A DNA stretch of 64,000 nucleotides from an uncultured Candidatus Bathyarchaeia archaeon (GCA_964399485.1 CAYNQS010000007.1:12662-76661); one strand, 5' to 3'; numbered from the stretch's first letter, positions 1 to 64,000 are shown. The notes: generated by a model not told the origin, from the sequence alone. Numbers and translations: made by a program.

Positions 1-481
1 GAGCCTGCTCAGGCTGAGCCACATCACAGTAAATGCTGTCCACCCGCCCCACCATCCGCTGATAGGTCTCCGGCAGCCGCGCATCCGCCAGTATAGGCGA
101 CATGTTATAGCGGAAAACGCAAACGTTGTTAACCAGCTCCCTCAGGGAACGCGAAGCAAACTCCACACAGTACACATGACCCCCCTCGCCAACAATGTCG
201 GAGACGTGACTTGCAGTTGTTCCTGAAGCCGCCCCCAGATACAGCACCCTATGGTCCGGACGGATGGGAACAGCGTCTAAACCTTTGAGTATGGCAGCTG
301 CGAACTTGCTTCTGTACGGATCCCACAGCCTATATTCCTCTCCCTTAAACTTGACGAGACGCTCTCCATAAACCGAGGTTCCGGCAGCCAAATTTTTTGT
401 AGCTAACTTCCGGCTTCCATCCTCCACCGTAACCCAGTAAATCTCTGGAAAACGGCGATGAGGCTTAACGTTTACTGCCAC
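1..481 (-). CDS. flpA: Fibrillarin-like 2'-O-methyltransferase of the C/D box sRNP; the N-terminal ~160 aa are in the window and the C-terminus lies beyond the window edge
   Basis: Own minus-strand translation from GTG 479-481: (M)[68 protein letters not shown]. The start overlaps the nop5 stop, as in the conserved archaeal nop5-flpA pair. Confidence 0.85.
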
Positions 482-1703
482 GTTTCTTTCTCCGTGGACC
501 CTTTTTGGCTTGGGACTTCATGGGCGACGGAGGCGGAGGCTTCTCATACCTCTTCCTGATCTCCTCAATCCTCTTCTCAAGATCGGCTTTCAATCCGTCT
601 CCAGCAAATTTCCCGCTGAAGGCATCAACCCGAGCGGCTATAGACAGTTTTCCAGCCAACGCACGCGCAATCTTTCCACGCTGCCAACGCTTCGCATCGT
701 GAATAAGGGGATGCTGAAAGATTATTCCATGCTTAGGCGGACGCGCCTTAGTCTTCAGCGACCTAAACAGCGCTTTCTCTGCACCCAAAACCTGAATCGT
801 GCTTGCCGGCAGCTTAGCCAAGTTCAGCAGCCCCCCCGCAAGAGCTAACAGCCGAGCCCCCAAAAGTGAACCGCCTATCGCCTTGGTGTTTGGCGCAACC
901 TCCTCCATAACCGCGTCCACATACTTCTCCAGCGACTGCCGCACACCATAAAGCTCAAGGACGCTTCTGCACATGTCCTGAATCTGTTTTAGGTCTTCCT
1001 CGCCCAAATCGGCGCCCATAGAAGCCGCAGCCACCTTGGCTAATTTTTGGGATTTAGCTTTCGGCAGCCCTTCTTTCTCCAGGTTGTCAGCAGTGAAGTT
1101 TTCTCTTGTTCCCAGGTCGACCACGAGACGAGCATAGGTTTCATGCTTGTCAAGCATCCTATCCAACTCTGGATAGTGAAGCCCAAACCACTCCCGCACC
1201 CGGCTCATAAAAACATTTAACGACTTATCCAAGTCATCGACTGTTTGGACTGCCTGAGCAACCAGCAAATCCCGCCTTTCAACGGTCGTCTTCACCTTCA
1301 TCTTCGCAAGCTCGATTGAAACATTGTGAACCAGCGCACGAAACTGCTCCGGCTTCTCCACAAACCCTAGGTCTAGAGCAAACTTTTCCAAGTTTTCGCG
1401 GAGCCGTTTACCCGCCTCTGAAGACGCCTCTGATGATGCTTCGATGTTCAGTTTTTCCCGAACGTTTCTAGCCATTTCCTGATTCTCAAAAACAAAATGT
1501 GTGTAACCTTTAGCCCGCAGCTTATCAACCAAACTGGAGATTTCCTTGATTACCGTTCCCTTCTCTATCTTCCGGAGCCGTTCCGCAGTTTTCTGCGGGT
1601 TCTTGGGGAAGAACACCTTTTCGGCAAGTTTGTTGTCTTCGCCGAAACCAAAAACTCCGATTACAGATTCTACTATCGTCGCTTTCACAAGTTTCCCATC
1701 CAT
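465..1703 (-). CDS. nop5: Nop5 (Nop56/58) C/D box sRNP core protein
   Basis: 412-aa ORF with a Nop-domain pattern (..[26 protein letters not shown]..) and a Lys/Arg-rich tail. It lies directly upstream of fibrillarin. Confidence 0.9.
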
Positions 1704-1782
1704 TATTGACCCATTTTAGAGTACGTGTCCTAACCTTTATCTTGGCAATGGATAACTTTTACTACACAAGAGGGAAACAAAA

Positions 1783-2697
1783 ATGGATGATCGCCTTGCC
1801 ACCGAAATAGTGGGATTGAAACTGGCTAACCCCACCATGCTCGCCTCGGGAATCCTAGGATACACAGGATTATCATTGAAGAGCGTGATAGAGGCAGGAG
1901 CCGGAGCAGTGGTGACAAAATCTTTGGGGCTGGAACCAAGAACAGGCTACCCCAACCCAACCGTTGTCCAAGTCGACTGCGGCTTACTCAACGCCATGGG
2001 GCTACCAAACCCGGGCATCAGCCACTTCAAAGAAGAAATAAAAGAACTGAAAAACACCGGAGCTCCAACCATTATGAGCATTTACGGCTACTCACCAGAA
2101 GAGTTCGCCAAGGTCGCTGAAACCGCAGCTAAAATGGGTGCCGACGCCCTAGAATTGAATGTGTCCTGCCCGCACATCAAAAAAGCGGGAGCAGAGATTG
2201 GATGCAACCCCCAGTTGCTGACTGATGTTGTGAAAGAAGTGAAGAAAAAGGTGGACAAGCCAGTGATTGTGAAATTGACCCCCAACGTCGCAAACATAGG
2301 CGAGATTGCCGAAGCCGCCGAAAAAGCCGGCGCAGACGCAATCACAGCCATAAACACGGTTAAGGCTATGAACATCGAGATTGAAACAGGCAGACCCCTA
2401 TTAGCCAACAAGTTCGGCGGACTGTCAGGACCAGCTATAAAGCCCATCGCAGTAAGATGCGTATACGACGTCTACAAGTCGGTGGATATTCCAGTCATAG
2501 GCTGCGGCGGAATAACAGGTTGGCAGGACGCCATAGAGTTTATGATGGCTGGGGCATCAGCGGTTCAGATAGGAACAGCCATAGCCTTCAAAGGAGTAAA
2601 CGTCTTCAGTTCCGTCACCAAAGGCATCGATAAGTATCTTAAGAGGAAGGGCTTCAAGAACGCGAAAGAACTTGTGGGTCTGGCACACAACTATTAG
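1783..2697 (+). CDS. pyrD: Dihydroorotate dehydrogenase catalytic subunit (class 1B type)
   Basis: 304-aa ORF with NAMGLPNPG, LELNVSCPH (active-site Cys) and GGLSGPAIKP motifs. Confidence 0.9.
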   Translation: MDDRLATEIVGLKLANPTMLASGILGYTGLSLKSVIEAGAGAVVTKSLGLEPRTGYPNPTVVQVDCGLLNAMGLPNPGISHFKEEIKELKNTGAPTIMSIYGYSPEEFAKVAETAAKMGADALELNVSCPHIKKAGAEIGCNPQLLTDVVKEVKKKVDKPVIVKLTPNVANIGEIAEAAEKAGADAITAINTVKAMNIEIETGRPLLANKFGGLSGPAIKPIAVRCVYDVYKSVDIPVIGCGGITGWQDAIEFMMAGASAVQIGTAIAFKGVNVFSSVTKGIDKYLKRKGFKNAKELVGLAHNY

Positions 2698-3335
2698 ATT
2701 TTCAGTTTGGTTTTGATGCCTTTTATGATGTAGTAGATGGGAACTATTGCCATGGGCACATCCAGAATCATGTCTGAGAGGAACCAGCCCCACGTGTCCC
2801 AGATGTAGCTGGAATACATGAAATAGCTCTGAAAAGTGGGAGGTCCCTCCATCGTCCACTGGATTCCTAAGGCTTGAGCGGTCAGCATGATGGTTTGCAG
2901 GTTCCAGAAAACAGCAATGAAAAACATGAAGTACCAGAGGGGATTTGCAGATTCCAGTTTATAGAAAGCAAAGAGTGAGCCATAGGCTAGGGCGTACCAG
3001 AAGGTTTCTGAAAGCGTTAGGAAACCATAAACCCCCTCAGACCGCAGAGCAGTGAAGAAGACAACTGCTGCGATAAAAAAGATCATGAACAAAGAGTAAG
3101 GCGTCCAGAAAGGATGGAGTCTACGCTCCAATTTGTTTTTGAAGGCAATGATTACCCACCCGAACAGTAGGGGGACGTGCATTAGACCATTGGCGAGGTA
3201 GAAAATTGGGGGGCGTTCTGTGTTGTTGAAGAAGAATAATCCGAGGAACCCCATAAAAACGGATAAGGTCATCAGAATTAAAGGAATTCTGCTCCACACA
3301 GAAACAGGCTTAGATGGGACTCGCTGTAATGCCAT
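2694..3335 (-). CDS. Polytopic membrane protein, function unknown
   Basis: 213-aa ORF with several long hydrophobic segments. No recognisable motif. Confidence 0.5.
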   Translation of the reverse strand: MALQRVPSKPVSVWSRIPLILMTLSVFMGFLGLFFFNNTERPPIFYLANGLMHVPLLFGWVIIAFKNKLERRLHPFWTPYSLFMIFFIAAVVFFTALRSEGVYGFLTLSETFWYALAYGSLFAFYKLESANPLWYFMFFIAVFWNLQTIMLTAQALGIQWTMEGPPTFQSYFMYSSYIWDTWGWFLSDMILDVPMAIVPIYYIIKGIKTKLKI

Positions 3336-3572
3336 AACAATAAAATCGTCATTTTAGAGAGAAAACTTTTGTGAATTCAGCATTCATGCACTCAAATAAC
3401 AAGATTGCCGAAAAAGCGGGAAGCTTGCTTGCGTACGCTCAGTATTTGAAGTGTATCAATCTATTAACAATGAAAAGTAGCTGCGTTAAAGGAATATTTC
3501 GATTTTTGGAATAATGCCGCAGTCTGAACATTGCTTTTTATCTTCTTGGTTTATGATAGCTTGGTTCTTCAC

Positions 3573-4265
3573 ATGATTGAACATAGTGGCATTGCGGACA
3601 CTCTGGTTATCATCGCCACATTAAATGAAGAAGCTGGTTTAGGCCCAACTTTAACAGACATCAAAAGCTCGTTAGAGAATCCCCGTTGCTTGGTGGTTGA
3701 TGGCCGAAGCACGGATCGCACAGTTGAAGTTGCCAGGGAATTCGGAGCTCATACTCTCTTTCAGAAAGGAATGGGGAAGGGTGATGCAATAGCGACTGCA
3801 TTGGGACATATTAACTGGCTGAAAGTGAAGTATGTGGTGTTAATTGACGCTGATTACACCTACCCAGCCAAATACCTATCAACGATGATTAAAATTCTTG
3901 AAGAAAATCCGGAGATTGGTATGGTTTGCGGAAACAGATTCACCAACGGATTAAAATTTGAAGCAATGCCTAACGTATTCAATATAGGAAACAGGCTCCT
4001 ATCCTTTACCCACAGTCTCTTGAATGGTGTTGATTTGGATGACCCACTTACTGGATTGAGGGTAATTCGCAAAGAAATTGTGCACAATTGGCACCCAAAA
4101 TCTAAGGGTTTCGATATCGAAGTTGAACTTAATCACCTAGTGGAAACTAAAGGATACCACATAGTCGAGATTCCAATCAATTACAGAGCAAGGCTCGGAG
4201 AAAAAAAATTAGCACCCAAACATGGTCTCACCATTTTCAAGAGGATACTGACAGAGAGCATCTAG
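3573..4265 (+). CDS. Family 2 glycosyltransferase (dolichyl-phosphate sugar synthase-like)
   Basis: VIIATLNEE..VVDGRSTDRT..LIDADYTYP (DxD) pattern. ATG at 3573 is preferred over the upstream TTG at 3531 in the ORF track. Confidence 0.75.
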   Translation: MIEHSGIADTLVIIATLNEEAGLGPTLTDIKSSLENPRCLVVDGRSTDRTVEVAREFGAHTLFQKGMGKGDAIATALGHINWLKVKYVVLIDADYTYPAKYLSTMIKILEENPEIGMVCGNRFTNGLKFEAMPNVFNIGNRLLSFTHSLLNGVDLDDPLTGLRVIRKEIVHNWHPKSKGFDIEVELNHLVETKGYHIVEIPINYRARLGEKKLAPKHGLTIFKRILTESI

Positions 4266-4519
4266 AGCCCTGTTTACTGATTCGTCCTGTACGCGTTTAC
4301 AGACTTGGCAAGCTTCATTCTCGATTCAAAGAAAATGATTCAGCCTAGTCAGCAAGAAGATTGAACTAAAAAGCCGCCTTGAGGTACGTGCCATGATATA
4401 TTTAATATGCATCAACTCGTTAAGAGAATACACGCCAAAAAGGAAGGATACGAACAAAATTGCAGTCTCATTCACGAAAACGTTCCCCAGTGCCTCCGGC
4501 TTTCAACTCTGTTAATCGC

Positions 4520-5317
4520 ATGAGAATCATAGAAATCGTGGAGACAAAAAGAGAGACCCCCACCGTTAAAACGTTCACTTTTGTGGATAAACTGTGCGGA
4601 AAGGCTGAGCCGGGTCAGTTTGTTATGGTTTGGATACCCGGAATTGACGAGATTCCCATGAGCCTTTCAGCAATAAACCCGGAGGGGCTCACATCGATAA
4701 CAGTAAATGGTGTTGGAGAAGCCAGCAGGGCACTCAACAAAAAAGAAAAGGGCGACCAGATTGGGGTACGGGGACCATTCGGTAACGGCTTCGTTCCAAC
4801 AGGAGGAAACGTGATGGTGGTTGGAGGCGGAACCGGGTTGGCGCCACTGATGCCCTTGATTGAAAAACTTGTGAAAATCGCCGACAAAATAACCCTGATG
4901 AGTGGCGCTAAATGCCAAGAAAATCTCCTATTTCTTGACCGCGTAGACAGAATTCTTTCGGAACTGGATTCAGAAACTATCTTCACCACAGAGGATGGAA
5001 GCTACGGAATAGAATGCGTGGTCACTGATCAGGTAGAACAGAACTTGAAAAAGGAAAAGTTCGACATGATTTACACCTGTGGTCCAGAACAAATGATGTA
5101 CAAAATGTTCCTTCTGGCAGAACAACATACCGTTCCTCTTCAAGCTAGTCTGGAGCGGATAATGCGCTGCGCCATCGGATTGTGCGGCAGCTGCCAAATC
5201 GGCAAACTGAGAGTCTGCAAAGAAGGACCCGTTCTAACCTCTGAGCAACTGAGAAGCGTCAAAGAGGAGTTCGGAAAATTTCAGCTAGACTTCACAGGAA
5301 AAAGGATCAAACTGTAA
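4520..5317 (+). CDS. pyrK: Dihydroorotate dehydrogenase electron-transfer subunit (FAD/2Fe-2S)
   Basis: Begins MRIIEIVETKRETPTVKTFTF. C-terminal CAIGLCGSCQIGKLRVCKEGP cluster motif. ATG 4520 is preferred over TTG 4460. Confidence 0.8.
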   Translation: MRIIEIVETKRETPTVKTFTFVDKLCGKAEPGQFVMVWIPGIDEIPMSLSAINPEGLTSITVNGVGEASRALNKKEKGDQIGVRGPFGNGFVPTGGNVMVVGGGTGLAPLMPLIEKLVKIADKITLMSGAKCQENLLFLDRVDRILSELDSETIFTTEDGSYGIECVVTDQVEQNLKKEKFDMIYTCGPEQMMYKMFLLAEQHTVPLQASLERIMRCAIGLCGSCQIGKLRVCKEGPVLTSEQLRSVKEEFGKFQLDFTGKRIKL

Positions 5318-5343
5318 GCAATCATCATGCAGGAAAGTTGCGG

Positions 5344-5952
5344 ATGGTTTACCCAAAAAAGGTCTATTTCGGAGACCACGTTTTCCTTGTTGATGAGCAC
5401 GTTTACGAGCCTGCTGAGGACACTTTTCTGATTGCTGAAAATATGAGGGTTGAAGAAGATGATACGGTTTTGGATATGGGAACTGGATGCGGCATTTTAG
5501 CTGTGTTGGCAGCTGAAAAAGCAAAAAGTGTCTTGGCTGTCGACTTAAACCCATACGCTATTCAATGCGCCGTCAAAAACGCGGAAAACAACGGCGTTAA
5601 GGAGAAGATAGAGTTTCGGCATGGAGACCTGTTTCAGCCCATCAAACAGAACGAGCACTTCAGCCTGATACTTTTCAACGCGCCGTACCTGCCTTCTGAG
5701 CCAGATGAAGAAAAAAGTTGGATAGGAAAAGCTTGGGCTGGAGGACCAAACGGAAGAAAAATCATTGAACGATTCGTAGTGGATGCTCCCGAATTTTTGG
5801 CTGAGGGAGGCAGAATTCAGGTTGTTCAATCTTCACTCTCTGACGTAAACAGGACAATAAAGATGTTCGGTGAATTGGATTTGAGGACGACGGTTGTTGC
5901 TCAAGTTAAGGTTGCCTTCGAGAGCATAGTTTTGGTTGAAGCAAAACGCTAG
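5344..5952 (+). CDS. HemK/PrmC-related SAM-dependent methyltransferase
   Basis: VLDMGTGCGILAV SAM-binding loop and FNAPYLP (NPPY-like) motif. ATG 5344 follows an AGGAAAG sequence. Confidence 0.75.
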   Translation: MVYPKKVYFGDHVFLVDEHVYEPAEDTFLIAENMRVEEDDTVLDMGTGCGILAVLAAEKAKSVLAVDLNPYAIQCAVKNAENNGVKEKIEFRHGDLFQPIKQNEHFSLILFNAPYLPSEPDEEKSWIGKAWAGGPNGRKIIERFVVDAPEFLAEGGRIQVVQSSLSDVNRTIKMFGELDLRTTVVAQVKVAFESIVLVEAKR

Positions 5953-5968
5953 ATGTTTTGACTGAGAA

Positions 5969-6154
5969 TTAGCCTTCAAACTCGCTACTTTTCGCTAGAG
6001 AAGAAAGCGCCACAACCCCAGTAAACCAAACAATAAACGCGGAATACCACACTGGGAAAGCCGATTCATAATTGCAGATAAGATTATGGTATACGGAAAC
6101 AAGAAACAGGGATATCCAGCAACCTACAGTCCAAAACAGCTTTACATGCTTCAT
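5969..6154 (-). CDS. Possible small two-TM membrane protein
   Basis: 61-aa hydrophobic ORF in an otherwise empty gap. No other support. Confidence 0.25.
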   Translation of the reverse strand: MKHVKLFWTVGCWISLFLVSVYHNLICNYESAFPVWYSAFIVWFTGVVALSSLAKSSEFEG

Positions 6155-6261
6155 AACCTCTACAAAGCCTTCGTATCCGTAAAAGAGTTAGGAATTACAA
6201 ATACAATTCAAAACTATTGACCCAGCGTTAAGCTTCTGAAGATAGAAAATTTTGTTGCAAC

Positions 6262-6750
6262 CTATTTTTTTGGTTCTGGTTGTCTTTCAAACAGCCATGT
6301 TCTAAAGTGGAACATAATCATGTCTTTTGTGCAGGCGTTAGATGCAAGGTACTCTTTGAAGGATAATCCCTTTTCTTGGAGAAACTCTCGGAAAAGTGCC
6401 TCTTCGTCAACATTGGCGACAGAAAAACGGTCTTTAAAACCGTATTGCACCCTGAAACTTTGTGGACCCGATGGTTCAGTTGCCTTCACCTCCACATTAA
6501 AGTCTCCGCTAATGTCATCTAGCTCGTGGATGAAGTCTTCAAAGTAGTCGTTTAAGCCGCAACTCTGGCAGAATGGCCCCTTAAACTCGATGATGAAGCC
6601 GTCTTTTTTTATTCCAACAAGCTTTGCTGTTGCTTCAGGGCTTCGATATCTGTTGTAAACTTTTATGGCTCTTAAAACCAGATCATTCAAGTGAGCGCCC
6701 ACTGTGTCCTTCATCGAGGTTCCCCTGTAACCTCCAAAACTTTTCCACAT
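6262..6750 (-). CDS. Hypothetical protein
   Basis: 162-aa ORF filling the gap. It contains a CQSCG pair; no family recognised. Confidence 0.5.
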   Translation of the reverse strand: MWKSFGGYRGTSMKDTVGAHLNDLVLRAIKVYNRYRSPEATAKLVGIKKDGFIIEFKGPFCQSCGLNDYFEDFIHELDDISGDFNVEVKATEPSGPQSFRVQYGFKDRFSVANVDEEALFREFLQEKGLSFKEYLASNACTKDMIMFHFRTWLFERQPEPKK

Positions 6751-6814
6751 ATTTCAACTTTTCCAGTCTTCACAATTGTTTGTGCGCATCAGTCTGTTAC
6801 CAAAAGAAACACTG

Positions 6815-7063
6815 TTAAATCGCCTTAAATCTAACTCTTCGTTTTTCATCAGTTCGTTTAGCCAAATCCATGGATTCAAGCTGGCACAACCGCATGTGAA
6901 CGTATGCCCTTGTATATCCCAGCTTTTTGGCTATCTCTTTTGGTGTTGCAGGTTTTCCATAAGAGTGCAGGGTTATGTAAATCTTTTTTAGCGGATCATT
7001 TAGTTTAACTGCGGTCTCCAAAACCTTTCTAGGCAGTTTCTCAACGTTTACATTGAGTGCCAT
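6815..7063 (-). CDS. Small winged-helix DNA-binding protein
   Basis: 82 aa; ..ATPKEIAKKLGYTRAYVHMRLCQLESMDLAKR.. is an HTH-plus-wing pattern. Confidence 0.55.
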   Translation of the reverse strand: MALNVNVEKLPRKVLETAVKLNDPLKKIYITLHSYGKPATPKEIAKKLGYTRAYVHMRLCQLESMDLAKRTDEKRRVRFKAI

Positions 7064-7337
7064 TTTGAATCACTAGAATTATTGTGGCCAATGCTGTTGC
7101 GGGTTTGTTTGCTGCTCATTCTTTTTTCCTGTTTTCATTCGTCTTTGGATAGTATTGTAGCGGGAAGCTAAAAGATTTTCCGTGTACGGTACTTTGACGG
7201 TAAATGGTTTATTTTCTTTGCTTGTTCTGGAAACGCGACTGAGAAAGCAAAACATTACAAAATAACAGGCGGAAACTTTTAGGTATAATTTTTTTAAGAG
7301 AGAACAGAGAGTTGTTTGTTAGCCTTGAGGGATACGA

Positions 7338-7601
7338 TTGTCCTACTACGTTTACATTCTTCGCTGTAAGGACGGCAGCTACTACACTGGACACGCAAAA
7401 GACGTGGAAAAACGATTTGAAATGCACAAGAAAGGGCGAGGCGCAAAATACACCCGAATGCATGAACCTGAAAAAGTGGTTTATCTCGAAGAGTTTGAGA
7501 GCCGGGGCGAGGCAATGAGACGAGAACGGCGAATCAAAACGCTCAGCCACAACAAAAAACAGCAACTGATAGACAACAATAACAAATCAGCTGCCTGTTA
7601 A
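7338..7601 (+). CDS. GIY-YIG domain protein (UPF0213-like small nuclease)
   Basis: (M)SYYVYILRCKDGSYYTGHAKDVEKRFEMHKKGRGAKYT..GEAMRRERRIK. TTG start. Confidence 0.8.
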   Translation: MSYYVYILRCKDGSYYTGHAKDVEKRFEMHKKGRGAKYTRMHEPEKVVYLEEFESRGEAMRRERRIKTLSHNKKQQLIDNNNKSAAC

Positions 7602-7639
7602 CCAACGCAGTATAACGGGTAAGTCGTTAAAACGCTCAG

Positions 7640-8431
7640 ATGGGAAAAAATAAAAGCGGAGAAGCTGTGAGGGCTACGAGAACCATGGTCCTATATGTGG
7701 TGTATAGAGCTCCCGTAGAATCTAAGAGTAGAAGTACTCTTCCCCATCGTTTAAAGGCACTTGGCTGTCAACAGTTGCATAGAGCATTCTGGAAAATCGA
7801 TGAAAAGAAAGCCCACAGAGTCCTAAAAGTGCTGGAGAACAATCAGCCCATACTTCTGAAGCGGCTAAGGAAGATCAAGAACCCACAGTTGGCTAGAAAA
7901 AAGGAATTCACAGGGTTCGGAAGCCTAGTACTGGTGATGTTTAAGCTTCCCAAAGAAGCAAACAGGGAGAAAGTGAAAAATTTTCTTAGAAGGGCACCCT
8001 GCATACGTTTACGCCGTTCTGTTTACGCCTTTTGCCAGAAACATCGCTTTTATGACAAAGAACAGAAACTTGTTGACGCTTTGAAATTCGTTAACTTCAT
8101 CAGAGCACTTCGAGGAGACGTTAAAATTATTTCGCGAGTAGTAATCGTAAACAGGGAATCTGCTCGAAGACTTCTGCAAGAAACTAGAGAACATGTTGAA
8201 AAAGAGGTCGTTAAGATTGTTGGATCCTGCAAAGAGCTTTACATGAAAGCCCGCAATGGAGACGATTTAGGGCTGTTACGTGACCGTTTTTCCAGAATCA
8301 GAAGGAGATTCTCAACTCTAAAGAAGGTCGCCGCCTTTTATGAAGGATGGCTTAAAATAGACTTTTCAAAAAAAGTAATGAGAGCCTATCACGCTCTAAG
8401 AAAGGTTAACTCCGTTATTCAACAGAAATAA
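7640..8431 (+). CDS. Hypothetical protein; two segments show a Cas2-like beta-alpha-beta pattern followed by a basic helical C-terminus
   Basis: MVLYVVYRAP..LPHRLKALGCQQLHRAFWKID and LVLVMFKLPKEANREKVKNFLRRAPCIRLRRSVYAF resemble the Cas2/VapD-type ferredoxin-fold pattern. This is a pattern-level resemblance only. Confidence 0.5.
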   Translation: MGKNKSGEAVRATRTMVLYVVYRAPVESKSRSTLPHRLKALGCQQLHRAFWKIDEKKAHRVLKVLENNQPILLKRLRKIKNPQLARKKEFTGFGSLVLVMFKLPKEANREKVKNFLRRAPCIRLRRSVYAFCQKHRFYDKEQKLVDALKFVNFIRALRGDVKIISRVVIVNRESARRLLQETREHVEKEVVKIVGSCKELYMKARNGDDLGLLRDRFSRIRRRFSTLKKVAAFYEGWLKIDFSKKVMRAYHALRKVNSVIQQK

Positions 8432-8572
8432 AGATGAAGCATAATCACGTGCTCATCAAACCATTTTGGTAATAATTAAATGCAATGATGACCATATTAT
8501 ATATGGGATCTTCAAAAACGTCGGGAATACCTACGTCTTTTGGCTTCCCGCGGAATCAGTTGCCTGTGCAGG

Positions 8573-9097
8573 ATGAAAATGAGCAAGCTGTCAAGTAAAA
8601 TTAGAGTGGTTTCAGACCCTAAAAAAGTTGAGAGTTGCCCAGAAAAGGGTCTACATTTTTACAGAAGTTATGCGTCAGTAGTTTCTGAGACTCTACGGAA
8701 ACCGATATTCCAGAGATTCCTCGACTGGGTAATCAAGAGGGAAGAAATTGAGAAAAACGCTGTAAAGGATATTCAGGTCAGGGTTTTCCCGTTTCAAAAA
8801 GAAAATGGTAAGTCTGTTGCCGGAAGATGCAATAATGAGGGCGTAATCCTGATTTTTCCCAAAAAGCGGAGTTTTCTCCAGAAAAAGATGCAGGATCACA
8901 AAAAAGGGAAAGTTCGTTTTTACCTCAAAAGCAGAGCTATGGCAGCTTTGATACATGAGCTTCTCCACGTGAAATATGATAGTAATGAAAGCAAAGTGAG
9001 GAAGCTTACAAAGAAATATTTCAGCATCTTTATTCGCCACCAAAACATGAACACTCAGAAGGCGCAGAACATCCAAAAAATATTATTTGCCGCTTAG
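8573..9097 (+). CDS. Hypothetical protein with an HExxH zinc-metallopeptidase motif
   Basis: ..AALIHELLHVKYD.. motif. ATG 8573 is preferred over TTG 8540. Confidence 0.5.
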   Translation: MKMSKLSSKIRVVSDPKKVESCPEKGLHFYRSYASVVSETLRKPIFQRFLDWVIKREEIEKNAVKDIQVRVFPFQKENGKSVAGRCNNEGVILIFPKKRSFLQKKMQDHKKGKVRFYLKSRAMAALIHELLHVKYDSNESKVRKLTKKYFSIFIRHQNMNTQKAQNIQKILFAA

Positions 9098-9409
9098 GTT
9101 GCATTTGCATTCATTATTCCCTAAACAGCTTATTATTGAGCAAACAAAAGCAACTGATTATCTGAATCCATCCTAAATTCAAAAGTAATTCGGTCAATAC
9201 GCCAAAATTGGCCGTCTAAACACAAATAAAGGAACAAAAACAGTTTATTCAATTTTAAAACGTTGAATATGCGGTTTTTTGATATAATATCCTAAAATTG
9301 CCGTTTATATCCTAAAAAAATCTGTTTTTGCTCCGTTTTTCAGTTGCGTAAATCTTATTTGATTTTTGTGGTGTCGCTCTTTCAAGGGGACCTCGGTGGG
9401 AGGTGAAAA

Positions 9410-9478
9410 ATGATGGTGTTTGAAGAAGAAGACTGGGAAGACTGGGACGAAGACGAAGAAGAAGAGGAAGACTGGTAA
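9410..9478 (+). CDS. Micro-ORF encoding a 22-aa hyper-acidic Trp-containing peptide (MMVFEEEDWEDWDEDEEEEEDW)
   Basis: Own reading. GGGAGGTGA Shine-Dalgarno lies 4-7 nt upstream of the tandem ATGs. The peptide is below the ORF-track length cut-off. Confidence 0.3.
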   Translation: MMVFEEEDWEDWDEDEEEEEDW

Positions 9479-9523
9479 ATATTCCACAACGCGCAAGCCA
9501 TTCCTGAAAGGGAGGTGAGCCGG

Positions 9524-9571
9524 ATGCCCAAGAAGGGAAAGAAAGGAAAGAAAAAGAGTAAAGGATCATAG
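9524..9571 (+). CDS. Micro-ORF encoding a 15-aa hyper-basic peptide (MPKKGKKGKKKSKGS)
   Basis: Own reading. The identical GGGAGGTGA Shine-Dalgarno lies 6 nt upstream of the ATG, 45 nt after the acidic micro-ORF. Confidence 0.3.
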   Translation: MPKKGKKGKKKSKGS

Positions 9572-9668
9572 AAGGCGTAAACTAACATAAACGGATTTTT
9601 TAATCATATTTTTTTACATTAGACTCCGCCTTAAAGAGGCGACATAAAAAGAAAAAGAGAGAATGCAC

Positions 9669-10106
9669 TCACCATTGCCTTTTGTATAACCCTTTGATTG
9701 CAGCTTTTTGGATGCTGTGTTTTTCGACCTTGTCTAAGAAGTTGCGTTTGTTGATGCCCTCTAGGTGTTCACTGTCGAGGGCATAGAGCGTAAAGAAGTA
9801 TCTATGAGTTCCTGAAGGCGGACAAGGTCCACCGTAAGGTCTTTTGCCGAAGTCGTTCTCCACCTCTTTGGCTCCCTCAGGTAAACCTCCCCGCTCAATT
9901 TCTCTTAATTTCTTAGAGATGTCGTATACAAGCCAGTGAATCCACGTTCTTCCCGGACAATCCGGATCCGTGACGGCTAATGCAAAACTTTTTGTTTCAT
10001 CATGAACGTCTTCCCACGAAAGCTGCGGAGAAATATCTCTTCCGTCGCAGGTAAATTCAGCGGGGATGCTGCCGTTATCTACAAAATCTTTGCTCTTCAA
10101 TTTCAC
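9669..10106 (-). CDS. PEBP / YbhB-YbcL family protein
   Basis: ..SPQLSWEDV..DPDCP..WIHWLVYDI..GPCPPSGTHRYFFTLYALD. Confidence 0.85.
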   Translation of the reverse strand: MKLKSKDFVDNGSIPAEFTCDGRDISPQLSWEDVHDETKSFALAVTDPDCPGRTWIHWLVYDISKKLREIERGGLPEGAKEVENDFGKRPYGGPCPPSGTHRYFFTLYALDSEHLEGINKRNFLDKVEKHSIQKAAIKGLYKRQW

Positions 10107-10249
10107 CTAAAATCCCCTAAATTTACTTCGGTGGCGTCTCATAAAAAAGTTGTTGGAGCAAACAATCTTCAAATCTTCAGGACTGTAACAAATTATATCT
10201 AGGCAAACCGCTTTAGTATTAACCAATAAGTGTTAGGGGATAGATTTTG

Positions 10250-10504
10250 ATGGAAGAGCTTCGAGAAGTTGGAAAAGTGTCACATTTCTTCACCAAGATT
10301 AATGTGGCAGTTATAGAGGTAAAGGACACTATCTCAGTTGGGGATCAGATTTTCATCAAGGGACCTACCACAGACATTGAACAGACTGTAGATTCGATGG
10401 AGATAGAACACGAGAAGGTTAAGCAGGCAACAGCGGGTCATAGCGTCGGAATGAAAGTGAAAGGTCGGGTAAGAGAGAACGACATCGTCTACAAGACAGA
10501 GTGA
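10250..10504 (+). CDS. Small beta-barrel protein resembling EF-Tu domain II
   Basis: 84 aa: VGKVSHFFTKINVAVIEVKDTISVGDQIFIKG..GHSVGMKVKGRVRENDIVYK. ATG 10250. Confidence 0.55.
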   Translation: MEELREVGKVSHFFTKINVAVIEVKDTISVGDQIFIKGPTTDIEQTVDSMEIEHEKVKQATAGHSVGMKVKGRVRENDIVYKTE

Positions 10505-10574
10505 ACTCCACCGATCTTCTGACTTCAATACATATCTTCGTAGTCATCTCAGTTGATTAAAGGAGGGTGATCTT

Positions 10575-11135
10575 ATGCTAGAGACCATGCCTGACACAAG
10601 CCTCCAGAACCTCATCAAATTCTTGGAAATAGCAGGAATTTTGAAACAGACAGAAAGAACAGGATGGGTCGAAGTTGGAGTGTATCAACCTGAATCCGTT
10701 GCAGACCACACCTTCAGAACAGCATTCCTCTGCATGCTATACGCCGACATGGAAACCTTAGATCCATTAAAGCTGGTGAGAATGGCATTGATTCACGACC
10801 TCCCCGAAGCCGTAATCGGGGACTTGACCCCCCCACAGAAGACAGAGGAAACCAAAGAGAGGGAGGAAACCGCAATAAGCCAGATTTTAAGTCTTCTGCC
10901 CGAGAAGCAGAGGGAAAACTACTTAGCAGTTTGGAGTGAATACCAAGAGGGAAAGACGAGAGAAGCTAAAGTCGTGCGGCAGCTTGAGAAGATTGAGATG
11001 GCTCTGCAAGCCAAGGAATACGAAAAAATGGGGACAGCAAGCCAAAGTTTGGAGCGCTTCATCAAGTCCGCAAAAGAGGCTACCGCTTGGCCTGAGTTGA
11101 AACGATTACTTTCTTGCGTTTTGGAGGAAAGGTAA
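10575..11135 (+). CDS. HD-domain phosphohydrolase (YfbR-like 5'-nucleotidase family)
   Basis: ESVADHTFR..LIHDLPEAVIGDLTP.. motifs. Confidence 0.85.
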   Translation: MLETMPDTSLQNLIKFLEIAGILKQTERTGWVEVGVYQPESVADHTFRTAFLCMLYADMETLDPLKLVRMALIHDLPEAVIGDLTPPQKTEETKEREETAISQILSLLPEKQRENYLAVWSEYQEGKTREAKVVRQLEKIEMALQAKEYEKMGTASQSLERFIKSAKEATAWPELKRLLSCVLEER

Positions 11136-11136
11136 C

Positions 11137-11394
11137 ATGGGTTTCAGGGAAAGGTGGACAAAAGAGTTTGCCAAGATGCTGACAGAGGAGGAAAGAAAAG
11201 CTTTCAGTTTATGGCTTGACTTCTCTCAGGGAAAAATCTCAGAATCCGAATTCCACTCCAAGATGAACCTTAAGATCATGCCCAAGATGCTCGGTAAGAT
11301 GAGCGCGGCAAGAATGAATGCCCTAGAGGACGAGGTTGAGCGCCTGAGAAAAAGAGTGGCAAGTTTAGAAGATAGATTAAACAAAAAGTCTTGA
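11137..11394 (+). CDS. Small coiled-coil protein, unknown function
   Basis: 85-aa ORF that starts 1 nt after the HD gene stop. Confidence 0.45.
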   Translation: MGFRERWTKEFAKMLTEEERKAFSLWLDFSQGKISESEFHSKMNLKIMPKMLGKMSAARMNALEDEVERLRKRVASLEDRLNKKS

Positions 11395-11412
11395 AGCAAT
11401 CCACTTACAAAA

Positions 11413-11958
11413 TCATTTGCGAGTAGACTTGCGAAGCTTTCTGTTACTACCATGCAACCTGCGGGAATGTTGCTGCCGTTTGGACTGCCGTTTTTCTCTT
11501 CTTAGGAAGTCGCCTATGTCCAATATGCTCTTTACAACAACCTTGTTCGCATCAGCCTCTCCACGAAGATTACAGGTTGTTTTGCCAAATCCCAGACATT
11601 CATTGCGTTCGTTCAGAATCAGCGTATAGTCGCCTTTTTTCAGGTTGCTTCCCTTGAGTATGCCCTTTCTGAATATGTCTCTTCCACAGATGAAAAGCCA
11701 AGCCGTCTTCTTGTCAACCACCAGCTTGTTCGCTTTGGTCTCTGCGATCATTGATAACAATAGAAAGCTTGGAAAGAGACTTGCGCCCTTCACTGCTCCA
11801 AGATAGACTCCAGCATAGAAGAAGCCTTTTGGAAACTGATGCTTCAGTTTTTCAGACAAAAGGTAATACCTGTTTTTGTTCCTGACAATACGGCTCGTGT
11901 CAAAGGGAATGCTTGCGTTAAATTGCGCCACAAAATCTCTAATTTCCTTCATTGTCAT
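11413..11958 (-). CDS. NIP7-like pre-PUA/PUA domain RNA-binding protein
   Basis: MTMKEIRDFVAQFN..GVYLG..LILNERNECLGFGKT..VVVKSILDIGDFLRRE. Its ATG overlaps the stop of the upstream m5C methyltransferase (ATGA). Confidence 0.7.
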   Translation of the reverse strand: MTMKEIRDFVAQFNASIPFDTSRIVRNKNRYYLLSEKLKHQFPKGFFYAGVYLGAVKGASLFPSFLLLSMIAETKANKLVVDKKTAWLFICGRDIFRKGILKGSNLKKGDYTLILNERNECLGFGKTTCNLRGEADANKVVVKSILDIGDFLRREKRQSKRQQHSRRLHGSNRKLRKSTRK

Positions 11959-12839
11959 CACGCTTGCCTTCTGAGTTTGCAGACAAAGAAACCTTGAGTT
12001 TGTCCAGGCCAGATTCTTCTGCACTTTTCTATGGAGCGGTCAAGTTCTCTGCCGAAAACGTTTGTTAATCCCTTTTCTCCGTGACAGTTGATTGTTTCAA
12101 CTTCAACATTCAAATTGGCTATCGCCCAGTCAATGTTCAACTCGTTCTCTTCCGGCTCCAGCGAACAGGTAGCATAAACTAGCTCTCCGTCATCTTTTGT
12201 GATTTCAACTGCCTCAGCTAAGATTTGCCTCTGCCGTCCAGCGTTCCTCTCCACATCTTTAAGGCTTCTTTTGTTGAACCAACCCTTATCGGTTACAGAG
12301 TTGCCTGAACAGGGGACATCCAGAAGAACACAATCAAACTTCATGTTCAACTTTGAGGCTTCTCTCGCATCTACATTGTAAACTGCCGTGTTTGTCACGC
12401 GGCTGCGTTCCAGTTGGTTTGCCAGCGTAAACATTTTTCGCTTTTTAAGTTCAAGCGCCACGATTACGCCGCTGTTTTTCATGATGTCCGCTAACTGAAC
12501 AGTTTTTCCGCCCGGAGATGCACAGGCATCCAGAACCGTTTTGTCTTCCAGTTCAGTGAATAATGTGGCTGGGATTTGGGCGGCTGCCTCCTGAATCGAG
12601 TATAAGCCCAGAAGGTATTCTGCTGTTGCGCCAACAGAAAACTTGCTTCTGCGTATCCAGTAGCCGTCTTCGAGAAACGGAATCTTCTCCAGAGCAATCC
12701 CCAAAGATTGCAGTCGGCTTACAACATCATCTCTGCCTGCGTTCATGGTGTTTATTCTGATTGCCTGCTTGGGATTGACCTGCTTGTAGGTCCACCCTAG
12801 TTTCTGGTATCGATTAACGAAAAATGGTTTGCCGGACAT
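11958..12839 (-). CDS. NOL1/NOP2/Sun-family RNA (cytosine-C5) methyltransferase
   Basis: VLDACASPGGKT, LLDVPCSGNS and ATCSLEPEENE motifs. Confidence 0.85.
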   Translation of the reverse strand: MSGKPFFVNRYQKLGWTYKQVNPKQAIRINTMNAGRDDVVSRLQSLGIALEKIPFLEDGYWIRRSKFSVGATAEYLLGLYSIQEAAAQIPATLFTELEDKTVLDACASPGGKTVQLADIMKNSGVIVALELKKRKMFTLANQLERSRVTNTAVYNVDAREASKLNMKFDCVLLDVPCSGNSVTDKGWFNKRSLKDVERNAGRQRQILAEAVEITKDDGELVYATCSLEPEENELNIDWAIANLNVEVETINCHGEKGLTNVFGRELDRSIEKCRRIWPGQTQGFFVCKLRRQA

Positions 12840-13004
12840 CAAAGGAATAGAACACGGCTGCGCTAATAAAACTTGGTGCCTTGATGCAGCGCAAAAAATG
12901 GTGTGGCAAACCCTGTTTCTGTAACTAACATTTGTCGGCTCATATGTGCTTCAAGGCAAAAAATAAGTTCTGACAGCCCAATTTAATTGTGGAGTGTTTA
13001 GGCG

Positions 13005-13583
13005 ATGTATAAACTCAAGAGAAACGACGCGCTTATAGTTGTGGACATACAAAACTGTTTTTGCCCGGGCGGTGAACTCCCAGTTAAGGAAGGCGACAAA
13101 GTTATTCCCATAATAAACAAATACATCCACAAGTTCCAGAAAGCTGGAGCAAAAATTTATGCAACAAGAGACTGGCATCCTCCTGACCACAAATCTTTCA
13201 AAGAATACGGCGGAATATGGCCACCTCATTGCCTGAAAGGAAGCAAAGGAGCAGAATTTCGTTCCGACTTGAAGCTTCCCGAAGGAACTACCGTAATTTC
13301 GACAGGAGACAAGCCTTCTGTGGAGGGATACTCCGGCTTTGATCACACCAACCTGGAACGTAAACTGAAAGAGGATGGGGTTGACAGGCTTTTCGTTGGT
13401 GGGCTGGCAACGGATTATTGCGTGAAATACACTGTTCTGGATGCTGTGGAGAAAAATTTTGAAACCATATTGTTGACTGATGCTGTCAAGGGGGTAAACA
13501 GGAAGCCTGGCGATGCAGAAAGGGCTATCGGCGAGATGGTGAAGAAGGGAGCCAAAAAGGCAACACTGTCTGAGATTGCGTAG
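13005..13583 (+). CDS. pncA: Nicotinamidase/pyrazinamidase (isochorismatase family)
   Basis: ALIVVDIQNCFCPGG..ATRDWHPPDH..GLATDYCV. Confidence 0.85.
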   Translation: MYKLKRNDALIVVDIQNCFCPGGELPVKEGDKVIPIINKYIHKFQKAGAKIYATRDWHPPDHKSFKEYGGIWPPHCLKGSKGAEFRSDLKLPEGTTVISTGDKPSVEGYSGFDHTNLERKLKEDGVDRLFVGGLATDYCVKYTVLDAVEKNFETILLTDAVKGVNRKPGDAERAIGEMVKKGAKKATLSEIA

Positions 13584-13714
13584 GTTCTCCCAATTCAACA
13601 TTTGTCTTGTTTAGATGCACAAAAGTATTGTTTAATCCGATTTTGGTGTAGTGTAACTATTTATATCCCCAGCCGTGATTAAAAGACAAACAGAGAGGAG
13701 GATGAATTGGAGAA

Positions 13715-14140
13715 ATGAGCAGCAACTGCATATTCTGCAAAATAGCCAAAGGCGACATCAAACCTCACAAAGTCTTTGAGGACGAAAAAACATTAGCCTT
13801 TCTGGACGCTAACCCCTTAGCAAAAGGGCACACCCTAGTTATCCCCAAAATTCATGTTTCCAAGTTGGAAAAACTTGACGCGAACACAGCTGAAGCATTT
13901 TTCCGCACCATCCATAAACTGGTTGCCCCGATTCAGAAGGCTGTTGGTGCGCCAGCTACCACCATAGCCATTAACAACGGAAAAGAAAGCGAACAGGAGA
14001 TACCTCACGTTCATGCGCACATTGTTCCCAGATTTAAAGGCGACAAAGTAGGCTCCATACACTCGATGATGGGGCATAGACCAAGAATCAGCCAAGAGGA
14101 GATGCAGAAGATCGCTGAAAGCATTCGAGCTCTCGCTTAA
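13715..14140 (+). CDS. HIT-family nucleotide hydrolase/transferase
   Basis: CIFCKI..GHTLVIPK..HVHAHIVPR histidine triad. Confidence 0.9.
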   Translation: MSSNCIFCKIAKGDIKPHKVFEDEKTLAFLDANPLAKGHTLVIPKIHVSKLEKLDANTAEAFFRTIHKLVAPIQKAVGAPATTIAINNGKESEQEIPHVHAHIVPRFKGDKVGSIHSMMGHRPRISQEEMQKIAESIRALA

Positions 14141-14167
14141 TCATTCTTTTAACTTTTGCTTCACAGA

Positions 14168-14905
14168 CTACTCTCTTCTTCTTTTGGTTCTGCTGCCGGC
14201 ACTTCTCGCCGCGATTAAACCAACTTTTTTGCCTGGAGGAGCATTCCGCGACACCGTTGTAACCTTACGTCCACCCTTCTTGCTGCTACCGTAAGGATGA
14301 CAAGCGGCTATCATGGCTCTGCCCCGGGTGCGAGGATACATGTGCCCCTTAGCCTTCATAAGATGAAACTTGCTTCCGGCCTTGAGGAAAGGCTTCTCGG
14401 TACGCCCCGCTCCTGCAATTAAGCCAATTGTTGCTCGGCAAAGATCATTCACGTACTTGGTTCTTTTGGAGGGAAGCTTCAAGATTGTTCCGTCAGGCGT
14501 GTGCGCTACGACGGTTGCGTAGGCTCCTGAGGATCGCACCATTTTGCCTCCGTCTCCGGGAGAAAGCTCAATGTTGCAGACCATGGTGCCTTCGGGAATC
14601 TTGCCCAAAGGAAGAACGTTTCCTATCTCCACAGAAGCTTCGCTGCCGATTTGGGTAGGCTGCCCCTCACAGACGCCTTCTGGAACCACCGAGTAATAGG
14701 TTTCGCCGGTCTCAAGCCTAACGGCGACCATAGGCGCTCCTCTTCCGGGATCGTGGACTATGCCCTTGACTTGACCGTGGATGACTCCTTCCTGTTGTTT
14801 GGAGGACATTGGAGGATACTGAGCCGGGGCTACCCTCTTGTGGGTTGATGCCCTGAACGTTGGGGTTCCTCTTCCGCGTCTTTGAACTCGAATACGTTTA
14901 CCCAA
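14168..14905 (-). CDS. rpl2: 50S ribosomal protein uL2
   Basis: (M)GKRIRVQRRGRGTPTFRA..; 245 aa with a basic C-terminus; TTG start. Confidence 0.95.
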   Translation of the reverse strand: MGKRIRVQRRGRGTPTFRASTHKRVAPAQYPPMSSKQQEGVIHGQVKGIVHDPGRGAPMVAVRLETGETYYSVVPEGVCEGQPTQIGSEASVEIGNVLPLGKIPEGTMVCNIELSPGDGGKMVRSSGAYATVVAHTPDGTILKLPSKRTKYVNDLCRATIGLIAGAGRTEKPFLKAGSKFHLMKAKGHMYPRTRGRAMIAACHPYGSSKKGGRKVTTVSRNAPPGKKVGLIAARSAGSRTKRRRE

Positions 14906-14966
14906 ATTGCTGCACTTTCCTTTGGAACATTCAGATTCTACAGATGGAACCCTTTTTTAAATACTT

Positions 14967-15689
14967 TTAGTTTTCCTTTTCCGCTGTGTACCTTCGCGTT
15001 ACAAGCCAGTATACCACACAAATCACAGCTATTATTCCAACCACTCCCAGCAGAACATAATTGAATTGAGAAACCATGCTCTGAAGTTCGGTAGGTATCT
15101 CTCCAGTCAGTCTGTAGTGGTCTAGGAGCTCTTGGAATGTTACTCCAAAAAAGCTGCCCAAAGAGGTGTAGAAGAATGCTCGAGGCAACGTGCCTATTAT
15201 TGTGGGAATCATGAAATTCTTCATTTTCATCGTAGTTAAACCTGCACTGTATGATATTGCGTCAAAGGGTATGAAGGGCGCAAATCTTCCCAGCAGAACA
15301 GCCCAAGCTCCCCACCGGTCAAACCAGTTATCCGCGAACCTGATTCCATTTTCGCCAACCAACCGTATGGCAAGTGATCTTCCGCCCTTTCGGGAGATGT
15401 AGAAGCCTAACACGGCAGCAACTATTGATCCTAACGCGCCAACAAGCCATCCGAACGGGAATCCGAAGGCTAATCCTCCAGCAATCAGAACAAGCTCAGA
15501 GGGGACGGGGATTGCTATGGCCTGTATGATCATCGCGCCAAACAGGAAGGAGAGTCCTCCAGCTTGGAAAGACCCTATCACCCAGATTAGAATATCATAT
15601 ACAAGTTCTGGATAGAGGAGAAGAGTCAAAGAAGTTACAATAGCCAACAGAAACACTATAGCAGGAAAAACTTTGGAGGAACGCGGCAT
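14967..15689 (-). CDS. DedA / SNARE-associated (TVP38/TMEM64-like) membrane protein
   Basis: ..FIPFDAISYSAGLT..GTLPRAFFYT.. pattern. ATG 15689 lies 26 nt after the uL23 stop. Confidence 0.8.
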   Translation of the reverse strand: MPRSSKVFPAIVFLLAIVTSLTLLLYPELVYDILIWVIGSFQAGGLSFLFGAMIIQAIAIPVPSELVLIAGGLAFGFPFGWLVGALGSIVAAVLGFYISRKGGRSLAIRLVGENGIRFADNWFDRWGAWAVLLGRFAPFIPFDAISYSAGLTTMKMKNFMIPTIIGTLPRAFFYTSLGSFFGVTFQELLDHYRLTGEIPTELQSMVSQFNYVLLGVVGIIAVICVVYWLVTRRYTAEKEN

Positions 15690-15714
15690 TTTGAAAACCA
15701 AAAACTCCTCTGTT

Positions 15715-15975
15715 TTAGATGATGCCCAGTTTGATGGCAACGTCAACTGCTTTGTAGTCTGGGTGAAGTTTCACAAAAGCTTTCTTTTCGCCTTCAGGAG
15801 TTATGGTGGAGTTGACCTTATCCACAACCACGTCATAAAGCTCCTCCACCGCCATCTTGATGTCCCGCTTCGTGGCTTTTTTGTTGACGACAAAAACGAG
15901 TTTGTTTTCCGCCTCAAGTATGCGGCTTGTAACCTCGGTCATTACCGGATATCGGATAGTTTTGTACGGATCCAA
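15715..15975 (-). CDS. rpl23: 50S ribosomal protein uL23
   Basis: (M)DPYKTIRYPVMTE..LVFVVNKKATKRDIK... TTG start at 15975, 1 nt after the uL4 stop. Confidence 0.9.
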   Translation of the reverse strand: MDPYKTIRYPVMTEVTSRILEAENKLVFVVNKKATKRDIKMAVEELYDVVVDKVNSTITPEGEKKAFVKLHPDYKAVDVAIKLGII

Positions 15976-15976
15976 C

Positions 15977-16759
15977 CTATCTTCCTCCAAAAACCGTCTC
16001 CAATTTCTCAAAAGCTGAAGTCGTCCAAACAGTCAGTCTCCCCGGATGGGTTCCGGGCGCCAACAGTTCAGCGTTCAAGTTCTCAACTGAAGCAACCTCC
16101 ATTCCGGGAAGGTTTCGGGCTGCCTCAGCTACTCCCTCGTTTTTGGTTATGACCAGCAGAGGACCAACCGCCTGTTTCATCTTTCGCCCCCGCATCTTTC
16201 CTTTGCCAGCTCTAACCTTCCGGCTTTCTTTGACCCGAAAGATGTCTGGCCAAACTCCAAGGTTGACGAGGGCTTCCTCAATGTCCTTGGTTCTTTTTAC
16301 GCCTTGGATCTCATCCACAACAACCAGCGGAAAATCGGGAACATCCTCCACCATGTGACCTCTAGATGCCACAATCTCTTTGGAACCTGTTGCCGCGATT
16401 GCTGAACGCAAAGCTAAACGCATCTCCTTTTTCGGAATCTTCTTTCTGATTTTCTTTTCAGCCACAGGAGGATGAGCTGATCTGCCCCCCACAGTGCCTG
16501 GGGCGAATGCGGCTCGTTGTCCCCTTTCCTTCATTCGTGGCACACGTGCTATTCCTTGACCTGCATGTCGGGACTCTGCTGTTGTTCGTTTTCCAGCCAT
16601 GGGGTCTCTGCCTTGCGGTTGAAACCTGTTAGACTGGATGGCTACTACAGCCCGCTTTATCACGTCTGGTCTGCTGGGTGTATGGAAGATTTGAGGAAGA
16701 TTAACTGTGGTTACTTTTTCGCCTTTCAGATCAAAAACTTTAGCTGAAATCTTACCCAT
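15977..16759 (-). CDS. rpl4: 50S ribosomal protein uL4
   Basis: 260 aa; ..RFQPQGRDPMAGKRTTAES..GQGIARVPR.. pattern. Confidence 0.95.
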   Translation of the reverse strand: MGKISAKVFDLKGEKVTTVNLPQIFHTPSRPDVIKRAVVAIQSNRFQPQGRDPMAGKRTTAESRHAGQGIARVPRMKERGQRAAFAPGTVGGRSAHPPVAEKKIRKKIPKKEMRLALRSAIAATGSKEIVASRGHMVEDVPDFPLVVVDEIQGVKRTKDIEEALVNLGVWPDIFRVKESRKVRAGKGKMRGRKMKQAVGPLLVITKNEGVAEAARNLPGMEVASVENLNAELLAPGTHPGRLTVWTTSAFEKLETVFGGR

Positions 16760-16772
16760 AATTTATCACCAT

Positions 16773-17780
16773 CTATTTTTGCATGGACTCCAAGGAGGTG
16801 TAAGTGATGTTTGGCGGTGTTTCAGCTATCTTTTTTGGAGGACGGGCTGGATGCCGCAGCCGCACCAGACGTTTGGCGGGACCCGGAAGGCTTCCGTCCA
16901 CGAGGAGATATGTTCCTTTTACCTCTCCATATTTCAGGAATCCGCCCTTTGGAGTAACTGTTTTTCCGTCGACGCCGATTTTTAGGATGCGCTTATTATA
17001 TTCTGTTCTTTGGTGGTAGCCCATCTGCCCAGCTCTGGGAACAGTGTATAGAACCCTTGGCGGTTTCCACGGTCCGATTGCGGCTACTCCCCGCTTGGTC
17101 TTTCTGGACTTGCGAGGCAAGATTTTGATTCCCCACCGTTTCACTGGACCTTGAAAGCCTTTTCCTTTGGTTATCGCTACCACATCCATGAAGTGACCTT
17201 CCTTGAAAACGTCTGTAATGGAGACAGTTTTTCCTAGCAGGCTTTTTGCGTACTCAAATTGTTCTTGGATTGAGCCTCCATCCACCTTGATTTCTGTAAT
17301 GTCTGGCTTTTTCTTCGGAACCGCTGCGAGCCTCGGCTGTGTTGCAGCCAGTATGCGTATCTCCGCTATTTCCTCTATGTTCTCTTCAATCTTCTTCAAC
17401 TTCTCTTCAGTATCGAACTCTTCAGGTAAAACAAGGGCGCGGTCAAAATCTTTTGGTGGACTCTTCATCCAAGCTTCAGTAAACGTATGTAAACCATACT
17501 CGTCTTTTGTGTAGGCGCGAATGGCGAAAACGATTATTGGGGGAACATCCAATACTGTCGCTGGATGCGATGCCTCTTTGCCAAAGTTTAGGGAGTTTGG
17601 CTTGTCCTCCACCATGATGATGTGAGTCATTCCTGCTTTGTAGCCCATGAATCCGAGCAGGGTTGGTCCCTCTTCAACTTTGGGCCAGAAACGGATTCTT
17701 CCCACCGTTCGTTTGGCGCGTCCTCTAGGTAAATATGCTAATGAACCATGTTTAGGAGCATGCTTTTTTCTGTGACCCAT
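16773..17780 (-). CDS. rpl3: 50S ribosomal protein uL3
   Basis: MGHRKKHAPKHGSLAYLPR..FMGYKAGMTH..GKGFQGPVKRWG. Confidence 0.95.
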   Translation of the reverse strand: MGHRKKHAPKHGSLAYLPRGRAKRTVGRIRFWPKVEEGPTLLGFMGYKAGMTHIIMVEDKPNSLNFGKEASHPATVLDVPPIIVFAIRAYTKDEYGLHTFTEAWMKSPPKDFDRALVLPEEFDTEEKLKKIEENIEEIAEIRILAATQPRLAAVPKKKPDITEIKVDGGSIQEQFEYAKSLLGKTVSITDVFKEGHFMDVVAITKGKGFQGPVKRWGIKILPRKSRKTKRGVAAIGPWKPPRVLYTVPRAGQMGYHQRTEYNKRILKIGVDGKTVTPKGGFLKYGEVKGTYLLVDGSLPGPAKRLVRLRHPARPPKKIAETPPNITYTSLESMQK

Positions 17781-17977
17781 GCTTGGTGTCCTTCTGTTGC
17801 GTTATTCCCAGTTCGTCTTTTCCAATAAGAATGTCAAGTTATAAATATTGCTCTACGGCAAATTAAATCTCCCATAGAGGGCACTTAAAGTTTTAAGTTA
17901 GTATCTGAGGCGAACCATCTCTAGGGTTGCACAACTCGAAACAACAACGAAAACATCTGATGTTTCTGGGCGTATTT

Positions 17978-19909
17978 TTAGATTGCGAGTAGCCTGAATG
18001 CTATGCCGCCTACAAGCAGAGCGAATAAGATTTCGAGAACAGTGATTAACAGTGCTTTTTTCCATCCGAACTCTTTAACCAATGCACCTATAGTAGCTAC
18101 GCATGGGATGTACAGCATAACCACCAAGGTGAATACTATCATCTGAGCTGGAGTCATAACCTGAGCAAAGTTTGTGGTTCCAAAGAGCGTCGCAAGCATA
18201 ATCAGCGTTAACTCCTTTCTCAGCACACCGAAAAGCAGCGCTATCCCCGTGACTGCTGGCAATCCCAGCCAAGCAACAGTCACAGGACTAAGTATGCTCT
18301 CGATTGGCGCTAGTAAGTTTGCAACCTCTACAAGTTTGATTACGAAGCTGCCTGCGATTATGAGGGGAAACGCCATCACTATGAATTCTCGCAGCCTGAA
18401 CCATGTTTGCTTAGCAACTGTTGGTAGGTGTGGTATTCTGTAGTCGCTCATTTCCATTATCAGTTCGGTTGGCTCACCGGGCAATGCTTTGAACGCTATT
18501 CTTCCAAGAAGAAAGATGATGATCAGGTTGAAGATGTACAGAGCCAACGCCCACTCTATGCCTACGTGGGTTCCGACCAGTCCAAGGATGATGACTGATG
18601 TTGCGGCGCAGGGGACAAGAGTGACAACGAAGGCGGTTAGCAGTCTTTCTCTTGTGGTTTCCATTATTCTGCATCCTAGGCACCCTGGAACGTTGCAGCC
18701 GAAGCTGAGCATGACCGGAATGAAGGCTTTTCCATGTAAACCCATTTTATGCATTATGTTATCCATCAGAAAGGCGATTCGGCTTAGGTATCCTGAATCT
18801 TCGAACAGATACAAGATGAAGTAGAACGGAAGAATGTATGGCAGCGCCACTGTGATGCCGCCGATAATTCCCTCCATGACCCCTCCCCAAATCAGTTCTC
18901 CAATGATTCCTGTCCCTAGAACAGTATCGAAAGCTGGCTTCAAACCAAAAAACCCGTCACCTAAAAGAGCAGATGTGAAGTCTCCGAAACTGAATATGAC
19001 AACAAAAACTGCGAGAACCGTCGCTAACATAATTGGGAAACCAAGAATTCTGTGTGTTGTCACTCTGTGCAATGTTTCTCTCAGAGGAGTCTTCAAGGGC
19101 TCCGTTATCTTTTGAATTTCACCTGAAACCTTGCTTGCAACTTGGTATCTCTCAGAAGTGACAACAGTTGGACAGGAATGACCACGAAGTTCCTCAAGTT
19201 CTCCCCTAAACCTTTCCGCAGTTGCCACAATCTCGGGGCTTACTCCAAGAACATCTTTCTCAACCTCCTCATCTTCCTCCAGAAGTTTTATTGCAACCCA
19301 TCTAGCCGGGTACCTCAACTGAATTTTGCTGAGAAGTATGATTAGGTCTTCAATTCTTTCCTCAATTTGTTTTCCGTATCGTGGCTTCAGAGGCTCCATT
19401 TTCGTTTTCTTCTCGATAACTTCGACGGCTGTTTCCAGCATACTGTAGATGCCCTTTCCACTCACCGCAACTGTTGGAACAACTGGCACCCCTAGAATCT
19501 TCTCTGCCTTCTCATAATCAACTATGATTCCCTTTTTCTTAGCCATGTCTACTTGGTTTACGGCTATGAGCAGAGGAGTTTCCAGTTCAAGAAGCTGCAG
19601 CGTGAAGAACAGGTTTCTTTCGAGAAGGGAAGCGTCTACAACGTTTATCACCAAATCAGGCTTTTCGGTGGCGATGTACTCCCTTGAGATCAGCTCCTCT
19701 ATGGAGAATGTGGACAAAGAATAGATTCCGGGCAGATCGATGATGTCTATGGTGTAACCCTTGAAGTGTAGGGTTCCCTCGGCTTTTTCAACTGTTTTCC
19801 CTGGCCAGTTTCCAATATGCTGATGTAAGCCTGTCAACTGATTGAATATAACAGATTTTCCTACGTTAGCGTTTCCTGCCAACGCAATTCTAAAATGCTT
19901 GTTGCTCAT
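17978..19909 (-). CDS. feoB: Ferrous iron transporter FeoB
   Basis: GNANVGKSVIFNQLTG G-domain followed by a polytopic permease; 643 aa. Confidence 0.95.
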   Translation of the reverse strand: MSNKHFRIALAGNANVGKSVIFNQLTGLHQHIGNWPGKTVEKAEGTLHFKGYTIDIIDLPGIYSLSTFSIEELISREYIATEKPDLVINVVDASLLERNLFFTLQLLELETPLLIAVNQVDMAKKKGIIVDYEKAEKILGVPVVPTVAVSGKGIYSMLETAVEVIEKKTKMEPLKPRYGKQIEERIEDLIILLSKIQLRYPARWVAIKLLEEDEEVEKDVLGVSPEIVATAERFRGELEELRGHSCPTVVTSERYQVASKVSGEIQKITEPLKTPLRETLHRVTTHRILGFPIMLATVLAVFVVIFSFGDFTSALLGDGFFGLKPAFDTVLGTGIIGELIWGGVMEGIIGGITVALPYILPFYFILYLFEDSGYLSRIAFLMDNIMHKMGLHGKAFIPVMLSFGCNVPGCLGCRIMETTRERLLTAFVVTLVPCAATSVIILGLVGTHVGIEWALALYIFNLIIIFLLGRIAFKALPGEPTELIMEMSDYRIPHLPTVAKQTWFRLREFIVMAFPLIIAGSFVIKLVEVANLLAPIESILSPVTVAWLGLPAVTGIALLFGVLRKELTLIMLATLFGTTNFAQVMTPAQMIVFTLVVMLYIPCVATIGALVKEFGWKKALLITVLEILFALLVGGIAFRLLAI

Positions 19910-20205
19910 CTTTCTACATCCACTAGAATTCTGCTAGCCATTCCTCTGCCTATAGCCAACCTTGAACCTCTAACGCTGACTTCTAAGGGTCCATGGAAAG
20001 GCGCTGATTTTACCACAGTTACCTTGGTGCCTGGAGTTAGACCCAAGTCGCTGAGTCTTTTGGCGAAGCGAGCGACGCTAAAATGTTTTCGCCAACCTCT
20101 TCTCGCTCTATGTCCGCAATTTCCTCTGTGCTCTGAACTGAAATCTGTAGAGGTTATGACCCCAGTTTCACCATTCCTCAACGCAGTTAATGGCAGATTC
20201 ATCAA
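19906..20205 (-). CDS. feoA: FeoA-family small protein
   Basis: 99 aa with an SH3-like FeoA pattern (..LSDLGLTPGTKVTVV..). Overlaps both the feoB start and the dtxR stop. Confidence 0.8.
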   Translation of the reverse strand: MMNLPLTALRNGETGVITSTDFSSEHRGNCGHRARRGWRKHFSVARFAKRLSDLGLTPGTKVTVVKSAPFHGPLEVSVRGSRLAIGRGMASRILVDVER

Positions 20206-20888
20206 TTCTTCACTTCTCCCCCATTCTTCTTAACGTAGATTATCGACGCCAAGTTAGGATCAATTGTACAGCTTTTTCCCTCAACAATGATTGCTAAAGA
20301 ACCTCCAGGAACTTTGTTTTCAACTTGCACCCGCTTTCCAGGTGTAAGGTTTAGTCTAGTAAGTTGTTGTAGCGTCTCAGTTCTCTCTTCAGTTATCTTT
20401 ACGATAACGCCACTGACGTTGGTGCCGAGTTTGCTGAGAGGCATGGTTTCTTCTTCAAAGATTCCTCCACAACTTGTCGGTATCGGGTTTCCGTGAGGGC
20501 ATCTTTTCGGGTGCCCTAAGGCTTTCTCTAGTGGCTTAACAATTTCTGGAGAGAGGGCGTGTTCTAGCTTGCAGGCTTGGTCGTGAACTTCGCTCCAATC
20601 CAAGTGCAAAATGTCTGTTAGCAGTCGTTCTGCGAGGCGGTGTCTCCTCAGGACACTTGAGGCGATTTTTCGTCCATTCTCGGTTAATTTTACTCCTTTG
20701 TACGGCTTATGAGTAACCAGTCCTTTCCTCTTCAGATTCTCTATGGTGTTTGTAACCGAGCCCGGAACAACGTTCAAGTTTTTGGCAAGGTCCATGGTTC
20801 TGGCAAAGCCTTCCTTCTGCTCTAAACGGTAGATTGCCTCAAGGTATTCTTCGGCTTGGTGGGTGACTGCTGTTTCTTCGGCGTTCAT
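20202..20888 (-). CDS. DtxR/IdeR-family metal-dependent repressor with a C-terminal FeoA-like domain
   Basis: EEYLEAIYRL..VTNTIENLKRKGLV..HRLAERLL..HPKRCPHGNPIP. Confidence 0.85.
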   Translation of the reverse strand: MNAEETAVTHQAEEYLEAIYRLEQKEGFARTMDLAKNLNVVPGSVTNTIENLKRKGLVTHKPYKGVKLTENGRKIASSVLRRHRLAERLLTDILHLDWSEVHDQACKLEHALSPEIVKPLEKALGHPKRCPHGNPIPTSCGGIFEEETMPLSKLGTNVSGVIVKITEERTETLQQLTRLNLTPGKRVQVENKVPGGSLAIIVEGKSCTIDPNLASIIYVKKNGGEVKN

Positions 20889-21085
20889 GAGTTAATCCGC
20901 CTGAAATTACGACCTCTCGTAGTTTTACTACAAGCAGCACCATCACAGATAAACGTTACTCTTCAAACAAAAATAAATCACTCAAAAACTATCCACTCAT
21001 CAAGCAAGCAACGCCTCAACCGAGCTGAATGTTACTGCACAAGAATTAGCGGTCACTTGTATTTGTAGCATATCAACTTTTGAAG

Positions 21086-21691
21086 TTATGATTCTTCTTG
21101 CTTGAAGTGCTTTTGGAAGACCTTATGTATTTCTTCGGGGTTTTCCAATATAACGATGCCATCCATGGCGGCTAGCTTTTTGGTGTTTTCAACATCTTCT
21201 TTTCTCACCCGTATTCTCATTTCACTGCCGTCAGGAAGTTGCGTGACTGTCACTCCCTCCTTGTAGTCGCAGGGCAGTATATAGACGGGTACAAAGCTTT
21301 TCAGAGACATTATTGTTGCGTTACATAGTAACGTGTCTGCTATTCCCGTTGCAATCTTTGCAACCGTGTTTGCCGTTGTTGGGGCAATCAGCAAAAATTC
21401 GATTTTTCCGCTCTGCAGCTGAACAGCAAGAGTGGGCACATTCGAGTTGACTTCAACCCGGACTTTGTCAAAAATTTCGTTCAAATCCTTAGCTAAACCG
21501 TAAAAATGTATTACCTGATTTCCTGCCTTCGAAAGATACACTGTTATTCTGATTTCGTCTTGATACTGCTTTTTGATCTGTTTCATAGCCTCAATTACTT
21601 CAACAAGCCGGTCTCCGCTACCTGTGATTCCCCACGCAACCCTTTTCGCTTTTTTCTGTTTCTTTTCCGTTTCCGCAGTTACAACAGCCAT
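21086..21691 (-). CDS. HFCD/AfpA-type archaeal flavoprotein
   Basis: VAWGITGSGDRL..LIAPTTANTVAKIATGIADTLL pattern. Confidence 0.7.
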   Translation of the reverse strand: MAVVTAETEKKQKKAKRVAWGITGSGDRLVEVIEAMKQIKKQYQDEIRITVYLSKAGNQVIHFYGLAKDLNEIFDKVRVEVNSNVPTLAVQLQSGKIEFLLIAPTTANTVAKIATGIADTLLCNATIMSLKSFVPVYILPCDYKEGVTVTQLPDGSEMRIRVRKEDVENTKKLAAMDGIVILENPEEIHKVFQKHFKQEES

Positions 21692-21702
21692 TTTCCATCA
21701 CT

Positions 21703-22299
21703 TCAACTCTGCTCTTTTATTTCAATTCTGTTCATGGCTTCGGCGAAGCGTTCAATGGTCTTTTTCAGGCTTCTGAAACCTTCCTTATCTTCTTTTACGC
21801 CTTCTAAGGTGTCTTTTGACCAGAAGTTTGCTCCCAGATTTGCTCCGAAGGGACCGCCACTTACGGGTATGACGCCGTTTAGGATGTAAAATGTGTGGAT
21901 TTGCTGTATTGCCAGTTCCTGTCCACCAATTCTGTCTCCCCCAACAGCAATAGCCATGCCTATTTTGTATTTGAAGACTTTGGGGTTTGCGGCTAACAGA
22001 GCTCTGCATCTATCCAATACTGCTTTTGTTTGGGCGCTGATTCCCCCGTTATAGATTGGCGTGGCTATTATTATTCCCTCAGCCTCCCTCAGCAGACTGT
22101 ACACGATTTTCATGTCATCCTGTATTATGCACTCTTTATGTTTCAGGCAGTGGTCGCAGTGGGTGCAGAATCCAAGCTTTTTACCTCTGACTGTAAAAAA
22201 CACTGAGTTAAAGCCCATCGTTTCCAGCATGTTTAGAGCTTCTCTTAAAACGTGTTCTGTTGCACCTTTCCTAGGGCTTCCACATATGCCAACAATCAT
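21703..22299 (-). CDS. Iron-sulfur flavoprotein / NADPH-dependent FMN reductase family
   Basis: MIVGICGSPRKG..CTHCDHCLKHKEC..ATPIYNGGISAQ. Confidence 0.75.
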   Translation of the reverse strand: MIVGICGSPRKGATEHVLREALNMLETMGFNSVFFTVRGKKLGFCTHCDHCLKHKECIIQDDMKIVYSLLREAEGIIIATPIYNGGISAQTKAVLDRCRALLAANPKVFKYKIGMAIAVGGDRIGGQELAIQQIHTFYILNGVIPVSGGPFGANLGANFWSKDTLEGVKEDKEGFRSLKKTIERFAEAMNRIEIKEQS

Positions 22300-22398
22300 G
22301 ATGTTTCATTTAACTTCTATATTATATAACTCAATAAATGTTACTAATCGTTCAAGAGGGGCAAGACCTAAAAGCAAGAGGCAACCGAACTAGCCCAT

Positions 22399-23250
22399 AT
22401 GGAAAAGAAGCAAGCCGCACTTATAGCAGTAGTTTGTGGCATAGCCATTTTTGGCATAAAACTCGTAGCCTATTCTATTTCTAATTCTGTGGCTTTGCTT
22501 TCTGACGCCCTAGAATCTATCGTTAACATAGCGGCTTCGGGGCTAATGTTTTTCTCGGTTTGTGTTTCAGAAAGAGCACCAGACAGCAGTCACAAGTATG
22601 GACACGAAAAAATCGAGGACATATCAAGCCTCGTAGAGGGCATCTTCATAATCATAGCTGCATTTCTCATCATCAATGCCGCCGCGGGGCGCCTATTTGA
22701 ACCCACTGAACTGTTAAAACTTGACATCGCCATTGGAGTCTCAATGTTCGCTACTGCCCTGAATGCGGGGCTCTCTTGGTTGCTAATCAAAACGGCTAAG
22801 AGTTGCGGTTCAATAGCTCTTGAGGGAGACGCGAAGCACCTGTTCTCTGATGTTATCTCAACTGCGGGCGTGTGGATAGGACTGTTTGTTGCACAGTTGA
22901 CTGGGTGGGACTTTTTGGATTCTGTCTTGGCTTTTGTTGTTGCCGCTTTGATTGTTAGAATGGGTGTTGGGCTTGTTATGAAGTCTTCAAACCGTCTGAT
23001 GGATCAATCGTGTATAGCGGAAGAAAAGAAGATAATGGAGGTCCTTGGCAGACATTCCTTCAAGTTTGTTGACTTTCATGATTTGAAAACCCGCAGACAT
23101 GGGAACCAAGTTTTTGCGGAGCTCCATCTTTCAGTTGACGAATCCCTGAGCGTTAAAGAGGCTCACGATCTCACGGATCACTTAGAAGAGGAATTGAAAC
23201 AAGAGCAACCAAACGTGAATCTGACAATTCACATTGAGCCTCCAGAATAA
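22399..23250 (+). CDS. Cation diffusion facilitator (CDF) metal efflux transporter
   Basis: Six TM segments, LLSDALESIVN and HLFSDV motifs, and a cytoplasmic C-terminal domain. Confidence 0.85.
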   Translation: MEKKQAALIAVVCGIAIFGIKLVAYSISNSVALLSDALESIVNIAASGLMFFSVCVSERAPDSSHKYGHEKIEDISSLVEGIFIIIAAFLIINAAAGRLFEPTELLKLDIAIGVSMFATALNAGLSWLLIKTAKSCGSIALEGDAKHLFSDVISTAGVWIGLFVAQLTGWDFLDSVLAFVVAALIVRMGVGLVMKSSNRLMDQSCIAEEKKIMEVLGRHSFKFVDFHDLKTRRHGNQVFAELHLSVDESLSVKEAHDLTDHLEEELKQEQPNVNLTIHIEPPE

Positions 23251-23296
23251 AATAGCAGGCAGGAAAAATCGTTTCAGCTCTTGGAACGCTTTTATG

Positions 23297-23860
23297 CTAC
23301 CAACACAAGATGTTTGCCAGCATCTTTTTGCTGACCGCCTCAGCGACCTGTTTTCCAGTTAATTTTTCTGCCAGTTTAAGGGCGAACGGAAGGGCTGTTG
23401 CGGGTCCTCTGCTTGTTATGATGTTGCCGTCAACCACAACAATGTCATGTTTGGGTTTGCCTCCGCCTGCCTCCAGTTCTTGGTCCATCCCTGGATATAT
23501 CGTGCAGGCTTTCCCTTCAAGAATGCCCGCGTCTGAGAGAACTGTGGGACCTGCGCAGATTGCGGCTACTATTTTGTTGGAGTTGAATGCCTTTTTGACT
23601 ATATCAATCACTCGTGGGTCCTTTCTGAGGTTCTTGTAGCCCGGATTCCCTCCAGGAGCTATTACTGCATCAAAATCTTCTACTTTTACGTCGTCGATGG
23701 ATTTATCTGGAACAACCTTCACTCCATGTTTGCCTTCAGTCACGTTAGGTGTCAAACCAGCAACTGTTACGTCTACACCGGCTCTTCTGAGCACATCCAC
23801 AACTGTTAATGCCTCAATTTCTTCAAATCCTGATGCAAGAAAAACTAATGCCTTAGCCAT
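23297..23860 (-). CDS. DJ-1/PfpI-family protein
   Basis: MAKALVFLASGFEEIE..VAAICAGP (nucleophile elbow Cys)..ITSRGPATA. Confidence 0.85.
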   Translation of the reverse strand: MAKALVFLASGFEEIEALTVVDVLRRAGVDVTVAGLTPNVTEGKHGVKVVPDKSIDDVKVEDFDAVIAPGGNPGYKNLRKDPRVIDIVKKAFNSNKIVAAICAGPTVLSDAGILEGKACTIYPGMDQELEAGGGKPKHDIVVVDGNIITSRGPATALPFALKLAEKLTGKQVAEAVSKKMLANILCW

Positions 23861-23877
23861 ATACACACCTCACTCAT

Positions 23878-24627
23878 TTATTGTTCTAGTTCTTTGACCA
23901 GTTTCACTATCTGTTCTATCACATACTCGTTTATTTTTTGTCCCTTCTCAGCAGTCGCTATTGTCGGGTCGCCCATAACTCCACTCGGGAAGTATCGTTC
24001 AGGGTCTGAGACAACCTCGAATCGGGGCAAATCCGGATAGCTCCTAGTTCCTTTCCCCTTTATCAGGTCTGATCGGATAGCCATCACCCTCGAAGTTTCG
24101 ATGGTACCCGCGTGGGAATCTCGGTCATCAAACTCTTTGCCTCTAAGGTCGAAGGCGAAGTCATAATCCGAGCAAACCATAATTCTGGGCCTATTCTCTT
24201 CGTTCTCGTGGTTAGTTACGACCGTTTTGGCTGCAAGTTTAAGCGCAATCATATGTGATCGACCAGCATGCCCAGTGATGATCAGCAGTCTCTTGAATCT
24301 GTTACGGATGAAGTCTTCCAGAATGTCAGTCATTATGCTCCTCAGCGAATCAAAAGTTATCGTTATTGTGCCCGGAAAGTTTCTTGTAGAACTGCAGAGA
24401 CCATACCGCAGGGGCGGCGCAACCAAGCAGCCTGTTTTTCGGGCAACACCCAACGCAACATACTCTGCCTGAAGACTGTCTGTACAAAGCGGCAGATGAA
24501 TTCCATGCTCTTCAATGCTTCCACATGGGATAATCACAACTTTTCCTTCTTCAGCCGCCTTCTCTGCTTCAGGCATACTCAACTCATCAAACCATAATGT
24601 TCTGTTTTTGTTTGAATCTGCACACAT
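23878..24627 (-). CDS. Creatininase-family amidohydrolase (possibly ArfB-type deformylase)
   Basis: ..IIPCGSIEEHGIHLPL.TD.. and ..GHAG.. patterns typical of the family. The specific role is not determinable from sequence. Confidence 0.75.
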   Translation of the reverse strand: MCADSNKNRTLWFDELSMPEAEKAAEEGKVVIIPCGSIEEHGIHLPLCTDSLQAEYVALGVARKTGCLVAPPLRYGLCSSTRNFPGTITITFDSLRSIMTDILEDFIRNRFKRLLIITGHAGRSHMIALKLAAKTVVTNHENEENRPRIMVCSDYDFAFDLRGKEFDDRDSHAGTIETSRVMAIRSDLIKGKGTRSYPDLPRFEVVSDPERYFPSGVMGDPTIATAEKGQKINEYVIEQIVKLVKELEQ

Positions 24628-24674
24628 GTTCTCTCTTTCTCCTTTTTTGTCACAGAAACTAAGTGTACACTATT

Positions 24675-25736
24675 TCAGTCTTTGATGACCTTTAAGGTTT
24701 GTTCGTAGTAGCGGGGACCATAACTTAGGGTAATTTGATGGAATACGTCGGTGTCAGTCACTACTTTCTCAAGGTTTCCCTCAACCAGCACTCTTTCACC
24801 CCGTTTCGCTTGCATTCTGAATTCTTCCATGTACGAGAATATCCGTTCGATGTCATCAACTTCTGGTCCGTCTAAAACATCTTTCACTTCAATCTGGTAG
24901 ATGGATGGAATAAACGGTGCATCCTTGTCGTCGGTTATCTCCGCCACTGCTTTAATCCAGCCTACATGGAATATTCGCGTGGATGGGGTGAATTCGTTGC
25001 AGATTTCATTCCAGTCCTTCACTGGCTCAAACTCTGCCTTAACAACTCTCCCCGCATCTTCAGAATCAAAGTATGCGTAAATCATTTTTCTCCGCTGATG
25101 CCAAACATACTCCTTCAAACTGTAATTCACGAACTTCCAATCTTTCCCCGCAACAGCCTTCATGCCTTCAAATTCATTCCGCAAAGCAGGGTCTTCCCTG
25201 TAAAGAGTTTCCAGCGCCTCGCAGAGCCTGTTTATGTTTTCCTTGCCGTAAACAATGAAATCCAAGTCCGAAAAGTTGGGATGATAAAAGCCATGCAGAA
25301 GCGAGCCGAACACCCCAAAACCTTTTTCTGTTAAGCCTGACCGGGACGAAACCCGCGAAAACAAATCCTGTAACGCCTTCAACAGAACATCATCAGGCTC
25401 TTTTGCAAGCAGCCGCTGCAACCCAACATCAGGTTTACGCAGTTCCATTATGTCGTCTTCTTTTACGCCTACCAGACACTTCTGCAACGGCTCATAGAAA
25501 ACTTTGTACTGAGGAAACCTGTTTAGAATAAGCTTCATTCCCTCGTCTGCAAAAAACTTGTAATAAATTAGCTTTTCTTCTCCTCTTCTTGCCCTAGGAT
25601 TAGTTGACCTGAAAACAGTTGGTGACGCATACTCTGGGTCACACACATAGGCGCCTGAAGGATGAATGTAACCGTAAACCCTGAAAACTATGCCGTCCTC
25701 TGTGAGTATTGCGTCACGGTCTCGCAGCTTCAGCAA
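24675..25736 (-). CDS. Uncharacterised Pol-beta-type nucleotidyltransferase, paralogue A
   Basis: FGVFGSLLHGFYHPNFSDLDFIVYG minimal NTase signature. TTG start preceded by GAGGTG. Homologous over its full length to 25889-26923 and 29107-30153. Confidence 0.6.
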   Translation of the reverse strand: MLKLRDRDAILTEDGIVFRVYGYIHPSGAYVCDPEYASPTVFRSTNPRARRGEEKLIYYKFFADEGMKLILNRFPQYKVFYEPLQKCLVGVKEDDIMELRKPDVGLQRLLAKEPDDVLLKALQDLFSRVSSRSGLTEKGFGVFGSLLHGFYHPNFSDLDFIVYGKENINRLCEALETLYREDPALRNEFEGMKAVAGKDWKFVNYSLKEYVWHQRRKMIYAYFDSEDAGRVVKAEFEPVKDWNEICNEFTPSTRIFHVGWIKAVAEITDDKDAPFIPSIYQIEVKDVLDGPEVDDIERIFSYMEEFRMQAKRGERVLVEGNLEKVVTDTDVFHQITLSYGPRYYEQTLKVIKD

Positions 25737-25888
25737 CCAAACACCTCACAACCCAGCAATCATATTAGGCTCCTAATAACAGTGCATTGTTGAAAACAGT
25801 CTTTTTTCTGTTTTTGCAGGAAAGTTGATGATCTGTTTTCCGAAAGTTTGGGTGTTGTATTGTTTTTATCTGTTGGTTGTTAACCAAA

Positions 25889-26923
25889 TCAAACAGGCTC
25901 AAGGTACTCTTTCTCTCTTGTAGCCGTGCCCACAACAACCTGATAGCTGACTTCGCCTGTTTCAACGTTTTCCACCCGCTCCAGCGTCCCCGAAACCTTG
26001 ATTCTGTCTCCCCGCCTAGCAACGTTTCTGTAGTAACCAATCATCGATAACACCCTTGCTGGAACCTGTTCCTCAGACAGTTCTGACGCTGAATCGTCTG
26101 GCTGATAGTCTCTAATCGGGTAGATTGCTGGCCTGAACATATTTTCGCTGTCATCGACAACCTCGCAACTGAAACTAACGTTCTTGACTGGCGTGTACTT
26201 CATTTTTCCGTGCTGAGCATCTATTTCCTCATATTTTCTTACAGCATTGTACACGAAACGCCTATCATTATAGCGTCCCCGATGCCTTCTTGCATAATCG
26301 ATCCTTTTGGTGCAAACATACGAGAACACGCCCCCATCAGCAAGCCTGTTAACTGCAGCTTCTAACTTCTTGAAGTTCTGGGAACCATAAATCACAAGAT
26401 CAATATCCGAATACTCAGAATGCATATCCAATCCAACAGACCCATGGATACCAAAATCTTGGAGGGGCACTTCCGATTCTGCGGAGAGAAGCAAAACCAA
26501 CTCCACAGTCTCTTGCTGTAAAGCATCTTTCTTTTCTTTTTTGAATATCGCCTGCAGGCACTCGCTCGGCAAGTAAACTCTCTCTATATGGTCAAGCGGA
26601 ACGCTTAAGACTTCTTTACCCCTGAAGGGGCAGCAATAGAGGTAATGAGGAAAGCTGCTTCGAAAAGTTTCCAGAAATTTCTGATAGTTCTGGGCTGTGT
26701 ACAGTTTTTGGGGTCTGGAGAGTTCTATGTTTCCGAGTTTCCATTTCTGCTTGAGAAAGCGTATAGGGAAATGACATGCCAAGCTGGAGGGTATGTATTT
26801 TAAGAAGGCGAAAACCCGATTGTCCGGGTGCTCATATCCAAAAACGTAGAAGATGAAGCCCTCTTTGGTGAGGAGGGTCTCGCCGTCTCTAGGAATCCAA
26901 TCTTTCGTTGCCAAACCGTTCAT
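25889..26923 (-). CDS. Uncharacterised Pol-beta-type nucleotidyltransferase, paralogue B
   Basis: [24 protein letters not shown]. The start was chosen at ATG 26923 by alignment with the paralogues; the ORF is open to TTG 26989. Confidence 0.6.
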
Positions 26924-27050
26924 CCTCGAAGCTAAGACAGCAACCTTGCAGCCCATTATCGCCTTTAAACATTCCTGAAATGTAATCAACTAAAAAGAGA
27001 ATAGATTAGCCCACAAAATTTGTGGCATTGAAAAAGGTGGAATCATGAAT

Positions 27051-28094
27051 TTAGTTGTCGACATAGGTGGTTTCTGAGGTTACTGAGGTTCCATTTGCTG
27101 TGATGGGGTACGCTCCACACGTTTTGCACACGGTGGCGTTTTCGGGAACATTAGAATTGCATTGGGGACAGGTTCTAGCATCAGGGTCTTTGGCATAGGG
27201 TACACCAACAACTTCTCTGTAGGCTTCATAGTAAATCAGTTGCTCCTTATCCCTGATTGTGACCTTGTCTGTTTCCAGAATCTTCTTCCTTCTAGCTGCA
27301 AATTCTGAATCAGAAATCTTCTTCGCCAAATATTTGGGAAGAATCGTGGTGCCGGAACCGACTTCGATGGGGTTCTTATCTCTCCATCTGACCTCTGGCG
27401 GAAGCACATCCTCGTAAGCTTTGCGGAGAATCCATTTGCCCCAAACTTCTCCTCTCTCCTCCTGAACATTATATCTTGGGTCCATGTTCATCGCAAATTT
27501 CTGGACTTCCGGGTCCAAGTAGGGGGCTCTCACTTCGATGCCTAAGGATTTTCCAAGAGGAACCGAGGAAAACGCCATTATTTCCCACATTTTCTTTAGC
27601 ATAGCGCTCAATTTTTCTTTGTTTCCTACATGACGGTAATACATGTGATAGCCCGCGAAGAGTTCATCTGCTCCGTCTCCAGTAATCAGTTTAGTTGCGC
27701 CGTAAGATTTGGCAAATTTCAGCCCAATCGTGATGGTGATGCTGTTGCGGACCTCCATGGGATCAAAGGATTCCAAAACTTTGACGACATCTGGAATTGC
27801 TTCGAATATTTCTTTTTCATCGAAGGGGTTAATGTAATGTTCAATGTTCAGTTGCTTAGCCATCAACTTGGCATATTTCAGGTCCAGCGCGTTGGCCTGT
27901 TTGAATGCACAGGTGAAGCCTCTGATGCGAACATATTTTGATACTATAGTTGCTAGAATACTTGTGTCTATGCCTCCGGAAAAGAGCATGTCTTTTGTCA
28001 GATTTTTCTTTACGGACTTTTCAAGTAGCGCCCGCAGTTCAGCAGCGACTTTGTCCACGTTTGCTAAGATGTCTTTTTTTTCTGCAGCTCCCAT
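27051..28094 (-). CDS. Stand-alone asparagine-synthetase-like PP-loop ATPase (no glutaminase domain) with a C-terminal zinc ribbon
   Basis: LFSGGIDTSILA PP-loop, ..ITGDGADELFAGY.., and C-terminal CPQCNSNVPENATVCKTCG. ATG 28094 follows AGGTG. Confidence 0.75.
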   Translation of the reverse strand: MGAAEKKDILANVDKVAAELRALLEKSVKKNLTKDMLFSGGIDTSILATIVSKYVRIRGFTCAFKQANALDLKYAKLMAKQLNIEHYINPFDEKEIFEAIPDVVKVLESFDPMEVRNSITITIGLKFAKSYGATKLITGDGADELFAGYHMYYRHVGNKEKLSAMLKKMWEIMAFSSVPLGKSLGIEVRAPYLDPEVQKFAMNMDPRYNVQEERGEVWGKWILRKAYEDVLPPEVRWRDKNPIEVGSGTTILPKYLAKKISDSEFAARRKKILETDKVTIRDKEQLIYYEAYREVVGVPYAKDPDARTCPQCNSNVPENATVCKTCGAYPITANGTSVTSETTYVDN

Positions 28095-28344
28095 TCCATA
28101 CACCTTTATTCAATAGAACAATCAAATATTACAGTTTTATATATAAATATTTTCCTATAATTGAAGAAAACAGCGTGTAGATGAACAATAAATGAACAAA
28201 CATTCATGAAAACATTCTTTCGTTGATTGTACAATTGAATGTTTAACCCTTTTTCACCGTATCTTAGTAATCAACTAGAACAAAAGTAACTGTTAATAAA
28301 CAATTAGGATAATTATTCACACTCAGTCTAGAAAGTGAGCCATT

Positions 28345-29049
28345 ATGGAAGATCAACCATTTTGGAAAGCAAAAATAGCATTTCTATGTTACCTTGCATT
28401 GGCTGCTGGACTTCTCGTGGGAAGCATAATAGTGGCAATCATACTGCGTGGGTTGGGATTCGACTTTCGGGAATCGAGTTTTCCACTTGCCATCCTATCT
28501 CTTCCAATCACCGAAGGCATAATCCTCGGAATCACGCTTCTGTTTGCTAAATCTGAAGGTGCAAGTTTACGAAAACTTGGTTTGAAAAAACCAAGCCTCA
28601 GAACAATAGTGATTGTATCCTTTGCTGCAGTGCTTCTTCTCTTTTTAGCTGGAAGCATTTCTTTAGTTGAAGAAATTGCTCTCGGTCCAGATCCAGAAGC
28701 GGAAATTCTTGCAGAGGCTATACTGCCCAAAGACCCGTTACAATTGATTGCCCTAATTGGCATCTCATTAGCCCTAGTTGGACCAGCCGAAGAATTAGCT
28801 TTCAGAGGTTTTGTGCAGAGGGGTTTTGAAAACTCGTTTGGAAAGACAGCAGGTCTGGTGATCGCCTCTATCTTGTTTGGTCTCTTGCATGGACTAAATT
28901 CTTTACGGGCTATCCTTCCAGTAACTGTCGTCAGCCTGTTTCTGGGCTATATCTGGCAGAAAACTGACGGAAACACAGTTGCTTCAGCTTGGACCCATGG
29001 ACTGTACGACGCGATAACCATAACAATAGCGTTTTTTGCTTACGCCTAA
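28345..29049 (+). CDS. CPBP (CAAX-type) intramembrane glutamic protease family protein
   Basis: ..PAEELAFRGF.., ..FGLLHG.. and ..HGLYD.. motifs within a polytopic membrane protein. Confidence 0.8.
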   Translation: MEDQPFWKAKIAFLCYLALAAGLLVGSIIVAIILRGLGFDFRESSFPLAILSLPITEGIILGITLLFAKSEGASLRKLGLKKPSLRTIVIVSFAAVLLLFLAGSISLVEEIALGPDPEAEILAEAILPKDPLQLIALIGISLALVGPAEELAFRGFVQRGFENSFGKTAGLVIASILFGLLHGLNSLRAILPVTVVSLFLGYIWQKTDGNTVASAWTHGLYDAITITIAFFAYA

Positions 29050-29106
29050 AACAGTCAACCCAGCCTCGGTTAAGTATAATAGTGTCTTTTCGAGACTGTT
29101 GAGAGT

Positions 29107-30153
29107 ATGCGTGGCTTCAGGGACCGTGATTTCCTTCAAACCAGTGAAGGCTTCTTTTTTTGTGTAGTTGGCGCGTTACATCCACCCGAACGGGTCATCT
29201 CCTACATTAAGTACGTTCCCTCAGAGTCTGGCATCTGGGGAAAAGACGAAAAAAAGTTCAGCAGAATATTACAGAAATACACGATTCCGAATCTGCTGGA
29301 AACCTTCAGCTATCTGGAGGCTAACTATCCCCATTACCTGTTCCATTCCCCAGTGGATAACATCACCATAACCGCGGTTCCTCACCGGAACATAAAGGAA
29401 CATTTCAAGCCAGAAAGAAAGCTGTCTCAACTGAGGCAAGCCCCGCAGCTAGATTCATTACAGCAGAAGCTGGTTAGATTCACAAGGTTTTTGGAGGAAA
29501 CGAGCGGTGTTCGCGAGGAGTCTTTTGGGGTAACCGGTTCACTTCTTCTCGACATTCATCAGCCCAAATTTTCAGATATTGACGTAACCGTGTATGGCGT
29601 AAAGGACAGCTGGCTTCTGCACAAAGCCTTGAGCGAAAACCGCTATTCTAAGATGCCTATGAGGCGTCTCGAAGAAAAAGCTCTCAAAGAATGGTGCACC
29701 AGAAAAACTAGGCAGTATCCTTTGTCACCGGCGGAAGCATCGAAGATTTATGAACGAAAGTGGAATCTAGGGGTTTTTGAGGATAAATGGGTTTCTATCC
29801 ATTCGGTTAAGCTTGAAAGCGAAGTTACCGGAGAATACGGCAAATTGACCTATCATCCGTGTGGTCAAGTGACCATCCGAGCAGTTGTTCGCAACAACAC
29901 TGACTCGCTTTTTCTTCCCTCAGTCTATAAAATCGAAGAAGTGGAGGTTCTGGAAGGTCCCCAGCTTGGCAAGGTCACCGAGGTAGTTTCTTACGAGAGT
30001 CTATATGACAGCCTAGCTGAAAACGACGAAACCATCCAAGCCAAAGGCAAACTTGAACGTGTCACAGAAAAGGGAACCAGCCGAGAACACTATCGCGTTC
30101 TGGTAGGTTCTCCTGAAGGCAAAGGAAAAGAATACATAAAATTAAGGGATTAA
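29107..30153 (+). CDS. Uncharacterised Pol-beta-type nucleotidyltransferase, paralogue C
   Basis: FGVTGSLLLDIHQPKFSDIDVTVYG. Its N-terminal RDRDFLQTSEGFFFCVVGALHP matches paralogues A and B. Confidence 0.6.
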   Translation: MRGFRDRDFLQTSEGFFFCVVGALHPPERVISYIKYVPSESGIWGKDEKKFSRILQKYTIPNLLETFSYLEANYPHYLFHSPVDNITITAVPHRNIKEHFKPERKLSQLRQAPQLDSLQQKLVRFTRFLEETSGVREESFGVTGSLLLDIHQPKFSDIDVTVYGVKDSWLLHKALSENRYSKMPMRRLEEKALKEWCTRKTRQYPLSPAEASKIYERKWNLGVFEDKWVSIHSVKLESEVTGEYGKLTYHPCGQVTIRAVVRNNTDSLFLPSVYKIEEVEVLEGPQLGKVTEVVSYESLYDSLAENDETIQAKGKLERVTEKGTSREHYRVLVGSPEGKGKEYIKLRD

Positions 30154-30170
30154 CCGCAAAAAAAGGCGGG

Positions 30171-31115
30171 CTACTCCAGATTCAGCACTTCTTTCAGAAC
30201 AGCTTGATAAGGACCAAGCTTGCCTCCGTAATTTCCAGCCGTAATCTTAATAACTCCCGGAACCTTCACAGCAGCCTTTATTCCCTCAGCCATAGCCTTT
30301 TTTACAGTTTTCTGGTTCAAACCGTTTATCACTATCTCGTAGACGCTCCCCACGTTATCGGGAACTTTAGAATCTTGCACCAACTTCCTGATGGTGGGAC
30401 AGTATGGATGATTGGTGGATGCCGGAAGCTTATAATTCAGTGACCCCACCTTAGACCCTGCCCTGCAGAGACCTCCCGGAAAGGGCATAATTGCCCCTCT
30501 AACATTCTTGCTGATTGCTTCTTTGGCATCCTCTGATGCTTTAAGCGCAGTCTTCCAGTCCTCTGCTAGGATGAGCATGTTTCCGCTGGCAACAGCCCTC
30601 ATGATGCCGAAGTTGTCTTCAACAATGAATTCGCCCTCCATAACTGGGATGCGCCAAACTTTTCTTCCCGCAACCTTGGCTTTCTTTTGGAAGCCGTCTC
30701 CGAAGAGGCGTAGGCTTCTTCCTATCTTCACTCTGCGTTTAGCTGTGGGTAGACCATCGAAGGCTGCTGTTGTGGGACATGTCATGATGCATTGTCCGAT
30801 TCTCAGGCTCATCTGGTGTTTGAGGTTATTTCTTGAGTTGTGGTAGATTTGGATAATGGCTCCTGGGCGTCCGTCTGGTGTTTCTTTGGGAGATACGAGA
30901 GTTTCTACTGCCGCTTCTGCTGGTGACATAATAATTGACGATGCGAAGCCAGCGGCGGTTCTTGCCGCGATTAAAGCCCATTTCTCGTTAGCGGCTGTTA
31001 TCAATACTCTGCCTGCCCACATGGGAAACATTTCGGCGAATGTATCTTCTATTATTGTTCCGTTTTCTAGAATGTATCCCCTTTCGTCTTTTTTGACTAC
31101 TTTAAGGTTTGTCAT
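30171..31115 (-). CDS. ftr: Formylmethanofuran--tetrahydromethanopterin N-formyltransferase
   Basis: ..IEDTFAEMFPMWAGRVLITAANEKWAL..; 314 aa, the typical Ftr length. Confidence 0.9.
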   Translation of the reverse strand: MTNLKVVKKDERGYILENGTIIEDTFAEMFPMWAGRVLITAANEKWALIAARTAAGFASSIIMSPAEAAVETLVSPKETPDGRPGAIIQIYHNSRNNLKHQMSLRIGQCIMTCPTTAAFDGLPTAKRRVKIGRSLRLFGDGFQKKAKVAGRKVWRIPVMEGEFIVEDNFGIMRAVASGNMLILAEDWKTALKASEDAKEAISKNVRGAIMPFPGGLCRAGSKVGSLNYKLPASTNHPYCPTIRKLVQDSKVPDNVGSVYEIVINGLNQKTVKKAMAEGIKAAVKVPGVIKITAGNYGGKLGPYQAVLKEVLNLE

Positions 31116-31165
31116 TTTATTTTAGTCTCCATGCTCGCTTTTTTCTGAACAGCTTATATGGTGTT

Positions 31166-31614
31166 TCACCGATTGGTGTCTGTCACATATTCAAATCTCT
31201 GTTCTATAAGTTTTGTCATTTCCTCAATTGTTGTGGCTGTCTTTGATTCTTCGGTTCTGTGTCCTTTAGGCTAACCGTGTTCAGATTGAGTGCAAGTTCT
31301 TTTTCATTCTCTTGTTGGTGTTGGCTCCAAAAACTAAATCGTGTTCCTGCGGATAGTGTTTCAGCATTGTTAAGAGCTTTTGGCTACTTCGAGCTATCTA
31401 GTTTAGACCCTTTTTCTGCGTTGTTTATGGCTATGATTCTACGCTCGAAATCCATATCTATCCATTTTAAGGCTACAACTTCTCCGCTTCTAGCTCCGAT
31501 TTCCTTCAAAGTCTACAAGGATAGCTGTAGTATAGGACCGGCGCACGCTATCAGCATGTTAAGCTTTGATTCCGTAGGAATGAAATGACAGCACAGTAGT
31601 CTTTCAACTCCCAT
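31166..31614 (-). pseudogene. Decayed tyrosine recombinase (archaeal integrase family) with frameshifts, stops and an internal deletion
   Basis: Own three-frame reading of the minus strand. Fragments found: ..FIPTESKLNMLIACAGP..; ..EIGARSGEVVALKWIDMDFERRIIAINNAEKGSK..; ..LLTMLKHYPQEHDLVFGANTNKRMKKNLHSI..; and a C-terminal ..KTATTIEEMTKLIEQRFEYVTDTNR. The fragments are in different frames and the H-x-x-R..Y catalytic block is missing. Confidence 0.6.
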
Positions 31615-31681
31615 CTTTTTTTAGTTCAATCGGATTCTGAATATGTATTGTTACTTATGATACATATTTCAGTTTCACATC

Positions 31682-31690
31682 TTTTAAATA
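31682..31690 (+). promoter_or_regulatory. TATA-box-like element (TTTTAAATA) upstream of the ncRNA candidate
   Basis: Positioned about 23-30 nt upstream of the G-rich start of the inverted-repeat element, the usual archaeal TATA-to-TSS spacing. Confidence 0.35.
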
Positions 31691-31712
31691 ACATATTTGG
31701 TTTAGCATAGAC

Positions 31713-31837
31713 GTGGGCGTGTGCGGTGGTTAACGTCTCATGCGAAAAGGGGATTTGGAGCTTTCTCTCTTTGGAGTCTCCTCTCGGCGCCCAAAAAATG
31801 GATAGGCCTTAATTTAAACCGCACACGCAACCACCTG
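31713..31837 (+). ncRNA. Candidate ~125-nt structured RNA of unknown class
   Basis: A perfect 11-bp closing helix: GCGTGTGCGGT (31717-31727) pairs with ACCGCACACGC (31818-31828). G/C-rich internal segments, no ORF, a TATA-like box upstream and a T7 tract downstream. Confidence 0.35.
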
Positions 31838-31844
31838 TTTTTTT
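31838..31844 (+). terminator. Oligo-T tract (7 T), archaeal-type terminator signal
   Basis: TTTTTTT immediately 3' of the closing helix. Confidence 0.4.
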
Positions 31845-32252
31845 GTTAAGTTGCTTGAGAGCGGATTTCGACGCTAGAAACCTGAATCTGATAAGAAATT
31901 TTCATTCCCTTCTGATAGCATTTTTCTTTTGTTTGAATTGGCTTTACTGGAGCGTCTTAAGGTCATCAGCAACCATTAGATTGAAAGCTGTTCTTTTTTG
32001 GAGCCTCATTCTTTCTGTTAGTTGTTTCACCGCCTTTTGACGCTTGCAGGATAGAGAAGAACCAAGAATTTAGAGAGAAACGCTGGTTCTCGTTTTCAAT
32101 CTCACAAACATACTCGAATGTAAATTCTATTTGTTTCTGAGCTTCTGCCATTATTTATAGTCTAGCAGATTCAGCTACCACTAAACCAGCTATTCTCTTC
32201 AATGTTCGTCCTGACAGATAGCTATCTACTTATCCTAAAAGCCGATCCAGAG

Positions 32253-32648
32253 CTACCGAGGTAGATAATGGTCAGATTTCCATGTGAAGATTTTTGTCAG
32301 CGAGGTTAGGATATTTTCTTTCGCTTCCGAGATTTTTTTGATCTTATTCTCGCCCTTATATGTCAAACTATATACTCTCTTGTTTCTAGTATGTTTTCCC
32401 TCGATTAAACCATCTCGTTCCATAGAATATAAACAAGCATAAACCGTACCCGAACTTACCAAAACATCAAATTCCTGATGAACCAAATCCATGATATCAT
32501 AACCCCCAAGAGGATTAACCCTCTCAAGTAACTTAACCAAAACAATGATGTCCAATAGGCTTTTAACAATTCTCTCATGCATTTCTCTTAAAAGTTTTGT
32601 CGGCAACATAGGTCCTTCATGATTTTCTTTCATCTCAAATCTTGCCAA
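32253..32648 (-). CDS. PadR-like winged-helix transcription regulator
   Basis: ..IIVLVKLLERVNPLGGYDIMDLV..SSGTVYACLYSMERDGLIEGK..RVYSLTYKG... Overlaps the upstream ParA-like gene by 14 nt. Confidence 0.7.
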   Translation of the reverse strand: MARFEMKENHEGPMLPTKLLREMHERIVKSLLDIIVLVKLLERVNPLGGYDIMDLVHQEFDVLVSSGTVYACLYSMERDGLIEGKHTRNKRVYSLTYKGENKIKKISEAKENILTSLTKIFTWKSDHYLPR

Positions 32649-33453
32649 GTTTCTTTGCCACCTCCTGCAGGTCTGTTAAGAACGGATGGAATGGTTGCTC
32701 AATGATAAGGAACGATCCCCGATTAGCCTCAAGCACATCACAATAGCAGGGAATTGTGCCTATTATGGTATGTTCGAAGGCTTTCTCCATCTTATCGGCT
32801 AATTCATTTAGTTTACTCTCTGAAACAATTCGCGTCTGAGGAAAAACTTTGTTAACTAATACAACCGCATTTTTTTCAAATTCATCATAAAATTCTGCGA
32901 GCATTGTTTTCACGCCTTTTATGTCGACAGGGTTCAAAGTGACCACAAGGGCAGTCACATCAGAGCTAGCTACAGCATTAATTGATGAGTATTGAATACC
33001 TGGGCTAGTATCTAGGATACAGCAGTCAATCTGCAGATCGTTAAAAAGTGTAGTTCGTATAGAGAAAAGTTTCTTAGCAGCACTTACTTCCCAGGCCCTG
33101 CTTCTTCCCATCATACTTCGGATTGCTTCAAGGGCAGGATTTGCCAAGCCTATTAGCAGGTTTCCATTCAAACTGTATTTATCTGAGACATCGATTAAAA
33201 CTTGCTCAATCATACATTGGTTAAGCATAAAATCATTCAGCCAATGTTTTACAGGCTTTTTGATTCCCTTCGAAAACACGCCAAATAGACTGGGAGCACG
33301 AAAATCAAGGTCTAAAAGCGCAATGTTTAATCCTTCGCGTGCATAAGTCAACGCTAGATTTGTTGCTATTGTAGTTTTTCCAGTCCCGCCTCGGGACGAA
33401 TGTATTGCTATGATCTTCTCTCTCATTCTCAATTCCACCGAATCATTAGTCAA
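32635..33453 (-). CDS. ParA/MinD-family P-loop ATPase (copy 1)
   Basis: Deviant Walker A IAIHSSRGGTGKTTIATNLA, and ..CCILDTSPG.. Walker B region. Paralogue of 57644-58480. Confidence 0.8.
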   Translation of the reverse strand: MTNDSVELRMREKIIAIHSSRGGTGKTTIATNLALTYAREGLNIALLDLDFRAPSLFGVFSKGIKKPVKHWLNDFMLNQCMIEQVLIDVSDKYSLNGNLLIGLANPALEAIRSMMGRSRAWEVSAAKKLFSIRTTLFNDLQIDCCILDTSPGIQYSSINAVASSDVTALVVTLNPVDIKGVKTMLAEFYDEFEKNAVVLVNKVFPQTRIVSESKLNELADKMEKAFEHTIIGTIPCYCDVLEANRGSFLIIEQPFHPFLTDLQEVAKKLGKI

Positions 33454-33859
33454 TAAAAAAATACACTTTTCTTCCTTCGCGCCTTTTAGTGAGAAAGCCC
33501 ATCCTAACTAATTGGTTTGCAGCCGAACTTTCTACTGCTCTCAATCTCTTTGTTTCCCGTGCCAGATCTTCAGCGGTTGCTTCCCCCAATTTGTACAAAG
33601 CCATTACCGTCTTTCTCAATGCACTAGGAAGTGAAAATAATGTTGCCATATCAGGTTCAACTTTGAATGTTTCATCGGTGTGCTGTTGGTCAGCGGTTCT
33701 TTGCAGAAACTCTTCTTGAGCCATTAACATCTTCCCGCTAAACTCGACCATAGAATCAAATTTCTGGTTTAACTTGTGGACTTCGCTAATTAACTTCACC
33801 AATAATTTTTTAGCATCCAATTCTTCTAATGATCTACTGTCTTTTGTTCCATCCGCCAT
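33446..33859 (-). CDS. Coiled-coil plus winged-helix DNA-binding protein
   Basis: ..VMALYKLGEATAEDLARETKRLRAVESSAANQLVRMGFLTKRREGRKVYF... Overlaps the ParA-like start by 8 nt. Confidence 0.55.
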   Translation of the reverse strand: MADGTKDSRSLEELDAKKLLVKLISEVHKLNQKFDSMVEFSGKMLMAQEEFLQRTADQQHTDETFKVEPDMATLFSLPSALRKTVMALYKLGEATAEDLARETKRLRAVESSAANQLVRMGFLTKRREGRKVYFFID

Positions 33860-34002
33860 CGGTAATCACCGAAAAGTGTATTTTTGTGTATTCAACAATA
33901 CAACATATGAACCGCCAGACAATATAAGATTTTCTAGTGTCAGAATCCAACTTAACCAAAGACTTTAACGTAAATTTGGAATAATAAACTGATGATAGAC
34001 CG

Positions 34003-35031
34003 ATGTACACCAAATCTAGCCTTAAAGAGCGTTGCCAAAGAATTCTGGAGGAAAATGGAGGACATATTGCTGATCAAGCAAGCAGGATATTGCTTGAAGA
34101 TCCAAAGTTAAAGGATCTACGATCTCCTCTCGAGTTTATATCAAAAAACTGGCGTGACCCCCTCACTCCAGCATTGATGGGGCTTTCTTGTGAAGCAGTG
34201 GGAGGACGATCAGAGGCCACTCATGAAGCAGCTTTAGCTATGAGTTTGATGAACCTGAGCTTTAATGTCTGGGACGACATAGTTGACAAAGCGCGGTTTA
34301 AGGTATTTAAGCCAACTCTTTTTGGGAAATTCGGTGAAGGCACAGCGCTAATGATTGGCGGAGTTGCATCAGCTAAAGCTTTTTCAATTTTTAGTCAAAT
34401 GGACTTGAATAAAACAAAACGTCAAACTATTAGTAAGATGTTCTGGAATCTTTGGACGAAAATGGCTAGTGCTGAAGCAATTAATCTCAGATTACGTAGT
34501 CAAGGAAAAATTTCCTCTAGGAAAAAACTTCTAGTGATCAAAAGTGAGGCTGCTGCCGATGTGGGAACATGTCTAAGAATTGGAGCAGTTCTAGGTAATG
34601 GTTCTGAAGTTGAAATCAGACATCTGGGCAGTTATGGACTATACCTCGGCACAATTTTAGAATTATGGAAGGGCTACCTTGTATCCATTAATTTGACGTT
34701 AGGTCTGGCTGAAAAAATAAGAAACGGGACATTGCCTTATCCCTTATTGTGGGCAAAGGAACGCTCTGAAAAAATTCAAAAAAAACTTGAAGATTTAACA
34801 AAGATGAATATAATCAAGCCATCCGACATAAAAGAAATTGTAGAAAATACCTTTGAAACAAAGGTGTTAAATAACACTATGAAAAATGTTAAAAAACTTG
34901 CTAATAGGGCAGAGAAAGAACTCTATGAATTGAAGATGAACAGAGCTACTCAAACGCTCAAATTCTTTGTGAATGCACAACCGGACCTTCTTATCGAAAG
35001 TCTATCGATGTTCCAAGCAGAGCATAGCTAA
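34003..35031 (+). CDS. Divergent polyprenyl-synthetase-like (isoprenoid synthase fold) protein, copy 1
   Basis: ..WRDPLTPALMGLSCEAVGG..ALAMSLMNLSFNVWDDIVDK (first DDxxD at 34273-34287)..ALMIGGVAS... No second DDxxD at the equivalent position (..GTILELWKGYL..). Confidence 0.6.
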   Translation: MYTKSSLKERCQRILEENGGHIADQASRILLEDPKLKDLRSPLEFISKNWRDPLTPALMGLSCEAVGGRSEATHEAALAMSLMNLSFNVWDDIVDKARFKVFKPTLFGKFGEGTALMIGGVASAKAFSIFSQMDLNKTKRQTISKMFWNLWTKMASAEAINLRLRSQGKISSRKKLLVIKSEAAADVGTCLRIGAVLGNGSEVEIRHLGSYGLYLGTILELWKGYLVSINLTLGLAEKIRNGTLPYPLLWAKERSEKIQKKLEDLTKMNIIKPSDIKEIVENTFETKVLNNTMKNVKKLANRAEKELYELKMNRATQTLKFFVNAQPDLLIESLSMFQAEHS

Positions 35032-35264
35032 AACATTGCAGGGTATTTCTGATTCGGGCTTACGCTAAGCAGTACCGACGCAACAGTGCCTAAATACATC
35101 TCTGGAATCTTTGCTTTTCTGCACACCTTTATGAGCAAGTTCTTGTCTTTTCTTTCAATCGCATCTTGAACCTTCGGAAACATGTCAGGGGTTATCAAAG
35201 ACTGAAGATAAGATGAGACATCCACTATCCTTTCCTTAAGAGTTATCATTTTTCCATCGTACAC
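35028..35264 (-). CDS. 78-aa small protein with a Nif11-like helical pattern, copy 1
   Basis: ..DMFPKVQDAIERKDKNLLIKVCRKAKIPEMYLGTVASVLLSVSPNQKYPAMF. Convergent with the PPS-like gene, with a 4-nt overlap. Homologous to 54791-55030, which sits in the same relative position. Confidence 0.45.
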   Translation of the reverse strand: MYDGKMITLKERIVDVSSYLQSLITPDMFPKVQDAIERKDKNLLIKVCRKAKIPEMYLGTVASVLLSVSPNQKYPAMF

Positions 35265-35346
35265 CTTTATCTAGTTTTATTCTATTAAAGTTTATTATTT
35301 ATAAAATACTAGTATTCTAAAATGACATTAAGGTTGGTGCAACTGA

Positions 35347-36561
35347 TTGAGCATCGTGATGACTGGCATTCGACTGACTAAGCGTGGTTTTCTAGTAACC
35401 ACGATTCTTTTCTTTTCCTTTTTTTCATGGTACTTCACTTTTTCTCTTTCTATTTTGCAGCAAATCGTTAGTTCATGCGCTGAGAGTTATCTGATGGTTA
35501 ATGCATCCTATAATTTTATTATCGCCATCACACTAATATTAAGCAGCTTTTTCATTCATCGATTCAATAAAATACATATCATCTACGGATACTCTATAAC
35601 CACTTCCATAGCAAGCATTCTTCTTTTACTTACTTCAAACATAGTTCTTAGATTAATCATTGTTTTCGTAGCAGGGATATTGTTCAGCATAGGTCAGTTG
35701 GCGTTCTTCACTTATTTCTGGAACTTAACCGCATCTGTGGAAAGAGGTCGAGTTTCTGGTCTCGCCGGATTCTTCGCTTTACCATTTGCTTATATCGTAG
35801 GTTTAATGGCAGGAACGTCTGATTTTTTTGGGACAATAATGATAGGCATTATTCTTAGTTTGGGAACATTGACAATCAAATTATTAAATCCTGAAAATAA
35901 AGCAACACTGACAACAAAGAAAGATGAAAAGGGATATCACCCCGAGAAAAGAACAATACTTCTTTACTCAGTTCCTTGGGTACTGTTTTCTTTAATTAAT
36001 GCAACACTAGCCATAAATATTACACTTGATATTTTCCAACGCGTTCCATCTTCGCATTACATATTTTTCTTGATTCTGCAGATGATCGCATCTGGTTTCG
36101 GAGCGTTGGGTGGTGGAATAATTGCGGATTTTTTTGGACGAAGATTATCCCTAGGTCTCAGCCTTATCTTATATGGAATTAGCGCAGCTCTTGATGGATT
36201 TGTGGGAAGCTATGAGGTGCTTTACGTTACATATACTGCAAATGGTTTGAGTTGGGGAATCTTCTGGGTACTGTATAACTCTGTAGTTTGGGGCGATCTA
36301 ACCAATACAGAAAGTTGCGCTAAAACTTACTCATTTGGATTGCTGATCTATTACTTGAGTACAGGGGTCGGAATTCTTTTTTCCCATCAAATCTCTCAGA
36401 TCCCTCTACTCACCAGTACGCTTACAGCTTGCATATTGATTTTCCTTTCAAACATACCGTTAATTTTTGCTCCGGAACTGTTATCCTCAGATTTTCGCGA
36501 AAAAATCAAATTAAAATTACACATGAATATCGTCAGGAAGATTGGACGAAAATCATCATAA
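35347..36561 (+). CDS. Atypical MFS-type permease, copy 1
   Basis: About 10-12 TM segments with a GGIIADFFGRRLSL motif-A-like loop. Start is TTG 35347 or ATG 35359. Paralogue of 55083-56354. Confidence 0.65.
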   Translation: MSIVMTGIRLTKRGFLVTTILFFSFFSWYFTFSLSILQQIVSSCAESYLMVNASYNFIIAITLILSSFFIHRFNKIHIIYGYSITTSIASILLLLTSNIVLRLIIVFVAGILFSIGQLAFFTYFWNLTASVERGRVSGLAGFFALPFAYIVGLMAGTSDFFGTIMIGIILSLGTLTIKLLNPENKATLTTKKDEKGYHPEKRTILLYSVPWVLFSLINATLAINITLDIFQRVPSSHYIFFLILQMIASGFGALGGGIIADFFGRRLSLGLSLILYGISAALDGFVGSYEVLYVTYTANGLSWGIFWVLYNSVVWGDLTNTESCAKTYSFGLLIYYLSTGVGILFSHQISQIPLLTSTLTACILIFLSNIPLIFAPELLSSDFREKIKLKLHMNIVRKIGRKSS

Positions 36562-36562
36562 A

Positions 36563-37504
36563 TCAGGGGTAAATGTTGTCGAATATTCTTGGGAACGTAG
36601 AAGCTTCTCTAATATGTTTGAGCTTGCAGATCCATTGTATCAATCTTTCTAGACCTATCGCAAATCCCGCCTGAGGAATAGGACCGTGTTGCCTAAGATC
36701 CATATACCACTGTTGATCCTCTGGTTCTATCTTCTCCTCCGTCATCCTTTTCAGCAACACCTCTTTTTTGTCTATCATTTGACCCCCTCCTGCAATCTCT
36801 CCATAACCTCTTGGGGCAAGCAAGTCTACAGATAATGTTAGTTCTGGCCTTTGTGGATTAGATTTGTAGAAGAACGTCTGGATACTAACTGGAAAATTTG
36901 TAATAAAGAATGGTTGATCAAATCGTTGACTAATTTTTTTCTCCATTTCCCAAGTTAGCTCTTCTCCCCAAAAGATGTTATTTCCATCCTCTTGCAACAT
37001 TTCGATGGCCTCATCATAGGTTAACCGTGGCAAAGGAGCCTTCACTTTCATGGTATCTTTAGCATTACGACGCAATAACTTCAACTCCTCTTTCGCATCT
37101 TTGGATAAACTTTGGCAGATGTGAGCCACCAACTCCTCCTGAACCCTTATTATGTCATTAAAACCACACTTAGCAGCCGCTTCAATCCGCCAATATTCTG
37201 TTAAATGTCGTTTTGTCCTCAATTTTTCTGCTCTAAAGGCAGGGGCAATCGTATAGACTTTTCCTAAACTAGCAACAAAAGCATCTGCGTAGGGGTGAAG
37301 TCCTTGTGTAAGGTAAGCTTTTTTGTCAAAATATTTCACCTCAAAATAGCCGGCCCATTCTCCAACGGCGGGAATTAGTGTTGGTCCATGAACTTCTGTA
37401 AAACCTTGGTTATTGAACCAACATCGGGCTGAATTAACCACTTTAGCTCTGACTTTTAGTACCGCTCTTTTTTTCTGATCCTGCAAATTGTGAGTAGAAA
37501 ACAT
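36563..37504 (-). CDS. Class II aaRS catalytic-core paralogue lacking an anticodon-binding domain (archaeal AsnA-type asparagine synthetase-like)
   Basis: ..FRAEKLRTKRHLTEYWRIEAA.. (motif 2), ..GGGQMI.. and ..GFAIGLERL.. (motif 3). Only 313 aa. Confidence 0.7.
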   Translation of the reverse strand: MFSTHNLQDQKKRAVLKVRAKVVNSARCWFNNQGFTEVHGPTLIPAVGEWAGYFEVKYFDKKAYLTQGLHPYADAFVASLGKVYTIAPAFRAEKLRTKRHLTEYWRIEAAAKCGFNDIIRVQEELVAHICQSLSKDAKEELKLLRRNAKDTMKVKAPLPRLTYDEAIEMLQEDGNNIFWGEELTWEMEKKISQRFDQPFFITNFPVSIQTFFYKSNPQRPELTLSVDLLAPRGYGEIAGGGQMIDKKEVLLKRMTEEKIEPEDQQWYMDLRQHGPIPQAGFAIGLERLIQWICKLKHIREASTFPRIFDNIYP

Positions 37505-37976
37505 GAATTATGACAAAAGAAGATGTGTCAAATTAAGTTTACTAAAAACTTTTATCAAATAACCGATACTGGATAACAAGAATCTAGTTGAAAGCAAATT
37601 CATTATTTCTCGAGATATTAGCGTTGACACATGGATCTTTTAGTCTTTATGCACTTTTACCTGCAGGACCTGTTCTACCCATGGGATTAGTTGTGGGGTT
37701 TTCGAAGATATTCAAAAGTTTCTTTCGCGACCTCATCATTTGACTTTTCGGCACTTTCATTTACAAGAGAAACCAAAAAAAATTGCTTTTCTAGTCATCA
37801 GATTCTCATCCTCAGATACGAATTATAAAATTGATACAGAATTTATTTTAACAGATTTACTGTAAACGCATAGAAAGATCCTAATCAGAGCATATATAGA
37901 TCAACAGTAAAACTGACCAGTTCTATACGGAGCTAAATTGTTCAGAATTTCTGTCTCTTTTTAGCCGCTGTGGTAG

Positions 37977-39041
37977 CTATGATTGTGCTGCATCCAAAGG
38001 TGATTGGTCACGCTTTTGTGCGCCGCTAAACTTGCCGATAAACCGAGTTTCGAACACAAAGACGATGGTAAGGTAGATGAACATCCAAGCAATGAAAAAG
38101 AATTCTCCATAGAACTCGTGGAAAAGGTCGGATAATAGTTTACCGCTATTGATTCCTATTATATAAAATGTTACTATTCTGAGGATGTTAACAAAGAATG
38201 TCCCAGCCGCACCTACTGCAACATAGATTATTTTTCGCATCCGGGATATGCTAGTGCCCCTGAGGAACAGCATAATCATAAAGGAATACAGGAAGAGGCT
38301 GTGGCTTCCCGCACAAGACCAAGCAATAATAGCCTCACAGGATCTCCCACCGCCCATACAGGCCTCGAGATATAAGCCCTTTTCGCCTGCTGGCAATATT
38401 TGAGTTGTGTACCCTAAGAGATTCAGGATTGCAGCCACTCCGTAGGTGGTTATGGGAACAAGGGATTGCAGAACAGTGAATGTTCCATTGGGATAGAATG
38501 TATCGATCATGTAGAAGATGCCCACGCCTCCGACAAAAAAGGCTGATACAGAGAATGTCTTCAGTCCCCGAACTCCATACAGAAGCCAAATCGACGCCAC
38601 AAAGAAAACTGCGAAGATAACATACTCGAGAGAGAAAGGCCAAGAATGCGTCAAATACCATGTCTTGCCATCTATAATGGGCACGCCAACGGCTCTTCCC
38701 AATTCCACTATTCCAGAGTGTAAACCGAAGTTTAGTCCCACAGCATAGACTGTTGGCAGAAGCAGGATTACTGCAGCTAACACTGTTTTTTTGGTCCAGA
38801 ATGTGGTGTGCTCAGTTTTGAGGTTTTTCCATCCGAGGATTGCCTCCAAAAAAAGCAGCCAGAGAAAGAGAAAGTATGGTGCTCTGCCCTTCCACAGATA
38901 ATCGAAGGAGCCAGAGTCTATGACGTAAAGAATAATCAGTGGCACAATGAACGCTGCGAAAACGAGAACAGTCTTCAAAAAAAAGTAACGGTCAATTTCG
39001 GATAGAAGCCTCTTTAGCTGTTCTTTTGATGGGATTATCAT
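37977..39041 (-). CDS. Exosortase/archaeosortase-family polytopic membrane protein
   Basis: ..AWSCAGSHSLFLY.. (Cys motif), ..FFVNILRIV.. (Arg motif) and ..HEFYGEFF.. (His), in the expected order within a multi-TM protein. Confidence 0.6.
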   Translation of the reverse strand: MIIPSKEQLKRLLSEIDRYFFLKTVLVFAAFIVPLIILYVIDSGSFDYLWKGRAPYFLFLWLLFLEAILGWKNLKTEHTTFWTKKTVLAAVILLLPTVYAVGLNFGLHSGIVELGRAVGVPIIDGKTWYLTHSWPFSLEYVIFAVFFVASIWLLYGVRGLKTFSVSAFFVGGVGIFYMIDTFYPNGTFTVLQSLVPITTYGVAAILNLLGYTTQILPAGEKGLYLEACMGGGRSCEAIIAWSCAGSHSLFLYSFMIMLFLRGTSISRMRKIIYVAVGAAGTFFVNILRIVTFYIIGINSGKLLSDLFHEFYGEFFFIAWMFIYLTIVFVFETRFIGKFSGAQKRDQSPLDAAQS

Positions 39042-39113
39042 GGCGATTGCGCCTTACCGAATATGGATATTGGCACCTGTGTGTAGAGAATACCCTTACC
39101 CATTCGCAGTAAA

Positions 39114-39524
39114 TTAAATTGTCTGTTCCTTGAAATTAAGGGATACCGAGTTTATGCAATAACGTTGACCTGATGGTGTGGGGCTGTCATCGAAGACGTG
39201 TCCAAGGTGTCCGCCACACTTATTGCATGTTACCTCGGTTCTGTGCATTCCGAAGCGGTTATCAACCTTTTCTTCGACACTATCCTTGGAGACCGGAGTC
39301 CAGAAACTAGGCCAGCCTGTGCCAGAATCAAACTTTGTTTCTGAACTAAACAGTGGATTTCCGCAGCCAGCGCATACGTAGGTGCCATTTTCCTTGTTTT
39401 TCAGATATTTTCCAGAGAATGCGGGTTCAGTTCCCTTTTCTCTCAGCACATGATACTCTTCTGGAGAAAGAAGCTTTTTCCACTTATCTTCTGTTTTGGT
39501 TACTTTTGATTCGATGGCTTTCAC
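39114..39524 (-). CDS. msrB: Peptide-methionine (R)-S-oxide reductase
   Basis: [32 protein letters not shown]. Confidence 0.9.
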
Positions 39525-39539
39525 CTCCTTGAAGATGTT

Positions 39540-40130
39540 TTAATCAGAAGCAACAATGTGGATGACTACATCAAATCTTGTAATTTCATTTTCGACAAGA
39601 TAGTTAATGAAGGCGTTAGAAGAAGAGGCTGATAAAGTCATTGTCACAGGGATAATTTCCCTAGGGTTGAGAATTGTCTCATTATAGTCCCAAGATATTG
39701 TTAGGTAATCTGAAATTTCCACGGGATTCCAATCCGTTACGGACATGTTTAATGTTACTCTGATGTTACTCACACTTTTGACATACAAGGTAGTGTTAAC
39801 TTGATTCATCTTAACTTCATCCCCTTCCAGTTTTTGTATCTGAATTTCGTTCCAAGTCAGGTTTTCTCTTCTGTTTTCGCCATTTTGATCCCAATAGGTC
39901 TCAACTCCAATTGTCTTTATGGTTCCAAGACTTGGCAAGTAAACTTCATCATCAGAATGACTTAACATAATAGCAACCAAAGAGCTAATAGCGACCGATA
40001 CCACGGCAACAATTGCCACCAAAACTAGTGTTTTATATGAAGCCTTTAAGAAGCAACCAAAGGAGTGGAGTCGAGCCACGATTTTTTCAAAAGCATCCTG
40101 TATCTTTTTTAACCCATTAGAGCCATTCAT
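39540..40130 (-). CDS. N-terminally anchored extracytoplasmic beta-rich protein, unknown function
   Basis: A single TM (LVLVAIVAVVSVAISSLVAIML) followed by a soluble domain. No C-terminal sorting signal. Confidence 0.5.
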   Translation of the reverse strand: MNGSNGLKKIQDAFEKIVARLHSFGCFLKASYKTLVLVAIVAVVSVAISSLVAIMLSHSDDEVYLPSLGTIKTIGVETYWDQNGENRRENLTWNEIQIQKLEGDEVKMNQVNTTLYVKSVSNIRVTLNMSVTDWNPVEISDYLTISWDYNETILNPREIIPVTMTLSASSSNAFINYLVENEITRFDVVIHIVASD

Positions 40131-40441
40131 TGAAACCGTCTACCTAATACCAGTCAAAGTGTTGCAAATGAGTGCATTCATAATCTGGTAATAAAAATAC
40201 GTTTTCTAGGTGATAAAGATTTGTGGCAAGCGCGTACAGGAATCAGACTAAGCTACAAGAACTGCCAGCGTTGACGCATCAGCTAGGATATTGCAAAAAA
40301 GGTACTTTCGTAACAATTTACCAGATAACATGTTTTTATTTCGGTTTGAACATTAATTGTTATGCCGGATGACGAAAAGGCATTAGCTTGACGTTCCAGG
40401 ATGAAATTTCAGAGTTACTCTGACGGCACATCTGCGTCTTT

Positions 40442-40612
40442 TCAGCTCTCTCTATACACGAGCATCGTCCACATCAGAACTATGCCAGTCAATGATTGCA
40501 ATCCGACAAAACCGAAGTTTAGAGGAAACTGAGTTACCGCAAATATCCAGATGGAAAAGACTGACCACATAATTGCGAGCCACAGAAGCAAGATTTTGTT
40601 TGAAAGCCTCAT
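40442..40612 (-). CDS. Possible 56-aa two-TM peptide
   Basis: Own reading: MRLSNKILLLWLAIMWSVFSIWIFAVTQFPLNFGFVGLQSLTGIVLMWTMLVYRES. Below the ORF-track cut-off, with no other support. Confidence 0.25.
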   Translation of the reverse strand: MRLSNKILLLWLAIMWSVFSIWIFAVTQFPLNFGFVGLQSLTGIVLMWTMLVYRES

Positions 40613-40745
40613 TGTTCATCTTTTGTCACCTTGTCTTCGTTGAATACAAAAAGACTATGAACAGAAAATACTAACCCTGAATATTGATTGCAAAAAAGGC
40701 TTTCACGGAAACCAAAAAACAGGTTTCCGTGGTACGTCTATGTTT

Positions 40746-41642
40746 TTAGGCTAGTTTTCTTGCTATTTCATAGGCGACCTTGTAATCTACTATGCCACTT
40801 GGAGACTCCACTGCCCGCTTAAACATCTCGCCTTCAATCTGAATTTTAAGCGGACCTATCGCTAGGGCGCCTATTCCAAATTTGCCGGGAGTAAACTCCT
40901 TACCTTTATGGGTGGCTTTCAAGCCCTCAATACCCAAAGGCGGAACAGCGTTGATGTCTCCAAGCACCTTAACTTTCTTTCCATACTTCTCAAGTATGCT
41001 CAGAGGCAAAAGCTGAATACCTGCAGCGCCACACGCCAAAACTACGTCAGCATCTTTTATGGCTTCGCCAATCTCCTCAGGAGTACCTGCTTGGGCACCA
41101 CACACCTGTTTTGTTCCCAGTTCCTCGTTGATTTTGTCTGCAGCAGCCGTTGCTCGGTCTAGCTTACGTGAGGTGAGAACAACGTTTCCCCCCTCGCTGG
41201 CATATAATTTTGCTGCAACCACTCCGACCGGTCCAGTTCCTGCCAGAATTGCCGCAGTCTTTCCTTTGAAGTCTCCAAATCCTTTTTCCTTGAAGAGTTT
41301 CATGGTTTTCGCTACTGCAGAGGACGCAGTTGTGTATGCTCCTCTTGGGTCTATGATTACGGATAGCTCAAATGGCGGAAACATGGACTTCTTCACAACT
41401 TCTAGGATTCCAAGGGCTTTTTCAACATCTTGACCGCCTATGAACACGTTAGTGTGTTTTGCTCCTTCAGGTCCTCGAGGAAACATGGCATCTTGGATCA
41501 GTCGTTTTGCGTCAATGATTTCAACATTACTATAGTTAATTATCTGTGCGTCTGGGTAAAGATCGATGGCAACCAACATATCAAAGGGGCTTGCGTATTT
41601 GTCTGTGTCCAAAAATATTATAACATCTTTTCGGCTTGACAA
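40746..41642 (-). CDS. NAD(P)-dependent methylene-tetrahydromethanopterin dehydrogenase, MtdA/MtdB-like
   Basis: Collinear with methylotroph MtdA as I recall it: N-terminal ..IIFLDTDKYASPFD.. against ..LLFQFDTDATPSVFD.., GKTAAILAGTGPVGVVAAKL..VVLTSRKLDRATAAADKIN and ..NAVPPLGIEG... 298 aa; TTG start. Confidence 0.8.
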   Translation of the reverse strand: MSSRKDVIIFLDTDKYASPFDMLVAIDLYPDAQIINYSNVEIIDAKRLIQDAMFPRGPEGAKHTNVFIGGQDVEKALGILEVVKKSMFPPFELSVIIDPRGAYTTASSAVAKTMKLFKEKGFGDFKGKTAAILAGTGPVGVVAAKLYASEGGNVVLTSRKLDRATAAADKINEELGTKQVCGAQAGTPEEIGEAIKDADVVLACGAAGIQLLPLSILEKYGKKVKVLGDINAVPPLGIEGLKATHKGKEFTPGKFGIGALAIGPLKIQIEGEMFKRAVESPSGIVDYKVAYEIARKLA

Positions 41643-41793
41643 AGGCTACTAACCTCACAATTTTTGTGAGAGGTATTTTCATGGAGTGTAATTTATGTGT
41701 TTTGCAAGTGCGACTATCAACGTTAAAACAAGTAAACCAAATGAAATATAACATACAACTAAGCCCATGTAATCAGGAAACTGGGTGACGTTT

Positions 41794-43044
41794 TTGCTCA
41801 AACTCTACAACACGTTAACCCGAAAGCTCGAGATTTTCAAGCCCCTAGAAGAGGGAAAAGTAAAGATGTTCACCTGTGGACCGTCCATCTACCAGTTGCC
41901 ACACATCGGCAACTATCGCACCTTTGTCTTTGAGGACATCCTTCAACGTTACCTTGAATATCTCAGCTATAAAGTGGAGCGAGTTTTGAACGTCACTGAT
42001 GTGGAGGACAAAGCCTTAGCTGAGGCTGAGAAACAAAACATAAACCTAAAAGAACTAACAGACAGAAACCTCGAAACCTTCATCAGTGAACTGAAACAGC
42101 TGAACGTCAAGATTCCCGACTATTTGCCACAGTCTTCAACCAGCGTTGACCAAGCTGTCCATCTTATCGAGATTCTGCTGGAGAAGGGTTACGCCTACCG
42201 TTACACCCACAAGGGACGCAAAAACATCTACTATGACCCCTTGAAGTTTGACGGATTCGGCAGACTCTTCGGGTTAGATATGAGCAAGTGGCCTAAGAAA
42301 AAACGGCGTTTCCACAGAGACACCTACACTGGCAACAGGTGGAACAGAGGCGACTTCATCTTATGGCACGGCTACAAAGAGGGCGACAAAGTTTACTGGG
42401 ACACAAGAATAGGCAAGGGCAGACCCTCATGGAACATTCAAGACCCCGCTATGATGCCGAAAAGTTTCGACTTCAATGCAGACATCTGGTGCAGCGGAAT
42501 CGACAGCACTTATCGCCATCACGACTATATTATTGCCGTGGTTGAGGCAGTAACAGGTAAACCTTTTGTTTGCTGCTGGCTCCATGCAGCCCACCTCTTG
42601 TTAGAGGGAGAAAAGATGTCTAAGCGTAAAGGCAATATAGAATATCCGGCGGGTCTCTTGGAAGCCGAATGTATATGGAATCATATTCGGTTCTTCTTTA
42701 TTTATGGTCACTATAGACGAAAACTGAACTTTACATTCAAAAAGTACACCCAAGTCTGTCGTCTACTTAAGAGTTTGCGGGATTTGGTGAAGAACTTCAG
42801 TGTTGCTGAAGGCGGTGAACAAAAATCTAGCCTCAAAGCAAAGAAATTGGTTAAACAGATAAAGACCGATTTTGAGGAGAACATGAACAATGATCTTCAG
42901 GTTAAGGCTGCATTCGATTCGGTGTGTAAGATAGTTTCAAGATTGGTTAAACTTAAAGAAAAGCAAATGTTAAGTGCTGAGGATTCGAAGGAGGCTTTAG
43001 CGAAACTCAAAGACATCGATTATGTTCTGCAAGCCATTTTCTAA
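41794..43044 (+). CDS. Cysteinyl-tRNA-synthetase-like class I enzyme (short and divergent)
   Basis: (M)LKLYNTLTRKLEIFKP..CGPSIYQLPHIGNYRTF (HIGH)..KMSKRKGN (KMSKS). See the finding on altered Zn-ligand positions. Confidence 0.8.
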   Translation: MLKLYNTLTRKLEIFKPLEEGKVKMFTCGPSIYQLPHIGNYRTFVFEDILQRYLEYLSYKVERVLNVTDVEDKALAEAEKQNINLKELTDRNLETFISELKQLNVKIPDYLPQSSTSVDQAVHLIEILLEKGYAYRYTHKGRKNIYYDPLKFDGFGRLFGLDMSKWPKKKRRFHRDTYTGNRWNRGDFILWHGYKEGDKVYWDTRIGKGRPSWNIQDPAMMPKSFDFNADIWCSGIDSTYRHHDYIIAVVEAVTGKPFVCCWLHAAHLLLEGEKMSKRKGNIEYPAGLLEAECIWNHIRFFFIYGHYRRKLNFTFKKYTQVCRLLKSLRDLVKNFSVAEGGEQKSSLKAKKLVKQIKTDFEENMNNDLQVKAAFDSVCKIVSRLVKLKEKQMLSAEDSKEALAKLKDIDYVLQAIF

Positions 43045-43056
43045 AAAGGAGGCTTA

Positions 43057-44142
43057 TTGAAGGTGGCTAAAAAGAGGAGCCGGACAATCTTTCATGTTGA
43101 TATGGATCAATTTTTCGCTGCCGTAGAAGAGAGAAAATGCCCTGAAATCAGAGGTAAACCAGTTGTTGTAGGAGCCGACCCAAAAGAAGGCACAGGAAGA
43201 GGCGTAGTCAGCACCTGCAACTATGAAGCACGAAAGTACGGCGTTAAATCAGGTATGCCCATAGCAAGAGCATGGCGGTTATGTCCCAACGCCGTTTACC
43301 TCCCCGTTAACTACAGTCTATACCAGAAAGTTTCTACTCAAATCATGGCGATTCTGAGGAGTCACGTGGACAAGTTTGAGCGTTGGGGATTAGATGAAGC
43401 CTTCTTGGATGTGACCTCTCAGGTCAAAAACTTTGAGGAAGCAGAGAAACTGGCGCAGAAAATCAAAAAAGAGATTTACGAAAAAGAAAGACTGACCTGC
43501 TCCATAGGTGTTGGACCGAACAAGCTTGTGGCTAAGATAGGCAGCGACTTCGAGAAACCGGACGGCTTAACAGTTGTCAGAGAAGAGGATGCCAAAGCAT
43601 TTCTGGCGCCTCTGCGGGTGCGTAGGCTGTTATGGGTTGGCAGAAAAACAGAGGACAGACTCAACAAGATGGGAATCAAAACTATCGGCGATTTGGCAGA
43701 TTATGATGCGTCTGTTTTGGCGGAAAAGTTTGGTGCTGCGGGCGCTCAGTTGTATCTTTCAGCGCAGGGAATCGACAACAGTGAGGTTCAGGAACGGTGG
43801 GAACGCAAGTCTATGAGCCGAGAAATAACCTTCGAGGAGGACACATCCGATTATGCCCTTATTTTTGATACTTTGGATGCCATCTCAGAAGATTTGCATC
43901 AAGAACTTACGGCTTCCAATTTCACTTTCAAGACAACTACGGTGAAAATAAGATACGAAAACTTTGAAACCCACACCCACGGCAAGACTCTGCCCTTCTT
44001 CACAGACCGACTGAAAGACATCAAGAAGAGCGCCAGAGACCTTGTGCAAGATTATTTGCGTCCTGACAGAAAAATCCGTTTGATAGGCGTTAAACTCTCA
44101 AGCCTGCTCTCAACAGAGAAGCAGAAGAGGCTAACTGATTAG
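43057..44142 (+). CDS. dinB: Y-family DNA polymerase IV (Dpo4/DinB)
   Basis: IFHVDMDQFFAAVEE..VVSTCNYEARKYGV..LDEAFLDV... AGGAGG Shine-Dalgarno plus TTG start, 12 nt after the CysRS-like stop. Confidence 0.9.
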   Translation: MKVAKKRSRTIFHVDMDQFFAAVEERKCPEIRGKPVVVGADPKEGTGRGVVSTCNYEARKYGVKSGMPIARAWRLCPNAVYLPVNYSLYQKVSTQIMAILRSHVDKFERWGLDEAFLDVTSQVKNFEEAEKLAQKIKKEIYEKERLTCSIGVGPNKLVAKIGSDFEKPDGLTVVREEDAKAFLAPLRVRRLLWVGRKTEDRLNKMGIKTIGDLADYDASVLAEKFGAAGAQLYLSAQGIDNSEVQERWERKSMSREITFEEDTSDYALIFDTLDAISEDLHQELTASNFTFKTTTVKIRYENFETHTHGKTLPFFTDRLKDIKKSARDLVQDYLRPDRKIRLIGVKLSSLLSTEKQKRLTD

Positions 44143-44193
44143 CATTCTTTTCTCAAGTTTTATATCATATGACCTTCTATTGAATAAATAACA

Positions 44194-44559
44194 GTGAGGG
44201 GCGAGGTTTTGAGTGAAAGATGGATTCAAGTTTCTGAGAGGATTATTGAACAGTTAAACCGTCTTGAGGATGTTGAAGACAAAGACCGTTTAGAGCTAGT
44301 TAGGTCCCTTCGTTTTGTGTTGGGCGTATTACAGAGAAGTTTGCTTGGCTGGACGCAGTGGGTGAACAACCCGGACGTTATGACTATTTTCTCGCAAAAA
44401 GATTTGGAGAAGATGACAAAAAAGCTAGCCGAGTTCACCCGTTCCTTCGTGAAATACGACTTAGAGATGACCAGTCTAGGAGTCAAGAAAGGCTTAAAAG
44501 CTTCGAAAAAAGTCGAGAAGAAAAAGAGGGCAGAGAGAACAGAAAGATTCTACGTGTGA
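44194..44559 (+). CDS. Hypothetical helical protein
   Basis: 121-aa ORF; no motif recognised. Confidence 0.45.
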   Translation: MRGEVLSERWIQVSERIIEQLNRLEDVEDKDRLELVRSLRFVLGVLQRSLLGWTQWVNNPDVMTIFSQKDLEKMTKKLAEFTRSFVKYDLEMTSLGVKKGLKASKKVEKKKRAERTERFYV

Positions 44560-44672
44560 AACTAACATAACACTTGCCTTTGATGCTGCCGTTATGATTT
44601 TTGGCAATAACGGGGAAAAACCAGTAACGTTAATAGGATGCTATAGGAAGTAACTTTTTCAAAGTGAGGACG

Positions 44673-45071
44673 ATGCCAAAGTTGAATGTCCTAGTTTTAA
44701 CGGGTCGCACTATTGACCAAGGCAGAGGAAAAGAAATGGGAAAACTTTCGGACGTCTACTTGAAAGATGTGACCCAATGCCAAATCGACCCAGAAGATAT
44801 GAAGACACTCAACCTGAGACAAAACGCCAACGTTAAAGTCACAACAAAGTCTGGTAGTGTTGTTCTAAGAGCCGTCAAATCGCTTAGGGGCCCTCATCCC
44901 AACATGATTTTTATTGCCTACGGTCCTTGGGCAAGCATGATCTCTGACCCCGAAAGCCATGGAACAGGTATGCCCTCATTAAAGGGGATGTCTGGAACGC
45001 TTGAACCTGCACCTGACGAAAAAGTGTTAACTATACAGGAGCTAGTCAATCAACTCAAAATGGAGGCTTAG
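44673..45071 (+). CDS. fwdD: Formylmethanofuran dehydrogenase subunit D
   Basis: MPKLNVLVLTGRTIDQG..; small molybdopterin-dinucleotide-binding beta-barrel-type protein heading the fwd cluster. Confidence 0.85.
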   Translation: MPKLNVLVLTGRTIDQGRGKEMGKLSDVYLKDVTQCQIDPEDMKTLNLRQNANVKVTTKSGSVVLRAVKSLRGPHPNMIFIAYGPWASMISDPESHGTGMPSLKGMSGTLEPAPDEKVLTIQELVNQLKMEA

Positions 45072-45074
45072 AAA

Positions 45075-46520
45075 ATGCCTGTTATAACTGGTGTAACCTG
45101 TCCGGTCTGCGGAACTTTTTGTGACGACATCGAAATAATTGTTGACGACAACAACCATATTATTGAGGCTCGAAATGCGTGCGCTATGGGTGCAGCGAAG
45201 TTTCTGAACTTTTCTGATCACCGTATTAAAACGCCTCTTATCAGGAAAAACGGTGAATTAGTCGAAGCTACAATGGATGAAGCTATCGAAAAGGCAGCCC
45301 ATATTCTTGTTGACGCACACTATCCAATACTGTATGGCTGGAGCAACACTTGCTGTGAAGCACAACGAGTAGGCGTAGAACTGACGGAAGAAGTCGGAGG
45401 CGTCATAGATAACACAGCAACTGTCTGTCATGGTCCCTCTATCTTGGGTATTCAATCTGTCGGTATACCGTCTGCCACTCTAGGACAGATGAGGCACCGC
45501 GCAGACCTAATCATCTACTGGGCCAGCAACCCATGGGATGCTCATCCGCGTCATCCAGAACGATACACCATGTTCTCGGATGGCAGATTCGAAAAGAGCG
45601 CATGGTCACAGTATCTTTCCAAATTGAGAGGCGAAATGTCAAAGAAGAAGATTCAAAGAGCCTCAAATCTGGTCTTGAAGAAGGACTTCAGTTTCACTGA
45701 GTACGAATCGGAAGGCTTGCCCTGTAATATGTATCAAAACAAGCGGAGAACCATTGTCATTGATGTTCGCAAGACCCGCACAGCAGATGCAGCCGACTGT
45801 TTCCTTCAGGTGGAGCCCGGCAAGGACTATGAGCTTATGCAGGCATTACGTGTACTAGTGAATGACGGAGAACTGGATGTCGATGAGGTTGCAGGAATCC
45901 CTGTTGAAACTCTCGAGGACCTTGTTGATGTCATGGTAAGCTGCAAACTAGGCATAATCTTCTTCGGATTGGGGTTAACCATGAGCAAAGGAAAACACCG
46001 CAACATAGACGTGGCAATCAGCCTCACCCGCGACTTGAACAACAGAACAAAGTTCCTCATCATGCCCATGCGGGGACACTACAACGTAACTGGAGCAAAT
46101 ATAGTCTTCACATGGCAAACAGGATACCCCTTCGCTGTTGACATGTCTAACGGATACCCCAGATACAACCCTGGCGAAACCTCATCAACCGACATTCTTC
46201 TCCGCGACGAAGCCGACGCGATGCTCGTAATTGCTTCAGATCCTGTTGCACACTTTCCAAGAGCTGCATCAAAAAACATAGCAAAGCATCCGCTCATATC
46301 TATAGACCCGGAAGTCACTCCCACCACAATGTTGGCTGATGTGATCTTGCCTCCTGCTTTCGTGGGAATCGAAACTGAAGGAACAGCATACCGCATGGAT
46401 CATGTGCCATTGCCTCTGAAGAAGGTTGTAGAACCTCCAGAAGGCTTCCTTTCCGATCAAGAAATTTTGCGCAGGATTCTTCAAAAAGTTCGAGAACTAA
46501 AAAAGAAGGGCATAAATTGA
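45075..46520 (+). CDS. fwdB: Formylmethanofuran dehydrogenase subunit B (Cys type, no in-frame TGA)
   Basis: N-terminal CPVCGTFCDD cluster motif and a MopB-like body; 481 aa. Confidence 0.9.
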   Translation: MPVITGVTCPVCGTFCDDIEIIVDDNNHIIEARNACAMGAAKFLNFSDHRIKTPLIRKNGELVEATMDEAIEKAAHILVDAHYPILYGWSNTCCEAQRVGVELTEEVGGVIDNTATVCHGPSILGIQSVGIPSATLGQMRHRADLIIYWASNPWDAHPRHPERYTMFSDGRFEKSAWSQYLSKLRGEMSKKKIQRASNLVLKKDFSFTEYESEGLPCNMYQNKRRTIVIDVRKTRTADAADCFLQVEPGKDYELMQALRVLVNDGELDVDEVAGIPVETLEDLVDVMVSCKLGIIFFGLGLTMSKGKHRNIDVAISLTRDLNNRTKFLIMPMRGHYNVTGANIVFTWQTGYPFAVDMSNGYPRYNPGETSSTDILLRDEADAMLVIASDPVAHFPRAASKNIAKHPLISIDPEVTPTTMLADVILPPAFVGIETEGTAYRMDHVPLPLKKVVEPPEGFLSDQEILRRILQKVRELKKKGIN

Positions 46521-48220
46521 CTGAACTAATCATCAAAAACGGATTCGTTTACGATCCCCTGAACCGCATCGATGGAGAAAAGATGGACATCTGCATCAGA
46601 GATGGAAAGATCGTAAAAACCGTTAAAGACTCAGCGAAGGTCGTCGACGCTTCAGGCATGATTGTTATGCCCGGAGGAATTGACATCCATACTCACATAG
46701 CCGGCGGTGAAGTTGATTCTGGACGTCTGCTAAGACCTGAAGACCACGTTAAGGATGTTGAAGTTAAAACAGCCGTGACCCGATCTGGAGTAGGCTATTC
46801 GATTCCCTCCACCTTCACAACAGGTTATCGTTACTCTCGAATGGGCTACACAACTGCCATGAATCCATCCATGGCGCCTCTTCAGGCACGCCACACTCAT
46901 GAGGAACTAAGCGACACACCCATGATTGACAAGGCAACTTATCCTCTGCTAGGAGACTGGTGGATCAGCCTAGAACACATAAGAGATGGGCTAATCAAAG
47001 AGAACGCCGCCCACATCGCATGGATGCTTAAAGCTACAAGAGGATACGCCATAAAAATCGTTAATCCCGGAGGCTTAGAAGCATGGGGCTTCGGACGAAA
47101 CGTTCACAGTATCGACGACCCTGTGCCAAACTTTGGCATAACTCCCCGCGAGATCATCCGAGGATTATGCAAAGTCAATACCATGCTTAATCTTCCTCAC
47201 ACAATTCACCTTCACACGAACAATCTTGGGCAGCCCGGAAACTATGTTACAGCTTTAGAGAGCATGAAGTGTGTAGAGGACTTGGCTAGAAAAGACAGAC
47301 CAGTTTTGCACATTACACACATTCAATTCTGCGCCTTCAAGGGCGAAGACTGGGGAAGACTAACTTCTGGAGCAGAAGACATCGCAAATTACATGAACAA
47401 TCACAGTCACGTAACCCTTGATGTTGGACAGGTGGTCTTCTCGGACACAACCACTATGACTGCTGATGGCCCATTCCAGTTTGGTCTCTATCATTTGACC
47501 GGAAACAAGTGGGTTAACCACGATGTGGAAACCGAAACTAGCGGAGGAATAGTGCCATTCACATACAAGCGGACAAGCGCTGTCCACGCGACACAGTGGT
47601 CAATCGCACTTGAGATTATGCTTCTAGTCAAGGACCCATGGAAAATCATGATGACAACAGACCATCCCAACGGCGGTCCCTTCTTCTCTTACCCCAAGAT
47701 TATGACGTGGTACATAAGCAAAGCGGCAAGAGACAAACTTTTAGGCAAAATCCACAAACGGGCAAGAAAGAAAAGTTTGCTGACCAGCATCGACAGGGAA
47801 CTCAGCCTCTACGAGCTGGCAATCGTCACGCGGGCGGGTCAAGCTAAGGCTCTCGGCTTGAAAGATAAGGGACATTTGGGAGTTGGCGCTGACGCTGACA
47901 TTGCAGTTTATAAGATAAACCCTGAACTTGCTGCCAAGAAATTCGTGTCTGCTAGAAGAGCATTCGAACGAGCGGCTTACACGATTAAAGACGGGGAAAT
48001 AGTGGTGAAGGATGGAGAAGTTGTGAAGCAGGTATTCGGAAAGACGTACTGGGTCAATGTTGAATGTGCGCGCAATCACTGCCGCAAAACGCGGGCGCAA
48101 GCAGATGCTAATATCAAAAAGAAATTCAAGGATTACTGGACTGTGGAATACGAGAATTATCCTATTCGCGAAGGCTTCTTGCATTCTTCTGCTCCTGTAG
48201 CCATCAAGGCGGAGATCTAA
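46517..48220 (+). CDS. fwdA: Formylmethanofuran dehydrogenase subunit A (amidohydrolase)
   Basis: ..MPGGIDIHTHI..; 567 aa. Its start overlaps the fwdB stop. Confidence 0.9.
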   Translation: MTELIIKNGFVYDPLNRIDGEKMDICIRDGKIVKTVKDSAKVVDASGMIVMPGGIDIHTHIAGGEVDSGRLLRPEDHVKDVEVKTAVTRSGVGYSIPSTFTTGYRYSRMGYTTAMNPSMAPLQARHTHEELSDTPMIDKATYPLLGDWWISLEHIRDGLIKENAAHIAWMLKATRGYAIKIVNPGGLEAWGFGRNVHSIDDPVPNFGITPREIIRGLCKVNTMLNLPHTIHLHTNNLGQPGNYVTALESMKCVEDLARKDRPVLHITHIQFCAFKGEDWGRLTSGAEDIANYMNNHSHVTLDVGQVVFSDTTTMTADGPFQFGLYHLTGNKWVNHDVETETSGGIVPFTYKRTSAVHATQWSIALEIMLLVKDPWKIMMTTDHPNGGPFFSYPKIMTWYISKAARDKLLGKIHKRARKKSLLTSIDRELSLYELAIVTRAGQAKALGLKDKGHLGVGADADIAVYKINPELAAKKFVSARRAFERAAYTIKDGEIVVKDGEVVKQVFGKTYWVNVECARNHCRKTRAQADANIKKKFKDYWTVEYENYPIREGFLHSSAPVAIKAEI

Positions 48221-48221
48221 A

Positions 48222-49040
48222 ATGGCAATAACCCTTATCCCAAAACGTGTGTTAAAACTTCCAATCGAAGGAAAAAACATATCTCCTGACGTTTTCGCCA
48301 AGAAATCGGCGAAAAAGATAGCTGCTCTTGAGATGTGGGAGGGCAACCGGAAACTTTCCATCGGAGACCTTTTCGACATAAAAGTGGACAACTCATCCCC
48401 AGAAGAAGTTACTATAAAGATTGAAGGCAATGTAGGTACGGTGCGAAACATTGGCTTCCGAATGTCGATGGGTCAAGTAATTGTTGACGGCAACGCTGGC
48501 ATGCATCTTGGCGAAGGAATGAGCGGCGGCAGCATAGTCGTAGCTGGTAATGCGGGTTCATGGGCGGGCTCGGAAATGAGTGAGGGAACTATAGAGATCA
48601 AAGGCAACGCAGGCAACTACATAGGTGCAGCGTATCGTGGAAGCACCAAGGGAATGAAAGAGGGAAAAGTCATAATTCACGGGAATGCTGGTCACGAAGT
48701 CGGCTGCTACATGAATGGCGGGCTCATCAAAATATTGGGCGACGTGGGCATATTCGCTGGCATCCACATGATTAATGGAACAATCTTTGTTCAAGGCACA
48801 TCACAGGGAAGGGCTGGCGCAGAGATGACTAACGGAAAAATAGTTTTGGCTGGTCATTCTGAAGATGTAATGCCCAGTTTCACTATTGAAGACATCAAAG
48901 CCAAGGTTAAGGTTGACGGCGAAAAGATCAAGGGACCCTTCTACAGATTCACTGGCGATCTAGCGGACAAAGGTAGAGGAAAACTGTACGTTTCCAAACC
49001 GAAAAACCCGTATCTAAAATCTTACGAAAAATACTTGTAA
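48222..49040 (+). CDS. fwdC: Formylmethanofuran dehydrogenase subunit C
   Basis: Repeated GNAG/G-x-x-G beta-helix repeats (GNAGMHLG, GNAGSWAG, GNAGNYIG, GNAGHEVG). Confidence 0.9.
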   Translation: MAITLIPKRVLKLPIEGKNISPDVFAKKSAKKIAALEMWEGNRKLSIGDLFDIKVDNSSPEEVTIKIEGNVGTVRNIGFRMSMGQVIVDGNAGMHLGEGMSGGSIVVAGNAGSWAGSEMSEGTIEIKGNAGNYIGAAYRGSTKGMKEGKVIIHGNAGHEVGCYMNGGLIKILGDVGIFAGIHMINGTIFVQGTSQGRAGAEMTNGKIVLAGHSEDVMPSFTIEDIKAKVKVDGEKIKGPFYRFTGDLADKGRGKLYVSKPKNPYLKSYEKYL

Positions 49041-49166
49041 AGCCTTTTCAATCCTTTAAAAGGGAGTAACGTAATTTATGGGAAGTGCAGAGATTTGAAA
49101 AAGAAATGTTTTAAGTTGGAAGGGAACAACTTATCGTGTTCTAAATAATATGTGCAAAACGGATAA

Positions 49167-50177
49167 TTGCCTAGAGGAAGCAGCTTGTCAAAGCCTGAAA
49201 TAAACCTGAATCTTTCGGCTCTATCATTAGTCAAGCGACTTTGTAACGAACCTATGAAGTATGGTGTCAGTGTAGAAGAAACAATGTCAGGTGCAACTGT
49301 TATAGATGCCGGCATCAATGCTAGAGGCGGTTTTCTCGCTGGCAAAATGGTCACTGAAATATGTTTGGGAGGATATGGACAAGCTGAGATTCTCCCTGCA
49401 CAATACGGCGATGTAGTCTTGCCGTCAATCTATGTTCAAACCGACTATCCAGCAATCGCGACTTTGGCTTCGCAGTTTGCTGGTTGGCGAATCAAGGTTG
49501 ACAAATATTCAGCCATAGGGTCTGGTCCAGCTAGGGTTTTGGCTCTTAAGCCTAAAGAGCTCTACGAGAAACTTATGTACAAAGAGAACTCGGAAGTAGC
49601 AGTTCTTGTACTTGAAACTAACAAAAAGCCTCCAGAAGATGTGATACAAAAAATTTCCAATCAATGTGGGGTTCGTCCAGAGAACCTCTTTTTGGTTTTG
49701 ATTTCTACGTCATGTTTAGCTGGGTCAACTCAGGTGTCAGGAAGAATTGTGGAAACAGGATTGCATAAACTGGAGAAATTAGGGCTACATCCTAATTTGG
49801 TTCAGTATGCATGGGGCTATGCTCCGATTATACCTCTGCACCCAAGGTTTGATGAGGCTATGGGCAGAACAAACGATGCAATATTATACGGAGGCACAGC
49901 ATACTACATAGTTAATTATGAGGATGATGATAAACTTGAAAAGCTTGTGAGGCTTGCACCTTCTTCAGCATCTAAGATGATTCAAGAGGCTAAGACTCTT
50001 GCCAAAAAGAGTCCTCGTTTTCTTGAAATCTTCAAAGAAGCTGGCTTCGACTTTTATGAAATAGATCCTAACGTGTTTGCTCCAGCCATAGTGGTAGTTA
50101 ACAACATGAGAACAGGCAAGATTTTCCGAGCTGGCAGCTTAGACATCGTTACTCTGAAAGGCTCATTTGGACTTTAA
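49167..50177 (+). CDS. mch: Methenyl-tetrahydromethanopterin cyclohydrolase
   Basis: ..LNLSALSLVKRL..GATVIDAGINARGGFLAG..AIGSGPAR... The start may be TTG 49185, which is preceded by GAGGAAG. Confidence 0.85.
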   Translation: MPRGSSLSKPEINLNLSALSLVKRLCNEPMKYGVSVEETMSGATVIDAGINARGGFLAGKMVTEICLGGYGQAEILPAQYGDVVLPSIYVQTDYPAIATLASQFAGWRIKVDKYSAIGSGPARVLALKPKELYEKLMYKENSEVAVLVLETNKKPPEDVIQKISNQCGVRPENLFLVLISTSCLAGSTQVSGRIVETGLHKLEKLGLHPNLVQYAWGYAPIIPLHPRFDEAMGRTNDAILYGGTAYYIVNYEDDDKLEKLVRLAPSSASKMIQEAKTLAKKSPRFLEIFKEAGFDFYEIDPNVFAPAIVVVNNMRTGKIFRAGSLDIVTLKGSFGL

Positions 50178-50183
50178 TATTTA

Positions 50184-52616
50184 TTATTTTGAATTTTTAC
50201 CTTTCTTTCTCCGGAAACGTAGCTTGGGTGCAAATTGCCAGACAATCCGCCCAACCTCTTTACCTTTGTATAATTGTCGAATCGAGACACCGTGTCCGTA
50301 TTTTACCTTGTCCTTACGTGGACGAATAATGAGCTTACAAGGTAGACGCGCACCTCGTGGTATCCAAACATCTTCAAATTTGATGCGAGGAAGCACAGGG
50401 AGAGCCAATCGAGAATTCTTTGCATTCTTATCTTGGATAATTTTCAATTGTTTTCTACCTTTGAAATTTCTAAGCAAACCACGAGGAACTTCAATTTCCA
50501 ATATTGTATCATGGGGTAATTTTCTCTCAATCTCAAATGAAAATAGACGTTTGCGATCCTCCGCTCCTGCTAGATTGAAGTCAAATGAAGTTGTATTTGG
50601 TGCGGTTGGCGGCGCGTTTTCTACATTGAAGTTACGCCAAGTGACGTTATTATGGGCGCGGATCATGTCTTGGAACTCACTCCAAGAAAGAGGGCCTGGT
50701 GTCGGTGGAGTTGGATCATTTAGGTGTTGTAATGTGGCGACAAAGCAGTAATGCCCTTCACCCGGTATATCTGCGTCGAGCCAATCCAATTGAGGGGACA
50801 CGGTCAATTCGTCAGTATCAGGAACTGGAGGCAGTGTTACACTACCGATCAGGTGCCACATTGATGGTGTGACTAATGTAGCGACCTCGCTCCAATATAC
50901 CGTTGCAATAACATTTGTGGCTGGTGAACCCCCTCGGTTACGAACTCTAGCGTATATTACGTGGTCAGAACCCTTTTCCACTTTTGAACCTAGTGTCTCA
51001 GAGTTCTCTGTTCCGCTTCCCTCACCAAAGGCTAGTTGAGGATCAAGAACTGGACTGGGAAGCACTATAATGTCAGGGCTCACAGAAATAGGACCTGTCC
51101 AAGGAACGATGCCGGTGTCTCCAACAGCGTCACGCATGTAAATATCAGGTAATGTTCCCAATGTTGGGACGATAGCTGCCAAGTTAGGCATAACACCGAT
51201 ATTACCGGGGACTCCAGCTCCTTGCTCCGTTCCTGTCGTCGTATCTGAGAGTATTTTTCGCATCTGAACATTGGATAGCAGTGAACCTGTTATCCCTGTT
51301 ATCGCTTTGTAGTGGGATTGTAAAAGAGCTGCTGCACCCACAATTATTGGGGATGCCGCACTAGTTCCCTCAAAACTATCTGTGTACTCTTTGTTTGGAT
51401 TGCCACCACCAGCGTCCAAATCACCATAACCCGTGGTAACAACGTTCTCACCCCAAGCAAAGCAGTCAATTCGACTACCATAGTTTGACTGCTCCCAACG
51501 ATTATTTGTCAAATCAGACTTGGAAGCACCCACCATAATTGCTCCTGAATCTACAAATTCAGCAACTAAAGTACGATTAAGCCGGTGCAGTCCTGCTACG
51601 GCGTGCGTTCCTGCTACAGTAGCCCAATCATCTAGATCATGGTTTCCATTCCCAGCAGCTTCCACTACAAGAATTCCTAATGCTGTGGCTAAACGGATTG
51701 CATCAAGACGATCATCATATATCTCTACTGGATGACATGTCCCCTCCTCTACTTCGATTAGAAGAATATCGCCAGTTGACATAACTTCTATCGCATAGAG
51801 CAGAGCATCAGATTCATTATAAATTCCATATGCTGTACCGTCGTCTGTCCAGATAGAAACCATACGGACTGATGAGATAGCAGGGGCGCAACCAACTACT
51901 CCAACTTCATTATCAGTAGCTAAGATAATCCCTAAAACCGCAGTTCCATGATCTATCCAACTTTGATGATCGTCACCATAAATATGTGTAGGATTCTTAT
52001 CGGTAAGATCTTCATGGGTCTCCAGCCAACCAAATTCTACATCAACTATACCAATGCCAGCGCCCTCTCCATTTGGTTGAGTCCACATCCAACGTGCGTC
52101 GATCCCCTCAGGAGCTGCATCTTGATAACCTTGATATTTGTTGTGTTCATCATCTCCAGGAGTAACAGTAGATGGTGTGGGTATGGGATCCTCCCAAGCC
52201 ACTTCAACCTCATTCAAGGAATTCAGCTCTTCGAGAATTATGCCGATGTTTTTCCGAGATCGTCCACGTAAGTCGATACGCCAGTACTGGGTCAGACTAT
52301 GTAAGGGCGGAAATTCAGTTTTGGCTGCTTCGTGTTCCATAGCCAGAATTTTCTCAACCGAAACCGACTGTATTAGCCGAGAGGACTTCGGTGAGTCAAA
52401 GCTTTCAATAACTTGCTCTAGCCCCTTCAACTTGAAAATTTTCGCATGCGATAGGAGATCATTAATATTCTCTATATCCCCATTTACAGGACTAGCTTCC
52501 GGTGTAAGCCGAACTATAACTATGCCAGAAAGCCTCTCCTTCTCACCTGATTTTCCTATAACAGGACGAACAGGCAATCTATGTAAGGGTTTACTTTTTT
52601 CTACTTTTTTACTCAA
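50184..52616 (-). CDS. S8 (subtilisin-family) serine peptidase, 810 aa, with no N-terminal signal peptide and a long C-terminal extension
   Basis: D-H-S triad in subtilase order: GIGIVDVEFG (Asp ~192), IDHGTAVLG (His ~223), AAGNGNHD (oxyanion Asn) and EGTSAASPIIVGAAALL (Ser ~419). The N-terminus is hydrophilic. TTG start. Confidence 0.85.
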   Translation of the reverse strand: MSKKVEKSKPLHRLPVRPVIGKSGEKERLSGIVIVRLTPEASPVNGDIENINDLLSHAKIFKLKGLEQVIESFDSPKSSRLIQSVSVEKILAMEHEAAKTEFPPLHSLTQYWRIDLRGRSRKNIGIILEELNSLNEVEVAWEDPIPTPSTVTPGDDEHNKYQGYQDAAPEGIDARWMWTQPNGEGAGIGIVDVEFGWLETHEDLTDKNPTHIYGDDHQSWIDHGTAVLGIILATDNEVGVVGCAPAISSVRMVSIWTDDGTAYGIYNESDALLYAIEVMSTGDILLIEVEEGTCHPVEIYDDRLDAIRLATALGILVVEAAGNGNHDLDDWATVAGTHAVAGLHRLNRTLVAEFVDSGAIMVGASKSDLTNNRWEQSNYGSRIDCFAWGENVVTTGYGDLDAGGGNPNKEYTDSFEGTSAASPIIVGAAALLQSHYKAITGITGSLLSNVQMRKILSDTTTGTEQGAGVPGNIGVMPNLAAIVPTLGTLPDIYMRDAVGDTGIVPWTGPISVSPDIIVLPSPVLDPQLAFGEGSGTENSETLGSKVEKGSDHVIYARVRNRGGSPATNVIATVYWSEVATLVTPSMWHLIGSVTLPPVPDTDELTVSPQLDWLDADIPGEGHYCFVATLQHLNDPTPPTPGPLSWSEFQDMIRAHNNVTWRNFNVENAPPTAPNTTSFDFNLAGAEDRKRLFSFEIERKLPHDTILEIEVPRGLLRNFKGRKQLKIIQDKNAKNSRLALPVLPRIKFEDVWIPRGARLPCKLIIRPRKDKVKYGHGVSIRQLYKGKEVGRIVWQFAPKLRFRRKKGKNSK

Positions 52617-52863
52617 CTAGCATCCCCATTACGCATTGATTTCATGCTCCCTAAATATTTTTTCTATATATTTACTTTAGAAGATTATCCGCTCTTTGTC
52701 AGAAGTATGGCAAGTTAACAATTATGGGCGATATAGTCAATGCAAGAATATTGCAGACAAGCAAGAAGCACAAGTAATCCAACTGTATGTGTGCGAGTTT
52801 TTTAGTTTACTGTATTTCGTATTGTGTGAAGGTAGGTAGATAGGAGAAAAGAAGAGAGAAAGG

Positions 52864-52905
52864 TTAAATTTTAACTTAAATTTTAACCCCAAACCCAAAC
52901 CCAAA
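52864..52905. repeat. Tandem 12-mer TTAAATTTTAAC x2 followed by (CCCAAA)x3
   Basis: Read directly: 52864-52875 and 52876-52887 are identical, followed by CCCAAA three times at 52888-52905. Confidence 0.9.
52876..52900 (+). repeat. 25-bp direct repeat, copy 1 (TTAAATTTTAACCCCAAACCCAAAC)
   Basis: Identical to 53510-53534; read directly. Confidence 0.9.
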
Positions 52906-53038
52906 GCTTCGTTGTAACCATGTACCGAAATGTGTCATTATAAAGGTAATAATATTGTAAATAACTGTTGATTATCTCCCTTCTATCACATGATAAATGT
53001 TATAACTAAAGTGGGTAATTATAATTTTAGGGGAAAAA

Positions 53039-53386
53039 ATGGTTTCGTGGGGTTTTGCTTTCAAGAAAGGTTGCATAATATTCTTATGGGCCATTTTATG
53101 GGGAATCATAGGTGGAATAATTGCCATCGCTATTAGTGGAGGAGCAATTATAGCAGCTATTGCTGCAGGATCAATTGAAGGAATCGTAGGAGCTCTTGCA
53201 GGCACTATAATAGGAATGATAATTGGTGTGCTTATCTCTAGCATAGGCACATATGCATCCATCGTCAAAGTTATTTTGGACAGCAAAGCAGGTCAAAGCG
53301 CAGAAACTCGACTATGTACTAACTGCGGTAGAACCATCTCTGCTGATCTCAAGTTTTGTCCACACTGCGGAAAATCCTCAGTTTAG
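53039..53386 (+). CDS. Gly/Ile/Ala-rich (glycine-zipper-like) membrane protein with a C-terminal zinc ribbon
   Basis: 115 aa: ..GIIGGIIAIAISGGAIIAAIAAGSIEGIVGALAGTIIGMIIG.. followed by CTNCGRTISADLKFCPHCG. Confidence 0.6.
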   Translation: MVSWGFAFKKGCIIFLWAILWGIIGGIIAIAISGGAIIAAIAAGSIEGIVGALAGTIIGMIIGVLISSIGTYASIVKVILDSKAGQSAETRLCTNCGRTISADLKFCPHCGKSSV

Positions 53387-53509
53387 TAATATTTAACTAA
53401 AAACATCAAGCTCAATTTCCCTTCAAAAACGCCCATAGTTCGCGTATTCGGCAGTTGGGTGGAGATGTCTCCATTTGTTTTCTTGCAGAAACTCCCCCTT
53501 TTTTGAGGG

Positions 53510-53534
53510 TTAAATTTTAACCCCAAACCCAAAC
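53510..53534 (+). repeat. 25-bp direct repeat, copy 2 (TTAAATTTTAACCCCAAACCCAAAC)
   Basis: Identical to 52876-52900; it lies about 100-120 nt upstream of the second PPS-like gene. Confidence 0.9.
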
Positions 53535-53656
53535 AATCCTCTCTCCACAAAAACACGCACAAAAGAACAGAAAACACTAAAAGCCTAAAGAGGAACGTTG
53601 TTCTGAAAATCCAAACATCGACCAAAAAGCAGTTGGTTCAATATGGTGGATATATA

Positions 53657-54682
53657 ATGGCAATCTCTAGAGAAAACCAATATAAAGATTTGAATTTAAT
53701 TATTAAGAAAAAAGGTAACAAAGTTCTTGAAAGATTTAGAGAAGAAATTTTTGCAGGAATTAAAAATCCCGAGTTGATTTTAATCTTAGAAGAAGTAAAA
53801 AGTTATTGGAGAGATACGTTTAGACCAGCCTTAACCCAACTTTCTTGTGAAGCCGTAGGAGGACAATCAGGAATAGCAGAAGATGCTGGTCTCGTGTTCG
53901 CCCTTGCAGCAGCAGGAGCTGGAATCCATGATGATATTGTTGACAAATCTTCCAACAAGCATTTCAAAAAAACAATTCATGGACTATGTGGGATTGATAA
54001 GACTTTGATCGTGGGAGATCTATTGATAAGCAAGGCTTGGACAATTATTAATAGAATTCTCAGAAGGGTTGGTCAACCAGTAAAAATTGCGGATATTATT
54101 GAGATTTATGGACAGTGTTCGATCAATATGTGTGAAGCTGAAATAATGGAAATTTTATGTAGAAAAAAATTGGATACCGATTTGGAATTCTATAAGGAAA
54201 TTTTATGGAACCTCAATGCTGACATGCAAGGTTGTGCAAAAATTGGAGCAATTTTAGGTAATGGATCAGATAAGGAAATCCAAAATCTAAGTGACATTGG
54301 GAGAATCCTGGGTTTCCTGTTTGCAGTTAGGACTGACATTAAGGACTCCCTAAATATAGAAGGAAATATTCTTCACAGATTAAAATATGAAAGTATCCCT
54401 CTACCAATACTTTTTTCAGCTCAAACCTCAAAGGAAAGAAAAAATGAAATCAAGTCTATTATCCAAAAAAAGAATATCCCAATTTCAGATATTAGAAAGG
54501 TTTTAGAAACCTGTTTTGATACTGAAGCATTCTTATATGTTGATAATCTAGCCAAAGAAGCTTCAGAAGAGGCTATGAGCAAATTATATGCAATTCAACC
54601 CAGCTTGGCACGAGATTTGCTTCAACAAATTATTGAGAAATCATACAGATACATATCTGAATTGAGCAATTTAGCTTTTTAA
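53657..54682 (+). CDS. Divergent polyprenyl-synthetase-like (isoprenoid synthase fold) protein, copy 2
   Basis: ..WRDTFRPALTQLSCEAVGG..AAAGAGIHDDIVDK (DDxxD at 53930-53944)..LIVGDLLISKAW... The second motif is degenerate (..FAVRTDIKDSLNIEG..). ATG 53657 is preferred over TTG 53633. Confidence 0.6.
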   Translation: MAISRENQYKDLNLIIKKKGNKVLERFREEIFAGIKNPELILILEEVKSYWRDTFRPALTQLSCEAVGGQSGIAEDAGLVFALAAAGAGIHDDIVDKSSNKHFKKTIHGLCGIDKTLIVGDLLISKAWTIINRILRRVGQPVKIADIIEIYGQCSINMCEAEIMEILCRKKLDTDLEFYKEILWNLNADMQGCAKIGAILGNGSDKEIQNLSDIGRILGFLFAVRTDIKDSLNIEGNILHRLKYESIPLPILFSAQTSKERKNEIKSIIQKKNIPISDIRKVLETCFDTEAFLYVDNLAKEASEEAMSKLYAIQPSLARDLLQQIIEKSYRYISELSNLAF

Positions 54683-54790
54683 AACAAGAATATAGAACAT
54701 GCAGCGAATAGAACATTAAAAAAATGGAATTTGCAGAGGGCAACTCGAACTTGAATAACAAGTTCAAAATCGCCCAATAAGGTATTGAGT

Positions 54791-55030
54791 TTACCACCCC
54801 TCGGTTGGTGGAACTGGAGCGGTTATTCTTGCCCAAATAGCCTTAGCAAAGTCCTCGGTTAGCCCCAAATCATTCATACATATAGCTACGAACGCTGACA
54901 TGTCTGCTGCGTTAAATGCTGCTGCAAGAGCATCAAAATATCTGTCATCTAATAGCCTACTTACTTTTTCAGCGTATTTCAGCGCTTTACAATGCCGATC
55001 TTCTTTTCTTGAAACCATTTTTTTGCTCAT
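54791..55030 (-). CDS. 79-aa small protein with a Nif11-like helical pattern, copy 2
   Basis: ..RYFDALAAAFNAADMSAFVAICMNDLGLTEDFAKAIWARITAPVPPTEGW. Same position and orientation as 35028-35264 relative to the PPS-like and MFS genes. Confidence 0.45.
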   Translation of the reverse strand: MSKKMVSRKEDRHCKALKYAEKVSRLLDDRYFDALAAAFNAADMSAFVAICMNDLGLTEDFAKAIWARITAPVPPTEGW

Positions 55031-55082
55031 CCCTCCTTAAAAATGAATAATTATATAAACTACAAAAATCGATATTTAGCTT

Positions 55083-56354
55083 TTGGGGTTACATCTACTG
55101 TATATACAGTTCATCACACAGATAAAGGCTCTTAGATCAAAAAAAATCATTGCCATTAGCATCATCAATGCCAGTAATCTTGCATGGTATTTCGTCATCC
55201 GTAATCAATTTGACACATTATTTCAGGTCTCTTCAGGCGATAAAACATGGATTTACATTGGTAGTGCATTATTCTACTTTTTTGCAGCGTTATCAGCAAT
55301 AATTGGATGTGCCTTAACTTCAAAAGTAAGTCATAAAAAATTTTTGTGGAGTTGGGTAACCTTTGGAGCGGTTACCCAAGGATGTTTGATTTTATTTAAG
55401 GAAGAAATCGTCAGTATAATTTTTGGACCACTCTTAGGCATTTCATTAGGATTGGGATTCCCATACACTCTGACGATGTTTTCAGATTGCACAGATCTTG
55501 AGGAAAGGGGGCGAAGTTCTGGAATTTATTTACTTCTGTCATTTTTTATGATCGCTTGCGCCATGGTAGCGAATAATGCTTTAAGCTTGGGATTATTTGA
55601 AACGATTATTGTGCTAATGATCATAAAATCAACAGGCTTTTTAGCATTGATTCTGGATGACTGTACTGGAGGCGCCAAGAAAAAGCATAAGAAAAAAAGT
55701 GAATCTTGGTTTTCCGTCTTGAGACAAAAAGATTTTGGTTTGTATTTTTTCCCCTGGTTGATGTTCCTTATAGCTGTTGTACTCACAGACCATCTCGTAT
55801 GGGCTGATCTTCAGAAAAATTTAGATTATTTAAGGATGATGGAAATTGCCAGACCACTAAATTATGCAGGTACTGCCATTTTCGGCTTAATATCAGGTAT
55901 AATAACTGACCGCTTCGGACGAAAACTCCCAATTATTATTGGATTAATAATCTTTGGATTTAGTTCTGCACTTTTGGGGATAGCTCCTTCCGAAATAAGT
56001 GTATTTGTACACATGATGACTATTGGGGTGGCTTTTGGATTTCTTATGGTGACTTATACAGTTATTCCTGGTGACATAGCTTCTAACTCGAAAGAAAAAT
56101 TTTATGCATTAATCGGGGTTATACCCTTGACCATTTATGGAGGCATTGGAGCTATCCCGCGTGCGTTTAATTTGACTGTTGGTGCAAACATTGTTTCTCC
56201 AATCTTAAGTGCAATACTTTTTCTTTCAATTCTGCCAGTGTTACAAGCACCAGAAACATTACCTCAAAAGATAATAAATGCACGGAAAATCAAAGAACAT
56301 ATGAAGAAAGTAGGTGAACTGATGGAAAAGGAAAAAAAGAAGGAAAAATCCTGA
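55083..56354 (+). CDS. Atypical MFS-type permease, copy 2
   Basis: Polytopic. SGIITDRFGRKLPI motif-A-like loop, and DLEERGRSSG matching SVERGRVSG of copy 1. Lys-rich tail; TTG start. Confidence 0.65.
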   Translation: MGLHLLYIQFITQIKALRSKKIIAISIINASNLAWYFVIRNQFDTLFQVSSGDKTWIYIGSALFYFFAALSAIIGCALTSKVSHKKFLWSWVTFGAVTQGCLILFKEEIVSIIFGPLLGISLGLGFPYTLTMFSDCTDLEERGRSSGIYLLLSFFMIACAMVANNALSLGLFETIIVLMIIKSTGFLALILDDCTGGAKKKHKKKSESWFSVLRQKDFGLYFFPWLMFLIAVVLTDHLVWADLQKNLDYLRMMEIARPLNYAGTAIFGLISGIITDRFGRKLPIIIGLIIFGFSSALLGIAPSEISVFVHMMTIGVAFGFLMVTYTVIPGDIASNSKEKFYALIGVIPLTIYGGIGAIPRAFNLTVGANIVSPILSAILFLSILPVLQAPETLPQKIINARKIKEHMKKVGELMEKEKKKEKS

Positions 56355-56593
56355 AATTAGTTTTTTTAATACTGTTAGGTCATTAGACAATAATCATTTC
56401 AAAAAATAGGCATTTCTTCAGAACGATCGTTTCTTGCGAAAGGTAGCTATTAGGTGTTTAGCATTAACATTATGCATTGTGAGAGACAATTAAAGATGTG
56501 GTTTTCAGATCATATGGGGATAAACCTTTAATTTTCGTTTTAGAATCTCTTTATTTAATTCTTCTACTATAGATTTCTAACATCTGATGAGCT

Positions 56594-57067
56594 CTAAATT
56601 GGAACGAAAAAATACAAAATGTAGAATGCCAAAGTTAGAATCCATCCCATTGATAATACAAAAGGCATCCATTCAGAAATAATATCACTGAGCTTGGGAT
56701 TGTTCTCATATTTAGTATCTAATAAACTTGATAAAAGAGGGCTTGTTCTTTCTTCCAAGGTTAACAAGTTAAGGGCTTTTCTAGTTTTACGAATCTGATT
56801 AGCATTGGATCTCCCCCAGACAATGTTTATACTAACCCCTGTTAAGCAAATTACTACAGGAATCATAGCATGCCAACTTTCCAATTTAAAGTCTCTAAGC
56901 AAAGTTGCAATGCCGCCAAACAGAAAGGATTGCGCGGCAATTAGGATGTTCGATCGATCACTTAGTTTTTTGTCTTGATGTAATATTAATTCTTTAGTAT
57001 CATTTGTCAACTTGGCTTTTGCCCCCATGGTGGGTAAACAGAATAGTTCGTATCCTGTATTTATCAT
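56594..57067 (-). CDS. Membrane protein, unknown function
   Basis: 157-aa ORF with 3-4 hydrophobic segments. Confidence 0.45.
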   Translation of the reverse strand: MINTGYELFCLPTMGAKAKLTNDTKELILHQDKKLSDRSNILIAAQSFLFGGIATLLRDFKLESWHAMIPVVICLTGVSINIVWGRSNANQIRKTRKALNLLTLEERTSPLLSSLLDTKYENNPKLSDIISEWMPFVLSMGWILTLAFYILYFFVPI

Positions 57068-57257
57068 TTTTGATTATTATTACCATGTTTGAATTTAATG
57101 ATTTTAAATGATTCTAAGTATTAATGAATTTAGTTTTTGAGCATACATAGTAACCAATCACCGTACCTACTAGACCTGATAGAGTTGCTGCAAGAAGTTC
57201 AAGAGTTTCAATTCTATCAACTATAGGTATAACTAAAGTGATACTGTTAAGTTATTC

Positions 57258-57436
57258 GTTAACAGTCCTCCAGAAAATCCAACATCTGACCAAATTGCGC
57301 AAGCAGTCATAGACCAGATGCCAGAATATCCACAACCAACAGTAATGCCAGAATACACCACAATCGACATCATCTTGTTGTACTAGTTGCAGTAGCTATC
57401 GCTCTCTGCATAATCCTGTTGCTTGGGAAAAAATAG
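57258..57436 (+). pseudogene. Frameshifted remnant (or tiny gene) encoding a Pro/Glu-rich stretch with a repeated MPEY motif, then a TM helix and a KK tail
   Basis: Own reading. Frame 0: ..PPENPTSDQIAQAVIDQMPEYPQPTVMPEYTTIDIILLY stop (57384-57386). The +2 frame continues VVLVAVAIALCIILLLGKK stop (57434-57436). Confidence 0.25.
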
Positions 57437-57643
57437 ACAAAAAAATTTCTTGCCCTCTTTTATACACGCCTGAGACCCTGCCTATAGACAAAATTCGCCA
57501 AAGAAGATTTGAAAAGCATCTTAGAAAGGTCAAAAAATTGGTTAAGGAAGAAAGAAATAGAAGTGACAGTTAGAGGTTGCAAGCACAAACCATTTAATTC
57601 TTTTACCCCATCTTTCCTTAGGAGCTATTCCTATTAAGGATAG

Positions 57644-58480
57644 GTGCAGAAATTGAGTATAGAAAAAACCTTAGCTTTTCACTCATACAAAGGTGGAACA
57701 GGGAAAACAACGCTTGTAACAAATCTCGCCGCAACTTTTGCTATGATGGGAATGAGGGTTTGCCTTTTAGATTTCGATTTATACGCTCCAAGTCTAACGA
57801 TATACTTTCGAAAGACACCAGAGTCATACTTAAACGAGCTTCTCGCTGGCGAAGCAGAGATATCAGACATCCTCGTTGATGTAAGCTCCGAGCAAGGACT
57901 AAAGGGAAAACTCTTCATAGGATTCTCAAGTCCAAAAAAAGAGGATATTCACGAAATTGAGATCCACCATGATATGAAATGGCAATTTGCCGCTTTGAGA
58001 AGATTTCTAGCAGCAAAGAAAGAGTTATTCTCAGAATATAAAATCGATTATCTTATTCTTGATACCAGCCCAGGCATCAGATACTGGGCCATAAACGCCA
58101 TAGCAGCAGCGAACCTTCTCTTTCTCATGATGAAAGTCAATGAGATGGATATTGTAGGCACAAAAAAAATGATTACAGAAATATATGATTCATTAATTAA
58201 ATTCGGTTCAAAATACTTCATAATTCTAAACAAAATCCCCGGAGCTTCTCCACTTCAAGAATTCCAAGTAGAGGTAAATGAGCGAATGATGTCGGAGATC
58301 GAAGAATGCATTGGACCAAAAGTAATAGGAGCCATTCCCTGTTTTTGTGAAATTCAATTTAACAAACATGAATTTCTTTATGCTATCAAACAGCCAAAGC
58401 ATCAATTCTCGAAAAGTGTGCTTGATATCGCTAACAAAATTGAAGGAATAGATCAAAGAATTCAAAGTGATGAAGAATGA
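57644..58480 (+). CDS. ParA/MinD-family P-loop ATPase (copy 2)
   Basis: LAFHSYKGGTGKTTLVTNLA deviant Walker A, ..YLILDTSPG.. and ..IGAIPCFCE.. (copy 1 has IGTIPCYCD). Confidence 0.8.
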   Translation: MQKLSIEKTLAFHSYKGGTGKTTLVTNLAATFAMMGMRVCLLDFDLYAPSLTIYFRKTPESYLNELLAGEAEISDILVDVSSEQGLKGKLFIGFSSPKKEDIHEIEIHHDMKWQFAALRRFLAAKKELFSEYKIDYLILDTSPGIRYWAINAIAAANLLFLMMKVNEMDIVGTKKMITEIYDSLIKFGSKYFIILNKIPGASPLQEFQVEVNERMMSEIEECIGPKVIGAIPCFCEIQFNKHEFLYAIKQPKHQFSKSVLDIANKIEGIDQRIQSDEE

Positions 58481-59325
58481 AACCCTATGATGTTTTTCCT
58501 GGTTCCAGAAGGTTAGTCAAAGGAGCGATTCCTCCTTCATCGTTGTTACTGATTGGACCATCAGGTGTTGGGAAAACCATATTCTGTAAACAGTTCATAT
58601 ACAACGGTCTCCTCATGGGCGAACCTTGTATCTATATAACCACAAATGAATCGCCAGAAGAAATAGAGAAATCAATGAAAAGCTTTAGTTTTGACTTTGA
58701 ACCCTACAAAGACAATAAAATATTTCGTGTTGTTGATGGTTGTTCTTGGAAATTAGGGGGAGAATCTTCAAGCGAGTATGCTGTTGACAGCCAACACGAC
58801 TATTTGACGGGGCTTTCAATAGAAATCAAAAAAGCAAAACAGGATTTAAACAATATCCGTCTAGTGTTAGATTCTGTTTCCGAGCTTACTTCACTGTGTG
58901 ACCACAATGCTGTTTTGAATTTTCTACAAATCCTTACCGCTAGAACACGAACAGAAGGGGGTAAGGCTATTTGCACTGTTGCTTCCGGGGCTCATGATGA
59001 CCATTTCATGAATTTGTTACGTTTAACATGTGATGGAGTTTTAGAGATGAAGGTGGATGATTCAGGGAAGGAATTTAAGAGGCTTCTTAGAATCTTCTCA
59101 CTTAGGGGGGTCAAGCATAAAACAAATTGGACGCCTTTTGAGATAACTGACAAAGGAATAGTAGTAAGGAGCGAAACTGAACTCAGATGTGTATTATGTT
59201 CAAAACTGATCGATTGGGAACCAATTACCAAAATAATTGACGGAAAGAAATACTGCTTTGACACCTTGGATTGCGCTAACACATATAAGAAATTCAAAAG
59301 CATTTACGGCAATAGCTTTGAGTAA
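58477..59325 (+). CDS. KaiC/RecA-superfamily ATPase with a C-terminal TRASH/YHS-like Cys motif
   Basis: LLLIGPSGVGKTIFCKQF Walker A, and C-terminal CVLCSKLIDWEPITKIIDGKKYCFDTLDCANTYKKF. Its start overlaps the ParA-like stop by 4 nt. Confidence 0.75.
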   Translation: MKPYDVFPGSRRLVKGAIPPSSLLLIGPSGVGKTIFCKQFIYNGLLMGEPCIYITTNESPEEIEKSMKSFSFDFEPYKDNKIFRVVDGCSWKLGGESSSEYAVDSQHDYLTGLSIEIKKAKQDLNNIRLVLDSVSELTSLCDHNAVLNFLQILTARTRTEGGKAICTVASGAHDDHFMNLLRLTCDGVLEMKVDDSGKEFKRLLRIFSLRGVKHKTNWTPFEITDKGIVVRSETELRCVLCSKLIDWEPITKIIDGKKYCFDTLDCANTYKKFKSIYGNSFE

Positions 59326-59482
59326 CACTTAAAATCGCCTAATTTCTCAAACAATACAAAAGAAGGGCTTATTTCCAGTATTAGGGTCTAAAGCTCCATA
59401 TCCGTGAGTAAGGCATGAAATAAATGTCAATTATAGCGGGGTGATATTCTCGGATAAAATCCGACTTCACAATAACTGGAAT

Positions 59483-60649
59483 TCAACTTTTTTGTTTCTT
59501 CAGCCGCCTTTTCAGTTTTTTGAAAAGCCGTCTAAGCCACAAGACCGCGTCTGGAGTTCCGTACCGCTTGATTTCAATCGCGTCGTGTTCGCATTCAATA
59601 TAACACTCTAAACATTTAGTACACTCAGCAGATCCTCTTGCTTTCAATGGACCGATACCTTGGGGACAAACACTTTTACAGGTTATTTGACCCGAGCGTG
59701 CACACTCACCACAAGAGCTCAAACTATAGCGTTCGCCCGTCTTGGGATCCTCTTTCACAACGGGCTTACCGACTTTCACGGTTGGCTTTAAAAATGGATT
59801 GAATCGTGCACCAATCTTCATGAGTGCCCCTAAGGGACAGATTTTTCTGCACCAATACCTTTTCTCCCTTAAACTTAAAAGAACTGCGACAACTGGAATT
59901 GCCCAAAATTCAACTATGAATGGCATCATTTTTCCTGTCATCCTAGTCCACGCCTTCAGGTGAAACATGCCTTGGGATAATATCCCTATTGGGCATATAC
60001 TGCACCAAATGGGAAACCGAAGAATTGCGGAACCCACAAGCGCAGTAACTAAAAGTCCATTTGCTACTGTGGCATTTTTGTTGGCTAAGAATTTTCCAAA
60101 AGGACATGTTGGGCAAGCAAATCTGGATTTCTGTTTATTTTTCTCTATGTTTCGCTTTAACCGCTCTTCTCGTTTCATGTTTGTCTTGGGCATGAATCGC
60201 TCAACACCTTTATCGAAGCCCTCTATAATTGTCCCCAATGGGCAGACCCAACTGCAGAACATGGATCCTAATAAAAATATTAAAACGAAAAAAAGTAATA
60301 CTGCTGATGAGAGTGCAAAGAGAAGCCACGATAATTGAAGCCCACTCGCGGGCGGGTTACCCGCCGTCAGTAGAACCTCCAAGCCTCCAACGGGGCAAAC
60401 TACCCATGCGCCTGGTCCTAAGTAGGACCAAGAAACTAATATCAAGCTGCAGACAGATTGACCATAGTCCAACCAATAAAGAGGAGGCTCAGTCAGTCCT
60501 CCAACAGTTAAGCTATAGACGGGTAATCTATATACTCCGGGATCAGAGAAAAATTTGACAGGCAATATGAAGATTAATAGGAACGCTATTTTAACCGACC
60601 ATCTCAAATATCTAAGAGTTTTTTTTCGAGCGTCTTTTTTTTGGCTCAA
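59483..60649 (-). CDS. Membrane-bound polyferredoxin (NapH/MauN-like 4Fe-4S protein)
   Basis: Several TM segments plus CSWVCPLG, CSICPIG, CRKICPLG and a C-terminal CTKCLECYIECEHDA. Confidence 0.7.
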   Translation of the reverse strand: MSQKKDARKKTLRYLRWSVKIAFLLIFILPVKFFSDPGVYRLPVYSLTVGGLTEPPLYWLDYGQSVCSLILVSWSYLGPGAWVVCPVGGLEVLLTAGNPPASGLQLSWLLFALSSAVLLFFVLIFLLGSMFCSWVCPLGTIIEGFDKGVERFMPKTNMKREERLKRNIEKNKQKSRFACPTCPFGKFLANKNATVANGLLVTALVGSAILRFPIWCSICPIGILSQGMFHLKAWTRMTGKMMPFIVEFWAIPVVAVLLSLREKRYWCRKICPLGALMKIGARFNPFLKPTVKVGKPVVKEDPKTGERYSLSSCGECARSGQITCKSVCPQGIGPLKARGSAECTKCLECYIECEHDAIEIKRYGTPDAVLWLRRLFKKLKRRLKKQKS

Positions 60650-60938
60650 ACTCTTCCTTTCAACTCCCCTTTGATTTGTTCACCTGTTGATGAGCATGTT
60701 TCGATAGAAATGAAGCTCGTCCATTTCTCTTTTAGTAGAATTTCAGTTGTTTGTTTTATGTTGTATTAAAAATTTACCGAAGCATATTCAATAATTCTTT
60801 GAAGTTAATTTAGGCTTATGTGCGCACGCAGGAGTTTTTATCTTCTAAAAAAATTTTTGGCTAACAGATTTGATGTGTGATTATTGATTAGAATAATAAA
60901 ACGGTAAACTTCAATTTTTCAAGGTAATTTATCGATGT

Positions 60939-61319
60939 CTAAAATTTTACCATTAAGTAAAGATTGCCTTGCCCATCTCGTGCTCCAATACCTATTGTAT
61001 TATTGGCAGCAATGATTTTTTTATTACTAAAGATGTCTTGTACAGTGTTAACACCACAATCGCAAGCTAAGACTACCAAAATATCCGCGTCAAATTTTGG
61101 TCTTTTTACTAAATCAATGTTACAAGCCATCGGAACTACAGCCGTGTTTATTACATCATATCCATCATTCTTTAATCTCTCTGCCAATTCTTCCATTTTT
61201 TTCTGCCCGCCGGTTTCACAAACTCTAGCACAAGAATTACAAGAAACGATTCCAATCTTTTTCCACTTTTTGAGCATACCCTTGATTACGCCGTAGGGCT
61301 TAGAATTCGTAATAATCAT
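60939..61319 (-). CDS. Small Cys-rich protein, unknown function
   Basis: 126 aa with SCNSCARVCETGG and LACDCG motifs. Confidence 0.45.
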   Translation of the reverse strand: MIITNSKPYGVIKGMLKKWKKIGIVSCNSCARVCETGGQKKMEELAERLKNDGYDVINTAVVPMACNIDLVKRPKFDADILVVLACDCGVNTVQDIFSNKKIIAANNTIGIGARDGQGNLYLMVKF

Positions 61320-61463
61320 CTCATCACCCGCAACATACTTTGGAATTTAAGTGTTTAAATCACTTCCGATGTTCTAATTTCTTTTTGACTAGGTTGATTT
61401 TCGCAAACACCAATGCTCGAATATAAAAAGCGCACGTGTTAATGTTAATCTGGTTTTCCAGAG

Positions 61464-62219
61464 TTACCTTTTTCCGAACAGCTTTAAGTCAGGAAAGACT
61501 TCAATACCATTCCGATCTATTGTATAAGGCACCAAGTTTGTGTTGATTTTAATTTCTCTCATTTTTTCCACCTGTAAAGCCCTTGACATAACTCCATCAG
61601 AAAACAGAGTTTGAATCATAATAACTCCATGCGCCAAATATTCTTCAATTGAAACACTCCGGTCAAGACTCAATCGACTTAGTTCTGTTGTGATGATAGT
61701 GGTGACTCCTAACTCGGACAAAGATTCAAACAAATCTACAACAGCGATTCTGCGTTCGACAGGATCTGGAAATCGATAGAAAAGTGTAGCCAGTGTATCC
61801 AGCGCAACTCTTTTTGCATCCATCTGTTGAATCCTTGTTTCCAGTTCCTCAACCAATTTATCAATTGGCAGTTGCTTGCCTCGTAAAACGCTAACTTCTC
61901 CATACAATTTCTCTTTCAGTAGACTCGCTCTTGCCATTCTGGTGGCATCTAAGAAAGCAAATTTTTCTTCTTCTTCCGCTTTCTTGAAATCCCATCCAAA
62001 ATTCTTCATTTCAGAATAGAAATGATCTTTACTTTCATCCAAACTAACGAAGATACCATTTTCTTGGTAATCATCGATTCCCTTATATAGAAATTGAGAC
62101 GCAAAAATAGTCTTTCCTGTCCCAGGTCCTCCTACAACTAAAATCACTCTCCCATCAGGAAATCCACCACTGATCAACTCATCTAACCCTTGAACTCCCG
62201 TAGCAACAACTTTTGACAA
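61464..62219 (-). CDS. Single-domain KaiC-like RecA-superfamily ATPase
   Basis: GVQGLDELISGGFPDGRVILVVGGPGTGKTIFASQFL..; 251 aa. Confidence 0.8.
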   Translation of the reverse strand: MSKVVATGVQGLDELISGGFPDGRVILVVGGPGTGKTIFASQFLYKGIDDYQENGIFVSLDESKDHFYSEMKNFGWDFKKAEEEEKFAFLDATRMARASLLKEKLYGEVSVLRGKQLPIDKLVEELETRIQQMDAKRVALDTLATLFYRFPDPVERRIAVVDLFESLSELGVTTIITTELSRLSLDRSVSIEEYLAHGVIMIQTLFSDGVMSRALQVEKMREIKINTNLVPYTIDRNGIEVFPDLKLFGKR

Positions 62220-62317
62220 AATAACTTCACCTTTTAATAGTTAAGAGGCTTTGACTACCTTTTATAACTTATGTAAATCGACATAGAAGTCTTTAAGAAA
62301 TCAATAAAGCTCCAAGC

Positions 62318-62923
62318 CTAACCTGACTTCTGATTATCCTGCCATCTCTGGTATAGGTTGTGCTCAATCCCTAGGACATCCAAGATTCTTCCAACAACAA
62401 AATCCACCAAAGCTTCAATGCTCTTCGGCTTATGATAGTAGGCGGGCATCGCCGGAACAATTATGGCGCCCTGATTTGCGAGCACTAACATGTTCCTGAG
62501 ATGAATAGTATTCAAGGGAGTTTCTCTGGGCACAAGAACCAGTTTCCTTTTTTCTTTAAGTGCCACATCAGCTGCTCTCAAGATCACGTTTTCTGCGAAT
62601 CCGTTAGCGATTCCTGCCAAGGTTTTCATGCTGCAAGGAGCAATCACCATACCATCCGTTTTAAACGATCCGCTCACAATAGGGGAACTCCAATCATTAA
62701 CTTCATAGACGTGGTTAGCCAATTTCTCAAGTGACTCTTTGGTGGTGCCAAGTTCGTGTGCAATTATTTTTTCTGCGGCTTGGCTGATAACTAGATGCGT
62801 ATCAACTTTTTTGTTACGTAATACTTCTAGCAGGCGTTTGCCGTAGATAACGCCGCTGGCTCCGGTTATCGCTAATACTAGTTTCACATGAGCACCTGCT
62901 ATTATTCTCTGCTTGTTGTTCAC
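62318..62923 (-). CDS. ubiX: Flavin prenyltransferase UbiX
   Basis: LVLAITGASGVIYG..MVIAPCSMKTLAGIANG..LVLVPRETPL. Confidence 0.9.
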   Translation of the reverse strand: MNNKQRIIAGAHVKLVLAITGASGVIYGKRLLEVLRNKKVDTHLVISQAAEKIIAHELGTTKESLEKLANHVYEVNDWSSPIVSGSFKTDGMVIAPCSMKTLAGIANGFAENVILRAADVALKEKRKLVLVPRETPLNTIHLRNMLVLANQGAIIVPAMPAYYHKPKSIEALVDFVVGRILDVLGIEHNLYQRWQDNQKSG

Positions 62924-62954
62924 TAAAGCCTTTTGGAAAAATGAAAAGCTGGAA

Positions 62955-63611
62955 TCACTCGCTTTTGTTGTTGTTCGGTTCGGCTGCTAACGTAGGAATT
63001 CTTCGAAAAATTATTAGCCCAAGTATTAGAGACGCAATCAGATCAATTATTCCTTGTATAGTATTCCAGAAAGCCACTTCACCGATGTATGCTCCTAATC
63101 CGATAAGACCTAATGAGTTTCCGAAGAAGCTTAACGTCTCTGCGCTAGAGAACATGCCAATTATTGCATCAGTTGTCATCCCAAAGAAAAAGGGTATTGC
63201 AAAATAGAAATTGAAGATAACTGTAACTATGGCTCGGACAATAAGTGCCAAAGCACCTGCCAGCACAAAAAGCCGCTTGTTTTCCAGAAACTGTTTTGTT
63301 CCATCTGTTTTCCATGCAAAAATGGCTGGAATAAGAAACATCCAGATGCTTGCCACAGATTTCATTGTGGCTCCCACCCAGCCTCCAGCGAAGGGACCTA
63401 AAACGCCTACAAGAGGTGCGCTGATCAGCATGCTTAGGATGGCGGGTTTGAGACCAAAGATTATCCAGCAAAGTATCCAGGGGACGGCTACGAGGTCTAT
63501 TCGTATGCCCCAGGGTGTTACGAAAATTGGGGGGAGGATCTGCAGGATTACTGCTAGTGGTGCTAGTAGGGTGGCGCCTGCGATTTTTATTGTTGGTCTG
63601 TTGAGGTTCAT
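62955..63611 (-). CDS. Polytopic membrane protein (possibly ECF S-component-like)
   Basis: 218 aa with about 6 TM segments. The family assignment is tentative. Confidence 0.45.
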   Translation of the reverse strand: MNLNRPTIKIAGATLLAPLAVILQILPPIFVTPWGIRIDLVAVPWILCWIIFGLKPAILSMLISAPLVGVLGPFAGGWVGATMKSVASIWMFLIPAIFAWKTDGTKQFLENKRLFVLAGALALIVRAIVTVIFNFYFAIPFFFGMTTDAIIGMFSSAETLSFFGNSLGLIGLGAYIGEVAFWNTIQGIIDLIASLILGLIIFRRIPTLAAEPNNNKSE

Positions 63612-63900
63612 GGTTGATCTTCCGGTAGATGGTTTCTATTTTCTTAACTTATTTAAGAGTAACTACCCATAAATGGGTATAATTCCGTTTTCAACAAAAG
63701 GTTTTAAAGAATTCGCTTCAATCTTAAGGTAAAGAACAACAGTTAACTGTCAAACTTTAATTTTTGGAGAATCTCAGATTTTACCCTTTTTCTATTTTTT
63801 CTCTATGTAGGGGATGGAATGGGGTAAGTAAATAAAAGGTAAAAACTCGCATACATCAATTTTAGTTTAGCATGTGGCAGTAGCTTTGATTCGGGGCTGG

Positions 63901-64000
63901 CTATTGGTCTAACGCTACTTGTGTTTTCAGCACATCTCCTTTCTTCTCTACTCTACAAATGCTTTGGTTGGTGCAGCCGAATAGCGCGCTCGCTTTTTCT
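63901..64000 (-). CDS. 3' end of a gene running off the window; the tail resembles an XRE-type HTH
   Basis: Own reading: ..EKASALFGCTNQSICRVEKKGDVLKTQVALDQ, with the stop at 63901-63903. Confidence 0.25.
   Translation of the reverse strand, partial: EKASALFGCTNQSICRVEKKGDVLKTQVALDQ

Follow-up and report, generated by a model that had tools for sequence, protein, structure and literature searches.

Paired archaeal nucleotidyltransferases as candidate enzymes of tetrahydromethanopterin side-chain biosynthesis

Genes at the locus

We report the analysis of five neighbouring genes in a 64,000-nucleotide stretch of DNA (the window) from an uncultured Candidatus Bathyarchaeia archaeon. All five open reading frames of a preliminary description of this DNA were recovered by ORF calling and are listed, with other features of the window, in Table 1. 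Three of them encode nucleotidyltransferases (NTases), A, B and C; the genes of a PP-loop protein and of a CPBP protease sit between B and C. Paralogue A begins with a TTG codon, has GAGGTG upstream and is 72-88% identical to its orthologues in Bathyarchaeia. For B the ATG at 26923 (MNGLATKDW...) corresponds to the start of the orthologues, the mechanical ORF extending to a TTG at 26989.

Table 1. Features of the window, with strand and supporting matches
Feature	Position	Strand	Remarks
Archaeoflavoprotein AfpA	21086..21691	-	NCBIfam TIGR02699 8.5e-73, 243.6 bits vs 192
NTase paralogue A	24675..25736	-	353 aa; subfamily A; Pfam NTP_transf_2 5.3e-6
NTase paralogue B	25889..26923	-	344 aa; subfamily B
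AsnB-type PP-loop synthetase domain	27051..28103	-	Pfam Asn_synthase 1.7e-44; same strand as B, upstream of B
Divergent intergenic region, AT-rich	28104..28344	.	Between PP-B-A and CPBP-C gene strings
CPBP (Rce1-like) intramembrane glutamic protease	28345..29049	+	Pfam Rce1-like 1.2e-18; same strand as C, upstream of C
NTase paralogue C	29107..30153	+	348 aa; subfamily C, most widespread type
Ftr (formylmethanofuran:H4MPT formyltransferase)	30171..31115	-	NCBIfam NF002554 413 bits vs 297; convergent with C
H4MPT-dependent C1 gene island	40746..50177	.	Unrelated genes interspersed; Pfam, NCBIfam, tblastn
Mtd-like gene	40746-41642	-	
FwdD	44679-45053		
FwdB	45075-46520		NCBIfam 563.6 bits, above cut-off
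FwdA	46517-48220		NCBIfam 800.1 bits, above cut-off
FwdC-like GXGXG protein	48222-49040		
Mch	49167-50177		

Sequence comparison identifies A, B and C as true end-to-end paralogues. BLASTP aligns them pairwise across nearly their full length at 24-27% identity (A/B 7e-20, A/C 4e-27, B/C 1e-39), a similarity far above chance, and their three-way alignment holds 46 invariant columns. They had been described as strongly diverged homologues sharing an N-terminal motif, a GS...DxD signature and a C-terminal motif, and all of these are present in each of the three proteins. The proposed minimal Pol-beta NTase core is borne out by Pfam NTP_transf_2, which matches A at 5.3e-6 (27.2 bits, cut-off 21), B at 2.6e-4 and C at 0.053; in a diverse set of 50 family members the same model matches 48 at E<=1, the lowest value being 9e-10.

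In paralogue C, for which the AlphaFold2 model has a mean pLDDT of 95.7, an N-terminal beta domain (about residues 1-100) is followed by a helical region with the NTase core (100-245; core residues G141, G144, S145, D157, D159 and E239) and by an OB-like barrel (247-348). The PDB matches returned by Foldseek for this barrel are OB folds only (RPA, SSB and the LysRS anticodon domain) and, since they reach just E 0.01-0.1, the C-terminal OB-like barrel predicted for A, B and C, as suggested previously, is supported at the level of the fold only. The best solved match to the NTase fold is a weak one, to ANT(2'')-Ia, which nucleotidylates a hydroxyl of a small molecule, and none of the catalytic-core matches is significant (4xje, E 0.15, probability 0.87; MntA and ANT models, E 0.01-0.06). 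ANT(2'')-Ia, ANT(4') and the MntA-type enzymes, the best if weak matches to the core, share with the family a minimal NTase core of the kind that moves a nucleotidyl group onto a hydroxyl; the family differs from them in its flanking domains, its paired paralogues and a context unrelated to resistance or toxin-antitoxin genes. That these proteins are MntA-type antitoxins or a defence NTase array is extremely improbable: an MntA antitoxin model does match 9 of the 50 members weakly (best E 0.013), and a CBASS cyclase model one, but the proteins, at 340-360 residues, carry two extra conserved domains, neither a HEPN/effector partner nor a PADLOC match was found, and the family is distributed vertically, in a housekeeping-like pattern, and stands beside conserved metabolic genes.

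A family of four subfamilies

On sequence comparison A, B and C fall into three of four anciently diverged subfamilies (A-D) of one archaeal enzyme family. A profile search (E<=1e-3) gathers 1402 cluster representatives, which with few exceptions have 330-360 residues and are matched over their full length, and paralogue C has 344 relatives in GTDB genomes; the methanogen M. jannaschii carries the uncharacterised member MJ1086. We found no NCBIfam model and no PDB relative for the family, nor any paper in a literature search for MJ1086, in keeping with the earlier remark that no characterised system has this composition.

Gene neighbourhoods were sampled from GTDB species genomes as 80 loci with 162 family members. 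The sequences form four clean groups, C with 80 members (79 from the loci and the C of the window), D with 55, B with 16 and A with 14, the counts for A and B also including those of the window, and identity is 46-56% inside subfamilies as against 23-31% between them. Locus compositions are CD (49), C alone (14), ABC (6), ABCD (4), BC (4) and ACD (2). Members usually stand in adjacent pairs, mostly D-C, with a D-to-C junction that is often a 4-nt overlap; this pair is the widespread unit, and triplication is not the basic state. Three paralogues side by side had been read as a hetero-oligomer or as three substrate specificities, and the hetero-oligomer stays plausible because members form such adjacent, often overlapping pairs. 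Residues G141, G144, S145, S156, D157, D159, E239, H25, P26 and E317 are invariant across all four subfamilies, and positions 143, 230 and 232 are subfamily-specific. Given adjacent, coupled genes and a catalytic GS...DxD kept in all, the paralogues of translationally coupled pairs (D-C, A-B) probably assemble into hetero-oligomers or differ in the acceptor that they use.

The PP-loop and CPBP genes

The PP-loop protein aligns with residues 209-512 of E. coli AsnB (1ct9) at 8.7e-26, and the glutaminase domain is therefore missing; the protein ends in a CxxC...CxxC zinc ribbon (CPQC...CKTC). Both this assignment, an Asn-synthetase C-domain only, and that of the CPBP protease stand as first made. 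The preliminary description went on to join the three NTases, the AsnB-like ATPase and the protease in one pathway of RNA, nucleotide or peptide modification, a proposal which as a general system is largely refuted and which we consider highly improbable. Within one Bathyarchaeia clade it has points in its favour: the order Ftr-C-CPBP-PP-B-A is stable in 64 metagenome loci, the PP-loop gene (66-99% identity) lying directly upstream of B in every case, and in L001, L002 and L010 the PP-loop protein is, at 81-85%, more conserved than the NTases. These three are the loci among the 80 with both genes beside the NTases; CPBP alone occurs in L003, and the other 76 have neither, among them six from somewhat more distant Bathyarchaeia (L004, L006, L009, L011, L012 and L046) in which A, B and C are adjacent. 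The two genes are thus neighbours of the NTases in the closest Bathyarchaeia relatives only, and the linkage, whose absence the preliminary description had itself named as evidence against its pathway, is largely lacking in the sample. NTase genes are not found next to more distant relatives of the PP-loop protein (27-37% identity), a search for conserved small ORFs resembling precursor peptides came up empty, a PADLOC search gave no matches, and RNA, nucleotide or peptide modification finds no support in the gene context.

Two metagenome loci (L135 and L137) have the PP-loop gene without CPBP, and this, together with the converse arrangement in L003, shows that the divergent promoter of B and C received the two genes in separate insertions. 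They are later additions, specific to the clade, and lie outside the conserved machinery of the family. In relatives that lack them, the spacer between the divergent B and C genes is much shorter in most loci: it measures 27-85 nt at 5 of 12 B|C junctions, and at 4 of the 12 the mechanical ORF calls apparently overlap. The intergenic region of the window carries a TATA-like TTTTATATATAAATA about 30-45 nt from the PP-loop start; an Rfam search of it gave no match, and its small ORFs, for which a check of conservation had been suggested, do not rise above the intergenic background in conservation.

Association with tetrahydromethanopterin genes

The conserved neighbours of the family are genes of tetrahydromethanopterin (H4MPT) biosynthesis, which are absent from the preliminary description. 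An H4MPT or C1 gene lies within 8 kb in 59 of the 80 loci and a biosynthesis or candidate-biosynthesis gene (a set that takes in CitG-like, DUF1464 and DUF447) in 47; the available flanks of 21 loci hold no C1 gene. Nearly half of the loci (39) have a CitG-like gene (Pfam CitG 5.5e-63), which is an immediate neighbour of an NTase gene in 22 and at most three genes away in 34. Its products score 54 bits against 280 for the CitG/MdcB equivalog cut-offs, and its suggested role in H4MPT synthesis is contextual only. Ftr adjoins C convergently in 21 of the 80 loci, and the Ftr-C neighbourhood is conserved across Bathyarchaeia, Baldrarchaeota and Odinarchaeota.

Three Asgard loci (L060, L064 and L074) have co-directional arrays of beta-RFA-P synthase (NF040726, 399.5 bits vs 328 cut-off), DUF1464, dihydromethanopterin reductase DmrX (TIGR02700, 301.8 vs 251), DHPS-like (TIGR00284, 344 vs 257), MptA (TIGR00294, 308 vs 220), D and C genes, with 4-nt overlaps at both MptA|D and D|C in L074; L075 is alike except that it is without the DmrX gene. 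In the Bathyarchaeia loci L021 and L029, DUF447, CitG-like and D genes form one string that adjoins MptE-like, DmrX, DUF1464, RFAP synthase and DHPS-like genes, and an ECF S-component-like gene lies upstream of D in 21 loci. The 64-kb window has no D, CitG-like or ECF-S gene; its AfpA shares a family cluster (tblastn) with the DmrX-type reductases of the Asgard operons. Some neighbourhoods give no information on the pathway: H4MPT genes are not found beside the NTase pair of Caldarchaeales-type loci, which stands with PmbA/TldD, or beside the Korarchaeota-type A-B pair, and the surroundings of MJ1086 in M. jannaschii say equally little.

Should the proximity of cofactor genes be coincidental, the family might be made up of tRNA- or RNA-3'-end nucleotidyltransferases or RNA-modification enzymes with an OB barrel that binds nucleic acid. 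The likeness of this domain to SSB, RPA and the LysRS anticodon-binding domain would suit such a role, as would the weak matches of a poly(A)-polymerase palm model to 17 of the 50 members, the presence of PAP, GLD-2, Cid1 and the CCA-adding enzyme among the Foldseek matches, and the 4-nt overlap in M. jannaschii of MJ1086 with the NYN RNase-like gene MJ1085 (a mevalonate kinase gene comes after MJ1086). The structural matches, however, are all weak (E >= 0.01) and generic for their folds, and no tRNA or RNA-processing genes were found in the window or the 80 loci. Moreover, the H4MPT linkage, MptA overlaps included, recurs in different gene orders in Thermoproteota and several Asgard lineages, a recurrence that synteny by descent leaves unexplained. 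We consider a role in RNA metabolism quite unlikely.

Proposed role of the nucleotidyltransferases

The family travels with H4MPT genes and not with the PP-loop or protease genes, and we therefore regard it as a candidate for a step that is missing from the H4MPT pathway. Homology, domain structure, subfamilies, pairing and neighbourhoods are results of the comparison; pathway, step and chemistry we infer from gene context and chemical plausibility, on which grounds the family probably takes part in making the side chain of C1 cofactors of the tetrahydromethanopterin type. As a specific mechanism we tentatively favour, as a possibility, one that would copy the bacterial CitG/CitX (MdcB/MdcG) logic. 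CitG/MdcB is triphosphoribosyl-dephospho-CoA synthase and CitX/MdcG is phosphoribosyl-dephospho-CoA transferase (holo-ACP synthase). The latter are Pol-beta-type transferases that convert the 5-triphosphoribosyl product of the former into a phosphodiester. By this analogy the CitG-like enzyme would spend ATP on the pterin-aminophenyl-ribitol intermediate, whose ribitol hydroxyl would receive a 5-triphosphoribosyl group in alpha linkage; the nucleotidyltransferase would then accept the ribose-5-triphosphate as its 'NTP' and move the phosphoribosyl-cofactor to the hydroxyl of (S)-2-hydroxyglutarate with release of pyrophosphate, and this transfer would create the phosphodiester at the end of the methanopterin side chain. 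The M. extorquens product is dephospho-H4MPT, which is without exactly the phosphate and the hydroxyglutarate (PMC8141765), and a CitG-type gene adjoins mch in a methanotroph (PMC11533326, which cites Hoenke et al. 2000). Taken as a whole, our explanation of the family has, in our estimation, an even chance of being correct, and the CitG/CitX-like mechanism by itself a lower one.

The archaeal and bacterial systems are alike in setting a CitG-family gene beside a Pol-beta-type nucleotidyltransferase with GS...DxD and in their chemistry as proposed here (an alpha-linked ribose-5-triphosphate from ATP, then a phosphodiester and PPi). By sequence, however, the family does not belong to CitX/MdcG: the MdcG model matches just 2 of 50 members, weakly (E about 0.08), and more match MntA-type minimal NTases. 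The archaeal enzymes have twice the length, carry extra N-terminal and OB-like domains and come in paralogue pairs; their presumed acceptor is 2-hydroxyglutarate rather than an ACP serine, their companions are H4MPT rather than citrate-lyase or malonate-decarboxylase genes, and the CitG-like partner belongs to a divergent subfamily. A true holo-protein synthase, which together with the CitG-like enzyme would load a serine of a hitherto unrecognised archaeal carrier protein, and not a small molecule, with a phosphoribosyl-linked prosthetic group, would mirror the bacterial citX-citG and mdcB-mdcG adjacency and could use the extra domains to dock its protein. Yet genes for citrate lyase, malonate decarboxylase or an ACP-like protein are missing from all the loci, where the NTases keep company with genes of pterin and arylamine biosynthesis, and the CitG-like proteins fall far under the equivalog cut-offs, so that we hold this to be very improbable.

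A further route keeps the pathway and changes the chemistry. Here the NTases would adenylylate or nucleotidylate an H4MPT intermediate (for example ribose-5-phosphate to an ADP-ribose-like diphosphate) and a second paralogue would couple the activated phosphoribosyl unit to 2-hydroxyglutarate and liberate AMP, the two members of a pair taking successive steps by analogy with CofC/CofD of coenzyme F420. That system solves a comparable problem: a 2-hydroxy-acid-derived unit is first activated with a nucleotide and then joined to a ribityl/ribosyl chain by a phosphodiester. Its enzymes have folds of other kinds (MobA-like in CofC, a family of its own in CofD) and there is no homology, so that the comparison is an analogy only. 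The H4MPT context serves this route equally well, the intact GS...DxD in both members of every pair fits two catalytic steps, and some loci have an NTase pair with no CitG-like gene nearby. Classical cell-extract work by R. H. White is also said to have found PRPP to be the ribosyl donor and the hydroxyglutarate step to be separate and ATP-dependent, which would favour adenylyl activation over the CitG route. On the other side, no such intermediate is known to have been described, the sequences do not separate this route from the CitX-like one, and it would not account for the CitG-like gene that so often lies immediately beside the NTases (22 loci); we regard adenylyl activation as unlikely. 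All in all, the observation of the preliminary description is confirmed and its interpretation partly supported.

A last likeness is to TiaS, the archaeal tRNA-Ile2 agmatidine synthetase, likewise a multi-domain archaeal enzyme in which an ATP-using catalytic domain precedes an OB fold. Its catalytic domain is TiaS_TCKD/FLD, as against the Pol-beta NTase of the family, there is no sequence similarity, and the TiaS Pfam models match none of the family members tested. MJ1086 has a TiaS gene in its vicinity, as does the NTase pair of some Asgard loci.

The window genes and their paralogy

The three nucleotidyltransferase (NTase) paralogues of the window, A, B and C, are members of a Pol-beta-type family of paired paralogues that is genomically coupled to the biosynthesis of tetrahydromethanopterin (H4MPT), and especially to an enzyme of the CitG family. 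ORF calling places these three genes, the AsnB-like PP-loop gene between B and C and the CPBP protease gene beside it where the preliminary description had put them. The start of B is taken as the ATG at 26923, which is preceded by GAGG and coincides with the orthologue start; the mechanical ORF extends to a TTG at 26989. The claim that A, B and C are homologous from end to end and strongly diverged was borne out by BLASTP (A/B 7e-20, A/C 4e-27, B/C 1e-39, at 24-27% identity) and by 46 invariant columns in the three-way alignment, and every shared motif that had been quoted is found in all three proteins. The closest orthologues of the window proteins are Bathyarchaeia MAG proteins of 70-90% identity, which JGI annotates as 'predicted nucleotidyltransferase'; the preliminary description had expected the archaeal family of that name, possibly COG1665.

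Composition is even over the region, a tRNA scan found no tRNA genes and an Rfam scan of 24000-31500 gave no match. None of the five proteins has a match in PADLOC, and defence readings were dropped on that ground. A search for conserved small ORFs had been suggested for the gaps 25737-25888 and 28104-28344; across 64 related loci, small ORFs in these gaps and in 26924-27050 are conserved no better than intergenic DNA, and no precursor-peptide candidate emerged. Between B and A lies an ORF of 40 aa that can be traced in 15 related loci; at 60-82% identity it is less conserved than the flanking proteins, and it is probably non-coding spacer. Overall, the observation made in the preliminary description is confirmed and its interpretation is partly supported.

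Features of the window discussed in the text
Feature	Position	Strand	Length (aa)
AfpA	21086-21691		
A (NTase)	24675-25736	-	353
ORF between B and A	25765-25887	-	40
B (NTase)	25889-26923	-	344
PP-loop	27051-28103	-	350
B|C divergent promoter region	28104-28344		
CPBP	28345-29049	+	234
C (NTase)	29107-30153	+	348
Ftr	30171-31115		
Class II aaRS catalytic-core-only protein	36563-37504		313
Exosortase/archaeosortase-family membrane protein	37977-39041		
Mtd-like (Mpt_N domain)	40746-41642		
FwdD, FwdB, FwdA, FwdC-like GXGXG protein	44679-49040		
Mch	49167-50177		

Domain architecture

The core of the family belongs to the Pol-beta NTase superfamily. The hG[GS] and [DE]x[DE] motifs are present, with G141, G144, S145 and D157-x-D159 invariant in A, B, C and the four subfamilies described below, in all of which E239 and the invariant residues of both flanking domains are also kept. 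Members of the superfamily have a third catalytic carboxylate on a later strand of the core sheet; E239, though invariant, sits just past the strand 227-234, on which acidic residues (E230, E232) are found only in subfamily A. The Pfam profile NTP_transf_2, with a cut-off of 21 bits, is exceeded by A (5.3e-6, 27.2 bits) and B (2.6e-4, 21.8 bits) and missed by C (14.3 bits), and it is matched at E<=1 by 48 of 50 diverse family members, at best with 9e-10.

An AlphaFold2 model of C, made with 98 homologues as input (mean pLDDT 95.7, pTM 0.92), predicts three parts: a beta-rich N-terminal domain of approximately residues 1-100 that bears the motif RDRD...T.EG..F.V.G..HP, a helical segment with a minimal Pol-beta NTase core (G141, G144, S145, S156, D157, D159, E239), and a C-terminal five-stranded barrel. 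In this high-confidence model the barrel strands lie at 247-263, 272-283, 290-295, 309-321 and 327-333 and a helix at 265-268. The barrel is OB-like, but its helix lies between the first and second of the listed strands and not between the third and fourth, so that secondary structure by itself does not demonstrate the canonical topology. When the whole model is compared with the PDB by Foldseek the matches are to OB folds only, namely RPA (1e-2, probability 1.00) and SSB (1.4e-2), with target-normalised TM of 0.44-0.57, and the LysRS anticodon domain. A second model, of residues 1-245 (pLDDT 93.1), gave only weak and generic matches to Pol-beta NTases, among them poly(A) polymerase, ANT(2'')-Ia (E 0.15, probability 0.87), Pol beta/lambda, CdnE, Cid1 and the CCA-adding enzyme, all with E >= 0.14; neither search gave anything at E<=1e-3, or any fold match for the N-terminal domain. 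Going by these models, the nearest solved folds would appear, weakly, to be those of small-molecule O-nucleotidyltransferases.

The earlier reading of the proteins as an NTase plus an OB fold therefore stands at the level of the fold, and no close solved or curated relative was found in the PDB or NCBIfam. A PDB search with the sequence of A and the 98-sequence family profile returned nothing meaningful (the best match was doublecortin, E 0.7), and NCBIfam holds no model for the family. We found no described counterpart of the three-domain architecture and the paired subfamilies.

Distribution, subfamilies and pairing

An exhaustive profile search over representatives of clusters at 50% identity recovered 1402 of them at E<=1e-3, almost all of 330-360 aa and matching over their full length, of which 388 reach E<=1e-30. 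When one genome was scanned for each GTDB species, 344 relatives were found, and the counts out of 80 loci given here rest on the best 80 of them. These best 80 of 344 genomic matches come from Bathyarchaeia, from many Asgard lineages (Odin-, Baldr-, Borr-, Hod-, Jord-, Frey-, Hel- and Promethearchaeota), and from Aenigmatarchaeota, Nitrososphaeria, Geothermarchaeales, Thermococci and Thermoprotei. The family is present also in MSBL1, in Nitrososphaeria that have Fwd genes, and in Methanocaldococcus jannaschii, whose member MJ1086 falls in one family cluster and is an 'uncharacterized protein' in UniProt (Q58486).

Clustering of the 162 members from the 80 loci together with A, B and C of the window gave four clean groups, with 46-56% identity inside subfamilies and 23-31% across them. 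Window proteins included, subfamily C has 80 members, D has 55, B has 16 and A has 14; positions 143, 230 and 232 are subfamily-specific. The triplication that had been described is real in the window, but the usual state among the 80 loci is an adjacent pair: 49 loci hold C and D, 14 hold C alone, 6 hold ABC, 4 BC, 4 ABCD and 2 ACD, and a 4-nt overlap is frequent at the junction from D to C. Subfamilies A and B are not limited to Bathyarchaeia, as an adjacent A-B pair is found in a Korarchaeota/Thermoproteota MAG and A occurs together with D and C on a Hermodarchaeota contig.

Two assembly matters were noted. A 3-kb contig binned as 'Deltaproteobacteria bacterium' (L067) bears D and C together with an Ftr of archaeal type, which has 60% identity to that of the window; this contig is probably mis-binned archaeal DNA. 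At locus L010, the orthologues of C (8001-9040) and of DJ-1 (2234-2801) are each spread over two or three frames, likely through long-read assembly frameshifts and not as pseudogenes.

Conserved gene neighbourhoods

The window itself is rich in genes of the archaeal Wood-Ljungdahl methyl branch, which are found as an island of H4MPT-dependent one-carbon (C1) genes at 40746-50177, with CysRS and a Y-family DNA polymerase interspersed, and as Ftr and AfpA. To see which neighbours recur, all ORFs of the 80 loci were clustered and the recurrent clusters then identified.

Recurrent neighbours of the NTase genes among the 80 loci
Neighbour	Loci (of 80)	Identification or position
CitG-like	39	Pfam CitG 5.5e-63; far under CitG/MdcB equivalog cut-offs
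ECF S-component-like membrane protein	21	directly upstream of D
Ftr	21	convergent with C
DUF1464	12	Pfam
AfpA / DmrX-type flavoprotein	11	TIGR02700, 301.8 vs 251 bits
F420-ligase-like	10	Pfam
beta-RFA-P synthase	10	NF040726, 399.5 vs 328 bits
DHPS-like	9	TIGR00284, 344 vs 257 bits
DUF447	9	Pfam
MptA	8	TIGR00294, 308 vs 220 bits
FwdD / FwdB / FwdA	8 / 8 / 6	by cluster
MptN-like	7	NCBIfam
MptE-like	6	Pfam

At least one H4MPT or C1 gene lies within 8 kb in 59 of the 80 loci, and 47 hold one that counts as an H4MPT-biosynthesis or candidate-biosynthesis gene, a set that takes in CitG-like, DUF1464 and DUF447. In 22 loci the CitG-like gene directly adjoins an NTase gene, and in 34 it is at most three genes away; of the 29 loci whose flanks both extend for 4 kb or more, 18 have it, and in L084 it is also divergently adjacent to the NTase gene.

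Among the Asgard archaea, in Jord-, Baldr- and Helarchaeota (L060, L064, L074), RFAP synthase, DUF1464, DmrX, DHPS-like and MptA form a co-directional array with NTase genes D and C; RFAP synthase, DmrX, DHPS-like and MptA, which run into D and C, are all above their NCBIfam cut-offs. In L074 the junctions of MptA with D and of D with C overlap by 4 nt each, and L075 has a similar array without the DmrX gene. Elsewhere the same kinds of gene are ordered otherwise: in some Bathyarchaeia (L021, L029) DUF447, CitG-like and D run together in a single string, and MptE-like, DmrX, DUF1464, RFAP synthase and DHPS-like lie next to it; other Bathyarchaeia, Baldr- and Odinarchaeota have the order ECF-S, D, C and convergent Ftr, with the CitG-like gene usually just upstream in the Bathyarchaeia; and Nitrososphaeria-type loci have D-C followed by FwdDBA. 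That the gene order varies in this way among lineages argues against inherited synteny.

The ECF S-component-like cluster upstream of D (c2; for example L005, L009, L012, L014, L017, L026, L040, L057 and L079) consists of six-helix membrane proteins of 230-320 aa, some of which have no Pfam match at default thresholds and others a weak match to an ECF S-component (ECF-ribofla_trS 1.9e-8); it may be the uptake component for a methanopterin precursor. DUF1464 (ASKHA/butyrate-kinase-like), DUF447 and F420-ligase-like proteins are embedded in the H4MPT arrays (L060, L064, L074, L075, L021, L029, L058) and are candidates for other unassigned H4MPT steps. A further conserved string of genes, on the opposite strand past C and ahead of the CitG-like gene in Jord- and Freyarchaeia (L059, L060, L073, L074), comprises c17 (approximately 116 aa), the TiaS-like c24 with a GVDDTDT motif and the coiled-coil c23.

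For a role in H4MPT biosynthesis several contexts are uninformative, or they point in another direction. The start of MJ1086 overlaps MJ1085 by 4 nt and the mevalonate kinase gene MJ1087 is next; the M. jannaschii neighbourhood gives the cofactor hypothesis no support. On Caldarchaeales-type and related contigs (L086, L088, L091) a PmbA/TldD-family gene lies 1-2.5 kb downstream of the NTase pair, and these contigs otherwise carry no H4MPT genes; no C1 genes neighbour the A-B pair of the Korarchaeota-type contig. The window, too, counts against it, in that neither D nor the CitG-like and ECF-S genes were found within its 64 kb. Two proteins from these contexts were noted in passing: MJ1085 (L081, 8475-10004; 509 aa) combines degenerate acidic/aromatic repeats with a Zc3h12a/NYN RNase-like domain (7.5e-5) at its C-terminus, and in L091 a gene for a 535-aa Kdo/RIO-like kinase is convergent with the NTase pair.

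Proposed role in methanopterin biosynthesis

We consider it somewhat probable that the family acts in the biosynthesis of H4MPT-type cofactors. H4MPT is the C1 carrier of methanogenesis, anaerobic methane oxidation and the archaeal Wood-Ljungdahl pathway, and among the late steps of its side chain we know of no enzyme assigned to ribitol formation, ribose-5-phosphate attachment or hydroxyglutarate coupling. The operon-like arrays with RFAP synthase, DHPS-like, MptA and DmrX, together with the adjoining CitG-like gene, make the family a candidate with a specific chemical proposal.

The side chain of methanopterin ends in ribitol, alpha-ribose-5-phosphate and a phosphodiester-joined (S)-2-hydroxyglutarate. 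The bacterial CitG/MdcB enzymes draw on ATP to equip dephospho-CoA with an alpha-linked 5-triphosphoribosyl group, and the Pol-beta-type CitX/MdcG turns that triphosphate into a phosphodiester with a serine hydroxyl, with PPi as the other product. Since the methanopterin tail is just such a unit, we infer a two-step scheme in which the CitG-like enzyme would ribosylate the ribitol hydroxyl and the D/C enzymes would join the triphosphate so formed to the 2-hydroxyglutarate hydroxyl. In a close variant, the NTases would instead adenylylate ribose-5-phosphate and a paralogue would then carry out the transfer with release of AMP, by a logic like that of CofC/CofD; this variant would fit cell-extract studies of methanopterin that reportedly had PRPP as donor and a separate ATP-dependent step.

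The CitG/CitX-type scheme, for its part, is consistent with what is found in bacteria, where the product of Methylorubrum extorquens is dephospho-H4MPT, without the phosphate and the hydroxyglutarate (PMC8141765), and where in a methanotroph a CitG-type gene adjoins mch and a glutamate ligase gene (PMC11533326). The methylotroph orf5 was also considered as a CitG homologue and rejected, as it is the glutamate ligase MyfB (PMC8141765).

By analogy, the family would appear to work most like CitX/MdcG, with which it shares the partnership with a gene of the CitG/MdcB family (39/80 loci), but of which it is not a sequence member: NF002332 (MdcG, cut-off 126 bits) is matched by only 2 of 50 members, at E of about 0.08, and none of the 50 has a CitX or MdcG Pfam match. 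The pattern of conservation suggests that the residues kept invariant through all four subfamilies in the N-terminal and OB-like domains may form a shared binding site for a common scaffold, and that the subfamily-specific residues near the catalytic sheet may reflect different acceptors or partner roles. Taken overall, we give our explanation of the family as stated about an even chance of being right; the specific CitX-like step of hydroxyglutarate coupling is possible, though we regard it as doubtful.

As far as these data go, this is an uncharacterised family, widespread in archaea, whose strong link to methanopterin biosynthesis is unreported in the searchable literature, where we found no paper on MJ1086 or COG1665 and none that characterises the family or assigns a nucleotidyltransferase to methanopterin biosynthesis. 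It offers a concrete, testable candidate for unassigned steps on the way to a central archaeal cofactor: the family is conserved, its structure is modelled with confidence, and one member, MJ1086, belongs to a methanogen that can be cultivated. Were the proposal true, it would close a gap in the biosynthesis of the H4MPT cofactor, provide better genomic markers by which to recognise H4MPT users among uncultured Bathyarchaeia and Asgard archaea, and give a reason why methylotrophic bacteria make only dephospho-H4MPT; were it wrong, the family would stay a widespread archaeal enzyme with a new domain architecture and without an assigned function.

The PP-loop and CPBP genes

Both intervening genes are what they had been taken to be. 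The PP-loop protein corresponds to the synthetase half of AsnB (Pfam Asn_synthase 1.7e-44, aligned to residues 209-512 of AsnB 1ct9) and terminates in CPQC...CKTC; its sequence begins at the synthetase domain, with no N-terminal class II glutamine amidotransferase domain. It scores 168 bits against NF006949 (cut-off 499) and matches DUF7411 weakly (7.5e-5). The CPBP protein is an Rce1-like intramembrane protease (PF02517 1.2e-18, 67.6 bits vs a cut-off of 22.4) that reaches no named NCBIfam subfamily.

The preliminary description had further joined these two genes and the three NTase genes into a single five-gene system, and here it did not hold. Of the 80 loci, only those of the closest relatives carry these genes between B and C, both in L001, L002 and L010 and CPBP alone in L003; in other Bathyarchaeia (L004, L006, L009, L011, L012, L046) A, B and C are directly adjacent and diverge from a short spacer. 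Homologues without linkage to PP-loop or CPBP genes, which the description had itself named as speaking against the system, are essentially what these loci contain. A metagenome scan with the PP-loop protein gave 64 loci, almost all with PP-loop proteins of 66-99% identity, in which the order Ftr-C-CPBP-PP-B-A-creatininase-DJ1 is kept and the PP-loop gene is invariably just upstream of B; it occurs without CPBP in two lineages (L135, L137), and its relatives of 27-37% identity have no NTase neighbour. The linkage is therefore local and not that of a conserved unit. Because the two genes are restricted to close relatives and each occurs without the other, they are best seen as independent clade-specific insertions into the B|C promoter region, which is AT-rich and has a TATA-like element.

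The PP-loop enzyme may still have an accessory role limited to this clade. A fuller reading would have D-C and the CitG-like enzyme perform the late methanopterin steps, alpha-ribosylation of ribitol and phosphodiester coupling to 2-hydroxyglutarate, by a repurposed CitG/CitX-type mechanism, and would have the A-B pair, joined in the clade of the window by the co-transcribed glutaminase-less PP-loop enzyme, add or amidate tail groups, so that these archaea would make a so far undescribed methanopterin derivative; as a whole, we think this unlikely.

Several genes of related kinds were observed nearby or in relatives. In the window, the exosortase/archaeosortase-family protein (Exosortase_EpsH 6.5e-13) and the class II aaRS core protein (tRNA-synt_2 5.7e-61), possibly AsnA-like, are encoded 8-10 kb from the CPBP and AsnB-like genes, with no link established. 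On the Korarchaeota-type contig with the A-B pair (L158), an Asn_synthase/DUF7411 gene of 24% identity to the PP-loop gene of the window lies 8.6 kb away (19653-21026), which may be coincidence. Finally, in one metagenome relative (L124) a CitG-like gene, of 41% identity to the reference, follows B in the usual place of A, and the resulting order, Ftr-C-CPBP-PP-B-CitG-like, connects the CitG-like gene with the clade to which the window belongs.
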